Notes: a model not told the origin generated them from the letters alone. Counted from the first letter of the stretch, positions 1 to 63,488 are shown. The stretch is DNA of 63,488 nucleotides from Candidatus Timburyella stercoris (GCA_904384255.1 CAJFJP010000001.1:21415-84902); one strand, 5' to 3'. Program-made: numbers and translations.

Positions 1-1666
1 TTTTGACGACAGCAATGCAGACTATGACAATCACTGCTGCAACGACTGCCGCCGCGCATATGCATATTATCAAAACAGTATAGCTTGCGGGGAAAAGAGT
101 CTCAGCGGTTATGCTTTCATATGTGTGCAAATTTTCATTTTTTGACCATGTGGGATAATTAGTGGTTATGCTGGTTACACCGTTCTTGGCAAGCATAACT
201 ACATCATCTTCGCTGTTGACCGTCCACGCTTGCATAAGTATACCACGGTGAGAGGCCGCATTTACAAATTCGGCAGTGTGAATTATATTTTTATCGCCTG
301 TGCCGTAGATATAGTCGGCGGTAGCGGCCAAGCTCCCCAAAGAATCCATAACAATTTTGAGATTTTCATTGACCGACAAAGAAGCGTCATACTTGGGACT
401 TGTAAGATATCCCGTGCCGCAGTATGGGGCAAATTCATTTACATATTCAAGGCATACTCCGCCGAAAGAAATAAAGAATACCTGCTGCTCTACGCCCATC
501 TCCTCCATAAGTTTCACCATAGCTTCAACCGCTTCCTTGCGGGTATCCTTAATCTCAAGGAAAGTGATAATCTTAGGATTTTCCTGAAGCAGCTCAAACA
601 GCCATTCAAGCTTGCAGAACTGCTCGCTGTCAAACGCCCCCTGAGCCTTAAGAGTATACTTGCTGATATCTTCCCATGTATACTTGGTTATCGCACCTTT
701 GGCGGTTGTATCGGTAGTGTAGCCGTCCAGCGAGCCGTTATGATTGCAGATGAGTGAGCCGTCTGCCAGCATCCATACATCAGTTTCTATCGCGTCTCCG
801 CCAAGGCTTATCGTCTTTTCATAGCTTGCAAGAGAATTTTCCGGCGCAGCGGTGGGAGAGCCTCTATGTCCTACTATAAACGACTTGCGTATGGATACCG
901 GTTCCTCGCCTTTAACCTTTTTATACAAATTGTAGGCAGTATTAAAATTATCAACAGTTACACCGTTTGCACCGCAATCAACGGCGTCGAAGACACGCTG
1001 CTTGTCATTGTCGATGCCCGAGCTGAGCCATACGGCTATGCCGCGCAGCTGTAAGTATTCGGCGTCGTCTCTGCTCAATGCTTCATCCTGAGAAATTATC
1101 GCTATAGTAGCGTTGCCGATGTGAGTGTCAAGAGCAATCTGAGCGGCGCTGTTTTCCTCCGACACGGCGCCGGCAATATATGCATAGCGTATTGCGCAGG
1201 ACTCTATATTATAAGCCGCCAGTAAAACATCTGTATTATCAGATGCCAGCATAACATCATACATGTCATTTTCAACAACATAATTTGCAAAAGCTTCTGC
1301 TGTGGCAGCGTCGGATGTTGTAAACATTGGAATAACGGCAGTCGCACAAGCATCGAATATCTGAGCAATTGTGTATGAAGTGCCGCCTACAGAAACATTC
1401 AGGCTTTGATCTGCAATTTCAAATGACGCCACTTGAGTACGCTTGCCGTCAGTATTGAGTGAATTAAGCTTTTTTTCAGTATCAATTTTTGTAATAACTG
1501 TGGGAGGAGCTATAATTGATGTTTCCGGCTCATAAACCTCCTTCATCTGATAGGATGTACTGGCCTCAGCGCTTAATAAAGCTGCGGCGGGAGCGCTGCC
1601 AAGAGCCGAGATAGCTATGGCAAATGACATAGATAATCCTAAAAAGCCTTTAAGTATTTTTACCAT
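1..1666 (-). CDS. Glycerophosphodiester phosphodiesterase (GDPD) domain protein with signal peptide; 3' end runs off the window start
   Basis: Absent from the ORF track because there is no in-window stop. Reverse-strand ATG at 1666 (MVKILKGFLGLSMSFAIAISALG...) stays open to base 1. Contains GHRGSPTAAPENSLASYE...ETDVWMLADG (GDPD HRG / E-N signature). Hydrophobic stretch at the window edge. Confidence 0.8.
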   Translation of the reverse strand, partial: MVKILKGFLGLSMSFAIAISALGSAPAAALLSAEASTSYQMKEVYEPETSIIAPPTVITKIDTEKKLNSLNTDGKRTQVASFEIADQSLNVSVGGTSYTIAQIFDACATAVIPMFTTSDAATAEAFANYVVENDMYDVMLASDNTDVLLAAYNIESCAIRYAYIAGAVSEENSAAQIALDTHIGNATIAIISQDEALSRDDAEYLQLRGIAVWLSSGIDNDKQRVFDAVDCGANGVTVDNFNTAYNLYKKVKGEEPVSIRKSFIVGHRGSPTAAPENSLASYEKTISLGGDAIETDVWMLADGSLICNHNGSLDGYTTDTTAKGAITKYTWEDISKYTLKAQGAFDSEQFCKLEWLFELLQENPKIITFLEIKDTRKEAVEAMVKLMEEMGVEQQVFFISFGGVCLEYVNEFAPYCGTGYLTSPKYDASLSVNENLKIVMDSLGSLAATADYIYGTGDKNIIHTAEFVNAASHRGILMQAWTVNSEDDVVMLAKNGVTSITTNYPTWSKNENLHTYESITAETLFPASYTVLIICICAAAVVAAVIVIVCIAVVK

Positions 1667-1950
1667 TAATGCGCCTTCTTTCTTGTTATATTTGTACAAA
1701 ATTTATTATAATAAATAAATTAAAATGAAAATTATTTATTATAATAACATAACGCTAAAAATTTTACAAGTATTTTACATTTCTTTTAGAAAAATGCGGT
1801 GAAATAAGGATTTTATTTTTATCGTTTATGTTGCAGTTTAATAGGGTGTATATTATAATACTGCTGTGCATATTCAGATATGCTTAAGTAAAAATTAATT
1901 ATGTGCAAAATACAATGCTAAGACGTTTGTGGCAAAGAAAGGAGAACAAT

Positions 1951-2862
1951 ATGCGTCTGTCGGTTAAGGACATAGAAAAGTCGTTTGCATCGAAGCATGT
2001 GCTCAAGGGCGTGAGCTTTGAAAGCGAGAGCGGAGCCGCACTTGGACTTTTAGGACGAAATGGCGCCGGCAAAACGACAATAATAAGGATAATAATGGGT
2101 GTTTTTCCACCTGATTTAGGTAAAATTGAAATTGACGGGCAGAAAGTATCTCAGTCCGGCAAGAAATTTGGCTATTTGCCGGAGGAACGCGGTCTGTATC
2201 CAAAGCAGATAGTACTTAATCAGATAATATATGTTGGCATGCTGCGCGGAATGAATCGACATGATGCCAAGGAGTCGGCGCTTCGCTGGCTTAACCGTGT
2301 CGGGATGACAGAATACGCTGACAAAAAGCTTAATACTTTATCAAAGGGCAATCAGCAGAAAATACAGTTAGCGGCGACGCTTATAAACGATCCGGACATA
2401 ATTATACTTGACGAGCCGTTTTCTGGTCTCGACCCAGTAAACGCGCAGATGCTTAAGGACATAGTCGGCGAGCTGATAGACAGTAACAAAATAGTGCTGT
2501 TTTCCTCGCATCAAATGGGCTATGTTGAGCAGTTCTGCGATAATATAGCCATGCTTAATCAGGGTAAAATAGTACTTAGCGGAAATCTTAAGGAGATAAA
2601 GCGGGGTTATGATCGCAGTAAGGTGCTTATCTGCGCTGATATTCCGGATATAAAGGGAAAGCTGGCACAGCTTGAAATAGGCGGACTTGCTGAAAGCATA
2701 GAGTCTAAAGAGCCAGGCGAAGCGGTTATAAAGCTTAAAGATGCAGCTGATAAGGATAAACTGCTGCATAAGCTTATAGATTCCGATATAACTTTGGATA
2801 AATATGAAATTCTTGAGCCGACGCTTGAGGAAATATTTGTAGAAAAGGCGGGTGAAAAATAA
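1951..2862 (+). CDS. ABC transporter ATP-binding protein (ABC-2/NatA-like exporter ATPase)
   Basis: Walker A GRNGAGKTT, signature LSKGNQQK, Walker B IIILDEPFSGLD. ATG at 1951 sits 7 nt after GGAG, so I prefer it to the track's GTG at 1903. Confidence 0.85.
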   Translation: MRLSVKDIEKSFASKHVLKGVSFESESGAALGLLGRNGAGKTTIIRIIMGVFPPDLGKIEIDGQKVSQSGKKFGYLPEERGLYPKQIVLNQIIYVGMLRGMNRHDAKESALRWLNRVGMTEYADKKLNTLSKGNQQKIQLAATLINDPDIIILDEPFSGLDPVNAQMLKDIVGELIDSNKIVLFSSHQMGYVEQFCDNIAMLNQGKIVLSGNLKEIKRGYDRSKVLICADIPDIKGKLAQLEIGGLAESIESKEPGEAVIKLKDAADKDKLLHKLIDSDITLDKYEILEPTLEEIFVEKAGEK

Positions 2863-4133
2863 TGAAACAGCTTAAGACAGTATTTTTATATGAATATGGC
2901 AATTATATGAAAAATAAGGTGTTTTTAGTTTTTACAATAGTTGTAACAGCACTTATTATACTTTTCCTCTCGGTGCCGCCGCTGTTTTCAGATTCTATCA
3001 GCAGCATATTCGGCAGTAGCGGCTCAAATACTACGGCTGCCGTTGAGCGGACAAAAAGTCTGTTGATAGTCGACAAGGCCGGTATTTTTACCAGTGAAGA
3101 GGAAGCAGAAAAGATGCTGCCGGAGTATAATGTCAAGCTTCAAACTAGCGGCAGCGCCGAAGACGCAGCGATAAAGGATAGTATAAATAATGGCGAGTAT
3201 AATGGTGCATTTTTTATAAATTCCGGCACCGACTATACTTATATGAGCAAAAGCAATGGTATAACCACAGGTTTTGATTCTGATGAGATATATGCAGCAG
3301 TAAAAGCAAAATATCAGCTTAGTCTTTATAATGAAGCGGGACTTAGCCAGGAGCAGATATCTGCGCTTATGACCGCACCGCAGCTCACAGTAATAGAATC
3401 CGGCGGCAGTGACTTCGGCGACACATACATTTATACCTATGTGCTGCTAATGGTGCTTTATATAAGCATAATTCTATATGGGCAGTTAGTGGCGACGGCG
3501 ATAGCTACTGAGAAGAGTTCCCGCGCGATGGAACTGCTTATTACCTCCGCTAAGCCTAATAACTTAATATTTGGCAAAATACTCGGCACCGGCACGGCAG
3601 GGCTTACGCAGATAGGCATATGGCTTGCAGCTGTACTGGTATTCTATAATATAAACAGCAGCTTCTGGTCGCAGTACGAATTTATATCAAGAATATTCAG
3701 CATGCCGGTAGATATAGTCATATATGCGGTTATATTCTATGTGCTGGGATTTTTTATATTTGCGGCTCTTTATGGCGCGCTTGGCTCGCTTGTCAACCGC
3801 GTTGAGGAGATAAACACCGTAGCGCTGCCTGTTATAGTACTTGTGCTGGTAGGATTTTTTGGAGCTTTCACCGCAATGGCGTCGCCGAATAATCTAGTTG
3901 TTATAGTACTTTCATATATTCCTGTCTTTACACCGTTTATTATGTTTGTAAGAATTTGCGTCACCGATGTGCCGATGTACGGCATAATTATATCGATAGC
4001 GCTTACAGCTATTTCAGCGGTTGGAATAGGTATGCTGGCTTCGAAAATATATCGCTTAGGCACACTTATGTACGGCCAGCGCCCATCAGTTAAAGAGCTT
4101 GCAAAGATGCTTAAAAAGAGTAAATCATATTGA
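2862..4133 (+). CDS. ABC-2 type transporter permease (NatB-like)
   Basis: ATG overlaps the stop of the upstream ATPase (TAATG). N-terminal TM, large extracytoplasmic loop, then about 5 C-terminal TM helices, which is typical ABC-2 permease architecture. Confidence 0.7.
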   Translation: MKQLKTVFLYEYGNYMKNKVFLVFTIVVTALIILFLSVPPLFSDSISSIFGSSGSNTTAAVERTKSLLIVDKAGIFTSEEEAEKMLPEYNVKLQTSGSAEDAAIKDSINNGEYNGAFFINSGTDYTYMSKSNGITTGFDSDEIYAAVKAKYQLSLYNEAGLSQEQISALMTAPQLTVIESGGSDFGDTYIYTYVLLMVLYISIILYGQLVATAIATEKSSRAMELLITSAKPNNLIFGKILGTGTAGLTQIGIWLAAVLVFYNINSSFWSQYEFISRIFSMPVDIVIYAVIFYVLGFFIFAALYGALGSLVNRVEEINTVALPVIVLVLVGFFGAFTAMASPNNLVVIVLSYIPVFTPFIMFVRICVTDVPMYGIIISIALTAISAVGIGMLASKIYRLGTLMYGQRPSVKELAKMLKKSKSY

Positions 4134-4326
4134 TGCTTTAAGTGAAGTTTATGCTTTGGAACAAGGCGCTGTTAGGGTGAAGATGCACTTAAAAATTATA
4201 AATTTTACTGAGCTTTATTTTGTGCCAATATTATCTATATTTTAAAGCTTGTTGCAGTGCTGCTTTTACGTCAAAGCGGCAATGCCTGTTTAATTTAAAG
4301 TCTCCAATTTGCTAATTTTAATTTAC

Positions 4327-4366
4327 AAAACAAGACGCGAACTTTCCGCGTCTTGTTTTCTTTTCA
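4327..4366 (+). terminator. Rho-independent terminator of the ABC-2 operon
   Basis: CAAGACGCG-aactttc-CGCGTCTTG hairpin followed by TTTTCTTTTC. Confidence 0.7.
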
Positions 4367-4921
4367 GCTTAAGTTACAAGAATAGGAATTGGCCTAATGT
4401 GCCTAAATTTGAATTTTGGCATTTGTAAACGAAGCGGTCAGGTTCCCATTACAGCGCTTGTTTTAAGCGAGCTGAGCTTTACACACTGTTGTTAAGCAGA
4501 TTTAACAGGCAAGCCGGATCATGTCTGCAATCAATTTTATACTGCCGGCGAGTTCTACAGTTAGCATTTGGCAGAGTATGAATTTTATTTTTTAAGTTTC
4601 TTTTAAGTTGTGCGTTTCCGCCATGCAGAGAATGAAAGGTACAAAAGGAGCTATCTAAGCATTGGCTTGCCCGTCCGGCATACCGCCGTCCAACGCAGAC
4701 CGAATTAGAAGCTTGGACTATGAAGTCATTTTTTCTTAAAAGTTTTTTAATTTTTATAAATTTTCAGATGCTGCAACCTGTAAAAGTAAAGTTGGGGAAT
4801 TAATATTCGTCAGAGCATGGTATTTTACCATTGCCTGCACAAAACATTGATTTTTGCGGGCATTTATAGTAAAGTATAAATATTAATGAGTAAAATAGCA
4901 CAGTTTAAAAAGGGGAAAATA

Positions 4922-6679
4922 ATGGAGATTATAACAGAATTTTTAGCCGGCATAGTCGGCGATGCTTTTGAAAAATGCGGATATGACAGGTCAATGGGAA
5001 GAGTAACAATGTCTGATAGACTTGACCTTTGCCAATTTCAGTGTAACGGCGCGTTTGAGGGAGCAAAACGCTACAAAAAGGCGCCGTTCATAATAGCCGA
5101 TGAGGTTGTAGCGGCCATGGACAAATCACTTTTTTCAAAGGCAGAGGCTGTACGGCCCGGATTTATAAATCTCACTTTGTCTGATGGCGAGCTGCTTAAA
5201 TTTGCATGCGATGCGGCAGGCGAGGTGCCTGCTGTAAATGCGGGAGAAACTATAGTAATAGATTATGGCGGACCAAACGTTGCGAAGCCGCTTCACATAG
5301 GACATCTGCGCTCTGCGGTTATAGGCGAGTCGATTAAGCGTATACTCAAGGCCTGCGGGGCAAGAGTCATAGGCGATATACATCTGGGCGACTGGGGACT
5401 GCAGATAGGCCTTATCATCTCCGAGCTTAAACACCGTCATCCCGATTGGCGCTGCTTTGCACCGGACTTTGATGAAGGCTCCGATACTTTCCCCGACATA
5501 ACGATTGAGGACTTGAGCGAGATATATCCCTTTGCCAGCAAAAAGAGCAAGGAAGACGACGGCTTTAAGCGCGAGGCGCTAAAAGCTACAGCGGATTTAC
5601 AGAAGGGACAAGCCGGCTACATGGCGGTTTGGAAAAAGATAATGGCGGTATCTGTACCGGATTTAAAGCAAATTTACAATAGGCTGAATGTAAGCTTTGA
5701 CTGCTGGTACGGCGAGAGCGACGCTGAAAAATACGTAGATAAGCTTATGGAGGCACTGCGCGGGAAAAACCTGGTGAGAGAGAGCGACGGCGCTCTCGTC
5801 GTTGATGTGGCAAAAGATGATGACACTGCCGAAATTCCGCCGGTTATTGTGAAAAAGTCAGATGGCTCAAATATATATGCTACCACCGATCTTGCTACGA
5901 TAATACAGCGCCAGTGTGATTTTTCGCCTAATAAGATTTTGTATATAACTGACAGCCGCCAGTCGCTGCATTTTGAGCAGGTATTCAGGTGTGCAAGGCT
6001 TGCGCAGCTTATACCGGATGATACGGCGCTTGAGTTTTTGGGCTTTGGCACCGTCAACGGTCCTGACGGTAAGCCGTTTAAAACGCGAGACGGCGGCACG
6101 ATGCGTCTGGAAGAGTTGCTTAATATGGCGTCCGCCGCGGCACTGGAAAAGCTTAATGAATCCGCGCACATGAGTGATGAGGAAGATAATGAGCAAAAGA
6201 CTGATAAAGCGGAGAAAATCGGAATAGCTGCCATTAAATTCGGCGACTTGATAAATCAGAAGTCCAAGGATTATATATTTGATATGTCCAAGTTTTTGGC
6301 ATTTGAAGGCAAAACAGGCCCGTATATTTTATATACTGTAACACGTATAAATTCCATACTCAAAAAGCTGAATGTGCCATATGACAGTAACATAAAGCCG
6401 TCAGAGATATATTCCGACATTGAGCGTGAGCTGTATTTAAAAATGGCGTTGAGCGCCGATACTGTGATAAAAGCTGCGGCCGACCGTGCACCTAATATAA
6501 TATGTGAGAATTTATATCAGACGGCGGCACTGTTCTCGCGCTTTTATCACGATAACAGGATAATAGACGAGCCGAACGCGGCCAAAAGGGAAAACTGGAC
6601 GGCGCTTATAATAACTGTGAGAAAAGTGCTTATGCTCTATCTTAATTTACTGGGCATTGAAGCAGTAGACAGCATGTAA
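4922..6679 (+). CDS. argS: Arginine--tRNA ligase
   Basis: 585 aa. Class I HIGH motif (PLHIGHLRSA) and ArgS-typical N-terminus and length. ATG at 4922 follows AGGGG; I prefer it to the track start at 4886. Confidence 0.9.
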   Translation: MEIITEFLAGIVGDAFEKCGYDRSMGRVTMSDRLDLCQFQCNGAFEGAKRYKKAPFIIADEVVAAMDKSLFSKAEAVRPGFINLTLSDGELLKFACDAAGEVPAVNAGETIVIDYGGPNVAKPLHIGHLRSAVIGESIKRILKACGARVIGDIHLGDWGLQIGLIISELKHRHPDWRCFAPDFDEGSDTFPDITIEDLSEIYPFASKKSKEDDGFKREALKATADLQKGQAGYMAVWKKIMAVSVPDLKQIYNRLNVSFDCWYGESDAEKYVDKLMEALRGKNLVRESDGALVVDVAKDDDTAEIPPVIVKKSDGSNIYATTDLATIIQRQCDFSPNKILYITDSRQSLHFEQVFRCARLAQLIPDDTALEFLGFGTVNGPDGKPFKTRDGGTMRLEELLNMASAAALEKLNESAHMSDEEDNEQKTDKAEKIGIAAIKFGDLINQKSKDYIFDMSKFLAFEGKTGPYILYTVTRINSILKKLNVPYDSNIKPSEIYSDIERELYLKMALSADTVIKAAADRAPNIICENLYQTAALFSRFYHDNRIIDEPNAAKRENWTALIITVRKVLMLYLNLLGIEAVDSM

Positions 6680-7242
6680 TCCCATATTGATTAGCGTCGA
6701 GCGGGTCTGTGGTTTCTCGGCCCGATGCGGGAAAAATAAATAACTTAGAAAAATAATGGGGTAAAATTAGCTGCTTACAAATAAAGTCTTTTTTGCGCAA
6801 TTGAATGTGGCAAAGGCATATTGATTTTATGCTGCGATATTGCTTTGTCACACGTGGCTGGGCGATATGCAAACGACGAGCGCAGAAAGTAATTACAATA
6901 GCCTATGGCGGATTATTGCGGGCTGATTTAAAAAGTATGCGCACTGTTTGCGCCCATACTTTTTACAGTCAGACGTATCGGCAATATTAAATTTAATTTT
7001 GTTTTGCTTAAAACAGTGCGGCGCCTGCAAAAATGCATTTTGTCTTGCTGAAAATATTGAGGATATTTCGTACAAGCGGATGATAATATTTGCATAAGTC
7101 CTGTGGGACAGCGGCGATGAGCGTTATAGGAGCTGTGGTATAAAAGCGGTGATATATTCGGCACGATGCTGTCTGATTTTTGCGGAGACTTACATTTGAA
7201 TTTAATGTTAAGTAAAAATTATCTAATTTAAAGAGAATTGCT

Positions 7243-8121
7243 ATGAAGGATTTTACATTCATTCATCCAATACCCGTCGCCATTTACTTTTTGATTATAA
7301 TAGTAATATCGATGTTTGTAATGCATCCGGTATTCATAATGCTGTCGTTTATAGGGGCAGTCTGCGGCTGTGCTGTGTTTGACGGGCGGCGGGCCTTTAA
7401 AGGTATAAAATTTTATATAATAATTTTTTTTCTGACCTCGCTTATAAATCCGCTTATAGTACACCGCGGCCAAACGGTCATGTTTTATATAGGGCTTCGC
7501 GCCGTTACGGCCGAGGCGCTGCTTTACGGGTTTGCCATTGCCGGCGTGCTTATATCGGTGCTGCTGTGGTTTAGATGTATGGGATACATACTGACGGATG
7601 ATAAATTTATGTATCTGTTTGCGAACATGCTGCCGAAAACAGCGTTAGTTATAACTATTGTAATGCGTCTGGTCCCGATGTTTACAAAACAGCTTAAGAC
7701 ATCGTCATCTATGCAGAAATGTATGGGCATAGCGGGCGACGGTAGGCTTATTCCCCGTATTAAGACGGCGTCCCGCGTATTTTCAGCTAATATTTCCCGC
7801 TCGCTTGAGGAAGCGGTGGAGACGGCCGGCTCCATGCGCGCACGCGGCTATGGCGCAGCAAAGCGGAGCAGTTATAGCCTGTTTAAATTTAAAGGCTCAG
7901 ACATAGTATTCTTTGCTGTTACGGCATTTCTTTCAGCCGTTGTTATTGCCGGACTTGCGGCAGGCACAGCGGCTTTTTCATATTATCCGGCGGCAGATGT
8001 TATAAATATAAGCCCATTTAGCTTAACGGTTTATATATGCTATGGGGTGCTGTTGTTTCTGCCGACGCTATTATCGGCAGCAGGGAGGCTGAAATGGAGA
8101 TACTGCGTATCAGCAATCTAA
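7243..8121 (+). CDS. ecfT: ECF transporter transmembrane (T) component, EcfT/CbiQ family
   Basis: Polytopic membrane protein with a C-terminal ...SLEEAVETAGSMRARGY coupling-helix motif. First gene of a T / A-A / S operon. Confidence 0.75.
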   Translation: MKDFTFIHPIPVAIYFLIIIVISMFVMHPVFIMLSFIGAVCGCAVFDGRRAFKGIKFYIIIFFLTSLINPLIVHRGQTVMFYIGLRAVTAEALLYGFAIAGVLISVLLWFRCMGYILTDDKFMYLFANMLPKTALVITIVMRLVPMFTKQLKTSSSMQKCMGIAGDGRLIPRIKTASRVFSANISRSLEEAVETAGSMRARGYGAAKRSSYSLFKFKGSDIVFFAVTAFLSAVVIAGLAAGTAAFSYYPAADVINISPFSLTVYICYGVLLFLPTLLSAAGRLKWRYCVSAI

Positions 8122-9818
8122 GCTTTACATATCCTAAGAGAGATATACCGGCGCTTGACAATATATCCATGTCTGTAAACTGCGGGCAGTTTATAACAAT
8201 ATTTGGCCCGTCAGGCTGCGGCAAGACGACGTTGCTGCGGCTTATAAAGAAAGAGCTTGCCCCGCACGGCAAGTTAAAGGGCGATATAATTTACCGCGGC
8301 AGGAATATATCAGAATTAGACGCTTTGTCAAGTTGCGAGATAGGTTTTGTCATGCAGCGGCCGGAGAGTCAGATAGTAACTGATACAGTCTGGCACGAGC
8401 TTGCTTTTGGGCTGGAAAATATGGGACTGCCGGCGAGAATAATCCGCAGCAGGATAGCTGAGACAGCGGCATATTTTGGCATGGAAGATTGGTTTAATCA
8501 AGAAACAGCGCAGCTTTCGGGCGGACAAAAGCAGATGCTGAATTTAGCGTCGGTATTGGCGATGCGGCCGCGGCTTTTGCTGCTGGACGAGCCGTCGGCA
8601 CAGCTTGACCCTATAGGCGTGGAAGAGTTGTATTCAGCACTGCGCAGACTGAACGCTGAAACCGGCCTTACGGTAATAATGGCGGAGCATTGCCTACAAA
8701 ATGCTTTTGAGATGTCCGACCAGATTGTTTTAATGGATAATGGCAGGATAAAGGTATCAGCGCCGCCGGAGGATATTCTGGCTAAGCTTAAGTCCTGCGG
8801 ATTATGTGATAAATTTATGCCGGCGCTGCCGGAGCCTGTCAGAATTTTTGCCGATTTGACAGATAAAAGCACTGAGCAGCATAAATGCCCGGTAACGGTG
8901 AAGGAAAGCAGAGATTTTTTAACATCGCTCTGCTGCTCGCATGAAGAACAGGAGCCAAATAATATATCAGCGCCGGATGTTAAGATTAATACTAAAATTC
9001 CAGCGCGCCAAAGCAATAGCCGACCGGTGCTTGAAATAGTCGGTGCGTCGTTAAGGTATGAAAAAGATGGCAGAGATGTATTAAAAGATCTTTCATTTAC
9101 AGTCGAGCAGGGAGAAATATGCTGTCTGCTCGGCGGCAACGGCAGCGGAAAAACAACTCTGCTCAGCATGGTGTCAGGGCTTATAAGGCCTTATGAGGGC
9201 AAAGTGAAAATATTTGGCAAATCCTTAAAGGATTATAAAGGAAATTCGCTCTACCATGGCATTGTCGCCATGCTTCCGCAGGACGTTATGTCGGTGTTTA
9301 CTGGCGACAGTGTTGAGGAAGATATAGACAGCCACTGCCGGCTGCTCGGCCTGACGAAGGCTGAGATAGAAGAAAAAAAGAGCTATATATATAAACTCAT
9401 GAATATAGCGCATCTAAAGGGCAGACATCCGGCTGATTTAAGCGGAGGAGAGCAGCAAAAATGCGCCTTAGCGAAGATTTTGCTGTCAAATCCGCAGCTT
9501 TTGCTGTTGGACGAGCCATCAAAGGGAATGGATATTTTCGCAAAGAACGAACTGAAAGAAATATTAGAGTCGCTTAAAAATGAAGGAAAGACCGTTATAA
9601 TGGTCACGCACGATGTCGAATTTGCCTGCGGCGTGGCCGATGTTTGCGCCATGCTGTTTAGCGGCGGTATAGCATCAATCGGTACGCCGCGGGAGCTTTT
9701 TGCGGAGAATTACTACTATACCACTCCGGCAAGTCGGATATCACGCGGAATATTGGACGGTGCGGTCACTGTAGAAGAGGTGATAAAGCTTTGCAGAGCA
9801 CGTCTAAATCGGCAGTAA
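8094..9818 (+). CDS. ECF transporter fused double ATPase (two ABC domains, YkoD-like layout)
   Basis: Two full ABC cassettes: GPSGCGKTT / LSGGQKQ / LLLLDEP and GGNGSGKTT / LSGGEQQ / LLLLDEP. ATG at 8094 follows GGGAGG and overlaps the ecfT 3' end. Confidence 0.85.
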   Translation: MEILRISNLSFTYPKRDIPALDNISMSVNCGQFITIFGPSGCGKTTLLRLIKKELAPHGKLKGDIIYRGRNISELDALSSCEIGFVMQRPESQIVTDTVWHELAFGLENMGLPARIIRSRIAETAAYFGMEDWFNQETAQLSGGQKQMLNLASVLAMRPRLLLLDEPSAQLDPIGVEELYSALRRLNAETGLTVIMAEHCLQNAFEMSDQIVLMDNGRIKVSAPPEDILAKLKSCGLCDKFMPALPEPVRIFADLTDKSTEQHKCPVTVKESRDFLTSLCCSHEEQEPNNISAPDVKINTKIPARQSNSRPVLEIVGASLRYEKDGRDVLKDLSFTVEQGEICCLLGGNGSGKTTLLSMVSGLIRPYEGKVKIFGKSLKDYKGNSLYHGIVAMLPQDVMSVFTGDSVEEDIDSHCRLLGLTKAEIEEKKSYIYKLMNIAHLKGRHPADLSGGEQQKCALAKILLSNPQLLLLDEPSKGMDIFAKNELKEILESLKNEGKTVIMVTHDVEFACGVADVCAMLFSGGIASIGTPRELFAENYYYTTPASRISRGILDGAVTVEEVIKLCRARLNRQ

Positions 9819-10498
9819 AAAAGTTTATCAGTTGTGCCTTTATCGCCGGTGTAATACCTGCAGTTATTATTGCAATGTGCGTTTTGCTTTTTAAGCGGGA
9901 GCAATATGCTATCATTATAGTAGTAGCGGCAATATTAGCTTGTGTTCCGTTTTTTGTCAGGTTTGAGCGTGGCAGTCACAGCGCGGAGGAAATAATGCTT
10001 GTTGCAGTAATGACAGCGCTGGCGGTTGCAGGCAGGATCGTATTTTTACCTCTTCCGAGCATAAAGCCGGTGACAGCGATAGTGATATTTACCGGCATGT
10101 ATTTTGGGGCAGAGGCGGGATTTATGACAGGAGCATTGTCAGCGGTAATATCGAATATGTTTTTCGGACAAGGACCGTGGACGCCTTTCCAGATGCTGAG
10201 CTGGGGCATAATAGGCTTTATTGCAGGAATAATTGCTCCGCTTTTAAAAAAAGGACGACTGCCGCTTTGCATATATGGATTGTTTTCCGGCGTCGCCTTT
10301 TCATTAATAATGGATATATATACTGTACTATGGCAAGAGCAGGGCGGGTTTAATATATTAAGATATATTTTTTATGTTATGGCTTCTCTGCCTATGATGA
10401 TAACATATGCGGTTACAAATGTAATTTTCCTTCTTTTGCTTGCAGGGCCGGTCGGCAGGCGGCTGAGCCGTATAACGGTAAAATATGGCATAGGCTAA
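9791..10498 (+). CDS. ECF transporter substrate-specific (S) component-like membrane protein, substrate unknown
   Basis: About 6 TM helices; last gene of the ECF operon. TTG at 9791 follows GAGGTG by 7 nt and is the only upstream start that keeps the first TM helix. Confidence 0.55.
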   Translation: MQSTSKSAVKKFISCAFIAGVIPAVIIAMCVLLFKREQYAIIIVVAAILACVPFFVRFERGSHSAEEIMLVAVMTALAVAGRIVFLPLPSIKPVTAIVIFTGMYFGAEAGFMTGALSAVISNMFFGQGPWTPFQMLSWGIIGFIAGIIAPLLKKGRLPLCIYGLFSGVAFSLIMDIYTVLWQEQGGFNILRYIFYVMASLPMMITYAVTNVIFLLLLAGPVGRRLSRITVKYGIG

Positions 10499-10989
10499 TG
10501 AAGCAAAATGGCAGCGGCTATTAATGTAACGAAAGTTTATCAAGTAAGATGCAGCATATGACAATAGATCGCAAATTGAATAAGTTTAGCTGTGCCGCTT
10601 AGCTTTATTTTCAAAAAATACACGCTGCATCAATGCTTTGCCAATGACAAAGTGAGCTTTTTACAGTCATAGATAAGGCGTTTAATACGATTTATACGTT
10701 GCTATGGAGATAAAGATGTTTTATTGCCCGATGACAATTTCTGCTTTTTATCTTGGATATAAAATAAATCCTTCGATGTTTTATAAAAACGCCGGAGGAT
10801 TATTTTATATTTAAATAATTTTACCAGAGCAATTTTCCAAAACTAATAATCTTAAATTTAAACAGCAGCTTAATTATAAAATTGGAAATATATTATTAAA
10901 ATTCATTTTACAATGTTTGTACAATGCGTAATTTTACAGAAATCTACGTCAAAAATTATCGCATATTATAAAAACTATAAAAGATACAA

Positions 10990-11670
10990 TTATAAAGACT
11001 CAATTTTCGACAGCTCCACTTTTTTTACTTTCATATCATATAATACAAGCACAGCGGAAATAGTGAGAGGCAGTATGCATATCCAGCAGCCCCTTGAGGC
11101 AAACAGATAGCAGCTTATATAGCCTATAATAACGCCTATATGGTAAAAAATAAGAGTCATACCGAAAAATCTAGCCTTGTGCAGATGCTTTTTATCTTTA
11201 TCGCAAAAATATTCAGTTAACGCTGTGGCTGTCTGCTTAATATTATTGGTGGAGAATATTGATGAGCAGACATAACCCTCAGCTCCACTGTAAACACACC
11301 ACTGCATTGCCATACAGAAAAATATTGGGTAAAGCGCAAGAACATTGTCTGCAGTTGTTGGAGTAAAAGTACATATTAATGCTGCTGCAGCATTAACGCA
11401 TATACTGATAAGACGCATATTAAGATGTGTGCGTTTAACAAGAAGCGAGGACAGAACAATGGCGGATATATATAGTAATGCGGCGCCGAGCCTAAAAAGC
11501 ATTTCATGCCAATTACGGCCAAACAGACTTGCCAAAATATATATAAAATTAGAGGTTTGAGATGAAGCGAAAATATCCAAATGATTTAAAAGCGCATAAA
11601 CGCCGAAAAATCCGCCGGAAACACTCATGCTATAGTGTATGTAGGATTTAATATTTTGCTTTTTTATCAT
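10990..11670 (-). CDS. YoaK/DUF1275-like membrane protein
   Basis: 226 aa, 6 predicted TM helices. The N-terminal SGGFFGVYALL pattern recalls the UPF0700/YoaK family. TTGCTT-16-TATAAT promoter-like sequence upstream. Confidence 0.55.
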   Translation of the reverse strand: MIKKQNIKSYIHYSMSVSGGFFGVYALLNHLDIFASSQTSNFIYILASLFGRNWHEMLFRLGAALLYISAIVLSSLLVKRTHLNMRLISICVNAAAALICTFTPTTADNVLALYPIFFCMAMQWCVYSGAEGYVCSSIFSTNNIKQTATALTEYFCDKDKKHLHKARFFGMTLIFYHIGVIIGYISCYLFASRGCWICILPLTISAVLVLYDMKVKKVELSKIESL

Positions 11671-12300
11671 TTTTGTGCTCCTTGCACATTATTTACAATA
11701 AAATTATAACACAATAGCACATTGAAGCAAGGTCGGAGCAGAAAAAACGGAGAATTGGACATAATGGATTAAATTGCTGCTGTGTTTTTTGTTTGCAGCG
11801 CATAAAGCTGAGAATGTAAAGATTTTGTATACTGCGAAAAATAAAGTTTGCAGTATAGCTTAACAGTCTACTGTGTGACATCAAGGCAGTAGGGGGCAGT
11901 ATGTTATTCATCATATCAAAGCTTCTCCAAAAGTAAAGATTATTTAAGCTGCCGGGCATCGAACAGAATATGGTTTTAAGCATTTTTGCGCGTACACTGC
12001 GTTAAAATTTTTGCCATACTGCCGTGTAGCAAAATTTATGGCTTTCCCACACGAAAACCTTATTACTTAAAACTGCTTCGCATCTAAAATGTCTGAGGCG
12101 GAGATAAACTTTTGCTTTTGAGATGACTGGCCCGCTGACACATATCAAGGGTGAAAAGTGAAAAGACGCTGCGTCGCACATTTTAGGCACATTGGTTTTA
12201 ACTCCCGCCGGCTTAAGCTAATTATAAATAATTTAAACTTTAAAGTTGGCCACCCCATTCAAGGAGAATTAAGCTTTATCAAACTGTAATTAATGTTAAC

Positions 12301-12345
12301 AAAAAAGCCAAACCGAGAACGCGAACATGCGTCCAGGCTCGGCCT
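12301..12345 (-). terminator. Terminator-like repeat copy 1 (hairpin plus T-run on the minus strand)
   Basis: Minus strand: CCGAG-CCTGGACGCATGTTCGCGTT-CTCGG followed by TTTGGCTTTTTT. Shares a 24-nt core (GAACGCGAACATGCGTCCAGGCTC on the plus strand) with copy 2. Confidence 0.45.
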
Positions 12346-12401
12346 TATGAGAAACCTTGGCAAAAAAATATTCAATCTTAAACGCGAGTGAAAAAGGTAA
12401 T

Positions 12402-12445
12402 AAAAAAGCTGAACCTGGAACGCGAACATGCGTCCAGGCTCAGCC
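12402..12445 (-). terminator. Terminator-like repeat copy 2
   Basis: Minus strand: CCTGGACGC-ATGTT-GCGTTCCAGG followed by TTCAGCTTTTTT. Lies 101 nt from copy 1 in the same orientation. Confidence 0.45.
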
Positions 12446-12716
12446 TGGTGTAATCATTCCAACAAAAGAAAAACATCGAAAACAATGATTTTTGTGGTGA
12501 TTTTCAAGTACCTTTCCTTTATATTTTTATACTAACATAAAGAACTCTGAAAATCAAGTGGTTGCAATGCTTTTTTTGACCAGTTTTTTCAGCTTTTTTG
12601 CAGTAAACAGGTTCTGTGATTGAGTCAATCCCTTTAAAATAAAGAAATAATCCCCTGAAACTAGACCTTACCAGTCTGTTTCAAGGAATCCATTCAGTCT
12701 ATTAGGAAACTTAATT

Positions 12717-13139
12717 TTAGTATAATCTTACAAGTTTCAATCTTAGTGAAGCAAACCCGTTTTTCACGAACAAATCTGCCGATTGTGTTCCGCTTGGAAT
12801 GTTTACCACATCACTTACCATAGTTCCTCCACCACCGTACACTCCACCATTTCCATTTCCATAAATCATAGTAGGAGAGGTGATGCAACATTGAATTGCA
12901 TGCGATTTTCCATCGATTTCAAACACTTTTGTTTCCCCATTTCTAATTGATGCAATTACTTGTCCGTCACAAATGATTTGATATACTACTGCACAACCAA
13001 AAAAACCTGATGCTCTTTCAATTCGAATTTTTCTTAGCTTTGCTTTCTGGTAAGCTGACTCATTTTTCACCTTTGCTCCACAGTATAAACAGAAAATACT
13101 CTCGTCCGGAATGCTCTGGTTACATTTAGTGCATATCAT
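12717..13139 (-). CDS. Zinc-ribbon domain protein with glycine-rich segment, function unknown
   Basis: MICTKCNQSIPDESIFCLYCGAKV has a CxxC...CxxC zinc ribbon. ATG at 13139 follows AGGAA; the track start at 13154 has no SD. The gene is AT-rich and lies outside the predicted ICE end. Confidence 0.5.
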   Translation of the reverse strand: MICTKCNQSIPDESIFCLYCGAKVKNESAYQKAKLRKIRIERASGFFGCAVVYQIICDGQVIASIRNGETKVFEIDGKSHAIQCCITSPTMIYGNGNGGVYGGGGTMVSDVVNIPSGTQSADLFVKNGFASLRLKLVRLY

Positions 13140-13246
13140 TTTTTCATTCCTCATCGTTAATATAAATTATAGTCTTTATAACTGCTTCACCTTTCTTAAT
13201 ATTATTATATCACACTTTCCAATGTTTTTCAATATTTCCCTTTCAT

Positions 13247-13290
13247 TTCCAAAAATAAAAGCACCTCTTACGAAGTGCTTTTATTTTTGT
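13247..13290 (-). terminator. Bidirectional-type terminator downstream of the recombinase genes
   Basis: AAAAGCAC-ctcttacgaa-GTGCTTTT flanked by A-runs and T-runs on both sides. Confidence 0.6.
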
Positions 13291-13334
13291 CTATTCACTA
13301 TAAAAAAGATATTTTGGGTGGTTTTGTGTAGGGA

Positions 13335-13347
13335 TTTGAACTCTCAC
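13335..13347. repeat. Left copy of a 13-bp terminal inverted repeat (candidate attL half-site)
   Basis: TTTGAACTCTCAC is the exact reverse complement of 62344-62356. It lies 53 bp beyond the stop of the outermost recombinase gene. Confidence 0.5.
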
Positions 13348-13399
13348 CAAAAAATTCTTGAGTTTTCAAATTTCGTGGCGGTAGTGGTTAGTCACAGAT

Positions 13400-15040
13400 T
13401 CAGATTAATGTTTCTGTTACTTCAAGCCCGCCGATAAATACGACTTTGATCTGCTCTTTAGATTCTACGATCACGCATTCGAGTATCTGGCGTATGATCT
13501 TGTCATCATAGGTTAGCGGATGATTCTTCAGTCCATCGAGAATAGTATAAATCTCATCAAGACGGGATTTTGCATTTTCACGCTTTTGCTTTGCAACATC
13601 GATCTGTTCAAGCTGTGCGAGAAGGTTGGTTTTCTCATTCATAAGTGTAGCTGCTTTGCTCTCATCGAAACTATCGGCTGTTTGTGCAGATATTTCTTGT
13701 ACCATGGCTTTGAATTTTGCATCAATTTCAGCGATCCGTATTTGTATATCGAGGCTTTTGTCCTCGCTTTCTTCTGCATCTAAGCCCATACCGATGTGTA
13801 GCTTAAGAGTTTTCAGCACCTCGGCATTCTGCTTCGCCGTTTTTTGTACGGCATTCATAATAGCGTTTTGAAGCACACTTTCCTCTATGGTTGGCGAGTG
13901 GTGGCAATACTTTTTACCGTAGTCGAGTCGGTTGATGCAACGCCATACAATTTTCTTTTCACCCCTTACTGTCCATGTACATCGGCGATACGGCGTTCGG
14001 CATTCTCCGCAGATGAGCAGTTCTGTCAGCGCATACTTCCCACAGTACTTTCCTTGCTCAGTTTTCGTTCCAACCTGTTTGACTTTTCGTTTCCCAGATC
14101 GTCTTGCGCGTTCTTCCTGCACTCTGCCGAAGGTAGCAGCATCGATGATTGCAGGATGATTGTTTTCCACATAATATTTAGGGCGTTCACCGTTATTGAC
14201 CTGTACTTTTTTGGTGAGGCAGTCGGTAATGTAGGTTTTACCTATAACCACATCGCCTTTGTAGCGTTCGTTGGAGAGAATTGATTGGATAGTTGATTCG
14301 TTCCATTTTTGTTTTCCTGCAGGGGTAGGGATATCGTTTTCCATGAGGTAGTGTGCAATGGTACTGTAACTATCTCCTGCGAGGAATTTCTCATAAATTA
14401 GCCGGACAATTGGTGCCTGTTCAGGGTCGATTTCTGGCTGTCCGTCCTTGCCCTTGCGGTAGCCGAGAAAATTCTCGTAATGGAAGGACACTTTTCCGGC
14501 TTTTGCGCTTTGCTCTTTGCCCCATTTGACATTGGCACTGATATTCTCAGACTCGCTTTGCGCAATACTACCGTAGATAGTAATATAAAACTCTGCACCT
14601 GGATCGGTGCTATGAATGCCCTGTTCTTCGAAGTACACATCCACGCCCAAGTCCTTAAGCATTCTTGTGTGGGTTAAACAGTCTACTGTATTTCGTGCAA
14701 ATCGGGAAATAGATTTTACGATTATCATGTCAATTTTTCCCTGCTTGCATTTGCGGATCATCTTGTTAAATTCATCGCGCTTTTTGATGCTCGTTCCGGT
14801 GATGCCTTTATCCGCATAAATTCCAACCAGCGTCCATTTGGGTTCGCTTTGGATTCGCTCGGTGTAGTGCTTAACCTGTATTTCATAGCTGTTAAGTTGT
14901 TCTTCCTGCTTAGTGGATACACGACAATATGCAGCTACCCGAAGCTGACGGTACTCTTTCTTTAATTGTTTTGCTGTATCAATGGTTGGCTCTATCTTGT
15001 GTACCACTCGTGGCGGTCGCTGTATTTCTGGTACTTCCAT
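13400..15040 (-). CDS. Large serine recombinase (resolvase catalytic domain, recombinase domain, zinc ribbon, coiled coil)
   Basis: RVAAYCRVSTKQEEQ catalytic Ser motif, IVKSISRFARN, CGECRTPYRR zinc ribbon. AAAGGAG SD before the ATG at 15040. Confidence 0.9.
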   Translation of the reverse strand: MEVPEIQRPPRVVHKIEPTIDTAKQLKKEYRQLRVAAYCRVSTKQEEQLNSYEIQVKHYTERIQSEPKWTLVGIYADKGITGTSIKKRDEFNKMIRKCKQGKIDMIIVKSISRFARNTVDCLTHTRMLKDLGVDVYFEEQGIHSTDPGAEFYITIYGSIAQSESENISANVKWGKEQSAKAGKVSFHYENFLGYRKGKDGQPEIDPEQAPIVRLIYEKFLAGDSYSTIAHYLMENDIPTPAGKQKWNESTIQSILSNERYKGDVVIGKTYITDCLTKKVQVNNGERPKYYVENNHPAIIDAATFGRVQEERARRSGKRKVKQVGTKTEQGKYCGKYALTELLICGECRTPYRRCTWTVRGEKKIVWRCINRLDYGKKYCHHSPTIEESVLQNAIMNAVQKTAKQNAEVLKTLKLHIGMGLDAEESEDKSLDIQIRIAEIDAKFKAMVQEISAQTADSFDESKAATLMNEKTNLLAQLEQIDVAKQKRENAKSRLDEIYTILDGLKNHPLTYDDKIIRQILECVIVESKEQIKVVFIGGLEVTETLI

Positions 15041-15911
15041 CGCTTTGCTCCTTTCTGATCTGTTGACCGTTTGTTAGTATTATGCAGACCTCTCCGTTCT
15101 CGATAAACTGAACCTCACTAACAGTTCGGTTGAATAAGTCCGATGAAAAATCAGAAAGCGGACTCGCATTTGTTAAGTCCGCTTTTAACTGTTTTGCTGT
15201 ATAAACTGTATTGTCAATACTCGCATATTTGAGGGCAACACTTCGCAAAAATTTCTTTCTTAAGGCCTCCTTTTGAATGGAAAAGCCTTCGATGGCTCTG
15301 TCAATTTCATTGTTTAGTCTGCGAAGTTCGAGGCTTTGTTCTTTTGCTGCTGGTTTCGGTATGATGATTCTTTCTGGAGCAGCAATCACACTATTTAAAA
15401 GTTCGGTGAGTCTGCCAAGCAATTCTTTATCAGATATAACAATCACCTTTCGGCAATCATCCTTTCTACAAGTCCATCTTTCACTGCATTTGCTTCGCTT
15501 GTCACTGCGTCGATGCATTTCGCTGCCACACATAGGACATTTGACGGGGACGGCAATTTGGAAAATATCTGCTTTGCGATTCACAGCTTTCTGTGTGTTG
15601 CGCGAATCTTTTATTTTTTGAATAGTATCATATGTTTCCTTGTCAACGAGTGCAGGATAATTATCGTTCCCAAGATAGCGTTCGTCTTCAAGGATTCGCT
15701 TGAGTCTTGCTTTGTTCCAACCGATGGTGCCAGGCATAAATTCGACATTTCGTGCATTGAGTTCCTCTGTAATATTCAGAAGAGATTTCCCTGAAAGGTA
15801 TCTGTCATAAATCTCTGTAAGGATTGCTTGTTCCTGCTCATGAATAGCAATACAACCTTTTATAAAACGATATCCATATGGGAGAGGGCGGTTTTTCATG
15901 CGCTTTTGCAC
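14979..15911 (-). CDS. Serine-recombinase paralogue lacking the N-terminal catalytic domain (recombinase domain plus zinc ribbon only)
   Basis: Starts directly with PYGYRF...IYDRYLSGKS...ERYLG (recombinase-domain motifs) and CPMCGSEMHRR. No YxRVS catalytic segment. Overlaps both neighbouring genes (16 nt and 62 nt). Confidence 0.75.
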   Translation of the reverse strand: MQKRMKNRPLPYGYRFIKGCIAIHEQEQAILTEIYDRYLSGKSLLNITEELNARNVEFMPGTIGWNKARLKRILEDERYLGNDNYPALVDKETYDTIQKIKDSRNTQKAVNRKADIFQIAVPVKCPMCGSEMHRRSDKRSKCSERWTCRKDDCRKVIVISDKELLGRLTELLNSVIAAPERIIIPKPAAKEQSLELRRLNNEIDRAIEGFSIQKEALRKKFLRSVALKYASIDNTVYTAKQLKADLTNASPLSDFSSDLFNRTVSEVQFIENGEVCIILTNGQQIRKEQSDGSTRNTATATSGTQDRANH

Positions 15912-17464
15912 CGTCCTTTCTCATTGATTCGTTCTGCCAACTCAATCCCTCCAAGCAGATGGAAGGTAAGCTGCGTGCAGTCATCAACTATGATGCTTTG
16001 TACGAGCTGTTCAAAAAGTTTCTCGTCAAATTCTGCTGACGGATCAGTATTTTCAAGGATTTCGTTCAATTCTCTGAGACTATCAAGCCATGCGTCATCC
16101 TCGTCTTCAGAAAGCTTTTTTCGCCGTTCTATACGCAGGGCAGTGATTTTATTATTGATTTCGGATGTCTGTGCCGTATATTCGGCAGATGGCAGAATTC
16201 CGCTTGTATGAAGCCTTGTGATAACAAGGTTCTGTGCGGAGAGGTCGGCAAGTTCCTTATCAATTTGACGCACCTTGCCCTGTATACTGCTTGTCTTATC
16301 CTGCATAGTCTTAATTTGACCGATCAGTGTGCCAATCAGTTCTTTACGGTTATCTTTCAACTTAGCGGCCATCATCATGAAGGTATCATACACAGCATCC
16401 TGCCGTACTCGTCTATACCGACAATCAGTTTCTCCTGCAGATTTTCCGCCGCAGAGCCAATACACGATTCCGTTTGTAAGCTGTCGACGGAAGACTCTGC
16501 CGCATTCGGGGCATCTTAGCTTTCCGGTTAGCGGAACCGGCCTCCTTTTGCAGTCTGTATTAGCTTTTCTTGATTGCATAAGTTCCTGTGCCGCTTTGTA
16601 TACATCCTTTTTCACAAGGGCAATATTGCTATTCTCCACATAATACAGTGGAAGCTGTCCCTTATTCATAACCTTGCAGAATGGCATCGTTTCGGTGGTA
16701 AAGGATTTTTGCAGGATAGCGTCTCCCATATAACGCTCATTTTTGAGGATATATTTGACGGTGGAAGCGTACCATTTCTCTTGGTCGTACCGTCTCGGTA
16801 TTCCTTCCTCATTAAGTAGGTTTGCAATATTCTGTGTGCCAACGCCTTGCAGGTACAAGCTGAAAATCCGGCGTACTATAGCCGCCTCGTCCTTTTTCGG
16901 TACAAGTTGCCCATCGATTAGATCATAACCGTATGCTGGGGAACAACAATTGAACTCTCCTGATTCCATCCGCTTCTGATAACTCCAACGCATATTCCTC
17001 GATATGGACACGCTTTCCTGCTGTGCAGCCATACCCGGAAATGTTACAATCATTTCCATATTCAGTTTATCAGTGTCGATGCCCTGTTCCTCGAAGTACA
17101 CGCTAACGCCAAGGCTTTTTAGCATTCGGAGAATTGTCAGCAATTCTTCGGTATTCCGCGCAAAACGGGATATTGACTTGACGATGATGCGGTCAATCTT
17201 TCCTTTTTTACAGTCGCAGATCAGACGGTTCAGTTCATCCCGTTTTTTCATATCTGTTCCGGTCAACCCTTCGTCTGCATAAATATCAACCAGTGTGTAT
17301 TCTGGATGCTTTCTCTCGTACTCGCTGTAATATCGTATTTGTGCAGCGAAGGAATGAAGCTGATCTTCGGAATCGCTTGATACGCGGCAGTAGGCTGCAA
17401 ACCGAATGGGAACTTCTGATTTCTGCTTCACTGGGGTAATTTCCACAATATTCATTTTGTTCAC
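15896..17464 (-). CDS. Large serine recombinase
   Basis: RFAAYCRVSSDSEDQ catalytic motif, IVKSISRFARN, CPECGRVFRR zinc ribbon, C-terminal coiled coil. Confidence 0.9.
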   Translation of the reverse strand: MNKMNIVEITPVKQKSEVPIRFAAYCRVSSDSEDQLHSFAAQIRYYSEYERKHPEYTLVDIYADEGLTGTDMKKRDELNRLICDCKKGKIDRIIVKSISRFARNTEELLTILRMLKSLGVSVYFEEQGIDTDKLNMEMIVTFPGMAAQQESVSISRNMRWSYQKRMESGEFNCCSPAYGYDLIDGQLVPKKDEAAIVRRIFSLYLQGVGTQNIANLLNEEGIPRRYDQEKWYASTVKYILKNERYMGDAILQKSFTTETMPFCKVMNKGQLPLYYVENSNIALVKKDVYKAAQELMQSRKANTDCKRRPVPLTGKLRCPECGRVFRRQLTNGIVYWLCGGKSAGETDCRYRRVRQDAVYDTFMMMAAKLKDNRKELIGTLIGQIKTMQDKTSSIQGKVRQIDKELADLSAQNLVITRLHTSGILPSAEYTAQTSEINNKITALRIERRKKLSEDEDDAWLDSLRELNEILENTDPSAEFDEKLFEQLVQSIIVDDCTQLTFHLLGGIELAERINEKGRCKSA

Positions 17465-17545
17465 TCCTTTCTTTGTTTTTGCCTTTTGGCAACACCAACA
17501 ATATCATATGAGTTCCAGTCAGTCCAGCAAAAATAGCGAGAGTTA

Positions 17546-17704
17546 TCATTTCAGACATATATTTTCGGTATCGTAGTAGACGGCGCTGATATGGATAGTT
17601 TTATCGTATTCTTCTTTGGTAATGAGCTTCATGTTGAGAAGCATTTGAAGCAGGTTCACACTGTAGGTAAAAGATGCGATATTGATATCTGTTCCGTTTT
17701 TCAT
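17546..17704 (-). CDS. Small 52-aa ORF translationally coupled to mazF (below the track cut-off)
   Basis: ATG at 17704 lies 2 nt after the mazF TAA. Product: MKNGTDINIASFTYSVNLLQMLLNMKLITKEEYDKTIHISAVYYDTENICLK. No family assignment. Confidence 0.35.
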   Translation of the reverse strand: MKNGTDINIASFTYSVNLLQMLLNMKLITKEEYDKTIHISAVYYDTENICLK

Positions 17705-17706
17705 TT

Positions 17707-18063
17707 TTACAAGCCCTCCAAGTATTCAAGCCCGAAGCTGATCACGATTGCGCGGTCGATCCGCTTCATGGTTTTATCGTCTACTGTTCCAATATAATTA
17801 CCAAGACGGGATTTGTCTATCGTTCTGATATGTTCGAGCAGTACCATAGATTTCTTTTTCATGCCATCTGCTGTGAAAATGATATGTGTGGGGAGGTGTG
17901 CTTTATCAAGTTCTCCCGTTATGGCTGCTACAATCGTAGTTTTGCTGTAAAGGTTTCCTTTGTTGTTTTGCAGTATAATTATAGGACGATGGCCGCCCTG
18001 TTCACTGCCAATCACAGGTGACAGATTGGCATAATAAATATCCCCACGTTTCGTTTCATCCAT
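17707..18063 (-). CDS. MazF/PemK family endoribonuclease toxin
   Basis: GDIYYANLSPVIGSEQGGHRPIIILQN...TTIVAAITGE...LPTHI matches the MazF/PemK signature. SD AGGAGG upstream. Confidence 0.85.
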   Translation of the reverse strand: MDETKRGDIYYANLSPVIGSEQGGHRPIIILQNNKGNLYSKTTIVAAITGELDKAHLPTHIIFTADGMKKKSMVLLEHIRTIDKSRLGNYIGTVDDKTMKRIDRAIVISFGLEYLEGL

Positions 18064-18572
18064 TTTATTTGCCTCCTAAGTAGATAGGCGGTCGCTTAAT
18101 TTATATGGAATAAACGACCGCCTTGCCTATATCAATCGTTTTGTTGTTATCCGATATTTGAACCACGCCATCCCTCGGATACACGGGAACGCATCTTCCG
18201 GTCATGCATTTGACCTCATGGGAATTTCACCCCTCCGTGGTTCTCACGAAGCCGTCCTCCTTTGTTGCGACGGCTCACGGCGGTTTCGCCGCTTCTACGC
18301 TCGACTTTAGGACTGGACGGAAGTATCTTTAATGCCTCTGCCTGTCATGGCCTTCGCTGCGGATGCGCCGCAGCGTCGGAGTCTTGAAGATCACGAACAA
18401 CAGCTTTCATTGCTCATTCGGACATTTGCTCCTGTGGCTTATCCCATTTGAGACAGCAGAGGGAAAGTAAAAAATGCGCTGTACTATTCGATTGTCAAAG
18501 AACACCAGAGGCTAAAGAGAAAGCCCCCTCACTTTCCATGCCGAAAAGTTGAGGAGGCTATGCGCTGATTTT
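18064..18572 (-). other. 509-nt ORF-free, hairpin-dense spacer (candidate structured RNA or decayed gene)
   Basis: No ORF longer than about 21 codons on the operon strand. Several perfect 5-9 bp helices are present (see finding). The strand is assigned only from operon context. Confidence 0.3.
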
Positions 18573-19085
18573 TTAGTTTTCCATTAGATTTTTGAGTTTA
18601 GAGAGGATTTTTCCGATTCTGCGGCTGATATTGGATTGATTCAAACCACATGATTTCGCTATTTCTATCTGTGACATATTTTCAAAAAAGTGTAGCCGCA
18701 TTAGATTTTGCTCATCTTCTGTAAGCAGTAAAAGCGCCCGATGCAGCTTGTCCTGCATGATTTTATTTTCAACCTGCGTGGCAACATCCTCGTTGCGGTC
18801 AATCAAAATATCTTCGCCTTTGAATGCATCTGTTGTGAACATGTCATAGGAGATATCTTTGTTTTTCTTTGATTGCTCATACAAATATTTTTGATGACGC
18901 TTGTCTTTGTAAAAATCCTTATAAACGCTATATGTTACTTCCATTAACATCCCGTGCAGCGGGATAAAGAATTTTTCCGCATAGGGGGAGTTTTTATTTT
19001 CTAAGAGTCGGCAGAGTTCCTCATAGGATATTTCTCTGTAGTTGTTGCCTGATAAAATAAATACTTTCTTTGGTGCATATTTCAC
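18573..19085 (-). CDS. Sigma-70 region-4 / HTH protein (Tn916 Orf7-like regulator)
   Basis: C-terminal LTEDEQNLMRLHFFENMSQIEIAKSCGLNQSNISRRIGKILSKL is a sigma-70 region 4 HTH. GTG at 19085 follows GGAGG by 8 nt, whereas the track's TTG at 19100 overlaps that SD. Confidence 0.6.
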   Translation of the reverse strand: MKYAPKKVFILSGNNYREISYEELCRLLENKNSPYAEKFFIPLHGMLMEVTYSVYKDFYKDKRHQKYLYEQSKKNKDISYDMFTTDAFKGEDILIDRNEDVATQVENKIMQDKLHRALLLLTEDEQNLMRLHFFENMSQIEIAKSCGLNQSNISRRIGKILSKLKNLMEN

Positions 19086-19202
19086 CTGTAGTTCCTCCAA
19101 TCAATCGATTTTGAATTTTTTCAAAACAATTGACTGGAGGCGGGTCACGACAGCCGGTACCCCTCCGATGTTCAACACAAAGTTTTATAGTTGGCGCATA
19201 AT

Positions 19203-19248
19203 GAAAAAAGCCAAATTTACCCCTTAAAAAATTATGGGTAAATTTGGC
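19203..19248 (-). terminator. Rho-independent terminator/attenuator about 100 nt upstream of the sigma-like gene
   Basis: Minus strand: GCCAAATTTACCC-loop-GGGTAAATTTGGC (13 bp) followed by TTTTTTC. Confidence 0.55.
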
Positions 19249-19624
19249 GATACGGTTAAGAGATAGGCTCGGAGGCTCGTCCTTTCTCGGACTTTTCTCT
19301 GTATCTTTATTTTTTGTACAATGATGTTGTCTTGATCGCCGGACAGCAAGTAAGGCAACCCTGACAATTATGTATCGGTCAGCTTTCAAAAGGCATCACT
19401 CCAACCGCACGGCAGCACTGCTATACGGTCAGAGTTGCACTATACGGGGCAATACTGCCACGCCAAACAACTGTATTTCTTATGTGAACACACCTCTGAG
19501 GCTGTTCTTCGCTAAGGGGCAAAACATGTCACCTTCCTTTAAATAGATTTGAAAGGTTTTCGTAATACAACAGCGTTTACCGTTGCAAATATAGAGTTTA
19601 TGTGTTTTATCTTTGTTTTTTGTC

Positions 19625-19675
19625 GAGATATAAAACAAAGAGCGCCCGATTTGCTTTCTGCAAATCGGGCGCTCT
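19625..19675 (-). terminator. Strong hairpin terminator (16-bp perfect stem)
   Basis: AGAGCGCCCGATTTGC-5nt loop-GCAAATCGGGCGCTCT, followed on the minus strand by TTGTTTTAT. Confidence 0.6.
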
Positions 19676-19893
19676 AACGCACATATATGGTGGAGGTATC
19701 GACATCCTTTTTATGTTATTCATTTTTTCATATCCTTTCAAAAGAAATGACAAGCGTTTCTCATTTTTACCTCATTAGAATATTTGGGGGATTGCTTTAA
19801 ATTTCCAAAATGTGACTCTTTTTAGTATATTATAGCAATAGAAATGTGAGAAATTTGTTGTATTATGAAATAGTACATAAGATTTCTTTACTT

Positions 19894-19933
19894 TGGGGAT
19901 AAAAATAAAAGACCTTGCAAGCAAAGGTCTTTT
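19894..19933 (-). terminator. Terminator of the Type III res gene
   Basis: AAAAGACCTT-loop-AAGGTCTTTT followed on the minus strand by TATTTTTAT, 13 nt after the res stop. Confidence 0.7.
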
Positions 19934-19945
19934 ATTCATACTATT

Positions 19946-22900
19946 TTAAATTGACGATTTGAAATTGTCCCATTTTGCAGCGACCTGCATTTCAATGTCG
20001 TCTCCAAGCGCCTCAAAATGCTTTTTGCCGCAATGGATTTTTAACTGTTCGCGGGTACGCAGATCAAAGAAGCTGGTGCTGCCTTTCGTTTCCAAAACGA
20101 AATATAACTTTTCCACACCGTTTTTGGTCAGGTATACCGCCCAGTCGGGATTGTAGGTGCCTATCGGCGTCTGAATTTTAAACCGTTCCGGTATTTTGAA
20201 AAACAACTTTACATCGGGATCATTGTCGAGAGCGACGGCAAACGGCTTTTCAATAGTGGCGCTGTCGTACACCACATAATCGTACACGCTTTTGTTCACC
20301 GCGACCGCATTTCGGTCAAGGTTTGCCATAAGTTCTTCCGAATCGAATATTTCCTGTACATAGTAATCTTCACCAGCAAGCCTTTGATAGCTGATGCCGT
20401 CAATATCAAGCTGATAACAGTTGTTTTGAATTACTTCCGTGAGCTGCTCAATGAATGCCTGCGGATTGCGGAGCATTTCTTTTCCTCTGCCGCTCTGCTT
20501 GATAATTTTTAGCACAACCCGTCTGTTGACCAGCGTCTGTTCGCTGATAATCGTCACGACATTCGGAATAGTGATACCTTCATTCTGAATATCCTGACTG
20601 TGGTACTCCCGCGCGGTATGCGTTACGCCGTAGTTTGCGATATCAATATCAGCAGTCTGCGATACAAGCCGCATTTTCGGAATAACGGGCAGTTCTCTGA
20701 AATCTTTCACAGAGTTTTCAATCAGTTCATCGGTATCAATTTGTACCCGATAGGTGGTTTTGTGCTTGATTTTGTTCCACAATTCCATAAATTCAGGCGA
20801 TAAAACAACCTGCTTCTTCAGCTTTACAACCACATCACGGCTGGCATCACGGATCGGCGGCTTGCTATCGGCTTTTCGGATAATACTTTCAAATCGCTGT
20901 CTCGCCGCCTCGTATTTTTGGGGTAAATCAAGCGTTCCGGTTTGCAGCGCGTTTTTCATAGTATCCTTCATCTTGCCGGATTTGCTGATATAGCCCTTTT
21001 GCTCAAAATGCTCGATGATTTCTTTAGCGTCATCATAGGTGATTTCTTTTTCTTCCGTCACGGTTTCGGAATAGGTTATGTCCGTTATGCTTGACAGCTC
21101 TATAATATCCTCCGTCTTGGCTATGACTTCTGAGATTTGCTCTTTTACAGGCTCCAGCTCCGGTGGCAGTTCAACGGTCTTTTCCACTGCGGCCTGCTTG
21201 AGCGATTCCGTGATTTTGCCGTTATCGTCGATATAGCCTTTCATTTCAAAGTGGCTGATGATCTCCTGTGCCTGTGCGGGCGTGACGGTTCTCTCTACCG
21301 TCCGCTTTTCCTCGTAAACCATGCCGGAGAACATACTGATCTGAATCATGCCGAATTTGAGTCCGGTTTCATCTTCGATCTCTTTCTGCAGAGTTTCCGC
21401 AAACTCAGCGAAGCTCTCATTAGAGATGACATGAAGCAGATTGATGTCTTTCTCCTCGATACGATCGCCGCTCTGATCTACACAAAGGCGCAGACCTCTG
21501 CCAATTTTCTGCCGGCAGGTAAAGGTGGACTTTTGATCGATTAGCGTACAGACCTGAAACACATTCGGATTGTCCCAACCTTCTTTCAGCGCAGAGTGCG
21601 ACCAAATGAAACGCAGAGGACAATCAAAGGACAGCAACCATTCTTTATCCTTCATGATGGTGTTGTAGGTATCGTAGTCGGCAATAGTATCGCCTTTGGT
21701 ATCCTTATATGCGCCTTTTTTATCCTGTGAAAAATAACCGTTGTGCGCAGTATGACCGTCGCTGTATTTTGCTTTCAGTTCAGCATATTTCGGACGGTTG
21801 ATCAGATCGTTATAACATTCCTCGAACATCTGGGCATAGATGCCCATGTCACCATCCTCGGTGCGGTACTTCTCCACCTTGTCGATGAAGAACAGGGACA
21901 GCACCTTGATCCCGCGGCTGTTCAGAAGCAGTTCTTTGTCCAGATGGATTTCGATGGTTTTACGGATTTGCTCCCGTTTAATCAAATTCTCGTCGATGTC
22001 ACCGATAGTCTGTCCCAGTTTCAGCACTTCCGTGTTGGAAAACTCAATACACTCTCTGCCGGGCGTACAGTCTATGCCGGAAACCATATAACTGTCATAC
22101 AAGTCCCGCTCGCCGGAGAGGACATACAGGTCGGAGTTTGGTTTTACCGTTATCGTCTTGCGGGCGACCTTGCCGTCCTTTGCTTTGACGTCCATCTGTA
22201 CCTTTGCCTTGAAGCCGTCCTTCTGCGATACTTCCAGCAGCCGGATATATGGCTTGTTAAAATCGTTTTCGGCGGATACGCTGGATACGCAGATCTGCTT
22301 GACTAAGCCCATCTGATAAGCGTCCACAGGCGTTAAGCGGAATACCGTGTTGATTTTTTCTCTGTGGGTCGCCGAGTAGCGCAGAACACACAGAGGATTC
22401 AGGGAGGCGATGGCTTCCTTTGCCTTTGGCGTGTTGTCCACGCTCTGTGGCTCGTCTACGATAACAATGGGATTGGTGTCCTGTATGTACCGCATAGCGG
22501 TTTCGCCGTTCAGTTTATCCTGCGCCTGATTGATGATGTTTTCCGCTTTCTTGAACGCATCAATATTGATGATCATAATCTCAATATTGGCGCTGGTGGC
22601 AAACTGCCGCACATCGGACAACTTGGCGGAATTATAGATAAAATAGCGGTACGGCACATTATCGTACAGGGCGGCAAAGTGGTCATTTGTAATCTCAAAG
22701 GATTTATACACGCCTTCGCGGATCGCCACCGATGGGACAACAATGATGAATTTGGTAAAACCGTACTTGCGGTTTAACTCTAATATCGTTTGGGTGTAGA
22801 CATAGGTTTTTCCCGTGCCGGTTTCCATTTCTACACAGAAGCGTTTATCGTCTATATCATCCGTTAAGGGCAGATTGAACCGCTTTTGTATACCATGCAG

Positions 22901-23089
22901 GTTTTCGAGCATAGCCTTGTTATCGATGAGCTGTGCATTGCCGATTCCGAAATCATTTTGCAAAATGCTGATTTGCTTTTCCTGCATGACGGTAAAAGTG
23001 GATGTTGTCTTTTCCTGACCGGCAAACAGATCCACTACGGCGGCAGTCGCGTCGGATTGATAACCTTGTTTTTTGAATTTTAACTTCAT
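19946..23089 (-). CDS. res: Type III restriction endonuclease, Res subunit (SF2 helicase plus PD-(D/E)xK nuclease)
   Basis: METGTGKTYVY (motif I), IVIVDEPQSV (motif II). The C-terminal YNPDWAVYL...FVLETKGS is a nuclease motif. 1047 aa. The start overlaps the upstream ORF (ATGA). Confidence 0.9.
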   Translation of the reverse strand: MKLKFKKQGYQSDATAAVVDLFAGQEKTTSTFTVMQEKQISILQNDFGIGNAQLIDNKAMLENLHGIQKRFNLPLTDDIDDKRFCVEMETGTGKTYVYTQTILELNRKYGFTKFIIVVPSVAIREGVYKSFEITNDHFAALYDNVPYRYFIYNSAKLSDVRQFATSANIEIMIINIDAFKKAENIINQAQDKLNGETAMRYIQDTNPIVIVDEPQSVDNTPKAKEAIASLNPLCVLRYSATHREKINTVFRLTPVDAYQMGLVKQICVSSVSAENDFNKPYIRLLEVSQKDGFKAKVQMDVKAKDGKVARKTITVKPNSDLYVLSGERDLYDSYMVSGIDCTPGRECIEFSNTEVLKLGQTIGDIDENLIKREQIRKTIEIHLDKELLLNSRGIKVLSLFFIDKVEKYRTEDGDMGIYAQMFEECYNDLINRPKYAELKAKYSDGHTAHNGYFSQDKKGAYKDTKGDTIADYDTYNTIMKDKEWLLSFDCPLRFIWSHSALKEGWDNPNVFQVCTLIDQKSTFTCRQKIGRGLRLCVDQSGDRIEEKDINLLHVISNESFAEFAETLQKEIEDETGLKFGMIQISMFSGMVYEEKRTVERTVTPAQAQEIISHFEMKGYIDDNGKITESLKQAAVEKTVELPPELEPVKEQISEVIAKTEDIIELSSITDITYSETVTEEKEITYDDAKEIIEHFEQKGYISKSGKMKDTMKNALQTGTLDLPQKYEAARQRFESIIRKADSKPPIRDASRDVVVKLKKQVVLSPEFMELWNKIKHKTTYRVQIDTDELIENSVKDFRELPVIPKMRLVSQTADIDIANYGVTHTAREYHSQDIQNEGITIPNVVTIISEQTLVNRRVVLKIIKQSGRGKEMLRNPQAFIEQLTEVIQNNCYQLDIDGISYQRLAGEDYYVQEIFDSEELMANLDRNAVAVNKSVYDYVVYDSATIEKPFAVALDNDPDVKLFFKIPERFKIQTPIGTYNPDWAVYLTKNGVEKLYFVLETKGSTSFFDLRTREQLKIHCGKKHFEALGDDIEMQVAAKWDNFKSSI

Positions 23090-23274
23090 CCGCGCTGCTC
23101 CTTTACTATGGTATCAAAAGCAAAAGATTTCATTTTGCAATCTAAACACCCATAGTCGCTATGTGTTCCTAACTCATACAATTTAACAATCCGCAGGTGT
23201 TTGCAATCCTCCGGTTTACAGGAAGCTTCTATCTTGTTAAATTCTTCTTCTTGCATTTTTTGCATGATAATCAC
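23086..23274 (-). CDS. Mini zinc-ribbon protein (about 59-62 aa) between mod and res
   Basis: Cys pattern C-x4-C-x18-C-x2-C (SCKPEDCK...GCLDCK). Begins 6-15 nt after the mod stop and ends in an ATGA overlap with the res start. The start is either GTG at 23274 or ATG at 23265. Confidence 0.5.
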   Translation of the reverse strand: MIIMQKMQEEEFNKIEASCKPEDCKHLRIVKLYELGTHSDYGCLDCKMKSFAFDTIVKEQRG

Positions 23275-23279
23275 CGCCT

Positions 23280-25181
23280 TTATATCAGCTTTAAATCAAT
23301 TTTTCTATCTCTTAGAACATAGTGTGCATTTCTCATCGCCGATACATCGGCAAAGCAGCTCTCAGCTATGACGATTTTGGCGGGCGCGTATTCCGCTAAC
23401 TGTTCAATGGTTTCAGTGGTGATTCCCGCATCAAGGCAAATCATCAGCAGACTATCCTCGCCCACAGAGTAGGCTTTCACGCCGTCGATTTCCAGCGGCA
23501 GAACCGGATATGTCAGCGGTACGCCCATTTTCAGCATGATTTCATAAACCACATCTATGTCCGTGCGGTCATCCTTGATGCTGTCAATCATATCGTTCAT
23601 GCGGTCAAGCATGATCTGAATATCATCTTCCGCTACGGGCGTTCCGTCCCACAGCTTGATATTGGAGGTATCCAACTTGAACACCTTGAATCCCACGTCG
23701 GGCAGGGGCTTTTCTTCTTCGCCCAGCTTGATTTGCTGATTCGCTTGTTCTGCTTCTGCAAGAATTTTCGCGCCCGCGCGGCGGACGCGCTCTTTGCCGA
23801 TTTCGCAAATGGTTTTGTATCCTGCTTTATAGGCTTCGCTCTTTTCATCGCATAGTTCGGGAAGCTGCACACAGATAAAGCGGCGGTTCCCGCCGTCCTC
23901 AGCGTTTAACTGCATCACAGCGTGGGCGGTGGTAGCAGAACCGGAGAAAAAGTCAAGTACGATGTCGTTGTTGTTTATACTTGTTGCAGTTGCAGCTTTA
24001 ATAAAATATTTAATAAAGCCAACAGGCTTCGGAAATCCGAAAACTTTATTTTCAAAAAGTTCTGTAATTTCTTTCGTACCGTCTTGAGTCATACCGATGT
24101 CATCCGGCAACTTTGTACTTACCGGAATAAAACCAAAACTGTCGCCTGCCTTTGCCATATCGTCATCTTTGAAATAACGAAACGCAGGCTTTGAAATGTT
24201 CAAAAAATCATAATCGTCCGGAAAAACGATTCTATTTTCCGCGTAATATTGCTCAAATGTTTCTTTCGTTACAGCCCAAGTTCGGTTAGGATTAGCAGGA
24301 TATTCTTTCCCTGTTTTAGGGTTTATCATAGTAAAATTGCTATTAGGTCTTTCAAGCGCACTTCTTTGTGTTGTTAAATCATGAATTCTCCACGGTCTGC
24401 CCGGTAAATCGTCAGTTTCAAAGTATTTTCTCGTTCCACCTTCTAGACAGGCACGAAAATCTATAGATTTTGCATAGCACAAAATCCATTCATAGTCCTG
24501 CGATACACCAAAAGGCACATCGGATTTTGCTGTTCTTTTTCGCCATGGAAATTGTCCAGCAAAATTTTCTTCGCCTAATGTTTCATCACACAATTTTTTT
24601 AGATTGGTGACTTCATTATCATCTATACTTATAAAAATCACCCCATCGTCCCGCAAGAGATTTGCTGCTAAACGCAGACGGGGATACATCATGTTCAGCC
24701 AATTGGTGTGGTATCTGCCCATTGTTTCGGGGTTGGATTTGGTTGACTGCTGGGTGACTTCTTTATACCGCGCCATCGGGTCGGCAAAATCATCCTCGTA
24801 CACAAAATCATTGCCGGTATTATAGGGCGGATCAATATAGATCATCTTTACCTTGCGATAATAGGATGTTTGCAGTAGCTTGAGGACTTCTAAGTTATCA
24901 CCCTCTATGTAGAGGTTTTGAGTGTCATTAAAGTTTACACCTTCATCAGGGCAGGGGCGTAGCGTACCCGTTGACCGCTTCTGCGCAAGCCGCAGGCTTT
25001 CGGATTTCCCGTGCCATTCGAACTTGTACTTTTCAAAATCGTTGTCGATATACTCACCACAAAGCGACAGCAACTTGTCAATGTCTAATTTGCCCTCCGC
25101 AAAGCATTGCGGAAATACCGCCTTTAGTTTTTCTTTTTCTGTCTGTTCTATATCCATGCTCATTCCGTCCAGCTTATCCAT
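23280..25181 (-). CDS. mod: Type III DNA methyltransferase, Mod subunit (beta-class N6-adenine)
   Basis: IYIDPPYNTGNDF (motif IV) lies upstream of VLDFFSGSATTAHAV (motif I). ATG at 25181 follows GGAGGA; I prefer it to the track start at 25202. Confidence 0.9.
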   Translation of the reverse strand: MDKLDGMSMDIEQTEKEKLKAVFPQCFAEGKLDIDKLLSLCGEYIDNDFEKYKFEWHGKSESLRLAQKRSTGTLRPCPDEGVNFNDTQNLYIEGDNLEVLKLLQTSYYRKVKMIYIDPPYNTGNDFVYEDDFADPMARYKEVTQQSTKSNPETMGRYHTNWLNMMYPRLRLAANLLRDDGVIFISIDDNEVTNLKKLCDETLGEENFAGQFPWRKRTAKSDVPFGVSQDYEWILCYAKSIDFRACLEGGTRKYFETDDLPGRPWRIHDLTTQRSALERPNSNFTMINPKTGKEYPANPNRTWAVTKETFEQYYAENRIVFPDDYDFLNISKPAFRYFKDDDMAKAGDSFGFIPVSTKLPDDIGMTQDGTKEITELFENKVFGFPKPVGFIKYFIKAATATSINNNDIVLDFFSGSATTAHAVMQLNAEDGGNRRFICVQLPELCDEKSEAYKAGYKTICEIGKERVRRAGAKILAEAEQANQQIKLGEEEKPLPDVGFKVFKLDTSNIKLWDGTPVAEDDIQIMLDRMNDMIDSIKDDRTDIDVVYEIMLKMGVPLTYPVLPLEIDGVKAYSVGEDSLLMICLDAGITTETIEQLAEYAPAKIVIAESCFADVSAMRNAHYVLRDRKIDLKLI

Positions 25182-25350
25182 TGTTTTCATCCTCCATTGC
25201 AAAGTGCGAAATACGCCCGTATATTTCGTATGAGTATTTCAATAATTTGTAAAATTTTTCATCTAACTTATACTGTCTAATTGGAATTGCAAAACATTTT
25301 CCTGACATTTTAATTGTTCCGCCGGATTTACCAAATACACCTTGAGGGTC

Positions 25351-25803
25351 TTATGCATTTATTGTTTCTTCGCTTGGCATATTTGTAGAGATAACATACT
25401 TTGATATTAAAAGATTTGATTTTGGTAAACCCTTAATTGTTATAGGCGAATTATTAGTATGAAGAAAATCCATCAACATCTTTTTTTCAGCTACCGATAG
25501 TTTGTCAACAAAGTTCCATTGATCCTCAAGGTCTCGTTTTAATTGTAATTCTTTTAGTTGCTTATCTTCAATTATTGAGCGGCGCTTTGACCATATTGCT
25601 TTACCTATAAATCGTACAGCCTCTATTACGATAAATCCCACACAGAAAACTAAAACAGTATATAGATTTTTACCTAAACGTGTGTATAACATCGTTTCTT
25701 CTGGAGTAATTGCTACTATAATCAATGCAAAAGTAAGCGATATAGCACTTGGGAGAAGGTGTTTTTCCAAAAAAACTTTTAATACTTCCCAAAATTTCTC
25801 CAA
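25351..25803 (-). CDS. Small 2-TM membrane protein, SieB-like (superinfection exclusion protein B-like) candidate effector
   Basis: Two N-terminal TM helices, then a soluble tail (..DKLSVAEKKMLMDFLHTNNSPITI..). TTG start directly abuts the SNF2 TAA, with GGAGGG 7 nt upstream. Very AT-rich. The family call is from memory of SieB-family layout only. Confidence 0.45.
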   Translation of the reverse strand: MEKFWEVLKVFLEKHLLPSAISLTFALIIVAITPEETMLYTRLGKNLYTVLVFCVGFIVIEAVRFIGKAIWSKRRSIIEDKQLKELQLKRDLEDQWNFVDKLSVAEKKMLMDFLHTNNSPITIKGLPKSNLLISKYVISTNMPSEETINA

Positions 25804-28449
25804 TTATTTTCCCTCCACTTTTATCATAAACTCTCTTATCGCTCTTGCGGTCGGCTTCTCTTTTCTAAGGAATTCCTCTATATCCTTTTCCAGCTTTAAG
25901 TCAAGCTGCATTTCCTCAAAAAATTGTGATTCCTGCTTTTGCATAAACTCTTTATGCACCGTGTTGATTTGCTTTTGCAGCTTTAGCCGGGTTAGCCTGT
26001 CATCGGCGGCAGCAAGTTCGTTTTCCATTGTACTGACCTGCTTTTCCAATTCATCCACGGAACGGCTCAGTGCAGCTTTGCTTTTTGCTGTTTGCAGCTT
26101 CATTTGGTCAATTTTTTCCGCCTGCAGCGGGGTGAACTGCTCCGTTTCCTTTTTCAAAAACTCGTCTGTATTGAGATAACGGTCAAACTCATGGTATTTA
26201 CTTGACAATCTGAGCCAATGCATGACGCGGCGTTCGCCCTCCGTATAGCTGAGAACAGGCAGTTCGAAGATTCTCCGGCATTCTTCGTCCGACAGTATTT
26301 TTCCGGTATCGGTTTTGCCAACCAGTACGGCATATTCGTTGAAACTTGGGGACATTTCAATCGAATACAGCGCGATTTGACAGGATTCAATGTCCGAATC
26401 TACCACAATCTTTCCGTCAGTAGCGCAGTCCAACTGATTTAGAATGCTCCGCCCTAAAATGCTTGAAAAGGTGATTCGTCCGTATTTCGGCTTGAAATCG
26501 GAAGCCATTCCGTATTTTTTCTGACTCTTGTATTTTCGGCTGCCGCCGTTCGACCAATAATAGAACAGTATGGGAAGCTCAGTATAATTCATTGCCGTTA
26601 CCGTTTGTTCGGTATCGTCGATTTCAAAATAGCAATCGGTATGGCTGGCATTATATTGCTCAAAAAAGAATTTTACGACTTCCCATAGCTGAGAATTGTA
26701 TTCCTTTGCTTTTTCCTCCGCGTACTTTGGGGTAATTTTCACCTTGTTGGCAAGTTCTCTCGTAAAAGTTGTAAATAGGACATTTTCAGCGTTAGCCACA
26801 AGCTGTCGATTTTCTTCTTCATGTGCATCGAGCGTCGCCAGATAATCGTTCTGTATTTGTTCTTTTGTCCGCGCCTTTTCATTGAGTTCGCTAATGGCGA
26901 CAGTCAAGTCATCGGTAAAGCCGCCTATGACCGGGTCGGACACGCCGAACACGCCGTCTGATACAAGGAATCGTTTATTGACCAATTCCAGTTTGCGAAC
27001 ATCTGCAAAGTTATTTTTATTGATAAAAGCCACCGCAAGTACATCATTGGGCTGATCCAGCCGATGACAGCGGTCGATACGCTGTTCCATTTTTAGTGTA
27101 TTGTACAGTAGGTCATAGTTTATTACAAGTGCCGATTCCTGCAAGTTAAAGCCCCTTGCACCGTTGTCGGTGGAGAGAAGAATTTCGCCGTGTTCCTTAA
27201 ACGCTTTGATTGCAGAGTAATCGGCAGAGCCGTTATATACCGTCGTTTGATATTTCTCTTTCAGCAGACCGTATAAAACTTTTTGCGTTTCTACGCTTTC
27301 GGTAAAAATGACCGCCTTTTTATTCGCGCCGAGCTTTCGGAGGAGCGGCAGGACTTTCTGTAAATATTTGAGCAGGAGCTTTGCCTTTTCATCGGTTTCT
27401 ACGCTTTCGGCAAGGGCTTCCATTTCTCTGAATTCGTTCAGCTCGCCCTTGGAGTTCGGCATCCGTTCAAGGCGTTTGATGATTCCTTTTATCGTTTGTA
27501 AAATGGCAGCCGTAGAGGAACTTTGCAAACCAAGCAAGCGCAGGGCGAGGTCGTAGCTGCTCATTTCGGGAAACGCGACTTTATTTTCCTTATTCACATA
27601 AGTGTATAGTAAGTCGTATAGCTTTCGTTCTTTGGCAGACGGCGTATATTCCAGCGTGATAAGGATACGTTCAGGGATTTTGGCGTATTGCTTTGCCTGC
27701 GAACGCAGGGTGCGAAAACAGTATTTACTGACCCGTTCAGCCAATTCCGGGTAGTTTTCCGGCTTTCTCAGATACCGCTTCATATAGGTTTCAGCGTCGG
27801 GCAACACGGTTTCATCGATAAAATACATAAGACCGTACAAGTCCATGATGTTTTTTTCGATAGGTGTTCCAGTCAGTAGGATTTTGAAAGAATCCTCTGC
27901 AATTTCTTTTAGAATTTTAGCCTGCTTGCTGTCTTCGGTACTGACAGAAGACAAAATATTGGCTTCCTCAAACACAGTCAAACTCCACTTAATTTGTTTA
28001 GCCGCTTCTTGCTGATCAGTTAAAAAATCATAGGTGGTTAATATGACAGCGTTCTGTTCAAAGGCATTCGTGTTTTCACCGGAAGAGTTTTGCTCCCAAT
28101 CCTCTCGACTGGCCAGCACAACATAAGGGATCGTATAATAACGATCGAGCGTGTCGATCCACTGCATAAGCAAATCAGCATTTGGAACGGAAATCAAAAT
28201 ATTACTCATTCCTTCCAGCCATCTCTGCACAACAACAAGCATAGCTTCATGCGTTTTACCTATACCGGCTTCATCGCACAGAATGACTCCCTTTTGGTAA
28301 GGGGAGCGCATAGCAAAACTAGCCGCTGCAACCTGGAAGGGATAAATTTGAATATCAGAAGATGCAAAAACAGGAATAAGCTTGTCCGCTTTAGGCAGGT
28401 TTTCCAAAAGCCTTGCCGTGTAGTAAAAATGAAACGGCGTCTTCTGCAT
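25804..28449 (-). CDS. SNF2-family helicase with an uncharacterised C-terminal half of about 340 aa ending in a coiled coil
   Basis: LCDEAGIGKTHEA (I), VFEEAN (II), LTGTPIEKN (III), GFNLQESALVINYD...QRIDRCHRLDQ (V/VI). Residues from about 540 to 881 contain no motif I recognise. Confidence 0.85.
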   Translation of the reverse strand: MQKTPFHFYYTARLLENLPKADKLIPVFASSDIQIYPFQVAAASFAMRSPYQKGVILCDEAGIGKTHEAMLVVVQRWLEGMSNILISVPNADLLMQWIDTLDRYYTIPYVVLASREDWEQNSSGENTNAFEQNAVILTTYDFLTDQQEAAKQIKWSLTVFEEANILSSVSTEDSKQAKILKEIAEDSFKILLTGTPIEKNIMDLYGLMYFIDETVLPDAETYMKRYLRKPENYPELAERVSKYCFRTLRSQAKQYAKIPERILITLEYTPSAKERKLYDLLYTYVNKENKVAFPEMSSYDLALRLLGLQSSSTAAILQTIKGIIKRLERMPNSKGELNEFREMEALAESVETDEKAKLLLKYLQKVLPLLRKLGANKKAVIFTESVETQKVLYGLLKEKYQTTVYNGSADYSAIKAFKEHGEILLSTDNGARGFNLQESALVINYDLLYNTLKMEQRIDRCHRLDQPNDVLAVAFINKNNFADVRKLELVNKRFLVSDGVFGVSDPVIGGFTDDLTVAISELNEKARTKEQIQNDYLATLDAHEEENRQLVANAENVLFTTFTRELANKVKITPKYAEEKAKEYNSQLWEVVKFFFEQYNASHTDCYFEIDDTEQTVTAMNYTELPILFYYWSNGGSRKYKSQKKYGMASDFKPKYGRITFSSILGRSILNQLDCATDGKIVVDSDIESCQIALYSIEMSPSFNEYAVLVGKTDTGKILSDEECRRIFELPVLSYTEGERRVMHWLRLSSKYHEFDRYLNTDEFLKKETEQFTPLQAEKIDQMKLQTAKSKAALSRSVDELEKQVSTMENELAAADDRLTRLKLQKQINTVHKEFMQKQESQFFEEMQLDLKLEKDIEEFLRKEKPTARAIREFMIKVEGK

Positions 28450-28476
28450 TTGCTTTTCTTCCTTTCGTCAGTCTGT

Positions 28477-28689
28477 TTATTCTTCGTCTGTATCAATAAA
28501 CTCGCAAATATCATCCAAAGTACAGTCCAAGACTTTACAGATGCGTCCGAGGACTTCGATTGTCACACTTTCACTATTATTGAGCCTTCGTATTGAACTT
28601 GTACTGATCGAAGCTTTTTCCATTAAATCTTTCTTTTTCATATCTTTGTCGATTAGGAGCTTCCAAAGCTTCTTATAACTGATTTTCAT
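28477..28689 (-). CDS. XRE/Cro-C1 family HTH regulator (70 aa)
   Basis: KKKDLMEKASISTSSIRRLNNSESVTIEVLGRICKVLDCTLDDI is a typical HTH_3/HTH_26 pattern. First gene of the SNF2 operon. Confidence 0.75.
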   Translation of the reverse strand: MKISYKKLWKLLIDKDMKKKDLMEKASISTSSIRRLNNSESVTIEVLGRICKVLDCTLDDICEFIDTDEE

Positions 28690-28733
28690 TTCAGCACCTC
28701 GTTCAGTAATATCCGTAAAACAATTTTCGTAAT

Positions 28734-28762
28734 ATTATAGCATAATTCTTGCTTATTTTCAA
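28734..28762 (-). promoter_or_regulatory. Near-consensus sigma-A promoter of the HTH-SNF2-SieB-like operon
   Basis: Minus strand TTGAAA-17 nt-TATAAT, 45 nt upstream of the HTH start. Palindrome ATATGC-n6-GCATAT (28769-28786) lies just upstream of the -35 and may be an operator. Confidence 0.6.
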
Positions 28763-28855
28763 TATTCAATATGCTAAAAAGCATATCTTTAAAATCAAGT
28801 TAGCCTCTTTTCTTTCTGCTGTACTCTCTCTTAAAGTGAGTCGTTCAAGGGAGTT

Positions 28856-28884
28856 CACGATGAACCGGTACTCGGTTCATCGTG
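28856..28884. repeat. Perfect 11-bp inverted repeat at the edge of the defence island
   Basis: CACGATGAACC-ggtactc-GGTTCATCGTG with no T-run. Lies between the wHTH gene and the defence-island promoter. Confidence 0.5.
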
Positions 28885-28918
28885 AAAGCAGATCCCCTTT
28901 GTCAGTGGAATTGTAATT

Positions 28919-29173
28919 TCAAAGCAGATAATACCGATTAGAGGTTGCGCTGCCATTGTCGCGGAAGTAAGGCTCTTTTCGTATCAGCTGTGCTTTTTCA
29001 AGATCTTTGATTGCTCGCTTGACCGTGCTTCGGGAAACTGACAGATCCTTTGCAATCGTGTTGAGTCCCGGCCAAGTCTTTCGTTCCTTATCCATCCGGT
29101 CGTGGAGATAGATATACACAAGCTTTGCCCGATGCGGCAGCTCCATGCGATAGAGATGATCAAGCCTGCCCAT
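28919..29173 (-). CDS. Winged-helix DNA-binding protein
   Basis: AKLVYIYLHDRMDKERKTWPGLNTIAKDLSVSRSTVKRAIKDLEKAQLI. ATG at 29173 follows GAGGT by 8 nt. Confidence 0.6.
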   Translation of the reverse strand: MGRLDHLYRMELPHRAKLVYIYLHDRMDKERKTWPGLNTIAKDLSVSRSTVKRAIKDLEKAQLIRKEPYFRDNGSATSNRYYLL

Positions 29174-31112
29174 CACTTTTTACCTCGGCTTTCTGTTCGG
29201 CAGGCACAGGCGTTTCCGGTCGGCGTGTTTTTGGCTCTATTTGTAGAGATGTACCTCCGCTTCGCTTATCCTGCATATGGTACGGCGGTCGATTCTTTTC
29301 GCTCATAGGTTGTTCCTGACCGCCTGTGACCGTATCGCCCTGTGGAGCAGACGGCTCTATTAAGTCTGGACGGTATTTCCTAATAATGCCGTCTATAATG
29401 ATTTTCTTCTCTGCATATTTCACCTTCCTATTGCCCTGATCTGGGACTGTATAAGGATGTTGTTCATCGAACTTAATGCCCCAATTGAAAAACAGTTTCA
29501 GTTTTACCTTCATGGGATAAAAGCCCGTTTTCATAACAACAAACTGTCCTTTAGGCATGGATTTCAGTTCATCCGGTGTCATAAGCGGTCGTTCAATCAT
29601 CTGTAAGGATTCGGACGGATCGTTTTTGCTTCGACTGACCGATCCTGACATGACCGTTCGGCTGCCGAGGGCTTTGGACAGTACCTCTGCCGAGCTTGAT
29701 TGGGGAGCGAAACCTCCGAAAATAGTGAGCTGCGTGTTGTCAATGATAATCTCTGCGCCTTCCTTGCCGTAATTCTTTTCTAATTGACTAAACGATTGAA
29801 TAATCGGTACGATCTGCAGGCGTCTTGAGCGGGATGCTGAGAACATCATCTCCGCTGACTCTATTTTCGGCAGTGTTCCATACTCATCGCAGAAGAACAC
29901 ACATCGGTTTTTCAGCTTTCCGCCGTTCTCATCGGCAACGGCAAGAATTTCACGATATAGCTGCTGTATAATCAGCGAGATCATGAAGAAGGTTGCCGGA
30001 TTTTCTTCCGGCATAATGATGAACAGTGCCGACTTCTCCTTACAGAATTTCTCGGCGTCAACCTCGGTATCAAAACAGAGGATTTGTTCCAGCTCCGAAT
30101 CAAGAAATGAGTTCAAGCGGGAGAGAGCTGTCGACATGACAGAGGCCATTGACTGCTCTGCCGTATTCAGTGCGGCTCCGGCAAACCATTTCGCCTTGTG
30201 GTCATTCGGCAATAATTCCATAAGTTGCTGAAACTGGTTCTTGCCCTTTTTTCCGGAAGGCGCGAGCAACTCTTGAATAATCTTAAACACTGAAACAATG
30301 TGCCGCTGCTCCGGTTTGCAGAACTCCGCTACCAGTAGAATCGTTGCTGTAAGGAGTCCTTCTGCCGCATCATAGAAATAGGCGTTCTGTCCAAAGGAAG
30401 CCGCGTCCATTCCCGATAGGATGATGGTCTTCGAAATGATTTTGGCGTACTTTTCACACCGCGCCTTGTAGACCAGCTTGTCAGGATTTGCCTGATACAA
30501 ATCCATATATTTGTTGACGAGGTGCAGAAGATTGTTGCCGTTGCTCCTTGTGGGATTTCTCAGATCAATGACCGATACATGATAGCCATATTGCTGCACG
30601 ATTTTCCCATAGTTTCGCATGATATCACCTTTGGTATCGGTTGACAGGAATGACATCCCTGAAGCGCAGGCATACTCGATGCATGGGTACAGCCAATAGG
30701 CGGTTTTACCAACACCCGCCGCACCGATCATTAAAGCATGGACATCGCCGGTATCAATCATCGCTGTCGTATTGCCAGTGCATCCTACTACAATTCCCTG
30801 TGGCAGAGCTTCCTCTGGTTTTTCTTTTTGATTCTTCCGTTTGAATAGGCGCTTTTTTGTGATGCAGGTCACAGTCGGTGTTTGACCTTTAGCAGCTTGC
30901 TTTCTCCATTTCTCGGGTGTAAATGGAATGTGCTTGTAGGTCTTTTTGATTTCCTGCCTGGTTGCCCAGCGAGCTGTGCCATGTTGGCCATCACCGACTG
31001 TACGGCTTTTAATATGATTCAGACTGTAGATGTGGGCGAGAAAGGTCACGCCGCCGAGAACGGCAAACATCACAGTGCCTACCACAATCAATAAAGTAAT
31101 GTTGCCCGTCAT
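29160..31112 (-). CDS. Type IV coupling protein (VirD4/TraG-like, Firmicute ICE type)
   Basis: N-terminal TM helix, Walker A GAAGVGKT, Walker B-like VFFCDEYG. 650 aa. Confidence 0.9.
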   Translation of the reverse strand: MTGNITLLIVVGTVMFAVLGGVTFLAHIYSLNHIKSRTVGDGQHGTARWATRQEIKKTYKHIPFTPEKWRKQAAKGQTPTVTCITKKRLFKRKNQKEKPEEALPQGIVVGCTGNTTAMIDTGDVHALMIGAAGVGKTAYWLYPCIEYACASGMSFLSTDTKGDIMRNYGKIVQQYGYHVSVIDLRNPTRSNGNNLLHLVNKYMDLYQANPDKLVYKARCEKYAKIISKTIILSGMDAASFGQNAYFYDAAEGLLTATILLVAEFCKPEQRHIVSVFKIIQELLAPSGKKGKNQFQQLMELLPNDHKAKWFAGAALNTAEQSMASVMSTALSRLNSFLDSELEQILCFDTEVDAEKFCKEKSALFIIMPEENPATFFMISLIIQQLYREILAVADENGGKLKNRCVFFCDEYGTLPKIESAEMMFSASRSRRLQIVPIIQSFSQLEKNYGKEGAEIIIDNTQLTIFGGFAPQSSSAEVLSKALGSRTVMSGSVSRSKNDPSESLQMIERPLMTPDELKSMPKGQFVVMKTGFYPMKVKLKLFFNWGIKFDEQHPYTVPDQGNRKVKYAEKKIIIDGIIRKYRPDLIEPSAPQGDTVTGGQEQPMSEKNRPPYHMQDKRSGGTSLQIEPKTRRPETPVPAEQKAEVKSDGQA

Positions 31113-31172
31113 AAGGCAGCACGCTTTCCGAATTTACTTCATCACTCCTTTATCTTTGATTTTGATTCTTTC

Positions 31173-32096
31173 TCAAATAATCTGTTGAAAAATACATTCT
31201 GTTTCCTCCAATTCTGTTGGATATAATAAATCCTCGTTCCAGTCCTTATGGATTGGTACGAGGATTTCATGTTGGATGCCCTTTATAAAAAGAGCATTTG
31301 AGGTTCGTTTATTGGCACTCTGTCCGGCTTCATCGTTATCGCGGCAGAGATAAACGGAACTGATATTGCGATAATCTTTCATCATCTGCCACAGCACATG
31401 ATCGGACACGCCGCAGGATGCAGCATAGTTGTGCTTTTGCCAACCATTCTTATGCATCGAGATAAATGAGAGCATATCTATCGGCGCTTCAAATAAGAAC
31501 AGCTTATTATCTGTTCCTTGCCAGTGGAAGCTGTACTCCGGCAAACCGCTTTCCACATTTCCTTTAAAGGTACTCTCCGAACCAGTTCCGCGCTTGTGCG
31601 CATGACGAGGAACACCGTATTTATCAAAACCAACAAATACCGCGTTGTGATAATCTGCCGATTCATAAATCATTCCTTTGCTCACAAAAGCATATATTAC
31701 CTCGCGGCTGATACCTCTGCGGTTTATGAGGTAAGCATAAACTCTGCGCATATTCTCATTTTTCGGCGGCAGTCCAAAGGGCTTTGGTGTTTTTTGGGGT
31801 ATTGGCGGTGATGCCGACAGTGTTCCTCCACCTTCACCGAGCAAATATTCCATCGCTTCGGGATAGTTCTTGTTATAGAACCGTCTGACAAAATCAACGG
31901 CATCGCCGCCAACCCGTTCGTATTGATGAAACCATAGGTTTCCTCGAATAGTGACCTTCTGCGAGCCGTCCCTCCATTCTAATTCTTTGCCGGAACGTTT
32001 GAGCGTTTCGCCCTGTCTGCGTAGCAGTTCGGCGATGTCTGTCTTTCTGGCCTGTTCCTTTTGCTCATCTGTAAAGTGGATATATCTTGTTGACAT
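31173..32096 (-). CDS. Toprim domain protein (DUF3991/TraC-primase-like)
   Basis: LFLFEAPIDMLSF and YLCRDNDEAGQ Toprim motifs. ATG at 32096 follows AAAGGAG. Confidence 0.75.
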   Translation of the reverse strand: MSTRYIHFTDEQKEQARKTDIAELLRRQGETLKRSGKELEWRDGSQKVTIRGNLWFHQYERVGGDAVDFVRRFYNKNYPEAMEYLLGEGGGTLSASPPIPQKTPKPFGLPPKNENMRRVYAYLINRRGISREVIYAFVSKGMIYESADYHNAVFVGFDKYGVPRHAHKRGTGSESTFKGNVESGLPEYSFHWQGTDNKLFLFEAPIDMLSFISMHKNGWQKHNYAASCGVSDHVLWQMMKDYRNISSVYLCRDNDEAGQSANKRTSNALFIKGIQHEILVPIHKDWNEDLLYPTELEETECIFQQII

Positions 32097-32295
32097 AAAG
32101 GCTCCTTTCGTAAATTTCAAGTTGATAATTCCAGAAATCTGATCACACTTGGCTTTGAGATCAAATGGTCGTATAATGCGTTCATACTACAGCAAATGCT
32201 AAGAAGAAGTGGTGATCAGGTTATGTTTCATGATAATGATAAAATCTAATTATGCTGTATCAATAATAGCCTGTGAATAAGCTCCACAAGCTGTT

Positions 32296-35220
32296 TTACT
32301 GCTTGATCCCCAGCGCCTGATTCTTTTCTTCAATCTTCCGACGTAGCTTGCGGTCGATGATAATCCCGTCTTTGCCCTTGCGTTCATCTTCCAGACGATT
32401 CTGTATCATCTGGGAGATGTGATGCAGAAGCCGAAGCGCCCCCATCGCCGCTGTCCAGTTTCGGTTACCGCGGATACTGTGCAGGAGTTGTACGGCATAT
32501 TGGTTGCCGTGTTCAGCGGAAGCAGTTAGCCAGCGGATAGCCTGCTCGTAATCTCGTTCTACATCCTTGCCATAGAGATATAGTTTACCGAGCTGGTATT
32601 CCGCATAGTCATCTCCTTGTTCAGCGGCCAGCCGGAACAGATGAATTGCTTTTGAAATATCTTTGAAGCCTTCCTCGGTCAGCCGGATTTTTCCGGCAAG
32701 GTAGGCGGCGTGGGAATTTTCTTTTTCTGCGGCGTTTTCCAGATGGAAAAGTGCTTTTTCAATATCCTGCGGAATTACCTCACCACGATACAACAGCTTT
32801 CCCATGAGATACTCTGCAGGCGTGAAACCCTTATCTGCGGACTGCATCAGAAGTTCTATCGATTTCGGAATATCCTGCAACAAGATTGTTCCGTCCAGAT
32901 AGGCTTTACCAAGGGTGTATGCAGCACATTCGTTTCCATCCTCTGCTACTTTTGAAAGCAGATCTGTTCCACGCCCTATGTTCTGTTCGGTTTCTTCGCC
33001 GAGCAGGAGCGTTTTGCCCAGAAGATATTCGGCGGCGCTGTTTTCTTGTTCCACTGCTTTTTCCAGCCATGCCAGCGCATATATCGGATTTTTAGGAATA
33101 TCCTCACCCTTGAGAAACAGTTTACCGAGGGCGTACTGTGCATAGGCGTGTTCGTTTTGTGCGGCGGTAATGAAATAGTCGATCGCCGTATAGGAATTAT
33201 GTTCCGCAAAATCCTTGTTGAGATACAGCCTGCCGAGACCATACCGGGCGTCATCGTTATCCAGTTCTGCCGCTTTCTCAAAGTATTCCTTTGCACGAAT
33301 CAGATTTTTCTCGGTACCTATTCCGGTCAGATTCATCTGTCCGAGACGGTAGTACAGCCTATCATCCGCCATGCTCTGCTCGATGGAAAGAAAACCGTTG
33401 TATGCCATCGTATACCATTTGGCAGATTCGCTCTTGTCCCGCGCTGTGCCGATCCCGTCTTTATACATCCGTCCCAACTCATACATGGCATAAGCATTTG
33501 GTTTTTCCTCATGGTTCGCTGCCAGTTTATAAAGAGAGAATGCCATCGCGTCATTTTGCTCTACACCTTGACCGCGCAGATAGAGACTGCCGAGAGAATA
33601 TGCGGCAAAAGGATTAGTTTCGATGACCGCTTTCTTATACCATTCTGCAGCTTTCGTGTAGTCCTGCTCCACTCCGTATCCGAATGCGTATAGCTTTCCG
33701 ATCCGATATTGGAAGTAATCTTTCTTTTTTTCTGTCTGTTCTTTGGAGGTAAAAGCAGCAAATGCTTTCCTAAACCACTCCTGTGCTTTTTCTTCATCCT
33801 TATCACATCCAATTCCCAACAGATGCATTCTACCGAGGTCGTGCATCGCAAAACCGTTTCCGCGCCTTGCTTCCGCTGCCATCAGTTTAAGAGCATATGT
33901 GAAATCAGAAGGCGAAGTTTTGGTGCCGTAAAGACAATTTTTCGCCTCCTTGTATTCGTCCGTCCACCAAGTCTTTTTACTGCCGCCGTAATAGGAAGAT
34001 TCCAGCATATCCGATTCGACAGGTTCGCTGTCGGTACTGTCCTGATCTTCGTCCTCCGCATATTTTGGTGCAGGGATATCATCATCAGTGGTTTCCTTAT
34101 CCATTACACGCTCTGCCGTAATGTTTAACGCCTCCTGAATTACCGCGTTTTTTATGGATTTGAACTCCTTGCTTTGCGACAGCGGAATCCTCTCCGGCAA
34201 AGCCTCAGTGTAGGTCTGAATCACTTCTTCACGCTTTTGATACCACAGGCCATAGAGAGCGGCGATTCGCTTATCCTTTGCGATCTCATCCACAATGGAA
34301 TCAATGATATCCTTGACATCTGCTTTGAGATACCCGTACTGCTTTTTGCCACCTGTCTTGGATAACCGGCCGGCAAGCTTCAACAGCAGATTTTCCACAG
34401 CGGGATTGTCGTAGGCTCCGGTATTGATTTTCTCAACCATTTCTCCGATGAGCTTTCGGCTTTCAGCCTTCAGCGCATCCCGATGCTCCGTCTGTTTTTC
34501 ATAAACGCAGAGCAGGTCTTGGGCAAAGATGTCTTTTGCAAAGGAAGAGCGCAGATGCTTCACTCCCTGCTTGGTGAGGTAGCCTTCATTCTCAATGGTT
34601 GAGTAGGCAACGAGATGCACATGGGGATGATGACTTTCATTATGGAAGGCGGCGAACCAGCGCAGATGCTCCATTGGGATTTTCAGATTTTTAGCCAGAG
34701 TTTCCGTCTGTGCCCGCAGCATATCTCGCCATCGGTGTCCATCATCGAAGCCAAGCCTTTCGGCGTCCTCTCGCCGCAGGGACAGGATTGCCGTCCACAC
34801 ATTTCCCTGATGAAGATTCAGTTCTTCTGAAATACTGGCAAGCTTGATTTCCACGCCGTCATCTGTGAACAGTCCATGTGAACCGAACCGCTGCGCCCTC
34901 GGACGGGTAGCAATGTAGTCGGCATAGGTCTTGCTTGTCATCATTTCTTGTGCGTTATCCTCCAGCGCACGGGTAATAAATTCCGAAGCTGCTCCCACCG
35001 TCAGCGTATGGATATAATCCTCGTACTCATGCATATCCTTTGAGTCGGGAAAATCACGGAGGATTTTTTCAATCAAAACTTTCTGATTTGCTGATACCGG
35101 AAGATACTTTTTGGAATCATCTATTTTATCTACGCCTTCACGGGTAGCGATATATTTCAGATACCCTCCGGCCTTATCGCCAGGGCGGATGAATTTGAAC
35201 TTGGTAATCAGCTTCGCCAC
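32296..35220 (-). CDS. MOB relaxase fused to a long Sel1/SLR repeat array
   Basis: N-terminal relaxase with a histidine cluster FHNESHHPHVHLVAYS. The C-terminal 560 aa or so are made of repeated ..A..W..KAA..G...A.Y.LG..Y..G.G... Sel1-type units (at least 10). Confidence 0.8.
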   Translation of the reverse strand: MAKLITKFKFIRPGDKAGGYLKYIATREGVDKIDDSKKYLPVSANQKVLIEKILRDFPDSKDMHEYEDYIHTLTVGAASEFITRALEDNAQEMMTSKTYADYIATRPRAQRFGSHGLFTDDGVEIKLASISEELNLHQGNVWTAILSLRREDAERLGFDDGHRWRDMLRAQTETLAKNLKIPMEHLRWFAAFHNESHHPHVHLVAYSTIENEGYLTKQGVKHLRSSFAKDIFAQDLLCVYEKQTEHRDALKAESRKLIGEMVEKINTGAYDNPAVENLLLKLAGRLSKTGGKKQYGYLKADVKDIIDSIVDEIAKDKRIAALYGLWYQKREEVIQTYTEALPERIPLSQSKEFKSIKNAVIQEALNITAERVMDKETTDDDIPAPKYAEDEDQDSTDSEPVESDMLESSYYGGSKKTWWTDEYKEAKNCLYGTKTSPSDFTYALKLMAAEARRGNGFAMHDLGRMHLLGIGCDKDEEKAQEWFRKAFAAFTSKEQTEKKKDYFQYRIGKLYAFGYGVEQDYTKAAEWYKKAVIETNPFAAYSLGSLYLRGQGVEQNDAMAFSLYKLAANHEEKPNAYAMYELGRMYKDGIGTARDKSESAKWYTMAYNGFLSIEQSMADDRLYYRLGQMNLTGIGTEKNLIRAKEYFEKAAELDNDDARYGLGRLYLNKDFAEHNSYTAIDYFITAAQNEHAYAQYALGKLFLKGEDIPKNPIYALAWLEKAVEQENSAAEYLLGKTLLLGEETEQNIGRGTDLLSKVAEDGNECAAYTLGKAYLDGTILLQDIPKSIELLMQSADKGFTPAEYLMGKLLYRGEVIPQDIEKALFHLENAAEKENSHAAYLAGKIRLTEEGFKDISKAIHLFRLAAEQGDDYAEYQLGKLYLYGKDVERDYEQAIRWLTASAEHGNQYAVQLLHSIRGNRNWTAAMGALRLLHHISQMIQNRLEDERKGKDGIIIDRKLRRKIEEKNQALGIKQ

Positions 35221-35231
35221 AGATGTTCACC

Positions 35232-35822
35232 TCATATCATCAGCAGGAAGCCCTGTTCCTCGTCCGTTTCTTCCTTTCGCAGTTCTTCCATGTTATCCTG
35301 CACAGCTTCACCATCCAAAGAGAAGGCTTCTTCCTGCTTACGGATTTGTATTTGGACAGCACTATAGTCATAGCCCACTTTTTTCAGCACATTTTCTGTC
35401 ATCATCTTCAGAAGATACTCCGTATCAAAATAAGACTCGAAATAAATGCCATCATTGATTTTGATAGGTCTGTTCATGCCTTCATCCGTCTTTCCGAGGA
35501 TGATTCGGCTGCGTCCAAACACCTTTTCGCTGATATCAAGTAATTTTCCATGTTGCTCTTTATCACAATCCCGCAAAATAATAGCGGCTGCTTCCCGCCA
35601 TGTCCTGCATGATATTTTTTCACCATCGGGCAGGTATACCGAGACAGGTTTTGTTCCTTTGAAAGAAAATGCAGGCATATCCAATGACCTCACAATATCA
35701 GCACGTCCATTTTGTTCTTCGCTTTTTATCCGCTTCACAAAATCATCCAGTTGTCTATCCACCAGTTCATGCAGTTCCTTTCGGATGCTCTCTGCGTATT
35801 CTCTAATTTTTTCTTTCTCCAT
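35232..35822 (-). CDS. Hypothetical protein in the relaxosome operon
   Basis: ATG at 35822 follows AAAGGA, 5 nt after the upstream stop. The track start at 35930 would overlap the upstream gene by 100 nt. Confidence 0.5.
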   Translation of the reverse strand: MEKEKIREYAESIRKELHELVDRQLDDFVKRIKSEEQNGRADIVRSLDMPAFSFKGTKPVSVYLPDGEKISCRTWREAAAIILRDCDKEQHGKLLDISEKVFGRSRIILGKTDEGMNRPIKINDGIYFESYFDTEYLLKMMTENVLKKVGYDYSAVQIQIRKQEEAFSLDGEAVQDNMEELRKEETDEEQGFLLMI

Positions 35823-35826
35823 ATCG

Positions 35827-36243
35827 TTATCCTTTCTGCCAGTCAACCGCATCATCGAGTTTGAGTGTGCCTTGCAAACGCTTGACCTCCTTAACGCATT
35901 CGCCGCGCAGGCGCTCCAAAGTAATCTCATCGATGTCGTTGGTCGCTGCTATGATATTCTGGAGCATGGCAAGCTCCACGGCAATTTTGAACAGGAGACG
36001 GCTGGTGCGGCTGTCGCTCTCAAAGACAATACTTTTCATTGTGGAGATAAACATATTGGGCAGAAAAGATTTCGGTTTTTTCGCTGTCAGGTATCCGAGA
36101 TAGAACAGTACCGCCTTTTCAATGAATTCTGACTGGCTTTTGCAGTTGTCCGAGCGATAGTATTCCTTTATACTTTTTAGCGTTTCCGGTTTCGCCCACA
36201 GCGGAAACTTTTCTTTACCCTTTGGCTTGGGCATATGCGTCAC
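35827..36243 (-). CDS. Ribbon-helix-helix-like protein, possible relaxosome accessory factor
   Basis: N-terminal FPLWAKPETLKSIKEYY...SQSEFIEKAVLFYLG resembles a CopG/RHH fold. It sits immediately upstream of the relaxase genes and next to the candidate oriT. Confidence 0.45.
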   Translation of the reverse strand: MTHMPKPKGKEKFPLWAKPETLKSIKEYYRSDNCKSQSEFIEKAVLFYLGYLTAKKPKSFLPNMFISTMKSIVFESDSRTSRLLFKIAVELAMLQNIIAATNDIDEITLERLRGECVKEVKRLQGTLKLDDAVDWQKG

Positions 36244-36276
36244 CTCAATTCGAAAGGCTACACCTAAAATATATAC

Positions 36277-36492
36277 GCAACCTCTTTGTTTATAAAATAT
36301 CTGAGATTACAAGATACAACCCCTCTGAAAACGCTGTAATCATGGGTAGTCATCTATGCTGTAACCCCGTTATTTCCGACAATACCTCATAGCAACCCCT
36401 TTTGAAGGCTGCCTCGGATTGCCCGAAAAGCCCCAAGCGGTCGGCGTTGCCGTCCGCTGTGAACCTGCGAGGGGGCTTTAGCAACCCCTCGC
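36277..36492 (-). other. Candidate oriT / relaxosome binding region
   Basis: Five same-orientation copies of a (G/A)(C/T)AACC(C/T)C(T/G) motif at 36277, 36316, 36361, 36392 and 36481, plus a perfect 8-bp inverted repeat GCGAGGGG-n10-CCCCTCGC (36467-36492). Located in a 416-bp ORF-free gap upstream of the RHH-relaxase operon. Confidence 0.4.
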
Positions 36493-36606
36493 TTTTCACC
36501 TGCTTGCTTTTCGACCCTGTAGTTCTGGCCGGAAAGCTGTCCGCTTTGCGCCCCGGAATTTTGCCCGAAATGCCCTACACAGGGTGACAGGTTGGCTCAC
36601 AGCGGG

Positions 36607-36641
36607 GACAAAAAAGACCGCAGGAATAAATCCTACGGTCT
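36607..36641 (-). terminator. Terminator of the fic gene
   Basis: Minus strand AGACCGTAGGA-tttat-TCCTGCGGTCT followed by TTTTTTG. Confidence 0.65.
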
Positions 36642-36659
36642 GATCTGTGATATTCACTT

Positions 36660-37424
36660 TTATATTCCAAGTGACGGACTATCGCTCGACACCTGTTCCT
36701 CTGCGATGGCAATATATTCTTCCAGTCGCTGCTGTTCCAGTCCGGCGATCATCTCTGCAAAGGGGGCAAGGTCGCCGTTCACAGCATAGGCTTCCAACGC
36801 CTCGAAGTATTCCAGACGGTTTTCCTTTGCAATAGAGACGGGGAGAAAACCGTTTGACAACAACTGATAGTTCATGATCATTCGGGAGGTTCTTCCGTTG
36901 CCGTCTGTATAAGGATGGATTCTCACAAACTCGGCATGAGTCCATGCCGCAAGTTCAACGGCGTTGAGTTCGGGCTTGTACGGCAGGTCTGCAAAAAAGT
37001 TTTTAACCTGACGGTACATATCGCTCGGTGCGGGAGGCTTGTGGCCTGCGCCGGTGATCCTCACTTCCACATCCCTGTACACACCGCCGACCAATATATT
37101 TTCCATGAGCAGAGAGTGGATATCCTTGACGATGTTTTCGTCAAGCGGTTTACCCTCAGCGACACATTTCTGCACATAGGCAAATGCCTTTGCATGATTT
37201 GCGACCTCATAAATTTCACGGAGTTCTTTTCCGCCCACTGAGAGTCCGTCCTCAATAATCGCCTTGGTCTGAATCAGCGTCAGCGTGTTTCCCTCAATAG
37301 CGGTAGAGTTGTGTGCGTATTCGATGTTGAAGCTGTTTTCAAAACTTGACAGCACTTCCGGGGAAAGTTCACTTCGTTTTTCTTCTGCTGTTTCTTTCAG
37401 TCTTAGAAGCAATTTGTAATCCAT
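36660..37424 (-). CDS. Fic family protein (class II, intramolecular inhibitory helix)
   Basis: Fic motif HPYTDGNGRTSR. The N-terminal NSTAIEGNTLT matches the (S/T)xxxE(G/N) alpha-inh motif. Confidence 0.9.
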   Translation of the reverse strand: MDYKLLLRLKETAEEKRSELSPEVLSSFENSFNIEYAHNSTAIEGNTLTLIQTKAIIEDGLSVGGKELREIYEVANHAKAFAYVQKCVAEGKPLDENIVKDIHSLLMENILVGGVYRDVEVRITGAGHKPPAPSDMYRQVKNFFADLPYKPELNAVELAAWTHAEFVRIHPYTDGNGRTSRMIMNYQLLSNGFLPVSIAKENRLEYFEALEAYAVNGDLAPFAEMIAGLEQQRLEEYIAIAEEQVSSDSPSLGI

Positions 37425-37539
37425 ATCTGCTCACCTCACTTTCCTGTATGCGTATTGTTTAATATATCATAAAAAAGCAAAAAATTCAAGGAAGACAAAA
37501 CGAATGTTCCGATTTGTTTGTTTTTCATCCTCTTGCACC

Positions 37540-37722
37540 TCAGATATTCATAATGGAAGCCTTGTATCCATCCGGACAGATTTGTTCTTCGGGAACATAC
37601 TCCTGATAAAACATATCGAAAACTTCAGCTAATTTGTTTTCTACCGTATCGGTAGTTTGCTGACCGAACACATCTGACAACGCATAGAAACAGTACTCAT
37701 TAAAATACAGTGTAATTGTCAA
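37540..37722 (-). CDS. Hypothetical 60-aa protein
   Basis: ORF with a 4-nt overlap to the upstream gene. No recognisable domain. Confidence 0.4.
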   Translation of the reverse strand: MTITLYFNEYCFYALSDVFGQQTTDTVENKLAEVFDMFYQEYVPEEQICPDGYKASIMNI

Positions 37723-37997
37723 TGTCCTCCATCCTGTTTCACCTCCGTGGACGAGACTGCGCCCACAGCAGAAGGGGGAGAAGGTTTCGATTTCTTCTTG
37801 GATGCATTTGATGCCGAAGATGCACCGGATCGAAGGTCAATAAACTCTCTGACTCCGGCGGGAACCGTTTTGGTGTAGAGCGTATCGAGCGCCTTTGTCA
37901 GTTCATCTTCGGTACTGCTGTTCTTCTGTCCGAGATAAAGTTTTAAGGCAGACATTTTGTCTTCATCGTAGGAAATTGTGATTGCTGTTTTTTTCAT
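37719..37997 (-). CDS. Hypothetical small protein with a Ser/Lys-rich tail
   Basis: ATG at 37997 follows AAGGA, giving MKKTAITISYDEDKMSALKLYL... The track start at 38051 has no SD. Confidence 0.45.
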   Translation of the reverse strand: MKKTAITISYDEDKMSALKLYLGQKNSSTEDELTKALDTLYTKTVPAGVREFIDLRSGASSASNASKKKSKPSPPSAVGAVSSTEVKQDGGH

Positions 37998-38112
37998 AGG
38001 CTTCATCCTTTCATATCGTTTGGATTGGAGCATCCTCTGGTGGTGTTTCATAACTGCTGTTCCAATGTTCCAGCTTCATGAAGATATTGATTAGCGAGCG
38101 CAGGATATTCCC

Positions 38113-39170
38113 TTACAACACTTCCACATGCTCAAATCCGTAATACGTTTCTTTCACCGATTCATCGTGCCGTCCAAGGATATAGTGGAGAGGAACATCA
38201 TCCATACTGAAAAATTCACCGCGAACCGTACAGCTTTTTTCTGTGGATTACCTGTCTTGATAAGCCCGCCGCGCAGAACGAAGCTACTTTCGCTACCAGA
38301 CGGTGAGATCGGGGGATTTCGGGGATGGCGTCTATCGTGCCTTTTTCGGCGGCGTTTTCATACATGGCATCCGCACTGATATCAGGCATTCCGTTTGTAC
38401 CGGTCTCTGTGCTTTGGGATTCTGTGTTGTACCAGCCGTAGCCTTTGATGAGACCAACACAGCCTGCGGTTCGTCTGCCAAATCAGTTCTGTCGGATGAA
38501 TTCTTCGTTCCCGCCGACCTTATCGGGATATAGAGATTTTACTTGTGAGCAGGCTTTCGTCCAGCACCGTGCCATAAGTTCCGAATAAATAGTCTCAGTC
38601 GGATTTTTTCTCCCGCTTTGCCCATTCCGCCAAATCCAAATTGTTCTTGGTGGAAAGATCGGTATAGCCGGAGGTATCAATATACATCTCACGAATGCCG
38701 TCCATAACTTTTCTGAAATCGTCGGTGGTGAGCTGTGTTCCGAAAGCAGAATTGATAGCGGTAATGAGCTGCTCATCGGTCTGCTCTGCTGTAAAGCAGC
38801 CGATAAGCTTTGAGACGAAATCCGATTCACTCGCATGGTCGGAGAGTGCCAGCACATAAAGTACCTGCGCTTCTTTTACTCTGCCGGTGAAACCTGCGGC
38901 GATCATCTCATCCTCAATGGCGTACATGGTATCTTCCACAAACTGCAGCTTTACCCGTTCTTCCACAGACATATTTTCTACCACCATCTGCTGGAGGTGG
39001 TCGGTATCGATATTGATGTCGCCGCTGAAAATAGATACCACCACTACAACCGGCATAACGATGATTATGATGATACCAAGCACAATTCCACCGATGGTTT
39101 TTAATACTTTTGGATTGGTGAGGAGCGATACGGCAATCTTTTTGAGTGCCGCCGCTACCGTTACCGACAT
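38113..39170 (-). pseudogene. Decayed conjugation-associated cell-wall hydrolase (N-terminal TM plus NlpC/P60-like domain) with 2 in-frame TGA codons and at least 2 frameshifts
   Basis: ATG at 39170 overlaps the VirB4 TGA. The reading frame runs ...LDLAEWAKREKKSD-TGA(38595)-DYLFGTYGTVLDESLLTSK-[+1 shift in an A4 run near 38540]-SLYPDKVGGNEEFIRQN-TGA(38483)-FGRRTAGCVGLIKGYGWYN...GTNGMPDISADAMYENAAEKGTIDAIPEIP-[frame lost]-...GEFFSMDDVPLHYILGRHDESVKETYYGFEHVEVL-TAA(38113). The GCVGLIKGY stretch looks like an NlpC/P60 catalytic Cys motif. Confidence 0.65.
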
Positions 39171-41005
39171 CAGCGGCCACCAGACTTTCCGAAGATGGCT
39201 GACTTGTATTCCGGTGCAATTACTTGCAGCAGATACCGCTCGTTTCCGCATCGGTACAAACAGGTTCCTCTTTCGGGATATTTGATCAGTTCATACTCGC
39301 TCGGTTCAAGCTGCAGGGTGTCGATAAATGCTTTGGAATCAATCGAACCGGGGTTGAACATAAACTGGTGCGTCGGGATAGCAAACAACGGCTTGGTCAG
39401 CTCGCAGACCTCCGGCATAAGGAAGTCATTGATATTCTGGCTGGCAATCAAAATCGCCGAATCCTTTTTTCTCACACGCTTCATCGCGTTTCGGATATAC
39501 TCAATGGCGGTTTTGTTGGTGAGGTACAGATACAGCTCATCAATTGCCGCCGCCGTATTTCCTTTGCCGAGAAGCTGGTTGCTCATGTGGGAAAGAATGT
39601 TGAACAGCATGGCATCCTTCAGCCTGCGGTTGGTGTCCATTAAACCTTTGACTCCGAAACAGAGGAATTCGTCATCGATGATGTTGCTGTGACCGTTGAA
39701 GTATTTGCTTTCCGTTCCCACACACATGGAGTGGATACCAAGGCATACCTCCTGCAGGGTTTCTTCCGTATAAAGGTATTTTCTTTTGCTATCATAGGTC
39801 ATAAATTCTTCTTCGCACAGCTTATACAAATCCTCCATGACGGGATAGTCGATTGGTTTCAGCTTATTGTAATCGGTGGTATCGGAGATCCCGAACCGGG
39901 CATACAGCTTGGCGAGCAGGATTTCGAGGGTATCGATCTGCACATCAGTAAAATCCTTATAGGCTCTGAAAAAGTCCTTGAGGTAGGCGATGTGCTGGCT
40001 GAGTCTTGTTACCTTTCGGAATGCCGCAGGCGTATTGGGATCATTGTCGCCGTCATTTCCATCGCTCCAAGCTTTCGGCTCTAAAGGATTGACGATATAC
40101 TCGCCGGACATGAAGTCGATATAACAGCCGCCGAGAGCTTCCGTTAAATCTTCATATTCCGCCTCGGCGTCCAGTACGACGACCGATTTGCCGGATTCGC
40201 GGAGATTGGTCAGAATCAGTTTGAGCAGATATGATTTTCCCTGACCGGAATTTCCGAGAATGAGGATGTTGCTTGTGGTCTTATCCTCACTGCGGCGATC
40301 GAAATCCACGAGGATGTTCGTGCCGAACTTATCTCTGCCGATATAGATACCCTGCGGATCGGTTTTTCCGCTGAAATTAAACGGATAGAGGTTCGCCACT
40401 GAACTGGCAGGCAGGACTCGTTCATACTGCGCACCAAACTGATTCGCGCCTACAGGCAGAACTGAGAGGAAGCCCTCTTTTTGCCGAAGTGTCAGCCTAT
40501 CTACGGAAATCTTGGAGCGCGTCAGTTCCATTGCAATCTCCGATTGCAATTCTTTCAGCGCGTCCATGCTCTTTGCTTTCAGTTCAATAAATACCGAACA
40601 GTGCAAAAGCGGCTCTTTGTTCTTTCTAAGATTGGCGAGAAGTTCTACCACATCCTGCAGATTGCCTTCCGCCTCAATGGTTTCGTTGACATCGTTGCCA
40701 CCGGACATGAGCTTGTTTTTCCGGGTAGCATTCTGAATGATTTTCCTCTGCTCCATAGATTCCACAAGTCTGTGATAGATGCGGAGCGTTACGCCGTTGC
40801 GGTCGGCAAGCTGACTGAGAATTGCCTGTTCTTCAGTAGAGGGCGGATATTCTCTGACTACCCACACACAGCGATAACTATCACCCACGATATAATGGTC
40901 GGAGAGGAACTTAATTGTGCCGGGCAGGATACAATCGAAGAAGTCTTTTGTACGGATGACTTCCATCTCCGCAGGCGTCAGCGCCTTTGGGTTTCTTTTA
41001 AACAT
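39170..41005 (-). CDS. VirB4/TraE-type conjugation ATPase
   Basis: Walker A GNSGQGKSY, Walker B VVVLDAEAE. 611 aa. AGGAG SD. Confidence 0.9.
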   Translation of the reverse strand: MFKRNPKALTPAEMEVIRTKDFFDCILPGTIKFLSDHYIVGDSYRCVWVVREYPPSTEEQAILSQLADRNGVTLRIYHRLVESMEQRKIIQNATRKNKLMSGGNDVNETIEAEGNLQDVVELLANLRKNKEPLLHCSVFIELKAKSMDALKELQSEIAMELTRSKISVDRLTLRQKEGFLSVLPVGANQFGAQYERVLPASSVANLYPFNFSGKTDPQGIYIGRDKFGTNILVDFDRRSEDKTTSNILILGNSGQGKSYLLKLILTNLRESGKSVVVLDAEAEYEDLTEALGGCYIDFMSGEYIVNPLEPKAWSDGNDGDNDPNTPAAFRKVTRLSQHIAYLKDFFRAYKDFTDVQIDTLEILLAKLYARFGISDTTDYNKLKPIDYPVMEDLYKLCEEEFMTYDSKRKYLYTEETLQEVCLGIHSMCVGTESKYFNGHSNIIDDEFLCFGVKGLMDTNRRLKDAMLFNILSHMSNQLLGKGNTAAAIDELYLYLTNKTAIEYIRNAMKRVRKKDSAILIASQNINDFLMPEVCELTKPLFAIPTHQFMFNPGSIDSKAFIDTLQLEPSEYELIKYPERGTCLYRCGNERYLLQVIAPEYKSAIFGKSGGR

Positions 41006-41042
41006 TTTTTCTCCTTCCGCCGTAATTGCGGTTCAGAGGAAA

Positions 41043-41085
41043 GTATTAAAAATCAGCCGTCCTGCGAACCGCAAAACGACTGATT
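41043..41085 (-). terminator. Terminator after the hipA-like gene
   Basis: Minus strand AATCAGTCG-loop-CGGCTGATT (one G-U pair) followed by TTTAAT. Confidence 0.5.
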
Positions 41086-41115
41086 GGTAAGTTTATTCTA
41101 TTTGTATTGTGGGGG

Positions 41116-42651
41116 TTACATGGTCGTCTTCGGGGAATAATCCTCTGCGATGTTTTCTTCCACATCATCCTCGGTGGAATCGGTTTGTATCGGAGCACGC
41201 GTCATAGAGAACTGCATAAGGTTCTGAATGCGGCGGTTGACCGTTTCCGCGATGGCTTTGATCCGGTCATCATCCATATATTCCTTTGCGTCATCGGCGG
41301 ACAGTGTCTTTATAATCAGTTCATCCACATCGGCAAGCCTGTCAAAATCAATCCAGCTAAAGTCGGAGACCAGCTTTAGCTGCTCGGCATGGTGCTTTTT
41401 GAAAGGTTTACATTCTATATCTCGCTCCGCACGGATTTGTCCGACCACCTTATCGTAGCCGAGGGAAGATCCGCTGTCGTAAATTGGGGCGAAGCCAATC
41501 CACTCCAGCGTTTCCGCATTCCGAAGCACACCAAAGTTGTTCAGATGCCGATCTTCGTTGGCGATAAGATAGTCCAGCACAATCATACGGTCGAGGAAAG
41601 GCACAGTATCCTTTATGCTGAGCGCCTTGCAGCAGCTTATAAAATGTTGGTATACTGAGGTGCTGTTATCCTTTTTCTGCGTCTGTATGATGCGCCATGC
41701 GGGGACAAGATCGATGTTTTCTGAGACAAAATCCTCACACACACTATATGGCGCACCTTTGTTCCATGTGACCGTGTACGGCACATGGGGGATGCCGAGC
41801 CGTTCCATAATTCCGGCTGCAATCACTTCATTAAAAGGCTGCTGGCGGAATGGGTTAGAACCTCCTTTCACAAGACAGCGCTTGCCGTCGATGATCTTCC
41901 ACCTTTTCTTCAGGTTACCGTCCGATGTATTATCAGGAGAGCTGAAATCCAAAGCATTCGGCTTCTTGTTCATCCCAAACAGCACATCGCCGATATCGTC
42001 TGAGAAGTCGTTATCGAAAAAGTTTACCTGATCCCAAGTGAGGCCGGAATTTTCGGGACAGATCCAATATTGATCGGAGAGGCTGAGTCCATAACAACGA
42101 ACAAGAAGCATTTTTGTGCTGGAGATATCCAGCATTTCCAGTGCCTCGCGGATGCCGGAACGGCTTGCTGGAATAGAACGATCCGTCCACCACTCGTTGA
42201 GTGCTGCACGATCTGCAACGCCTCTGCGCGTAGGCACGCCGACCGGTAGATGCTCCGGTGCATACACCGTATTGATTTTCTGTATAAATCCGGTAACATC
42301 GTCCAGCTCGATTTCAGCGACAGCCGTCCTTTTATGCATTAAGGTACATTTCATATTTTTCACCTCATTTCGTATTTTAATTTTTCTACCGCTGTCTTTC
42401 GCAGCAGTTTTGGGAGTCTGACGCAGGGTACGAAGCTGCTCCTGCAATTCTTTCCGTAGCGCAATCTGCTCGGAAATCGCTTCAATCTCATCATCCTTCA
42501 GATACTTGCTTTGTTTCTGACCTTTTTCAGACCACTGATGATAAAAATACAGCTTCCCGCCTATGGATTTCTTCGAGATATATCCTTTCGGCAGTTCGTT
42601 GATTTTTGCTGTCAGCAACGTTATTTGATTCAAAATCTCGTTATCCTGCAT
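41116..42651 (-). CDS. HipA-like Ser/Thr kinase (HipA_C domain) with an N-terminal extension of about 100 aa
   Basis: LIANEDRHLNNFG catalytic-loop motif and SLSDQYWI, IYDSGSSLGY. ATG at 42651 follows GGAGGTG by 8 nt. Confidence 0.8.
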   Translation of the reverse strand: MQDNEILNQITLLTAKINELPKGYISKKSIGGKLYFYHQWSEKGQKQSKYLKDDEIEAISEQIALRKELQEQLRTLRQTPKTAAKDSGRKIKIRNEVKNMKCTLMHKRTAVAEIELDDVTGFIQKINTVYAPEHLPVGVPTRRGVADRAALNEWWTDRSIPASRSGIREALEMLDISSTKMLLVRCYGLSLSDQYWICPENSGLTWDQVNFFDNDFSDDIGDVLFGMNKKPNALDFSSPDNTSDGNLKKRWKIIDGKRCLVKGGSNPFRQQPFNEVIAAGIMERLGIPHVPYTVTWNKGAPYSVCEDFVSENIDLVPAWRIIQTQKKDNSTSVYQHFISCCKALSIKDTVPFLDRMIVLDYLIANEDRHLNNFGVLRNAETLEWIGFAPIYDSGSSLGYDKVVGQIRAERDIECKPFKKHHAEQLKLVSDFSWIDFDRLADVDELIIKTLSADDAKEYMDDDRIKAIAETVNRRIQNLMQFSMTRAPIQTDSTEDDVEENIAEDYSPKTTM

Positions 42652-42677
42652 CCCTACCACCTCCGTTTATCAATTAT

Positions 42678-42707
42678 ATTATACCCCGTTTTAACCCCTA
42701 TTGTCAA
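42678..42707 (-). promoter_or_regulatory. Near-consensus promoter dedicated to the hipA-like gene
   Basis: Minus strand TTGACA-18 nt-TATAAT, about 27 nt upstream of the ATG. Confidence 0.6.
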
Positions 42708-42890
42708 TGTAGTATAGTGCAGACAAGAAAATGTTACAATCTTATCTGCTTACGGCAGGGACTAAGAGCCTGCCGCCTTTTCTGCTCCCGTAATAAATGG
42801 AGAACGATAGGAACTGCTGTGTGTATGTGGGTGTGCTGTCCGTCCTATGGCGGCGAGAATCGCCGACAGCAGAACAGAATAATTCCCGTA

Positions 42891-43502
42891 CTAATCTTTT
42901 GTTTCTTGGTCATCTTCGCCTTCATAGAATTGTTCCCCGTCCGTATCGGGTATTTGGTCGCCATTCATACTTGCCTCGAAATAAATGGCAAGAAACCGTT
43001 TGATATCTGCTTTTTTCATTCTCTGTACCTCAAAGCCCTGATCGGAGATTACCTTTTCCGTGCGGTTAGCTGTATTGAATATCTGATCCGGTTTCATTCC
43101 CTTGCAACGCATGATAAACAAAAACTGTCTTGCGGTCGCCATTTCAGCCTGCACATGGTCAAGCATTTCCACGTCTTTTTTCAGAATTTTCCGTACCTTC
43201 GGGTTCTGCTCCTGTGAGAACCGCATTTGCAGATAGTTTTTGTTATCATCAAAGCACTCGCAGGAGTCAGTGCAGGTGATTTCGATGTTCGGAATTGCTG
43301 ACAGTATCATCATCAGATGCCGGATTTTGATTTCGATATTGGCGTGGGACAGCACCGAGATGTTAGTGGGTGAAACAAGGTAAAAAAGCAGTTCACCTTT
43401 ATTGGTACCAAGACCGTATTTCGTAAAAGACCTGAGACCCATCAGTTCCTGCGTTGAGCGTCCTTTTTTCTTTTTCTGCTGTTTTTCTTTTGCCTTAGTC
43501 AC
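42891..43502 (-). CDS. Conserved conjugation-module protein of unknown function (203 aa)
   Basis: GTG start follows GGAGGTG. Lys-rich N-terminus, then STQELMGLRSFTKYGL...LFYLVSPTNISVLS. Sits between the PrgI-like gene and virB4. Confidence 0.55.
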   Translation of the reverse strand: MTKAKEKQQKKKKGRSTQELMGLRSFTKYGLGTNKGELLFYLVSPTNISVLSHANIEIKIRHLMMILSAIPNIEITCTDSCECFDDNKNYLQMRFSQEQNPKVRKILKKDVEMLDHVQAEMATARQFLFIMRCKGMKPDQIFNTANRTEKVISDQGFEVQRMKKADIKRFLAIYFEASMNGDQIPDTDGEQFYEGEDDQETKD

Positions 43503-43669
43503 TGAGTATTCACCTCCGTTAATCGATTTTCGATTACACTGTTATCCCGATATCTTGGGATACTGCTTCTCCTTTTGTTGTTTACCCGCAAGCACGAAAT
43601 AAAAATTATCATCTGGCCTTCGTATGCGAATTAAGTGCCACAGAGAGTTTCTATAATGGCTCTGTCTGC

Positions 43670-43933
43670 TCATCTCCATTCAAAATATTGCTGTGTGCTG
43701 ATAAAGTACCGCACAGCATACCGGATAAAGTCAAGGACGGTAGTATCATCTATGCGGATAGTCAGAAAACCAAAGCACAGAGTTGCCGCTGCCGGAATCA
43801 AAAACCGGAGTTGCACCAGTATTACCACCGACAGCAGTGCAGCAATACATAAAATCGTGAAATCCCGTAATCCCCACATCCATAGGTTTGCTGTAGCTTT
43901 GAGGTTCTGAGGATATAGATAACTTGTCATCAT
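43670..43933 (-). CDS. PrgI/VirB3-like small membrane protein
   Basis: 87 aa, two TM helices (WGLRDFTILCIAALLSVVILV / AAATLCFGFLTI). Located in the T4SS operon. Confidence 0.5.
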   Translation of the reverse strand: MMTSYLYPQNLKATANLWMWGLRDFTILCIAALLSVVILVQLRFLIPAAATLCFGFLTIRIDDTTVLDFIRYAVRYFISTQQYFEWR

Positions 43934-44307
43934 ATTCCTCCCATCGTCATATTATCACCGCATTTTTCATACAGCTCTTTGAGTGAGCAGCCGCCATCTT
44001 TTTGACACTGCTCTTCCATCAGGGCAACCACAAGTGCCTTTTCGTTTTCAGAGGGAGTATAGTCAAAAAAATCACTATTGCCATCCCGATTAACCTGATA
44101 CATCATTTTCAGTTCTCCAGTCTTTGGATGATATTCTGCATACGAATTCAGCCATTCGTTGTCATTTTCCAACACATGAGTGCCGAATTTGGCATCCACA
44201 TCGAACCATGTTTCAACATAAGCGGTGATTGTTTCTTCGTCCGTATTAATCTCTAAATCCGAACCGATCTTTATGTCACTGCGTTCTAATTCTTTATCTT
44301 CTTTCAT
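43930..44307 (-). CDS. Hypothetical acidic protein (125 aa)
   Basis: ORF with a 4-nt overlap to the downstream gene. No domain recognised. Confidence 0.5.
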   Translation of the reverse strand: MKEDKELERSDIKIGSDLEINTDEETITAYVETWFDVDAKFGTHVLENDNEWLNSYAEYHPKTGELKMMYQVNRDGNSDFFDYTPSENEKALVVALMEEQCQKDGGCSLKELYEKCGDNMTMGGI

Positions 44308-44319
44308 GCCGTACCCCCG

Positions 44320-45255
44320 TTATTTACCAGCTGCCCTTGCAACCGAGCGCGTCAGATTGACCGCTGTTGTCGTTGCGTGAACAACGCTCATCATATTCAC
44401 TCTGACCGAAGAGTCCAGGCCAAACTGCTGGGCAATCCTCGGCACTTCATTTGCCGCCAGCATAATGCCAAGGCCAAGGAGCATATCGCCGGGAAAAGTG
44501 AGCAGACCAAGAAACAGAAGCGTTGTCTGCATAAATGCTGTGAGGCAGATAGCTGCCACCTGTTTCATCCACTGATTGAAGCCGTCCGTATATCCTCTCG
44601 GAACGGAAAACATATACAGTGCCCCCACCGACATTTGAATCAGCAGGATACCGCCTCTTTTAATGTTAGCAAAAAATATTTTGATAACGCAGTAAGCGAA
44701 AGCTATAAGAGATAGAATGTTAAAAAGATTAACACGCACTTCTTCCGATACTAAATAGCTGCCTGTAAGAACACTTAGGCTTTGCTGGGATAGATCAAGC
44801 GTTTCTGTACCTGCCAACACAGAGGCAAGGTCATGGGAGAAAGTGTTTTGCAGGGTAATACAAAATTTATACAGTTCGACCGGCACAATACCGATGAGCG
44901 AACAGGCAAAAAAGCCCTTGAGAATATTAATGGCAGTGGTCTTTATGCTTGCCCGGCCGTTCTGGTACTCTATGGCCACATCAAATACAGCCACCACCGT
45001 ACCCGCGATAAACAACGCCCACCCGAACAGCGTAAAAAGCCGGATAGACGCCTGTATCCATGCAAGGTCAAACAGATCAGCTCCCATGTTGCCCATATAT
45101 GTGAAAAAGTCCGCGACCGCGCCGTATACAGTTTTGTACATCCACTGCAGCATGGTATCCCATATGGCGCTTGATAGCTGCGTTCCGATCATGTCAAAAC
45201 CGCTGCTGATTGTTTCTAATATACTGATGACTAAATCTCTTAACCAGTCAAACAT
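44320..45255 (-). CDS. VirB6/TrbL-like polytopic membrane protein
   Basis: 311 aa, about 6-7 TM helices, in the T4SS operon. Confidence 0.55.
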   Translation of the reverse strand: MFDWLRDLVISILETISSGFDMIGTQLSSAIWDTMLQWMYKTVYGAVADFFTYMGNMGADLFDLAWIQASIRLFTLFGWALFIAGTVVAVFDVAIEYQNGRASIKTTAINILKGFFACSLIGIVPVELYKFCITLQNTFSHDLASVLAGTETLDLSQQSLSVLTGSYLVSEEVRVNLFNILSLIAFAYCVIKIFFANIKRGGILLIQMSVGALYMFSVPRGYTDGFNQWMKQVAAICLTAFMQTTLLFLGLLTFPGDMLLGLGIMLAANEVPRIAQQFGLDSSVRVNMMSVVHATTTAVNLTRSVARAAGK

Positions 45256-45358
45256 AAGGTAGGTTCACCTCTCTTTTTTGAAAAGTCAACGGATATCCCA
45301 TCAAAAGCTGAGACGTCCGCTGCGAGTAAATGTGTATGCAATCGTAGTATCCCGCTTT

Positions 45359-46807
45359 TCACATAGTCATTTCCAGTTGCTCCATATCGCCGGTTTCCTC
45401 TGGTTTATCCTCATGATCCGGCATCTCAAGGATGGCAGGATTAACAACGCCTTCTCCGGCATAGTCATATTGCAGATTATGCCATGCACGAAGTTCTTTA
45501 CCATATTTCCAGAATTCGCTCAGAGTCCCCACCGCATAGCCATACATAAAACCAGTAATTCCCAAGCCCTCATCAGCTTCGTATTGGGTTCTTTGCGCTG
45601 CTTCCGCTACTGTCGCACCGCCTGCTATTTCCTTTTCCATCATGGAAGCCCATCTTTCAAGATACTGCATAATGCCAGCTCTATAAAAATCCGATCCGTT
45701 CTGTTCTTTTAAATGTTGATATTCCTGTTCTTTCCCGTCTGCAACAGCAAAAGGAGGCAATCGAGAATTTTCTGTTTGAGCATCCTGTTTGTTCTGCGGA
45801 GATTCCGGTTCGTAAAGATTTTTCCAGGGATTCGATTCTGGCACAGTATCGGGGTACATCTGTGGTAAAATGCTGTCGATTTCATCCAGCGTACAGCAAC
45901 ATATTTCTCTGTCTCCAACCAACCTGTCTTGGTCAAATTGCATCGGTTCTGCAAACCTTGCCGCTATATCTAACCGTTCTGCCGGATAGAACACCTTTTC
46001 ATTCCGCAGAGTGTTATAAAACTGCCGCATAGTATGAATTTCTACAGCCTTATTCAGAATCTCATCGAAGTCAAGCGACTGCCATCTCTGTTCATTGACG
46101 AGATTCTCACGGTCGAGATTTTCGTCCAGAATTGTCATTAGCTGTTCGTGGTCATCTATATGCGCCGTCCGTTCTTCCGCAGCATAATATTTACCAATAT
46201 CATCACATTTTCTCTCCATCATTTCCAATATTCTGTTTGCTTCCGGCTCTATAGCAAACCGTCCCGATTGGTCATAAAAATACGCCATTATGCGAAGAGG
46301 TTTTTCTTCTTCCGCCAATTCCTTCATATATGCCTGCGGGTAATAGTCGCAACAATTCAGAAGATTATCATATACGGTTTTCACAGTGCAGATTTCGCCG
46401 ATTCGTGAAATAAGCGCATCGCGGCTATCGCTGTAGGCCGTTTCCCACTCGGCAAGGTATTCTGCATAATCGTTTTGCAGCTTTTCTCTAAGTGGAGCAA
46501 GGATAGCTTCGTCCCCGTGGGATATATAATGGTACGTAGGAGAGAGAATTTCTATCTGCGGCATAAAAACATAACTGCTATCCTTTGTCCATTCAGAGAT
46601 TTCTTCTTCCGTTGCATCTCGGTTGTCCTCACCGTTGTGATACCATATCTGTGTATCGGTAAGCTGGAACCGACAGGGGCGGTTTTCCTCGACAAGCTGC
46701 CTGTAATCTGCATTTTGCTCCAGGCTTTCCCAGTCGGGTGCATACAAGGTGAGTGACGGAGAGGTATCGGGTTTGACTCGGACTTCGTATTTATGAAAAA
46801 CTACCAC
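45359..46807 (-). CDS. Hypothetical 482-aa acidic protein of the transfer operon
   Basis: Long ORF with coding-like composition. No motif recognised. Confidence 0.55.
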   Translation of the reverse strand: MVVFHKYEVRVKPDTSPSLTLYAPDWESLEQNADYRQLVEENRPCRFQLTDTQIWYHNGEDNRDATEEEISEWTKDSSYVFMPQIEILSPTYHYISHGDEAILAPLREKLQNDYAEYLAEWETAYSDSRDALISRIGEICTVKTVYDNLLNCCDYYPQAYMKELAEEEKPLRIMAYFYDQSGRFAIEPEANRILEMMERKCDDIGKYYAAEERTAHIDDHEQLMTILDENLDRENLVNEQRWQSLDFDEILNKAVEIHTMRQFYNTLRNEKVFYPAERLDIAARFAEPMQFDQDRLVGDREICCCTLDEIDSILPQMYPDTVPESNPWKNLYEPESPQNKQDAQTENSRLPPFAVADGKEQEYQHLKEQNGSDFYRAGIMQYLERWASMMEKEIAGGATVAEAAQRTQYEADEGLGITGFMYGYAVGTLSEFWKYGKELRAWHNLQYDYAGEGVVNPAILEMPDHEDKPEETGDMEQLEMTM

Positions 46808-46831
46808 CGCTCATATCCTCCCATCCGTGTT

Positions 46832-47173
46832 TTATAAAATTGTCCAGATATATAACGGCGCAGTTAACGTGAAAATCAAGCAGGCGAATAAAATCGCCGG
46901 AGCCGTGAATTCAAACTGTCCGTGCTTGCGGTAATCAAAGTACGCTGTGCCGAGTTTTACAAAGAATAGAATGGCCAGAATCATATCCACCACAGGAAAG
47001 ATCACATTGTTGACGACTGTCTTGATCTGCGTCTGTGCCTGCGTCCATGTGTTTTCAATCGCTCCTGCCACATTGCCCTCCGCACCTTCCGCATAAATAG
47101 GAAGGGTGGACGCCGATATAACCACAAGCAACACCGCAAAACAAAGAAGGATTTTTAAGGGTTTCTTTTTCAT
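46832..47173 (-). CDS. VirB2/TrbC-like small secreted membrane protein
   Basis: ATG at 47173 overlaps the upstream stop (ATGA). Signal peptide MKKKPLKILLCFAVLLVVISAS followed by two TM helices. The longer track ORF (to 47299) overlaps the upstream gene. Confidence 0.45.
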   Translation of the reverse strand: MKKKPLKILLCFAVLLVVISASTLPIYAEGAEGNVAGAIENTWTQAQTQIKTVVNNVIFPVVDMILAILFFVKLGTAYFDYRKHGQFEFTAPAILFACLIFTLTAPLYIWTIL

Positions 47174-47511
47174 TGTGCATTTCCTCCTAACACTTTTTGA
47201 ATCTCTTTTTCTCTGATTGTTTTCGTGCGGATATTGAGGTTTTTGCAGAACTGTATCTCGCCCTGCATTCCTTCGGTTAGGGTATCGCCAAATACCCACA
47301 TCTCATCGCAAAACCACAGCAGGGACAGCCCCGCCGCCATCCCGATTTCGCGCTCTTTTGGGTTGCTGTCGTTAAGGCACTCCGCATAGAAATGCGGCAC
47401 GACCGGAGCCGTGCCGCAGACAAGCGCATATTTGGTGTATTTCCTGACCTGTTCCAGATTATCCTGTACATTACCGCCAAGCGGAGCGCAGATATACACC
47501 TTTTTCATCAT
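47170..47511 (-). CDS. DUF4406-like (nucleoside 2-deoxyribosyltransferase-like fold) protein
   Basis: KVYICAPLGG...VPHFYAECL...ELWVFGDTLTEGMQGEI pattern. The family call is from memory. Confidence 0.45.
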   Translation of the reverse strand: MMKKVYICAPLGGNVQDNLEQVRKYTKYALVCGTAPVVPHFYAECLNDSNPKEREIGMAAGLSLLWFCDEMWVFGDTLTEGMQGEIQFCKNLNIRTKTIREKEIQKVLGGNAQ

Positions 47512-50500
47512 TCATTGTCATCCTTTTTCTTTTTAAAATACATAATACCGCAGGAAACAAGACCGCCCAAGGCAACCGCACCGAGCCCGATCCAGAAGCC
47601 GAGATTAGATTCATCACCCGTCTGCGGAACTTCCAGTACAGGCTTTTTCTCATTGGTCATTTCTGCCTTGATAATCTGTCCGTCCTCTATAATCTCAAAC
47701 GCATGAGACGTTTTATCAAGGATATATCCATCCGGTGCGTCGAATTCCTCATAGGTGTACTTTCCGTAACGGAGTGTGAATTTGGCAATACCATTTTCAT
47801 CGGTATAACCTTCCGCTACGATTTCACCTTTTTCATTCCTGATGCGGAAGCCTGCATCGGGCAGAAGAGCTCCATTAGAAATGTCCTTCTTGATGAGTTC
47901 CAGTTCTCCGGTGATCGGCTTATTTGTAAAGCCAACGCCTGCCTCATTCTCCACAGCTACGGTTTCACCGTCTGTGCGAATCTCGAAATAATAGTAATTC
48001 TCATCTCTGAGGAAGCCTTCCGGCGCCGATTTCTCATGGAGGAAATATCCGTTATAACGAAGCTCATCCATACGGTATACGCCGTCTTCCATTTCCGTCA
48101 TTTCACCGATGACCTTGTCAATTTCCGCATTGAATTTCTCATCGCCATCCACATCTACATAGACTTCAAACACGGCTCCGGTCAGCCGATGGTCGGGATA
48201 TTCCGCATCTACCTTTGTTGTCTGTACGCTGCCGACAATAAAACGGTTTTCAATTTCAATCTCTACGATTTCCTCGTTTTCAGAGATGGTCACCGGATAG
48301 ACAGATTCGTTCAAGACAAACGCAGGGGCGGGCCTCAATTCACGGATTACCCAATCTCCGAACGGTACATTTTCAAAGCCAAATATACCGATTTCATTGG
48401 ACTCGGCGGTAAGAATAGCCGTATCCTCAGTAAATTCCGTTTCGTCTGCCTTAAACAATCCGAAGGTCGCGCCGCAGACGACAAAGCCGTTCTCGTCAAT
48501 CTTCTTACCGATGACCGAGCCTCTGATGAGCTTGTTCTTCATCGGCTGACCGTCATTTACGGAAATGCTGACAACTGCCGTTTCCTGTCCTGCATAAGCA
48601 AATTCCACAGGATAGGTTTCATCGCTGATGAGATAATGCTCATCGGTACTGTATTCCTTCACATAGAGCTTTGCATCGATCGGCAGATCTGTCGCAAAAA
48701 CAGCTTTGCCGTTTTCATCACAGGAAGCAATTTCAATAAGACCGTCCTTCGGGATAGCCATGCCGTCTGCCGCCGTGATATCCTCGGCTGCATACAAGCC
48801 GAACTGTACCGAGAGGATTTCGCCGTTCTGTCCGATACCGAACTTCTCGTCCTGCTCCAATACTTTGGAAAGGTCAATCTGCACACGCTGGCGCTCGTTA
48901 TAGAATGCGGAAAAGACGGATGTAATTTCCACTTCCTGTCCGGCATAGACAAGCTCCACCGTCTGCGGTTCTGGATTCAGCACCATGCCATGCGGTGCTT
49001 CAATTTCTTTGATTTCAAATTTGCCGAGGTACAGCGGTTCGCTTGTAGCAGTGCCATCCTTGCCTGTGATGATTGTCGCTACCACCTCTCCGGCAGAATA
49101 GCGGAGTGTACCGTCCAAAGTATAAACATCTTCCACGGCGGTGATTTCATAAACTGCACCTGCAAGACCGGATACCGAATAGATCGGCTGATAGATGCCA
49201 TTTGATTCCGATACGGAAGAGAACACCTCGCCGGACTTGCTGACCGTGATCGTGCCTTTCTGTGCAATATTATGCTTTTCAACCGTTACAATAGCTTCTG
49301 TTCCATCAACAACAAAAGGCACAGGCTCTGAGCTTAAGACATATCCATAGCAGGTCTGTACCTCAACCAGTTCGTAATTTCCATACGGGAGTTTTTCAGG
49401 CATCATGAGTTTGCCTGTGGTATCGGTATAATAGGTATCAATATCCACAGGTGTTGGGTAGTTGACGTGCTGCACGACATATTCGCCGGTATCGGCGTTT
49501 CTCACCTTAAAGCCGATGCCTGCAGCCGGGATAATCTTTCCAGTTTCCATATCTTTTTTAACGATTTCGATGAGAGACTGGAAGGTGGTGTTATTAATGA
49601 GATAACGGTAAACTTTGCCGTCCTCATTTACGAACACATCGAAGGCAGGCATCATCTCTTTGCCTTCCCAGCCTTTGGTCTGCTTAACCGTATATACGCC
49701 ATACGGCAGGTCTTTGGTCTGGGCAAAACCGTTTTCATCGCAGACAAGGTAATCCTTTTCGCTGCTTTGGGCGGCATTATAAGAGCCTGCGGATTTCAGA
49801 TATACCTCAAATTCAGCGCCGGTTTCCGGCGTTTCGATCTGTGTCGATCCGTCATCACAGTGTTTGATAAGGGTAATCTTTCCTTTTCTGACAGTTTCCA
49901 AGACATCGTTTGCCGTAAGGTTATATTCAATCGTATAAAGTTCCGGCTCTGCGCCCACAGGGTAAATAGTTTCGTTCAAAAGGTAACCTTCGCTCGGTTC
50001 AATCTCACGAATTGACCAATCCGAATCACAGACATAAAAATTTGTAGTAAACTGACCATTGGCATCAGTACAATAGGTGTCGATAAGCTGGTCGCCCTTG
50101 AAAATACCATATTTCGCTCCGGCAAGGGAAGCATCACCTTGCGGCGTTCCGATTTCGGAATCCGACTTGGTGACGGTTACCTGGAATTTTTTGAGGATAT
50201 TGTGGAAACTGTTATTCGTTACCTTATTCCATTCCACTGCTGTCACCTGATTGTCGGGGATGACATAACGGATTGGCGTATCCACCTCGGAAAGCACATA
50301 GCCCGTCCCAATGAGGACGTCCGTAAATTTCGCTACGCCCGTGCTGTCGGTAACAGCGTATTCATCCACTGTAAGACCGGAGAACGAGGTGCCGTAAAGA
50401 TGAAATTTCATGCCCTCCGCAAGACCGTCCTCCGAGGTTTTGGTGACTATCAAATCACCGCGCCTCAGCTTGTTGCTGAAATTGACGGTGGAGGTCTGAC

Positions 50501-51788
50501 CGGATACAATCGTTACTCTGCGAACCTCCTGTGGTTCATACTGCTCATAGGACTGCTCGGTCACAGTATATATACCAGGACGGAGGTTGTCGATCTGAAT
50601 TTCTCCGTTACTTCCGGTTATGACATCCTTGCTCACATCATTGCCGCTGATATGGAAGCGAATGCCGTCCACTTTTCCATCCTCGGAGGTTTTTACGATT
50701 TTCGCAGAGCCAGGAATTTCCTCGTTTACAGCATGGATTGTAATGGTGGCATTCGGTGTGTTTTTATCCAGCGTCACCGTCCATTCGGATTTTCCGCTGC
50801 TTTGATAATTCTTCGGAAATACGGTTTCTGTAATTTTGTAAGTGCCGTAAGGGATTTTATCCTCACTCTTGGCATAACCGTTGCTATCGGTAGGGCCAAT
50901 TTCATATTTTTTCCCTGTCTGCGTGTTCACAGCGAGAAAGACCGCGCCTGCAAGCGCCTTGCCGGTATCGCTCTTTTTGTACACCTCAATAGCGCCATCA
51001 TCTGCGAAGTAGTCTTCCGGTAAATGATAAAAACCGTTTGGAAATGAAGCTTTATCGCCGTTACTGGCATGTCCCATACCCTCCACGGTGGATATCTCTG
51101 GGCCACGCTCATTCCCAACATGGATTATAAAATGCTGTCCACTATAGGTTCCGGCATAGATTGCGATATGCACATGGATGTTGGTAGAATTTCCGAAAAT
51201 AATAACGTCGCCGGGGACAAGCCGGCTGTAGTCCACATTAGAGGAACTTGTGCCGACCTTTTCGATTTTACCCTCATCCGCCAGCTCGTTCAGTGCATTC
51301 TGCCATGTGACAACCGACTGAGAATTTAGTCCGGTGGCTTGGACGGCGTCGGTAACAAGGCTTGTATCCACGCCTTCAATGTTCGGAAGATAATTGCAGA
51401 TGAAATAAGTCACAAATGAAGCACAGCATAAACCGTACTGCTCAAATTTTGTAATATTCGGCGCAAGTCCTGTAATAGTAGAACTATCGCTAATGGTTTC
51501 CTTGCCGGACAAGGAAAGTCCATAGGAAATATTCGAGAGGATGTTCGGTGCATTTGTGGCCAATTTCGATCCGTAATGACCTGATTGATAAATCGTGCCA
51601 TTGTTTTTCTGTGTCTGAACATCATATCCGGTATATTCCAGCGCACGGAGAATGCTGCTATCCAGCATTTCTTGAGGGATGTCGGATGCAGGGGCCGCAA
51701 ACGCCGTAAGAGGCAATGCAGTCAAAACCATCATGACTACCATTGCAATCGCAGCTATGCGATGTGAAAATCTTTTTTTCTGATTCAT
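47508..51788 (-). CDS. Giant cell-wall-anchored protein: signal peptide, NlpC/P60-type hydrolase domain, about 10 Cna-B/SpaA-like repeats, LPXTG-like anchor
   Basis: Signal peptide ...LTAFA. GLCCASFVTYF ... HVHIAIYAG ... IIHVG is a Cys/His hydrolase pattern. Repeated GAVF/GAKY/GATF beta-sandwich units. The C-terminus is VPQTGDE, a TM helix, then KKKKDDNE. Confidence 0.85.
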   Translation of the reverse strand: MNQKKRFSHRIAAIAMVVMMVLTALPLTAFAAPASDIPQEMLDSSILRALEYTGYDVQTQKNNGTIYQSGHYGSKLATNAPNILSNISYGLSLSGKETISDSSTITGLAPNITKFEQYGLCCASFVTYFICNYLPNIEGVDTSLVTDAVQATGLNSQSVVTWQNALNELADEGKIEKVGTSSSNVDYSRLVPGDVIIFGNSTNIHVHIAIYAGTYSGQHFIIHVGNERGPEISTVEGMGHASNGDKASFPNGFYHLPEDYFADDGAIEVYKKSDTGKALAGAVFLAVNTQTGKKYEIGPTDSNGYAKSEDKIPYGTYKITETVFPKNYQSSGKSEWTVTLDKNTPNATITIHAVNEEIPGSAKIVKTSEDGKVDGIRFHISGNDVSKDVITGSNGEIQIDNLRPGIYTVTEQSYEQYEPQEVRRVTIVSGQTSTVNFSNKLRRGDLIVTKTSEDGLAEGMKFHLYGTSFSGLTVDEYAVTDSTGVAKFTDVLIGTGYVLSEVDTPIRYVIPDNQVTAVEWNKVTNNSFHNILKKFQVTVTKSDSEIGTPQGDASLAGAKYGIFKGDQLIDTYCTDANGQFTTNFYVCDSDWSIREIEPSEGYLLNETIYPVGAEPELYTIEYNLTANDVLETVRKGKITLIKHCDDGSTQIETPETGAEFEVYLKSAGSYNAAQSSEKDYLVCDENGFAQTKDLPYGVYTVKQTKGWEGKEMMPAFDVFVNEDGKVYRYLINNTTFQSLIEIVKKDMETGKIIPAAGIGFKVRNADTGEYVVQHVNYPTPVDIDTYYTDTTGKLMMPEKLPYGNYELVEVQTCYGYVLSSEPVPFVVDGTEAIVTVEKHNIAQKGTITVSKSGEVFSSVSESNGIYQPIYSVSGLAGAVYEITAVEDVYTLDGTLRYSAGEVVATIITGKDGTATSEPLYLGKFEIKEIEAPHGMVLNPEPQTVELVYAGQEVEITSVFSAFYNERQRVQIDLSKVLEQDEKFGIGQNGEILSVQFGLYAAEDITAADGMAIPKDGLIEIASCDENGKAVFATDLPIDAKLYVKEYSTDEHYLISDETYPVEFAYAGQETAVVSISVNDGQPMKNKLIRGSVIGKKIDENGFVVCGATFGLFKADETEFTEDTAILTAESNEIGIFGFENVPFGDWVIRELRPAPAFVLNESVYPVTISENEEIVEIEIENRFIVGSVQTTKVDAEYPDHRLTGAVFEVYVDVDGDEKFNAEIDKVIGEMTEMEDGVYRMDELRYNGYFLHEKSAPEGFLRDENYYYFEIRTDGETVAVENEAGVGFTNKPITGELELIKKDISNGALLPDAGFRIRNEKGEIVAEGYTDENGIAKFTLRYGKYTYEEFDAPDGYILDKTSHAFEIIEDGQIIKAEMTNEKKPVLEVPQTGDESNLGFWIGLGAVALGGLVSCGIMYFKKKKDDNE

Positions 51789-51875
51789 GGTATCCGTTCC
51801 TTTCTGATTTAAAATAAAAAAGGAACCTCTGAGTTTTCAGAGATTCCATAGTTTGATGCATATTGGTTTATGATT

Positions 51876-52709
51876 TTATCCGCCGTAGTTTTCTGAAGAG
51901 ATGCACACGCAGCAGTACCACATACAGGTTGCTGCGTCATACGTGCAGCCGACCGCCATATACCTGTACTCATCGCTGCCGAGATATTTCCAGTGGTTCA
52001 TGCTGTTTTTGAAACCTTCAGCAATTTTCCTTGCGATATCATCCGCTGTACCTGCCCAATTGCCTTTGGCGATTGCCTCACGGTTGAATCCACGGTAATA
52101 GCTGTCTTCGGGGTATCCATATTTTCCCATATCCACATACTCGCCGTATTGAAGCTGCGTGCAGACGTCCAAATCTTCATCGTGTGAAAAGTTTGTAATC
52201 AACTGACGGCTGCGATATTCTGCAACCTGAGTCAGTCCGGGAAGTACCTTCATCGGAGTGCTGCGGTATTCGTTAATATATTGTGCCGTCAATCCCTGTA
52301 CTTCTGTTCTGTCGGGAACAGACGGTTTCGATTCTGTGGAGTTCGGCGGCTCTGTAGACTGAGGATTCCGTTTCGGAGGTTCGGTCAGAGCAGGCGGGGA
52401 CGAGGCAGGCTTTTGTTCTTCCGGCTGTGCAGGCGTTCTTGATTCAAAAGTCTGCTCTGGGGAAGAGATTTCTGCCGGACTCTCTTTTTCTTCTGCCGGT
52501 ATCTGCGGTTTGGAGGCGCTGGCTGCCGGATTCTCCGATTCATCCGACTCGGCAGGGATGTCTCCGCCTTCTTCGTTGTCCGATGTTATATTCGCTGTCA
52601 CCGTACTGCCCAGATTTTCTTTCTTTTCTTTTTCTGCGGTATTTCCGCATCCGGCAAGACCTGCAATGAGGACTCCGCATAAAACTGCGGCAAATATTCG
52701 TTTTTTCAT
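51876..52709 (-). CDS. Lipoprotein with a Pro/Glu/Ser-rich linker and a CAP/SCP-like C-terminal domain
   Basis: Lipobox LAGC. Low-complexity linker. C-terminal ...NSMNHWKYLGSDEYRYMAVGC... resembles CAP (YkwD-like) domains. Confidence 0.6.
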   Translation of the reverse strand: MKKRIFAAVLCGVLIAGLAGCGNTAEKEKKENLGSTVTANITSDNEEGGDIPAESDESENPAASASKPQIPAEEKESPAEISSPEQTFESRTPAQPEEQKPASSPPALTEPPKRNPQSTEPPNSTESKPSVPDRTEVQGLTAQYINEYRSTPMKVLPGLTQVAEYRSRQLITNFSHDEDLDVCTQLQYGEYVDMGKYGYPEDSYYRGFNREAIAKGNWAGTADDIARKIAEGFKNSMNHWKYLGSDEYRYMAVGCTYDAATCMWYCCVCISSENYGG

Positions 52710-52789
52710 GTCTGTTCACCTTCCTTTAACCACAAGCATACCAAAAAAAGCACAAAAGTCCAGACCTTTTTTGAGACTCCGAAAAAGTG

Positions 52790-53176
52790 CTACATATTCG
52801 GTGTTATGCCCTGTGATTCTTCCTCGGATTCGTCCTCAGACTCGTCCTGCTGTTCTTCCAGTGCCTGCTCGTAGGCTTTCATTACCTTTTCGTTCAGCTC
52901 GGTTCTCGCCTCCGCAGTCACGGCATGAAACACATCGCTGTATCTTTTATTGCCCTCCGCATTGATATAACTGTTGGAGGGCATGGATACGAATAAGCCT
53001 TTCTGTGAATCTACAACCTTGATGCCGTGAATGGCGAATGCACCGCCGATGTTGGCGCTGGCGAAGGCTTTGATATTACTGCCTTCATAATCATTGAGCC
53101 TGTCTATCCGCACCTGAACAGAGGGCAGTTTCGGTTTCTGTGCTGCCTTCGGAGCAGTAGTTCTTTTTGTTGCCAT
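52790..53176 (-). CDS. SpoVG family protein
   Basis: IKAFASANIGGAFAIHGIKVVDSQKGLFVSMPS...DVFHAVTAEARTEL parallels the SpoVG core motif. Confidence 0.7.
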   Translation of the reverse strand: MATKRTTAPKAAQKPKLPSVQVRIDRLNDYEGSNIKAFASANIGGAFAIHGIKVVDSQKGLFVSMPSNSYINAEGNKRYSDVFHAVTAEARTELNEKVMKAYEQALEEQQDESEDESEEESQGITPNM

Positions 53177-53196
53177 AGGTTAAATTCTCCTTTCCT

Positions 53197-53871
53197 TTAC
53201 CATGCCTGAAAAAAGAAGCCTGCACGCGATTCGATTTCTTCAGTCGGTATTTTTTCGGGTTCTGCAAACTTTTCTGCAAATCTCTGCATTTGTTCATCGG
53301 TAAGAGAACAGATACTTTCTCCGGAAAATCCGGCAATAAAGCCAGGGCCGACAAGGACATCTCCCTCAATCTGGCGGTTGCCCTCCATACCGTTAATTTT
53401 GCCTTCTTCATTGATAACGATAACCGTATTGTCCTCGTTCTCGATATACTGAATCAAGCCGTCAACCGCACGCTGCTGGCTTTCCAGCGTATTCGGTATT
53501 TCCGATTCATACGGCGCACGGTGCGGTTCCAGCACAAGCACACGAATCAGATTGTCGGGAACATGGGCGGATGATTTATCAAATTCCACCTTTTGTAATC
53601 CGATCCTATCACAGAAAAATGCGCCGTCATCGGTGGTGACAATATCGCTGACGGACAGGGAATGTCCACGGTGCAGGCGATGACCTTCCGTATTAAAAAG
53701 CTTATAAATATCTTCAAGATTTTCGCAGTCTGCATCTCCTATGAACACCCGGTCATAAATGCCGGAGTCAATCTTTGCTGCACCCTGAAATTTTTTGATA
53801 TCTTTCAATCCCATAAATTTGACACGGTTCTTATCTCTGTCGGAATTGATCTGATAAATTTGAAACCGCAT
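53197..53871 (-). CDS. YodL-like plus DUF3846-like two-domain protein
   Basis: N-terminal MRFQIYQINSDRD...GHSLSVSDIV (YodL-like). C-terminal IRVLVLEPHRAPYESEI...INEEGK (DUF3846-like). Calls are from memory. Confidence 0.5.
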   Translation of the reverse strand: MRFQIYQINSDRDKNRVKFMGLKDIKKFQGAAKIDSGIYDRVFIGDADCENLEDIYKLFNTEGHRLHRGHSLSVSDIVTTDDGAFFCDRIGLQKVEFDKSSAHVPDNLIRVLVLEPHRAPYESEIPNTLESQQRAVDGLIQYIENEDNTVIVINEEGKINGMEGNRQIEGDVLVGPGFIAGFSGESICSLTDEQMQRFAEKFAEPEKIPTEEIESRAGFFFQAW

Positions 53872-54600
53872 TTACATTCCTCCCATCGTCATGCCGTCTA
53901 TTTTCTCCGGCTGCTGTAACTCGTTAAGTTTTTCCTTTGCCCATTCGGGGAGATACTCCATTTTCAGTATTCCGATAAAGTCGTTTCGCTGAAAATGAGT
54001 TTCTTCTCCGTCTTTCAAAAACCGCCCGAATACCTTGCGGCCTCTTGCGCCGGGGGCGCAGCCAAATCCGCTTTCTGCAAGGAACAACTGATCCACCGGT
54101 GTTTTATACTGATCCTTTAAGACATCTCCCCGAAGGACAAGAACCTTTCCTTCATAATTAAGCCGCCCATACCGCTCGGATTCGCAGTGAGAGACGTCGA
54201 AGAGATCAAGCTCCTGCCAAAGTTTTCGGTTTTGATCTATAAATATATTCGTCAGCCCCGGATGCGCGTCTACACAGAAATGCCAGCGGACATCTTCGTG
54301 CGGGATATAGAACTGCCTTGCCCATGTTTTGTTTTTCTGCGAAAATCTGCCGTCATCCATTTTCTCCTGAACCGTATTGGCAAGCACCCAATTCACGCGG
54401 TCAAAACCGTACTGTTCAATAATAGGCTCGGCACAGTCATTCAGACGTGCATTTTTATAATCATAGGCGCTGTTTATTGCCTTTTCGATGGTTCTTGCAC
54501 AGTCACAGTTTTCCTTGTAGCTTTCACGCCACAAATCCCTTTCATTATTCCGCACGGCTTCTTCCAAAGACCAAATATACAATGGTGTGTGTTCAGACAT
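53872..54600 (-). CDS. DUF3849-like protein
   Basis: PLYIWSLEEAVRNNERDLWRESYKENCDCARTIEKAI pattern. The start abuts the downstream gene. Confidence 0.45.
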   Translation of the reverse strand: MSEHTPLYIWSLEEAVRNNERDLWRESYKENCDCARTIEKAINSAYDYKNARLNDCAEPIIEQYGFDRVNWVLANTVQEKMDDGRFSQKNKTWARQFYIPHEDVRWHFCVDAHPGLTNIFIDQNRKLWQELDLFDVSHCESERYGRLNYEGKVLVLRGDVLKDQYKTPVDQLFLAESGFGCAPGARGRKVFGRFLKDGEETHFQRNDFIGILKMEYLPEWAKEKLNELQQPEKIDGMTMGGM

Positions 54601-54901
54601 TTAGGTTTCCTCCTTGCTTTTCCGCCCATTTGACGGATAGGTGAATGAGGGCGGCGCGCTGTTCGGCTTCTGAAAGACCGTTAAGAAAATCAAGAAGCGT
54701 CATCTCGTCGCCACATCGGTCGGGTAATTTCTCTCTTTTGCAGCTATCACAGATTTTTTCTCGCTTTACAATTACACTTTTGCCGTCTGCCGATTCGGTG
54801 AAAGATAACACATCATTAAAGGAAAAACCTACGCGCTGGCGCATTTCATACGGGATGGTAATACGACCATGCCTACCTAAGATGCGGTACATGGTATTCA
54901 T
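54593..54901 (-). CDS. AbrB/MazE/SpoVT family DNA-binding protein
   Basis: GRITIPYEMRQRVGFSFNDVLSFTESADGKSVIVKRE is a swapped-hairpin barrel motif. Confidence 0.65.
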   Translation of the reverse strand: MNTMYRILGRHGRITIPYEMRQRVGFSFNDVLSFTESADGKSVIVKREKICDSCKREKLPDRCGDEMTLLDFLNGLSEAEQRAALIHLSVKWAEKQGGNLNV

Positions 54902-55173
54902 CTGTCCACCTCCGCATCGTCGCAGTCTACATTACAGGGACAGCTCTCACAGTCATTCGTGCAGTCAATCTCGCATAAAGGGCAGGTTTCGCAGTCCCCA
55001 TCGCAGACGAAATCGTCGGTATCGTTCGTGTTCCGTATGACAAGGAGGTTTCCGTCCGTATACATTTCAAGAACGCCGTCTGTCAGAATACCCACTTCAA
55101 TCAGCAACTCAAGTGGCACAGACAACAGCACCATTTTCGTTCCTATTTTCTTATTTTGCATGATATGATACAC
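54898..55173 (-). CDS. AbrB-like protein with a Cys/Asp-rich C-terminal tail
   Basis: LSVPLELLIEVGILTDGVLEMYTDGNLLVIRN is followed by DDFVCDGDCETCPLCEIDCTNDCESCPCNVDCDD (10 Cys in 31 aa). Confidence 0.45.
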   Translation of the reverse strand: MYHIMQNKKIGTKMVLLSVPLELLIEVGILTDGVLEMYTDGNLLVIRNTNDTDDFVCDGDCETCPLCEIDCTNDCESCPCNVDCDDAEVDR

Positions 55174-56129
55174 TCCTTTAAGATTTTTTCGGTTTCTTCA
55201 GCATTCAGCTCATTTTCCATCTCAAACAGAGTAAGTTGTCTTGCTTTCTGCCGTTCTCGTTCATAGAAATCATAATTGGCGATTAACAGTTCGGGGAATT
55301 CTTTTCCCGCTTCGTATTTCTGCGCCATCGTGTGAATGCGGGTAAAGCCAAATTGATTGTAATTCTGGTACAACTCACGGATTTCCGGGCAGTCGTTATA
55401 GGACACCATCCATTTGCCTTTGGTCTGTGCCAGTGTGTCATGCAGGCGCACATGGTCGTTCCATGTGAATTCGCACTCGTACACATACTCGCTAGTGAAA
55501 TATGGAGGATCACAGTAGAAGAAAGCATCCGGTCGGTCGTAGTGCTTAATCAGCATCTCAAAATCCTGATTTTCTATGACGGTATTAGCAAGCCGTTTGC
55601 TGAGTTGCTCGATAAAGGTAAACAGTATCGCAACATTGAACGGCTGACAGGCGAAGGATTTTCCGCCACTGGAATAGCTGTATCGGATGAGTTTTAGGAA
55701 CATCACCGCCCGGCGCAGATCGTAGTCCTCTTTCGAGGCTTTATACAACATTCTGATTTCCTCTGCTTTCGGCGCAGGGAGCAAGATACTTGTAAGGTCA
55801 AGTTCCTGATTTAAGAATTCATCGGTGAATTCCAGCTTTTCAAAAAAACGCTTGAGGACTACAAAGTCATCTCTTGCGTTCAGATTGAGGAAGCCGAGTT
55901 CACGGATAAATTCCATCGGTCTGTCACGCATACAGCGGAACAGATTGACAAGATTTGCATTGTAGTCGTTATATACCTCTAACTTGTCGGGGATAGCCTT
56001 GCCCAATAAAACGGCTCCTGAACCGCCGAAGGGTTCGATATACCGTTCGTAACTTAACGGAAACAAGGCATACAGAATATGCAGGATGGAAGTTTTGTTT
56101 CCTATCCAACTGACAGGGGTCTTGATCAT
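55143..56129 (-). CDS. Orphan Dam-type (D12 class) N6-adenine DNA methyltransferase
   Basis: WIGNKTS...YIEPFGGSGAV (motif I region) and FYCDPPYFTSEY (motif IV). No adjacent endonuclease. ATG at 56129 follows AGGAGG. Confidence 0.85.
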   Translation of the reverse strand: MIKTPVSWIGNKTSILHILYALFPLSYERYIEPFGGSGAVLLGKAIPDKLEVYNDYNANLVNLFRCMRDRPMEFIRELGFLNLNARDDFVVLKRFFEKLEFTDEFLNQELDLTSILLPAPKAEEIRMLYKASKEDYDLRRAVMFLKLIRYSYSSGGKSFACQPFNVAILFTFIEQLSKRLANTVIENQDFEMLIKHYDRPDAFFYCDPPYFTSEYVYECEFTWNDHVRLHDTLAQTKGKWMVSYNDCPEIRELYQNYNQFGFTRIHTMAQKYEAGKEFPELLIANYDFYERERQKARQLTLFEMENELNAEETEKILKECIISCKIRK

Positions 56130-56359
56130 CACCACCTCCTTGTGGGGATATCAACCGCCCTGAAAAAAGACCGGTACCAATCGTTATTCAGAGCGATTGA
56201 TATCGGTTCGTCAGAATTTGTTGTTTAGTTCCTACTGGAAATTTTTGAAACTCCCGTTCGTAGTGGCTGGCATGGTTAACCTGTATGCAGCAGAGTATCG
56301 TTCCTGCCAGACAGCCGCCAATCAGTAACCTGGCCATCAGCCCTGCGAGTTCATTTATA

Positions 56360-56704
56360 TCATATCATCATCTCTTCATTCTCAGCATAAAGGCTTGCAT
56401 TCCGAATAGTATCCTCTCCGAGTTCAGAGAGCAGCCTTTTGAAGTTATCCTCATCATAGCAACTCTGAAAACCAAAGTCTTCACAATACTGCTCATATTC
56501 CGAGACATCTTTGCCATCCTGAAGCATGGCTTCGTTCAGTGTAAGCCACACCTTGCCTTTTTTCAACATACGTAGAAGGATGTTGGAAGTCCTACGATCT
56601 GATCACACTGAAAATCCAGCGTAATCCGGCGTGGTGTGTATATCAAAGGTATCGGCATTAGCAATAAGGGCATCTCGTTTTGCGTAGAACTCTTTAATAG
56701 TCAT
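56360..56704 (-). pseudogene. 115-codon ORF interrupted by one in-frame TGA (56603-56605)
   Basis: ATG at 56704 overlaps the upstream stop (ATGA). Reads MTIKEFYAKRDALIANADTFDIHTTPDYAGFSV-TGA-SDRRTSNILLRMLKKGKVWLT..., in the same frame as the track ORF 56360..56569. Confidence 0.4.
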
Positions 56705-57285
56705 AAACGCGTTTCCATTCCTTCGTACTCATCCATTTCGTCATCCTCGGTGGATGTGATATTGACATATTCGCCGATGATATTTAGTGCCTCAGAGTAA
56801 CTACCTGCGGTTTCGGTGATGCGGTCGTACATTTCGTTTGCCTGCTCGGACATTCCGTTTCTCCGCAGCGTTCTTGCGGCAATCCCCATCAGGTTGAAGA
56901 TGTTGCCGTCCTGACCAATCAGCGGACAGTCCGGTTTCTGTCGTTCCTGCTGTTGGGCACTAAAACCGCCGAGACGGTTCGGAACATAATCCGAAAGCCA
57001 TGTACCGCCGAAAGCTGCGTGAGAATGCAGCCGCCATACGGCAAGCCTGCCCATATCCAGCTTTACATTGTCCTCAAAAGGAAAAAGTAGACAGGTCATA
57101 CCATCATGCTCAAATGAAGAGCAATTTTCAAATTTGCTGCCATCAAGCAGAATCTTTTCTTCGGTCAGTATATCGTTGATACCGTCCTGCCATTCCCGCA
57201 AATCACCGCCGCACCCCTGCAAAATAAGGCCTTCGCTGTCCTTCATTTTCCGAAGGTCATCTGTGGTTATTGTTTTGATACTCAT
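56701..57285 (-). CDS. Hypothetical protein (194 aa)
   Basis: ORF with a 4-nt overlap to the upstream gene. No motif recognised. Confidence 0.5.
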   Translation of the reverse strand: MSIKTITTDDLRKMKDSEGLILQGCGGDLREWQDGINDILTEEKILLDGSKFENCSSFEHDGMTCLLFPFEDNVKLDMGRLAVWRLHSHAAFGGTWLSDYVPNRLGGFSAQQQERQKPDCPLIGQDGNIFNLMGIAARTLRRNGMSEQANEMYDRITETAGSYSEALNIIGEYVNITSTEDDEMDEYEGMETRL

Positions 57286-58844
57286 AATTGCATTCCTCCA
57301 AGCTTCTGTTCATTTTTTTCTTCCTGCCCCTCGTCCTGTGTAAAATCGGTTTCCATGAATTCTCTCGGTGTCAGATCGTAGCCGAGGAAATTGGGAGAGG
57401 TGTCATCTGTAAAGGAAAGATACCCCTGTTCACGAAAGTCCAGCAGTTCTCTCATTAGTACCGTACCGCCATGATTTACACCGACTTTCGGTTCAATGGA
57501 GATAAACCGTCCTTTTTCATCACTGTATCGCAAATCATAGGCATATAAGCCTTCTGGGATTTTCTCCGGCAACATTCTTCCATTTGAAAATAAAGCCTTG
57601 TGGTTAAGCACTTCAATCACATCTAATTTTTCATCGGTGAGAACTTGCGAGTTCAATTCTTTAATTTCTGGTTCGTCATAAGCCACCGGTTCATACAGGG
57701 AATGACCTCTGGCGGAAATCACTCCATACTCCGTACAGGACGCACCGAGCCGATGAAGTAATCTTTTGCCTTCGTTTCTTGTAAACAGGCCGTCCAGCCA
57801 TTTGCTGTCAATCCGGGCATCCAAAAAGCGGCGGAGATAATCTTTGAAAAAAGTGCCTTCGTCATTGGAATAGTAGGACAATTCATATTCATCCAAATGC
57901 GCGACGTCATCCAAAAGTCCGAGAACATTCAAATGCTCAAGATGTGGTTCTGCCTCCAGCACCGCTTTGAATTTGACTTGGTCTGACGGCGGCATATCCC
58001 ACATCATTTCAGCAAGGTGGTTGAAATACTCAAAGTCATCCATATCTCTGAAATTGCTCTCTGTAATCTGCGGTATAGAGGATTCAAAGCCTATACATTC
58101 ACAGTCTTCAATAGCAATCGCTTGATGCCTATGTGCAATTTCTGACGCTGTTTCTGTTGTAGCGGGAAGGCTTATCCATTCGTCCTCAGCTATCTGTAAA
58201 CGGAACGCAAACCACTCGGACGGTTCTTCGGCAGGCAGCGTTTTGCCGTCATAGATTTCGAGCATTTCATATTCTCCGGCAACCACATAAAAGCCGTTGA
58301 TATATACGCCGCCTTCGCTTTCTCTCTGTAGTTTTCCGATCTGCTTTCTGTTCAGCAGGTACAAGGCATTGTCGGGAACACTGCTTACATCCTCATGCAT
58401 ATCGTTTTCGATGACAAACTGACCGAGTTGTTCATCGTTACCCACACCGGCTGCAATCATAATCTCATCCAGCCCATAAGTGGTATTGATTAAATCCTTT
58501 ATACTGATGATTTCGCCCTCATGTTTCTCAGAAACGACTCTGCCGATTACTGCCTGCAGCCCAAGCTGTTCTTCAAATCCCAAGGAGGCAAGCCGTTTTG
58601 CAAAGAAGTTTAGTTCATCCAGCGTTGGAGAATCCAGCCGCACATCCGAAAGTTCCGGCAGAAGGTCACAGTCCAGAATCGAAACATCCTGATATTCATT
58701 TTCTCTGTCGATAAGCCTTAACTTCTGCAAGGCGTCACGAATTTCATGTTCCTCGGCAGGCAGTTCGAGTGTTACGTAATAATATCTGTCCTGACTGGGA
58801 GATGTGGTCGTGAGTTCGACTGCCATTTGTTTTTTCATCTTCAT
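57282..58844 (-). CDS. Hypothetical acidic 520-aa protein, paralogous N-terminal module shared with 59688-60371
   Basis: LDELNFFAKRL...IKDLIN...LGQFVIEN...IYDGKTLP is mirrored by LDELNYLAKRM...LKDLIN...IGREYLLN...LYNGKTFP in the 227-aa protein. Confidence 0.55.
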   Translation of the reverse strand: MKMKKQMAVELTTTSPSQDRYYYVTLELPAEEHEIRDALQKLRLIDRENEYQDVSILDCDLLPELSDVRLDSPTLDELNFFAKRLASLGFEEQLGLQAVIGRVVSEKHEGEIISIKDLINTTYGLDEIMIAAGVGNDEQLGQFVIENDMHEDVSSVPDNALYLLNRKQIGKLQRESEGGVYINGFYVVAGEYEMLEIYDGKTLPAEEPSEWFAFRLQIAEDEWISLPATTETASEIAHRHQAIAIEDCECIGFESSIPQITESNFRDMDDFEYFNHLAEMMWDMPPSDQVKFKAVLEAEPHLEHLNVLGLLDDVAHLDEYELSYYSNDEGTFFKDYLRRFLDARIDSKWLDGLFTRNEGKRLLHRLGASCTEYGVISARGHSLYEPVAYDEPEIKELNSQVLTDEKLDVIEVLNHKALFSNGRMLPEKIPEGLYAYDLRYSDEKGRFISIEPKVGVNHGGTVLMRELLDFREQGYLSFTDDTSPNFLGYDLTPREFMETDFTQDEGQEEKNEQKLGGMQL

Positions 58845-58853
58845 TCCTCCGTC

Positions 58854-59567
58854 TTACATAGAGATGGTCGGAGCAATTGTTTCTTCTGACCATTTAGTTT
58901 TTATTTGGAAATGCTCATCATGAAATAGGTCTTGACTGATATTCGTAATTTCCTGTCCGAGAAAATCCTCCGCACTGATTTCAGAGCCTCCTATCATGAG
59001 GGATTTCAGCGTACCGTTCAGAAGCTGCTGTCCCTGTTCTGCTGACAGCCGGATATCTCCGTCCGGCGTTCGGATTTCCGTTTCAGATTTCGGGCATTCC
59101 ATAAAAAATCCTCGCAGGGTATTCCGCAGCTTTTCTTCCTCGGCTTCACGAATCGCCGCTTCCTCCAAAGCCTTGCAGACAAGGTCGCCGAAGCTGTCCT
59201 CGTCCATACACATGGTTCTGAAACGGCTGCCGAATTCTGCAAGCAGTGAGAGGTCGCTGGCATAACAGAAAAATCCACCTGCTTCACAGTCAAAGCCGAT
59301 TTTGCTGAGACTGGCATCGCTTTCAAAGGCTTTTTTGAACACAGATTCCCATTCGTATCCGCAGCCGTGTGTGTACAGACCTCGTTCCTCTATGGGATCG
59401 CCAATCTGCTCGGCGTATCGGTTGAAGGCGCTCTGACCGAAGTCGGCATATTCTTTCGTCAAGAAATCAAGTGGGAGACAAAGGCTGAACTCTCCGTTTT
59501 CATGATCTACGAGATAGAAGGGGGCATTATCACGGTCAAACGCCTCGATTATTTGTTTGTTATCCAT
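58854..59567 (-). CDS. Hypothetical protein
   Basis: ATG at 59567 follows AAGGAAG by 8 nt; I prefer it to the track start at 59600. Confidence 0.5.
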   Translation of the reverse strand: MDNKQIIEAFDRDNAPFYLVDHENGEFSLCLPLDFLTKEYADFGQSAFNRYAEQIGDPIEERGLYTHGCGYEWESVFKKAFESDASLSKIGFDCEAGGFFCYASDLSLLAEFGSRFRTMCMDEDSFGDLVCKALEEAAIREAEEEKLRNTLRGFFMECPKSETEIRTPDGDIRLSAEQGQQLLNGTLKSLMIGGSEISAEDFLGQEITNISQDLFHDEHFQIKTKWSEETIAPTISM

Positions 59568-59687
59568 TGTTGTTCTTCCTTTCTGTGATATGGTATTCAT
59601 CGTTGATTTCCTTTATTTTTTGCCCGATTGCAGTAATGACGGGAACACTCACCGCATCCCCCGCCATTTTGTAGAGCTGCCCGTCTT

Positions 59688-60371
59688 TCAGACCTGTGGC
59701 TTGTGCTTTGCAGAACTGTTATCCACGGACTCAGCGCCGATCCGTTTTAATGCTTTTCTAATGACCATATCATCATCTGGGAGGTAGACGAACTCGGTGT
59801 TACCTTCGTATTCGATTTCGCCTATCAGAAGGCACTGATCATATAAATATGGCGGAAAGGTTTTCCCATTGTAGAGTTCTTCAAACGGTCTGCTCCGGTC
59901 GGGAAACAGCAATCCGTGCTCTGTGAATATGCCTGCGCCGGATTGAAGCAATTTCCGCCCAATGACAGCATATCGTGGATCGTTCTCACCATGTGCCGGA
60001 ATACAATCATCTCTGTTCAGCAGATACTCTCTACCGATCTTGCCCATATTGCTGACATCCTGAATCAAGCTATATTTGTCGAGGATAAAGGACAGATTGA
60101 TTAAATCCTTCAATTCCGTAAAATGCTCCAGCTTCATCGCCTTATAAAACTGAAAATCCTCGTTTCCGAAGAAGTTTTCCATCCTCTTGGCCAGATAGTT
60201 CAGTTCATCCAGATTCACGAGCCGGTCTTTCAGACAAGATAGTTCCTCCAGCTCGATGACGTCCGTTACAAAGAGGGTTGCATCGTTCGGATTGTCATCA
60301 TGAAGTTCCATGAGTATAGATATAGAGAGAAATATCCGAACATGGGAATTCGATACATGCGTAATTATCAT
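59688..60371 (-). CDS. Hypothetical protein, shorter paralogue of the 520-aa protein
   Basis: See 57282-58844. The start codon is uncertain (M1 at 60371 or M21 at 60311). Confidence 0.5.
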   Translation of the reverse strand: MIITHVSNSHVRIFLSISILMELHDDNPNDATLFVTDVIELEELSCLKDRLVNLDELNYLAKRMENFFGNEDFQFYKAMKLEHFTELKDLINLSFILDKYSLIQDVSNMGKIGREYLLNRDDCIPAHGENDPRYAVIGRKLLQSGAGIFTEHGLLFPDRSRPFEELYNGKTFPPYLYDQCLLIGEIEYEGNTEFVYLPDDDMVIRKALKRIGAESVDNSSAKHKPQV

Positions 60372-60392
60372 TATATTCTACTTTTACTTTAA

Positions 60393-60983
60393 TCATTTCT
60401 TATCGTCCCTCTCTGTAAAATGGATTACACCGAGACCGAAGCGCCGGATTGCCATTGCATTGCAGATGAGAGCAAACGTTCTCGGCGGTACAAGCCCTCT
60501 ATCTGCAAGATCGCTGACCGACAGATATCTTGTGCCAAGGTACAAATCCTTTGCGGCGCAGAAAAGCGCATAGTCGTTTTCGTCTGTGTCATATAGCCGG
60601 ATTCTCTCAAAACAGATAGCATTCCCTACAACGAATTTGCTGACCGATCTCCACAGCATATAATCTGCGGTCAGAAGATAAAGGACAGCCATGAGCCTGT
60701 AGTCCTTTTTATTCTTTTTCCTGATAGTATTTTCAAATTTCCGTCTGTGCTTTTCGTTTCTGTAATCCATAGGGTCCATCTCGCTTTCTTTGATATATTG
60801 TCTGAGCCGTCGTTGAAACGAAGAATGTCTTATCCCTGCAAGGGCTTCGCTAAGAGAAACTGTTTCAGATTCGTATTCCTCCTTGCAGAGGACAATAACG
60901 CCGTGTCCTCTCGGACGGAAGTTCGGGATCATCTTCATGAATTTTTCAAGCTCGTGAAGTGAGGTGGCTTCTGTAAAATACAT
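60393..60983 (-). CDS. Hypothetical protein (196 aa)
   Basis: Long ORF in the co-directional operon. No motif recognised. Confidence 0.5.
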   Translation of the reverse strand: MYFTEATSLHELEKFMKMIPNFRPRGHGVIVLCKEEYESETVSLSEALAGIRHSSFQRRLRQYIKESEMDPMDYRNEKHRRKFENTIRKKNKKDYRLMAVLYLLTADYMLWRSVSKFVVGNAICFERIRLYDTDENDYALFCAAKDLYLGTRYLSVSDLADRGLVPPRTFALICNAMAIRRFGLGVIHFTERDDKK

Positions 60984-61075
60984 GTTTTAATTCCTTTCAC
61001 CGTAAATACAAAAGCCCCCGGATTTTGAATATAGAAAAACAAAATCCGGGGGCTTGGAATTGAGGTGTATGCCGG

Positions 61076-61732
61076 TTACATATTCTGTTGTGTGGTATCG
61101 GTCTGTTCAAAGGACGGTGGATCTTCTTTGAGTTGGGGATATCCATATTGGAGCTTTTCTTCAAGGGATTTCAGCTCCCATTCCTGTTCGTATGTCAGAT
61201 TTTCGCAGTTGTTCTGCGTATATCCTATGCATCGGCATAGGTTTGCCGCTTCATCCTCAGTAAACAGTTTGTTTTTATCCAGCAAGCCGGAGCGCGTGAT
61301 AAAGGCCTCCTTTACATAATCAAAGTCCGGGGTATAATCGCCGTGAGCAACAGAGGACTTGTCAGCACTCTGACGCCATGTGGTGAACATGAAGCCGTGC
61401 TGTTCGCTGTACATACCGGCGAGGACGATATTTCCGTATTCTGCCATTCTGCGGTATTCGGAAACGTCGGGGATTCCCATTGAGAGTGCAGTCTCATACA
61501 TGCGCACATATTCTCTGATTTTCGCCGTCTGCTCCTTCATATTTGCAAGAGCCGCTTTCCAATTGTCCGTCACGGTCTTGTCTCCGTGATATTGAAGAAA
61601 GCCGTCTTTATCCTGAGAGCAGAGGGGGATGCCGCTATAGGATATCTCCAGCCGTTTGCATTCTTCATTATATTGTCCAGTGCATCCGTATTTTGAGAGC
61701 TTCCGCAAAAGCTCCTGTTGATAAATTGTCAT
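61076..61732 (-). CDS. Hypothetical protein (218 aa), first gene of the rightmost minus-strand operon
   Basis: Long ORF with GGAGG-type SD. No motif recognised. Confidence 0.5.
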   Translation of the reverse strand: MTIYQQELLRKLSKYGCTGQYNEECKRLEISYSGIPLCSQDKDGFLQYHGDKTVTDNWKAALANMKEQTAKIREYVRMYETALSMGIPDVSEYRRMAEYGNIVLAGMYSEQHGFMFTTWRQSADKSSVAHGDYTPDFDYVKEAFITRSGLLDKNKLFTEDEAANLCRCIGYTQNNCENLTYEQEWELKSLEEKLQYGYPQLKEDPPSFEQTDTTQQNM

Positions 61733-61946
61733 GTTGGTGACCTCCTTGATTCATTTAGGATAATAAAAAAGGGCGTATGGTGTTTTTCTTTCCATACGCT
61801 GGTGGGCGGGCATTTGGTTTATTCTCTTTCTGAAAGAATAACTTGACTTTCAGTCCGATCAGAGTTTTACTACACAACGTCAGGTGTGAGCGTACCATAA
61901 GCTCCACAGCCTGCAACAAATGTACTGATTGTGAAAGGAGAGGAAA

Positions 61947-62231
61947 TTGATGAAAAAGTGGCAATTTGATCCCCGAAATCTTGAACGGTTAACGCCTCTT
62001 AAAATAGCCGAAAACCTCCGTATGCTAAGAACCTATAATTATATATGCCAAAGAGAAATTGCCGAATTGCTGAACTTAGAGCGATCCACATATACATATT
62101 ATGAAACCGGAAAGATACATCCATCGTTGTCATCATTAATGAAACTGGCCTTGCTCTATAATGTGACCACCGATTTTTTGCTTGGGATGCCACCGAAAGA
62201 GAACAGCAAAGGTTCTAAGAAGAGAAAATAA
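61947..62231 (+). CDS. XRE family HTH regulator, divergent from the transfer genes
   Basis: LRMLRTYNYICQREIAELLNLERSTYTYYETGKIHPSLSSLMKLALLYNVTTDFLLG is an HTH_3 pattern. The only plus-strand ICE gene. Confidence 0.75.
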   Translation: MMKKWQFDPRNLERLTPLKIAENLRMLRTYNYICQREIAELLNLERSTYTYYETGKIHPSLSSLMKLALLYNVTTDFLLGMPPKENSKGSKKRK

Positions 62232-62290
62232 TCTCAGATCGAACAATAAAGCTTTTACTCGCAAACTTACAGTACAATCTTTTGAACAGC

Positions 62291-62323
62291 AAAAAAGCAG
62301 ATAGAAAATCTATCTGCTTTTTT
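62291..62323 (+). terminator. Rho-independent (bidirectional-type) terminator after the XRE gene
   Basis: AAAAAA-GCAGATAG-aaaat-CTATCTGC-TTTTTT. Confidence 0.75.
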
Positions 62324-62343
62324 GCTGCTGGTATTTAGTTGCC

Positions 62344-62356
62344 GTGAGAGTTCAAA
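62344..62356. repeat. Right copy of the 13-bp terminal inverted repeat (candidate attR half-site)
   Basis: GTGAGAGTTCAAA is the reverse complement of 13335-13347. Confidence 0.5.
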
Positions 62357-62485
62357 ACATTTCGCAAAGGAAAATGTTCATTTTATATCTATGAAACGCT
62401 TTTTCGGAAAATCGTCATCTGAAATGGCGAAACCCCCGATTTTATCGGGGGTTTCATCGACAATATCTTTTTTATTGTCTTTTTA

Positions 62486-62779
62486 TGGTGCCGCTGACCG
62501 GACTTGAACCGGTACGGTATTGCTACCGAGGGATTTTCTTCACTACTCTATGTTGCCATAGCCGCCAATAAAAGCGTTGTAGTCCGGACTTTACCTTCAC
62601 CATGGATAAAAACCTTTAGGCGCGCGCCGTCAAGTCTCTACACGTTCCTGTAATCAGGCTTCGCTCGGCATAGTCCCAAACCGGGATTTTCACCGAATTT
62701 GACGCGATTCACAGGGTAGTTTCCAAACCCAGTGCTCAAACTTTAAGTCCCTTGTGTCTGCCTATTCCACCACAGCGGC
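62486..62779 (-). tRNA. tRNA-Leu(UAA) gene interrupted by a group I intron (exons 62745-62779 and 62486-62537)
   Basis: Exon 1 is GCCGCTGTGGTGGAATAGGCAGACACAAGGGACTT. Exon 2 is AAAATCCCTCGGTAGCAATACCGTACCGGTTCAAGTCCGGTCAGCGGCACCA. Joined they give an 87-nt class II tRNA with a 7-bp acceptor stem, GG D-loop, anticodon loop CUUAAAA, long variable arm, TTCAAGT T-loop and encoded CCA. Confidence 0.9.
62538..62744 (-). ncRNA. Group I intron, IC3-like, 207 nt, inserted between U34 and A35 of tRNA-Leu(UAA)
   Basis: P1 pairs exon CUU plus intron AA with the intron UUGAG, with a U-G wobble at the splice site. Core strings present: GUCAAAUUCGGUGAAA, GCCGAGCGAAGC, GUGUAGAGACUUGACGGCGCGCGCCUAAAGG, GGUAAAGUCC. 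The terminal G precedes the 3' exon. Confidence 0.85.
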
Positions 62780-62875
62780 AAATATAAACGCTTTCGAAAT
62801 ATAATCGCGAAAGCTATGTAAAGCAGTATAATCATAAATGCTGCATCTAAGCAGCCAACAATACTGCGCCTGTAT

Positions 62876-62904
62876 ATTATACTTTTTTTAATAATCAGTG
62901 TCAA
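62876..62904 (-). promoter_or_regulatory. Consensus sigma-A promoter upstream of the tRNA-Leu gene
   Basis: Minus strand TTGACA-17 nt-TATAAT, about 97 nt upstream of the tRNA 5' end. Confidence 0.55.
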
Positions 62905-63093
62905 GACAAAAACTTTAGCTTACAATTTTTAATTGAACGCATACTTGCCTTATAAAAACATACAGCCACATAGCATACGGCTTTAGCCACCGATGGGTCG
63001 TCGCCAAGCATGGCCTTTAAATCTGCCTTATTGATTGAATACCTTCACTTTATGCAAATCATATTCAAGTTGGCTGCAGATAGGTCTGTACTT

Positions 63094-63488
63094 TTACCAT
63101 TTCAGCAAAAATCCCTTCGAGCCAGGCACTCCGCTTATATAAATATTGTTTATACTGTTCGATCGGCTGAGATGTTTGTTAACACTGCGCAAGACATCAT
63201 CATCCTCTAACAAATCGGTAATAGAATTCTCTCCGTCAAGCGAGAAAACAAGAGGGCAATCCTCGCCAAAAACAAACTCAGCTTCGCATATTCCGTTTTT
63301 AGCTTTTTCAATAAGCACGCTTGATGTCACATCTGCAAAATCATTGCGGCTGCTTATATACGATTTATTTATTATCGCATAATTATTCTTAAGTGATGTA
63401 CAATCAGGCAAAGCAATGTTAAAATCGTCAAATTTTTCAAGCTGCTCGGTTGATAATTCACTGTAATCTGAATGTACATCGTGGTCGT
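63094..63488 (-). CDS. Hypothetical protein, 5' end outside the window
   Basis: The frame of track ORF 63094..63411 stays open upstream to the window end (..DHDVHSDYSELSTEQLEKFDDFNIALPDCTS..), so the listed TTG start is probably internal. Confidence 0.5.
   Translation of the reverse strand, partial: DHDVHSDYSELSTEQLEKFDDFNIALPDCTSLKNNYAIINKSYISSRNDFADVTSSVLIEKAKNGICEAEFVFGEDCPLVFSLDGENSITDLLEDDDVLRSVNKHLSRSNSINNIYISGVPGSKGFLLKW

Follow-up and report, generated by a model that had tools for sequence, protein, structure and literature searches.

In Type III restriction-modification (R-M) systems, Mod methylates an asymmetric site, and the Mod2Res complex cuts unmethylated invading DNA. The cleavage is ATP-dependent and requires two inversely oriented unmethylated sites, and Mod hemimethylates its target. 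The C-proteins of R-M systems bind the C-box, autoregulate their own expression and delay restriction. PrrC is an anticodon nuclease whose gene lies within the operon of the Type I R-M system EcoprrI. SNF2 helicases participate in several other defence systems: the helicase is needed for full defence in ARMADA II (PMC13463889) and in IetHAS (PMC13069673), and the deletion of drmD together with drmMI nearly abolished the protection by class I DISARM against one phage (10.1101/2021.12.28.474362). In RapA and BrxHII, two long helices are inserted before the last strand of a C-terminal beta-sheet (PMC12839542). Among the small phage proteins, P22 SieB acts on superinfecting phage by aborting their lytic growth (PMC10883804).

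The stretch of DNA analysed here, hereafter called the window, comprises 63,488 nucleotides from Candidatus Timburyella stercoris (GCA_904384255.1 CAJFJP010000001.1:21415-84902). It contains a six-gene operon on the minus strand, in which the genes for an HTH protein, an SNF2 ATPase, a SieB-like membrane protein, a Type III Mod, a 62-aa ORF and a Type III Res follow one another. The operon spans positions 28786-19639 (approximately 9.1 kb) and belongs to the cargo of an integrative conjugative element. All six genes lie between the best promoter (28762-28734) and the only strong terminator (19675-19639). The promoter is of the sigma-70 type, TTGAAA-17-TATAAT with an extended -10 TG (28734..28762, minus strand); it scores 11/12, the top promoter match within 19.5-29.3 kb, alignment A5 shows conservation of its -35, TG and -10 positions, and it likely drives the whole operon. 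The intrinsic terminator (19639..19675, minus strand), located downstream of Res, has a 16-bp stem with 10 G-C pairs followed by a T-run, and is the likely end of the operon. The other terminator-like sites on the minus strand between 28762 and 19600 have stems of 5-6 pairs; no strong terminator lies upstream of 19675-19639, and none between the SieB-like gene and Mod. Since a single strong promoter and a single strong terminator surround the six genes, whose junctions overlap or abut, we conclude that they form one transcription unit.

The initial annotation had described the first three genes as a tight unit ending at 25351, forming a new, self-contained defence module beside a Type III R-M system. 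Its gene calls, the promoter with the upstream palindrome, the stop-start junction indicative of translational coupling, and the location of the three genes in the cargo of the conjugative element were all reproduced. The end at 25351 does not stand, as no strong terminator precedes that behind Res. The HTH, SNF2 and SieB-like genes are the front half of a longer Type III R-M operon, and not a stand-alone defence pair.

The operon is headed by a 70-aa Cro/C1-type HTH protein (28477-28689, minus strand; Pfam HTH_26, E=1e-18), separated from the SNF2 gene by 27 nt. The inverted repeat ATATGC-n6-GCATAT (28769..28786, minus strand) abuts the -35 element on its upstream side, and a palindrome with the same ATAT...ATAT ends occupies this position in 8 loci, where the HTH proteins are 72-94% identical. 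In at least 10 loci, an HTH homologue immediately precedes SNF2, and an HTH gene is annotated ahead of SNF2 in the Monoglobus and Planctomycetes records. In another locus (L103), the HTH gene lies about 140 bp upstream of Mod, and no SNF2 was detected. As with the C-proteins, the gene of this small HTH protein thus comes first in an R-M operon and has a palindrome at its own promoter, the palindrome being a candidate operator. We infer that the HTH protein is probably a C-protein-like controller, which probably binds the palindrome next to the -35 element and would govern when and how strongly the operon is expressed, in the manner of C-proteins in R-M systems.

The second gene (25804-28449, minus strand) encodes an 881-aa RapA-like SNF2 ATPase of the DrmD/BrxHII type, with the Pfam domains SNF2-rel_dom and Helicase_C, in agreement with the original assignment. 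The motor (residues ~30-570) is followed by alpha+beta domains (574-760), a coiled-coil hairpin (761-863) and a terminal strand (867-880). The nearest family models are those of DrmD. The protein scores 306 bits against the PADLOC DrmD model PDLC02619, while its scores against the NCBIfam models DISARM_DrmD_b (306.7 bits, cut-off 950) and DISARM_DrmD (116.7 bits, cut-off 610) are below the cut-offs. It is therefore related to DrmD, and is not a member at the equivalog level. The ZorD models match only the SNF2 core, with up to 105 bits. Motif II reads EEAN instead of DExH in the SNF2 clade of the window, and the ATPase could accordingly be slow or switch-like.

What is the C-terminal part of this protein? 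The initial annotation could name no motif in the last 340 residues, and noted a heptad-rich tail. The AF2 models (pLDDT of 76 for the full-length protein and 88 for the C-terminal part) contain a beta-rich region (607-743), two helices (761-814 and 818-863) and a strand (867-880). With either the whole protein or its C-terminal part as query, Foldseek ranks E. coli RapA first, and for the latter it is the sole significant PDB match (E=7e-4), with no nuclease matching significantly. The conserved C-terminal residues include no visible D..(D/E)xK motif. The predicted fold has the elements of the RapA/BrxHII architecture, namely the SNF2 core, an alpha+beta domain, putatively of the degenerate REase-like type, and a beta-sheet with a coiled-coil insert. 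An N-terminal Tudor domain is absent, as motif I is located at residues 59-66 and the motor has no more than about 35 residues, modelled with low confidence, ahead of it. On these models, the SNF2 protein is of the RapA type, with a RapA/BrxHII-like C-terminal module. The tail is thus real and corresponds to the coiled-coil insert, but the region carrying it can be named.

The rear half of the operon encodes the Type III enzymes. Mod (23280..25202, minus strand) is an N6-adenine methyltransferase of the DPPY class, with IDPPYNTG in its translation and a match of 657 bits to the PADLOC model MTase_III over residues 8-636. Its true start is likely the ATG at 25181; in an identical locus (L001), Mod is called from the equivalent position and matches Pfam N6_N4_Mtase. 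Res (19946..23089, minus strand; PADLOC REase_III, 1036 bits) combines an SF2 helicase-like ATPase with a C-terminal PD-(D/E)xK endonuclease, and Pfam ResIII and RE_endonuc were matched in the Res of L001. Both sets of Type III domains are therefore present, in the co-directional order Mod-Res on the minus strand. Between them, a Cys-rich 62-aa ORF (23086..23274, minus strand) fills the Mod|Res slot and shares 4 nt with the start of Res; by tblastn, it occurs in L001 and L002 alone, which represent the same element.

We then compared the locus with the described systems. It shares with the EcoP15I/EcoP1I-type mod-res pairs a DPPY Mod upstream of a co-directional Res with SF2 motifs and PD-(D/E)xK, both with strong profile matches. 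In contrast to the textbook two-gene system, it carries an extra RapA-like SNF2 ATPase, which is conserved and usually heads the operon; it often has an HTH controller as well, and unrelated defence genes gather at two of its junctions. With class I DISARM, it shares the helicase nearest to the DrmD models and a common logic, in which SNF2 and an adenine methylase precede an SF2 helicase that carries a nuclease, but the methylase here is a Type III Mod (PF01555) rather than DrmMI, and a Type III Res serves as the restriction module. DrmA, DrmB (DUF1998) and DrmC (PLD) had no match in the operon or among the ten largest other ORFs of the window, and ZorA and ZorB, whose membrane motor Zorya type I combines with ZorC and ZorD, had none among the same ten ORFs. 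The absence of these DISARM and Zorya partners, already pointed out in the initial annotation, is thereby upheld for the ORFs covered. ARMADA, BREX type 3, BR and IetHAS share the SNF2 core, the alpha+beta domains and the coiled-coil insert, with RapA as the nearest structure, and ARMADA and the BREX-type systems also pair the SNF2 helicase with an N6-adenine methylase. In contrast to these four systems, the locus is without Tudor, the PglX-like methylase, the YprA/DUF1998 helicase, PglZ, the DUF499 ATPase and the IetAS protease, and the partner of its helicase is Type III Mod/Res. In the literature searched, we found no description of a Type III R-M system with a DrmD/RapA-like helicase module.

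The association of SNF2 with Mod and Res was analysed in 80 loci sampled from SNF2 and 80 sampled from Res, the downstream genes being counted in the loci with enough flank. Starting from SNF2, Mod lies downstream in 51 of the 52 loci having at least 4 kb of flank, and Mod and Res are both co-directional downstream in 40 of the 44 loci with at least 8 kb (SNF2 identity 47-82%). The gap between SNF2 and Mod ranges from -13 to +11 nt, overlapping or abutting, in loci such as L005, L006, L031, L037 and L040. Starting from Res, 28 loci have an upstream flank of 8 kb or more, and 19 of them carry SNF2 there. In four of the remaining nine (L135, L137, L150 and L151), it is located downstream of Res, as it is in three loci with shorter flanks (L136, L140 and L153). 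Five Res-sampled loci (L103, L129, L160, L171 and L174) have no SNF2 within 10 kb, indicating that it is dispensable in some lineages. Among loci of similar Res identity (~69%), the SNF2 identity varies from 40 to 62%; SNF2 therefore evolves faster or is swapped between systems. The order HTH, SNF2, Mod, Res recurs in Monoglobus and also, at identities of 27% for SNF2, 39% for Mod and 49% for Res, on a Planctomycetes plasmid. By this comparison of loci, SNF2 is a conserved partner of Type III R-M, a linkage that is observed directly; its role is inferred.

The contents of the junctions are far more variable. The SNF2|Mod and Mod|Res junctions contain 116 proteins of at least 100 aa in 67 clusters, including short pAgo with SIR2, RhuM/PDC-S05, 23S_rRNA_IVP, SLFN_AlbA_2 and AAA_21. 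Elsewhere, the SNF2|Mod slot holds unrelated defence genes or is empty. These junctions are cargo slots, and the SieB-like gene is a swappable cargo in the SNF2|Mod slot.

The TAA of SNF2 directly abuts the TTG start of the SieB-like ORF, with GGAGGG 7 nt upstream of the TTG. The 150-aa ORF (25351-25803, minus strand) is present as first described, and its two N-terminal TM helices correspond to hydrophobic 19-residue windows from residues 14 and 42, a layout conserved in alignment A1, but the gene is not intact. Codon 151 is an in-frame TAA (25351-25353) in the window and Gln (Q151) in the 99%-identical, 209-aa protein P0002. Beyond the TAA, the frame is open to 25174, so that the whole gene covers 25174..25803; the 58 codons at 25177-25350 encode the conserved C-terminal motif of the family, YKL..LLKYSYE.YGRISHF, or in its looser form YKL..LLKYS.E.YG.ISHF. 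With its original stop, the gene would overlap the Mod ATG by 8 nt. The 209-aa gene is truncated to the 150-aa ORF in the window. Because the nonsense codon removes the conserved C-terminal motif, the truncated protein has probably become inactive or altered; the truncated allele is, however, the commoner one (59 contigs versus 1), which speaks against taking a loss of function for granted.

The proposed resemblance to SieB applies at the family level. Pfam SieB (PF14163) matches the window protein with E=0.005 and 16.9 bits and P0002 with 16.6 bits, below the gathering threshold of 26, and no PADLOC model matched the 150-aa protein. An exhaustive phmmer search yielded 213 relatives, mostly 180-220 aa long; 23 of 45 relatives match Pfam SieB at E<=0.01 (best E=2.4e-6), several carry a precomputed PF14163 assignment, and weak PHROG SieB matches cover the full length of the protein. 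These profile matches place it as a distant member of the SieB superfamily. Like the SieB of lambdoid phages, it is small and has its TM helices at the N-terminus, the SieB profile matches about half of its relatives, and its distant relatives occupy accessory positions, as lone genes at prophage moron positions and in conjugative elements. In contrast to lambdoid SieB, the clade of the window is embedded in Clostridia R-M operons rather than prophages and has its own C-terminal motif, and the copy here is truncated. The gene is AT-rich, as the initial annotation stated, with a GC content of 0.315-0.32 as compared to 0.42-0.47 in SNF2.

Does the SieB-like protein function with SNF2, with the R-M enzymes, or alone? 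The initial annotation regarded HTH, SNF2 and the SieB-like protein as an autonomous abortive-infection or exclusion module, a DNA-tracking sensor with a membrane effector, to which Type III R-M is a mere neighbour. The tight coupling of the SNF2 stop to the SieB-like start recurs in three other loci (L085, L176 and L181), and SNF2 is directly upstream in 5 of the 7 contexts of the closest SieB-like clade, with the window counted. However, the SieB-like gene occurs in none of the 80 SNF2-sampled loci and in one of the 80 Res-sampled loci, Mod and Res stay beside SNF2 in the 40 of 44 loci described above, and the pair of SNF2 and the SieB-like gene was never seen without R-M genes. In the remaining contexts, the clade follows a DEAD+UvrD helicase (L084) or a DUF4391 gene (L089), with Mod always behind. 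Together with the truncation and the lack of a terminator before Mod, the co-occurrence data largely refute the autonomous module, which we regard as highly improbable. The same 7 contexts all show the 8-nt overlap with the Mod start, across 37-51% identity, which is more specific than expected of random cargo and makes a functional coupling to R-M conceivable. Accordingly, the SieB-like protein might be guarded like PrrC in EcoprrI: the SNF2/Mod/Res complex would silence it, and inhibition of restriction by a phage would release it and collapse the membrane. The protein also diverges far more rapidly than its neighbours (48-51% identity, against 75-81% for SNF2 and 91% for Res), as expected in an arms race. 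PrrC is likewise nested within an R-M operon, but as one dedicated partner, whereas the slots here hold many different genes. Dozens of unrelated genes use the same slot, including the pAgo and SIR2 pair, which is complete and autonomous elsewhere; moreover, the distant SieB-like relatives stand alone, and the gene is missing from most loci of the family. We consider such a guard unlikely.

SNF2 itself could be independent of R-M, a helicase with its own task in defence, anti-defence or element maintenance that is inherited together with R-M only through the clustering of defence genes. RapA-like SNF2 helicases are promiscuous modules of several different systems, and both the partial decoupling of SNF2 identity from Res identity and the Res loci without SNF2 fit this explanation. 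It is nevertheless quite unlikely: SNF2 has no effector domain of its own, given a C-terminal region that matched RapA only and shows no nuclease motif, and its adjacency to R-M is maintained over 27-82% identity, three phyla and permuted gene orders, while the other slot contents turn over. The overlap of start and stop codons with Mod in several loci also argues against independence. The reading that we favour, and hold to be reasonably probable, is a single operon composed of an HTH regulator, an SNF2-assisted Type III R-M core and a SieB-family cargo.

In this SNF2-assisted operon, the helicase is of the same kind as DrmD, ArmA (ARMADA), BrxHII (BREX type 3 and BR) and IetH (IetHAS), which are paired with effectors in their systems. 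By analogy with RapA, our best guess is that SNF2 is a dsDNA translocase or remodeller supporting restriction. By removing RNA polymerase or other DNA-bound proteins, it could clear the path for the one-dimensional sliding on which the Type III enzymes depend, and it could also recycle stalled Mod2Res, as RapA recycles RNA polymerase. The full-length SieB-family proteins are probably membrane-acting abortive-infection or exclusion proteins in their own right. The locus is thus a variant of Type III R-M that carries a DrmD/RapA-like helicase module.

How far does the operon headed by the HTH gene extend? The initial annotation had described a tight three-gene unit on the minus strand, and the ORF list contains all three genes: the HTH (70 aa, 28477–28689), the SNF2 helicase (881 aa, 25804–28449), and a SieB-like ORF of 150 aa with a TTG start (25351–25803). 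The 27-nt gap between HTH and SNF2 is present, as is the junction at which the helicase TAA directly precedes the TTG, with GGAGGG located 7 nt 5′ of this start. The proposed near-consensus promoter on the same strand, TTGAAA-17-TATAAT with an extended −10 TG (28762–28734), is the best sigma-70-like match across 19.5–29.3 kb, scoring 11/12, and the palindrome ATATGC-n6-GCATAT, read directly from the minus strand at 28786–28769, adjoins its −35 element. However, the unit extends beyond 25351, where it had been proposed to end. The sole strong minus-strand terminator lies at 19675–19639, downstream of the Type III Res gene. The genes for Type III Mod (23280–25202, with an ATG at 25181), a 62-aa Cys-rich ORF (23086–23274), and Type III Res (19946–23089) continue on the strand of the SieB-like gene with short or overlapping junctions, and the six genes from HTH to Res show an operon-like organization. 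Mod and Res were identified from the ORF list and PADLOC. The 62-aa ORF, which overlaps the start of Res and occupies the Mod|Res junction, carries a C-x4-C ... C-x2-C arrangement and is possibly a zinc ribbon. We detected it in no locus other than copies of the window's element; two of the loci compared with the window (L016 and L025) have different small Cys-rich ORFs at this junction.

The SNF2 protein has more than 1000 homologues, many of them about 885 aa long and 59–83% identical, chiefly in gut Clostridia. We turn to the genes that accompany them, using 80 loci with SNF2 identities of 47–82%, which were searched with the window's proteins. Of the 52 loci whose downstream flank spans 4 kb or more, 51 have a Mod homologue, and of the 44 whose downstream flank reaches 8 kb or more, 40 have both Mod and Res, co-directional with SNF2; in the four exceptions (L018, L039, L064, and L083), Mod or Res is partial or missing. 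The spacing ranges from −13 to +3307 nt between SNF2 and Mod, and from 18 to 3729 nt between Mod and Res. In contrast, the SieB-like gene was detected in none of the 80 loci, and the “sensor plus membrane effector” system of SNF2 and a TM protein, which the initial annotation had envisaged, thus failed the co-occurrence test. Tight gene spacing should not be mistaken for evidence of a dedicated two-gene system.

A second, independent sample was drawn from Res homologues in metagenomes. Among the 28 loci whose upstream flank is 8 kb or longer, 19 have an SNF2 homologue in that flank. Of the remaining nine, four carry SNF2 downstream of Res, as do three loci with shorter flanks, while five of the Res-sampled loci are without SNF2. 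In the permuted loci (L135, L136, L137, L140, L150, L151, and L153), the order is Mod-Res-SNF2 or Res-Mod-SNF2, and the three genes are still together. The association of SNF2 with the R-M genes therefore survives permutation of the gene order, which points independently to a functional linkage of SNF2, Mod, and Res. Some loci show signs of helicase loss: no SNF2 was detected in L103, where the HTH lies about 140 bp 5′ of Mod; in L104 only a 47-residue C-terminal SNF2 remnant (3792–3932) follows the HTH; and in L165 the HTH and Mod are separated by about 2.5 kb that is not SNF2 sequence.

The same layout recurs in annotated records. In Monoglobus pectinilyticus (NZ_OY725736.1), the HTH is followed by a “DEAD/DEAH box helicase”, RhuM, a methyltransferase, a transposase, a second methyltransferase, a small hypothetical ORF, and Res. 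On the Planctomycetes plasmid pK2D_1 (CP036351.1), it is followed by “RapA”, two inserts, a methyltransferase, one insert, and the “Type III restriction enzyme, res subunit”; the identities to the window's proteins are 27% for SNF2, 39% for Mod, and 49% for Res. The triad of SNF2, Mod, and Res is therefore old and spans phyla, and this triad, rather than the proposed pair of SNF2 and TM protein, is the conserved unit. A megablast search of plasmids with the 9.2-kb operon returned no match.

Next, we considered the identity of the helicase. Pfam matches to SNF2-rel_dom and Helicase_C bear out the earlier assignment of the 881-aa protein to the SNF2 family. Its best PADLOC model is DrmD (PDLC02619, 306 bits), and its best NCBIfam model is DISARM_DrmD_b, at 306.7 bits against a curated cut-off of 950; the protein therefore counts as a relative and not as a DrmD equivalog. 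A sequence search of the PDB gave matches confined to the motor. The last 340 aa had been said to hold no nameable motif. The AF2 model of residues 570–881 (pLDDT 88) consists of a beta-rich region, two long helices (761–814 and 818–863), and a final strand, and E. coli RapA is its sole significant PDB match (E=7e-4). RapA is also the top match of the whole-protein model (pLDDT 76; E ~1e-24, about 1000 aligned columns). The C-terminal domain of RapA and BrxHII is a beta-sheet with a coiled-coil insert preceding the last strand (PMC12839542). The model fits this description, and the region is therefore the RapA-type C-terminal module, of which the heptad-rich tail, correctly noted before, forms part. 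The protein has no Tudor domain at its N-terminus. Its Walker A motif is conserved, while motif II—FEEANI in the window, residues 160–165 (27955–27972)—reads EEA[N/T/S] throughout its clade, with both Glu residues invariant in an alignment of 34 sequences. In relatives at 35–45% identity, motif II is DEAD, DEAT, or DEAH. The EEA[N/T/S] form may reflect an altered or slow ATPase.

What, then, is the small gene between SNF2 and Mod? The 150-aa protein matches Pfam SieB weakly (E=0.005, 16.9 bits against a threshold of 26 bits) and SieB-type PHROGs weakly over its full length, and has no match in PADLOC. A word-indexed homologue search found only the protein itself and P0002, a 99%-identical database protein of 209 aa, and exhaustive phmmer was needed to reach the family: 213 relatives, mostly of 180–220 aa. 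Family members begin with two TM helices, which are followed by a charged linker, the segment LE.LW..VD.LS...L..FL..NN.PI, and a C-terminal motif, YKL...LLKYS.E.YG.ISHF. Pfam SieB is matched by 23 of 45 relatives (best E=2.4e-6); the resemblance to SieB, noted previously, thus holds at the family level, and the family is a distant branch of the SieB superfamily. Although the ORF exists as described, it is not an intact gene. P0002 has Gln at codon 151, where the window reads TAA, and beyond this TAA the frame remains open for 58 more codons, encoding ...QYKLDEKFYKLLKYSYEIYGRISHF..., the most conserved motif of the family. The full-length frame would stop at 25174, overlapping the Mod ATG by 8 nt. 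The 150-aa ORF is therefore a truncated gene. The truncated allele is the common form, found on 59 contigs in near-identical copies of the element, and the truncation is real rather than a sequencing error. In L001, the identical locus, gene callers place a separate 44-aa ORF, equivalent to 25174–25308 in the window, which corresponds to the orphaned C-terminal motif past the nonsense codon. The small gene is indeed AT-rich, as had been pointed out, with a GC content of 0.315–0.32 as compared to 0.42–0.47 in the helicase gene. The SieB-like protein also evolves fast, since it is only 48–51% identical to the nearest relatives, beside 91% for Res and 75–81% for SNF2.

The genes of the closest SieB-like clade (37–51% identity) lie directly 5′ of a Type III Mod, with the 8-nt overlap, in every case examined. 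The gene preceding them varies: SNF2 in L085/L097, L175/L176, L178, and L180–L182, a DEAD+UvrD helicase in L084, and a DUF4391 gene in L089. The distant members (26–30% identity) are lone genes. Some are oppositely oriented and sit in Clostridial conjugative elements, flanked by the relaxase gene and a NikA-like gene (L087 and L090/L091), an interval that is a recurring accessory position, while others follow prophage tail genes (L092–L094). A search of a phage database with P0002 gave no match.

The two Mod-flanking junctions, SNF2|Mod (25203–25803 in the window) and Mod|Res (23090–23279), are hypervariable cargo slots with content turnover. In about 50 loci (within L004–L083), these gaps hold 116 proteins of at least 100 aa, which fall into 67 clusters. 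The contents include pairs of short pAgo (PADLOC pAgo_II, 640 bits) and Aga_SIR2 in four loci (L004, L010, L011, and L056), RhuM/PDC-S05, 23S_rRNA_IVP, SLFN_AlbA_2, AAA_21, AAA ATPases, a protein that looks TIR-like, a judgement based solely on its N-terminal sequence, and many unknowns, which could be new defence genes. Among close relatives of the window's system, the SNF2|Mod slot is empty in L005, L006, and L095, and holds pAgo and SIR2 in L004, 23S_rRNA_IVP in L007, and a SieB-like gene in L175–L179. This makes the SieB-like gene an insert that is both optional and exchangeable. We also considered whether slot proteins are hidden SieB relatives, but a SieB-like HMM found nothing below E=0.02 among all slot ORFs. 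Similarly, a rule pairing SNF2 with a membrane effector was rejected, because a crude hydropathy count assigns TM segments to about one third of the proteins in both slots, which looks like background.

The HTH matches Pfam HTH_26 (E=1e-18); an identification as VanU was rejected at 65.9 bits against an NCBIfam cut-off of 150. In at least ten loci, an HTH homologue is the first gene of the operon, and in eight loci the ATAT-ended palindrome, −35, TG, and −10 align in register while the flanks have diverged. The HTH, palindrome, and promoter together show the layout of an R-M controller protein, which would time expression after element transfer. The operon is flanked (about 13400–19400, minus strand, and 29160–35220) by a conjugation module upstream, encoding a MobL relaxase with Sel1 repeats, a DUF3991/Toprim protein, and a TraG-like coupling protein, and by downstream genes for a sigma-70 region-4 protein, a PemK toxin, and serine recombinases. 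These flanks are why we regard it as ICE cargo, in agreement with the initial annotation. Elsewhere in the window, a 593-aa ATPase (8037–9818, plus strand) matches PADLOC mad3 at 190 bits and AriA/OLD-type models more weakly, and a 611-aa protein (39170–41005, minus strand) has weak mad8 and HerA matches; both are probably generic ABC or conjugation ATPases.

Taken together, the window locus is a variant Type III R-M system whose partner is a DrmD/RapA-like helicase; it also has a putative HTH controller, and its nested cargo includes a broken SieB-like gene. The ten largest other ORFs of the window yield no match to DrmA, DrmB, DrmC, ZorA, or ZorB, consistent with the supposed absence of DISARM and Zorya partners. 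RapA-like SNF2 helicases are needed for defence in several systems. In class I DISARM, protection against one phage was almost lost when drmD and drmMI were deleted together (10.1101/2021.12.28.474362); ARMADA requires ArmA for defence (10.1101/2025.09.15.676423, PMC13463889); BREX type 3 and BR systems use a RapA-like SNF2 helicase (PMC12839542); and IetHAS, an IetAS system with an acquired DrmD-like SNF2, depends on its Walker A and DEAH motifs (PMC13069673). In these systems, the helicase is accompanied by an adenine methylase and by either a helicase-nuclease or another effector, whereas in the window the same helicase type is joined to a Type III R-M system. In the open literature, which the search covered, we found no description of the SNF2 and Type III Mod/Res triad; this is no proof of novelty.

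How might the helicase contribute? The R-M system would restrict unmethylated incoming DNA, and SNF2 would assist by translocating on or remodelling dsDNA. It might remove RNA polymerase and other obstacles to the one-dimensional diffusion on which Type III enzymes depend; alternatively, by analogy with RapA, it might recycle stalled complexes. Full-length SieB-like proteins would act separately, as membrane-level abortive-infection or exclusion factors. Another possibility is that the SieB-like clade guards the R-M system in the manner of PrrC, which the fixed overlap of this clade with Mod would allow. The most far-reaching reading—that a distinct class of Type III R-M systems, spanning phyla, has the RapA-like SNF2 as a genuine third subunit, which actively remodels invading DNA or translocates on it for Mod2Res, with the Mod-welded SieB-like clade as a PrrC-like membrane fail-safe firing when the complex is inhibited—we consider improbable. 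If true, it would provide the simplest tractable system for the function of DrmD/BrxHII/ArmA-type helicases in DISARM, BREX-3, and ARMADA.

The Type III R-M system is the DNA-sliding restriction enzyme with the best-understood mechanism, and a three-protein system built on it could reveal what the RapA-like helicases found in DISARM I, ARMADA, BREX-3/BR, and IetHAS contribute. The main value of the locus is twofold: it offers a simple model system for the DISARM, BREX-3, and ARMADA helicases, and a hot spot for defence gene discovery. The Mod-flanking junctions behave as sites at which defence genes are swapped within the operon, and should help both to find new ones and to explain how immunity is shuffled on mobile elements by gut Clostridia.

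Follow-up and report, generated by a model that had tools for sequence, protein, structure and literature searches.

The minus strand of the window, the whole 63,488-nucleotide stretch of DNA analyzed here, carries at 62779-62486 a split tRNA-Leu(UAA) gene of 294 nt, composed of a 35-nt exon, a 207-nt insert, and a 52-nt exon. The sequence points, with a probability that we place at roughly 0.88, to a chromosomal gene that is predicted to be expressed, that is split between U34 and A35 by an ORF-less group I intron of the IC3 type (class Leu.3Ug), and whose intron is passed on with the chromosome within a small clade of Oscillospirales-like gut Clostridia, without having been brought by the adjacent conjugative element. 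The locus is real, was correctly interpreted in the preliminary description of this DNA, and is a further member of a well-known and widely distributed intron family. The window itself corresponds to a complete metagenome contig (ENA ERZ27234786:k141_133500). The gene and its flanking signals are arranged as follows.

62779-62745, minus strand: tRNA-Leu(UAA) 5' exon, 35 nt, tRNA positions 1-34, GCCGCUGUGGUGGAAUAGGCAGACACAAGGGACUU, with the 3' end GGGACUU and U34 as U-1
62744-62538, minus strand: insert of 207 nt between U34 and A35, first base A at 62744, terminal G (omega-G) at 62538
62537-62486, minus strand: tRNA-Leu(UAA) 3' exon, 52 nt, AAAAUCCCU...CAGCGGCACCA, with an encoded CCA
62876..62904, minus strand: sigma-70-type promoter sequence TTGACA-17 nt-TATAAT, 12/12 consensus matches, about 97 nt upstream of the tRNA 5' end
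62429..62455, minus strand: GC-rich stem-loop GAAACCCCCGAUAAAAUCGGGGGUUUC, 30 nt after the tRNA, read from the sequence

The 3' exon supplies A35, A36, and the 3' half of the anticodon stem, followed by the long variable and T arms and by the acceptor strand with A73 and CCA. When the two exons are joined, the product is an 87-nt class II tRNA-Leu(UAA) with every expected arm, in which the 7-bp acceptor stem is perfectly paired, the anticodon stem has 5 bp, the variable arm is long, and CCA is encoded. ARAGORN called an 87-nt tRNA-Leu(taa) from the spliced sequence and, when introns were allowed, the same tRNA from the genomic sequence, with "intron 207" at position 35-36. By both exon joining and ARAGORN, the earlier claim that an 87-nt tRNA-Leu(UAA) is obtained by removing 207 nt between U34 and A35 was found to be correct to the base. 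The 5' end of the insert is AAAGUUUGAG, and CUU|AA pairs with UUGAG through a U-1·G wobble, as had been described. The strings GUCAAAUUCGGUGAAA, GCCGAGCGAAGC, and GUGUAGAGACUUGACGGCGCGCGCCUAAAGG, which were said to lie within the insert, were each found, and the 3' boundary reads ...GUGAAG|AAAAUC, with the expected G at 62538. From its position and its match to the consensus, we infer that the TTGACA-17 nt-TATAAT stretch is the promoter of the split tRNA gene. The stem-loop is likely to be a transcription stop; it was not called by a terminator scan because there is no separate T run after the stem.

It had been predicted that the gene would be missed by naive tRNA annotation. With default settings, ARAGORN returned 0 tRNAs in the whole 63-kb window, and Rfam at gathering thresholds returned no intron, the only RNA reported in the whole window being a pemK RNA located elsewhere. 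Since both searches were blank at this locus, the prediction is correct. Default ARAGORN and the Rfam gathering thresholds also miss the split gene in every relative that was fetched. When a short stretch was searched in E-value mode, the Rfam model Intron_gpI (RF00028) matched 62754-62565 with a score of 35.8 bits and E = 1.5e-7, against a gathering score of 50. The match spans the full length of the model and sets P1 on the exon-intron boundary. A search with this covariance model had been suggested as a check of the group I assignment; the E-value and the full-length match agree with the assignment, but the score falls short of the gathering cutoff. That cutoff is a matter of scoring convention and does not describe a feature of the structure. 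In a survey of bacterial tRNA introns (Williams 2020, bioRxiv 10.1101/2020.01.27.920355), 0 of the 12 RF00028 seed sequences are bacterial, and cutoffs of 18-20 bits were applied to bacterial tRNA introns.

A family-specific model was constructed from relatives of the intron. One genome per bacterial species was scanned for a core pattern held in common with the Azoarcus-type intron, and the split tRNAs were located by ARAGORN. Alignment A1 contains 26 short tRNA-Leu(UAA) introns, all of which are proteobacterial by their record titles. RNAalifold recovered P3, P4, P5, P6, P6a, P8, P9, P9a, and P9b from A1; P1, P2, and P7 were not recovered from the MAFFT alignment, and P7 was entered by hand as a pseudoknot for the pair counts. 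The covariance model R1 was trained on the 26 introns of A1 alone, without any sequence from Clostridia. In the window, R1 matched 62749-62539 with a score of 128.5 bits and an E-value of about 1.6e-39, covering model positions 1-227, and no second match was found over the 63 kb. The R1 score, the compensatory changes described below, the common splice site, and the agreement with curated seed sequences all support the claim that the insert is an IC3-type group I intron. The helices of the intron were assigned as follows.

62735..62747, minus strand: P1 hairpin, exon CUU (62747-62745) and intron AA (62744-62743) with UUGAG (62739-62735), wobble U-1·G8
62710..62734, minus strand: P2, irregular hairpin CAC-U-GGGU-UU-G[GAAA]C-U-ACCC-U-GUG, capped by a GAAA tetraloop, read from the sequence
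62623..62706, minus strand: P3 enclosing P4, P5, and P6, with P3 strands 62706-62701 / 62628-62623, from the model and compensatory changes
62696-62691 / 62670-62665, minus strand: P4, standard pairs, compensatory changes in relatives
62686-62683 / 62677-62674, minus strand: P5, UCCC/GGGA, pairs read by hand
62664-62662 / 62644-62642, minus strand: P6, standard pairs, compensatory changes in relatives
62658-62655 / 62650-62647, minus strand: P6a, standard pairs, compensatory changes in relatives
62587..62636, minus strand: P7 pseudoknot, GACUU (62636-62632) / AAGUC (62591-62587), 5/5 pairs formed
62622-62619 / 62601-62598, minus strand: P8, between the two P7 strands, model pairs
62542..62583, minus strand: P9, ACUAC/GUAGU, enclosing P9a and P9b, model pairs
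62576-62573 / 62566-62563, minus strand: P9a, compensatory change in every pair among relatives
62561-62557 / 62552-62548, minus strand: P9b, GCAA tetraloop, compensatory change in every pair among relatives

The insert has the features of a bacterial tRNA IC3 group I intron of class Leu.3Ug: an insertion site in the anticodon loop between U34 and A35, a canonical tRNA rebuilt upon removal, a guide-formed P1 with the U·G wobble, omega-G, a core of P3-P4-P6 and P7-P8, and covariation in homologues. P1 consists of 5 bp with a 3-nt loop. As read from the sequence, the guide UUUGAG (62740-62735) is the complement of CUU/AAA at the ligated exon junction, which accounts for P1 plus P10, so that the 3' exon can be held by this guide as well. 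The P2 hairpin is kept in the relatives under different sequences; this was judged by eye from the alignment rows, and the pairs were not counted by a tool, because a 1-nt alignment offset breaks the column register. Standard pairs are found in the window throughout the modeled P3, P4, P6, P6a, P7, P8, P9, P9a, and P9b. P5 is the exception, since one of its three window pairs in the register of the model (A58-A71) is unpaired. P7 is the helix that holds the guanosine-binding site. The conserved core strings of J3/4, J6/7, and J8/7 agree with the curated seeds for bacterial tRNA introns, among them the Azoarcus-type Ile2 and the cyanobacterial Leu seeds. No ORF was found inside the 207-nt intron, which thus lacks the homing endonuclease of a mobile group I intron. 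Minimum-free-energy folding of the intron gave z = -1.16 and recovered only P1, P4/P5, P9a, and P9b; a weak energy-folding signal is common among ribozymes that contain a pseudoknot.

The following course of splicing may be proposed. On the evidence of the sequence, the precursor would probably be transcribed from the consensus promoter at 62904-62876. The guide 5'-UUUGAG-3' would pair with the exon CUU, the U34·G wobble would mark the 5' splice site, and the same guide could pair with AAA of the 3' exon to form P10. On the evidence of sequence and covariation, the core from P3 to P8 together with the P7 pseudoknot would form the guanosine pocket, and the GAAA (L2) and GCAA (L9b) tetraloops are placed where IC3 introns use loop-receptor contacts. 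By the established group I mechanism, free guanosine or GTP would attack after U34. The terminal G (62538) would then occupy the same pocket, the 3'-OH of U34 would attack the 3' splice site, and ligation of U34 to A35 would yield the mature tRNA of 87 nt and release the intron.

The intron could instead be a genuine one that needs a host protein or chaperone, or one that is spliced conditionally (with the level of GTP, for example) and acts as a control point for the decoding of UUA. The minimal size of 207 nt and the short 5-bp P1 with its 3-nt loop are in keeping with such a requirement, and a review (PMC3984707) describes group I introns for which protein helpers are required. No candidate cofactor gene was found beside the locus, however, and the locus is not syntenic among the carriers. 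The Anabaena tRNA-Leu and Azoarcus tRNA-Ile introns, which are the closest well-studied relatives, splice themselves in vitro without protein. We regard dependence on a helper or on conditions as unlikely and retain the reading of a self-splicing intron.

The closest classical counterpart is the cyanobacterial and plastid tRNA-Leu(UAA) intron, which shares with the window the same gene, the insertion point CUU|...G|AAAA between U34 and A35, the U-1·G wobble, the terminal G, the IC3 core, the P7 pseudoknot, and the absence of an ORF. The two differ in the P4/P6 strings, which are UUCGGUG/GCCGAGCG in the window and CUCAGGG/CCUGAGCC in the cyanobacterial seed Sel1.Leu.3Ug, and in the host, which for the window would be an Oscillospirales-like Clostridium. 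The window intron is also shorter (207 nt) than the Anabaena tRNA-Leu intron, which is about 250 nt. The Azoarcus-type tRNA-Ile(CAU) IC3 intron (seed Aol6.Ile2.5Ug) has the near-identical core strings GUCAAAUUCGGcGAAA, GCCGAGCcAAGC, and GUGUAGAGACUaGACGG, nearly the same size (about 205 nt), a GAAA-capped P2, and a GNRA-capped P9. It resides in a different tRNA and is inserted after position 5 of the anticodon loop, whereas the window intron is inserted after position 3. The outer P7 pair shows a compensatory switch, with U-A in the window against A-U in Azoarcus, and P9 of the window has three parts (P9, P9a, and P9b) in comparison with that of Azoarcus. Crystal structures of the Azoarcus-type intron are cited in PMC3984707.

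The tRNA-Leu(UAA) introns of Proteobacteria (Burkholderia, Paraburkholderia, Dokdonella, Stutzerimonas, and others) have the same gene, site, and architecture as that of the window, with about 65% identity in the shared columns. In many of them P7 is GAGCA/UGCUC, in contrast to GACUU/AAGUC in the window; among Proteobacteria, GAGCA/UGCUC takes the place of GACUA/UAGUC. In a distance tree, for which there are no bootstrap values, the window is found apart from the proteobacterial introns in a separate clade with gut Clostridia MAGs.

The scan of one genome per species gave at least 120 matches, and the counts that follow are from the matches listed. At least 50 other tRNA-Leu(UAA) genes from several phyla are split at the identical site, GACUU|...G|AAAAUC, and U-1 and the terminal G are present in 50 of the 50 comparison tRNA-Leu(UAA) introns among the matches listed. 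The carriers of a split tRNA-Leu(UAA) in these matches are mostly Beta- and Gammaproteobacteria, together with an Armatimonadota MAG and Leptolyngbya; split tRNA-CAU, tRNA-Pro, tRNA-Phe, and tRNA-Arg genes were listed as well. In a Ruminococcaceae gut MAG (L087) the intron is 211 nt and the gene as a whole is 84.7% identical to that of the window; in an Oscillospiraceae MAG (L096) the identity is 76%. Williams 2020 (bioRxiv 10.1101/2020.01.27.920355) reports 5292 tRNA introns across phyla and treats Leu.3Ug as a "classical" class. The suggestion that such an intron is unusual in Clostridia was thus overstated, given the size of that survey and the close relatives that occur in human-gut metagenomes as well as in MAGs of Ruminococcaceae and Oscillospiraceae. 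Among the papers searched, none was found that describes tRNA introns in Clostridia. The Leptolyngbya locus (L076, DATJEM010000446.1, 2828-3247) is a 420-nt tRNA-Leu(UAA) intron with two model matches. A twin intron was considered for this locus and rejected, as a reading of the sequence gave one intron whose P6 is enlarged by about 200 nt of inserted sequence.

The same core pattern was found at 36 loci in viral contigs, 24 of which are split tRNA genes with introns of 187-257 nt (13 CAU, 5 Leu-UAA, 2 Ser, 2 Gln, 1 Tyr, and 1 UUA-anticodon "stop" call). Introns of the tRNA-Leu(UAA) type that were missed by ARAGORN are present in three further viral contigs (L135, which is IMGVR_UViG_3300045988_167216, and L142 and L163, also from IMG/VR) and in a Bacilli MAG (L034, JAFZWP010000001.1). 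In each of these four introns, an HNH endonuclease ORF immediately precedes P2 and the 3' strand of P1. Other tRNA genes (Ala, Ile) adjoin the introns in the viral contigs. The HNH-bearing introns are probably mobile members of this family that occur in phages infecting low-GC Gram-positive bacteria. They share the tRNA and the core with the window, at 67-75% identity depending on the columns compared, but they sit in phage tRNA arrays and carry the HNH ORF, whereas the window intron is ORF-less and, by its setting, chromosomal.

The fold was evaluated in relatives outside of the training set. A scan of metagenomes with the exon-P1 junction provided eight further loci, and R1 identified the intron in all eight, seven at 122.8-132.2 bits and one, cut by a contig end, at 81 bits. 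These loci were combined with L087, L096, and the window in an alignment of 10 distinct rows, none from the training set. Over the 10 distinct rows, standard pairs make up 96.9% of the cells, a percentage that is somewhat inflated because the alignment was fitted to the model. Changes on both sides, which are unaffected by the fitting, occur in 25 of the 50 pairs in the same rows. None of 500 shuffled controls reached the observed pairing values, and sliding the partners by 1-3 columns left 30-43% paired. Compensatory changes were observed in every pair of P9a and P9b, in several pairs of P3, P6, P6a, and P8, and also in P4, and the outer P7 pair changes from U-A to A-U in one relative.

A relative of the locus is found in the contig L133 (JABLTR010075771.1), which is syntenic with the window at 85-88% identity over 5312-11826, 94% over 62486-62914 (tRNA, intron, and promoter), and 85% over 63095-63488 (the upstream gene). 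L133 has about 0.3 kb in place of window positions 12452-62485 and retains the tRNA and the intron. The exons of the two are identical (87/87), and the introns differ by six substitutions and two small indels. By our own mapping onto the helices, these changes affect the loops L1, L6a, and L8, the junction J4/5, and the pair that closes the P5 loop, and the remaining one converts U·G to U-A in P9a with preservation of the pair. Judged from these two sequences, the pattern of differences is as expected under selection for the fold.

These comparisons bear on whether the gene might be a decaying pseudogene with a dead ribozyme relic, UUA being read by an intact tRNA-Leu(UAA) elsewhere in the genome. 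No other tRNA was found in the window or in the portions of related contigs that were retrieved, so these provide no support for sole-copy status, and the Rfam score under the gathering cutoff could be taken as a sign of decay. A relic would not be expected to keep exons identical to those of L133 while the flanking genes are only 85-88% identical, nor to confine every intron difference to loops or to changes that preserve a pair. The strong compensatory covariation across the clade, the perfect promoter upstream, and the intact catalytic-core helices, U-1·G, and terminal G also argue against it. A pseudogene is therefore very unlikely, and a functional split gene is the reading that we favor.

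The preliminary description placed the end of an integrative conjugative element (ICE) about 130 bp from the tRNA, and the element was delimited as follows.

13335..62356, no strand assigned: integrative conjugative element of about 49 kb, with the perfect 13-nt inverted repeat TTTGAACTCTCAC at both ends

The left copy of TTTGAACTCTCAC is at 13335-13347, 53 nt past the last recombinase gene, and its reverse complement is at 62344-62356 within an imperfect inverted repeat of about 55 nt. The right end lies 130 nt away from the 3' end of the tRNA, in agreement with the earlier estimate. Pfam domains in the interval of approximately 13.3-62.36 kb include a MobL relaxase, a T4SS coupling protein, a TraG/VirB4-like ATPase, and three serine recombinases, in addition to a SpaA-repeat surface protein and restriction-modification genes. 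The relaxase, the coupling protein, the T4SS ATPase, the recombinases, the defined ends, and the absence of the region from L133 are the features of an ICE, and the conjugative element most likely spans 13335-62356. A look-up of the last ICE gene for another genomic context returned the same strain context only, and the placement of the end is for this reason based on the inverted repeat and the comparison with L133.

Similarity between the window and L133 ends exactly at the last base of the tRNA (window 62486, L133 9403, the CCA end). Nothing in L133 corresponds to the 130 nt from the tRNA to the ICE repeat, in which the hairpin after the tRNA lies. The region 3' of the tRNA-Leu(UAA) gene may be a recurrent insertion hot spot.

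It might be supposed that the adjoining conjugative element or a phage introduced the intron, or even the complete split gene. The element ends only about 130 nt from the tRNA, the similarity to the ICE-free L133 stops exactly at the tRNA 3' end, and related HNH-bearing introns are known from phage tRNA-Leu(UAA) genes. For the ICE, this origin is already contradicted: the tRNA lies outside of the terminal inverted repeats, and L133, without the element, shares the tRNA, intron, promoter, and upstream gene with the window. Since L133 lacks the conjugative element and yet has the intron, the element is not the source of the intron, which the comparison of the two contigs indicates to be chromosomal. 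With regard to a phage, the window groups with the chromosomal copies from gut Clostridia in the distance tree (no bootstrap values). Import by either route is the least probable of the alternatives and highly improbable overall, and the reading of a chromosomally inherited intron is maintained.

Several other features of the element and its surroundings were observed. A pemK RNA motif (RF02913) is located inside the ICE at 18216-18332 on the minus strand, with 61.3 bits against a gathering score of 34.8 and a long insertion in its first hairpin, beside small ORFs at 17707-18063 and 18573-19100. Cargo genes on the minus strand at 45359-46807, 57282-58844, 58854-59600, and 41116-42660 encode anti-defense or conflict domains, namely Tad4-like (a Thoeris inhibitor), LPD28 polyvalent-protein, Imm51 immunity protein, and HipA-like kinase domains. 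Further genes of the ICE encode two DNA methylases and a type III-like restriction helicase-endonuclease (19946-25202; 55143-56135).

To the left of the element, tandem 54-nt repeats are found on the plus strand at 12292-12345 and 12393-12446, 85% identical and 101 nt apart, with similar sequences in L133 at about 9035-9081. Each 54-nt unit contains a hairpin, CCTGGAACGCG...GCGTCCAGG, after a TTG..AAAAAA promoter-like stretch, and a search of the repeats against Rfam with E up to 0.1 gave no match. Similarity to L133 stops at 12451, just past the second unit. The following 0.9 kb or so (12452-13334), up to the ICE left repeat, has no counterpart in L133 and includes an ORF at 12717-13154 on the minus strand that encodes 145 aa with an N-terminal zinc-ribbon-like CxxC...CxxC. 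This interval is either a separate small insertion or a part of the element.

The relationships of the intron were summarized in the distance tree of model-aligned cores, which has no bootstrap values. The window and L133 are sister to L087, L128, L129, L130, and L134, which come mostly from human-gut samples. In the same tree, again without bootstrap values, the window and L133 are not nested within the phage HNH introns or the proteobacterial groups. A phage origin of the Clostridia clade was considered and is unsupported by this tree. The flanks of the window are not syntenic with the MAGs L087 and L096. Based on the closest relatives of the tRNA and the intron, the host is probably a member of the Oscillospirales-like Clostridia.

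We tentatively suggest, as a possibility toward which we lean somewhat less than evenly, that the window, L133, L087, and L128-L134 constitute a distinct, vertically inherited IC3 subclade of Oscillospirales-like Clostridia, largely from the human gut and not explicitly described, in which the split gene is the only tRNA-Leu(UAA). If the split gene were indeed the sole tRNA-Leu(UAA), the decoding of UUA in abundant gut anaerobes would hang on self-splicing by a ribozyme. Annotation, tRNA-complement, and MAG quality checks would then systematically score tRNA-Leu(UAA) as missing.

The locus provides no new mechanism and no new kind of element. A Clostridia lineage is now documented within the range of the classical tRNA-Leu intron, and genomes annotated with default ARAGORN or with the Rfam gathering thresholds would seem to be without a tRNA-Leu(UAA). 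The presence of the family in many phyla and in phage contigs, among the matches listed, bears on the debate as to whether these introns are ancient or laterally spread. At 207 nt, about the size of the Azoarcus ribozyme, the intron could serve as another minimal model ribozyme. The value of the finding is mainly in annotation and in the mapping of the classical tRNA-Leu intron into gut Clostridia.
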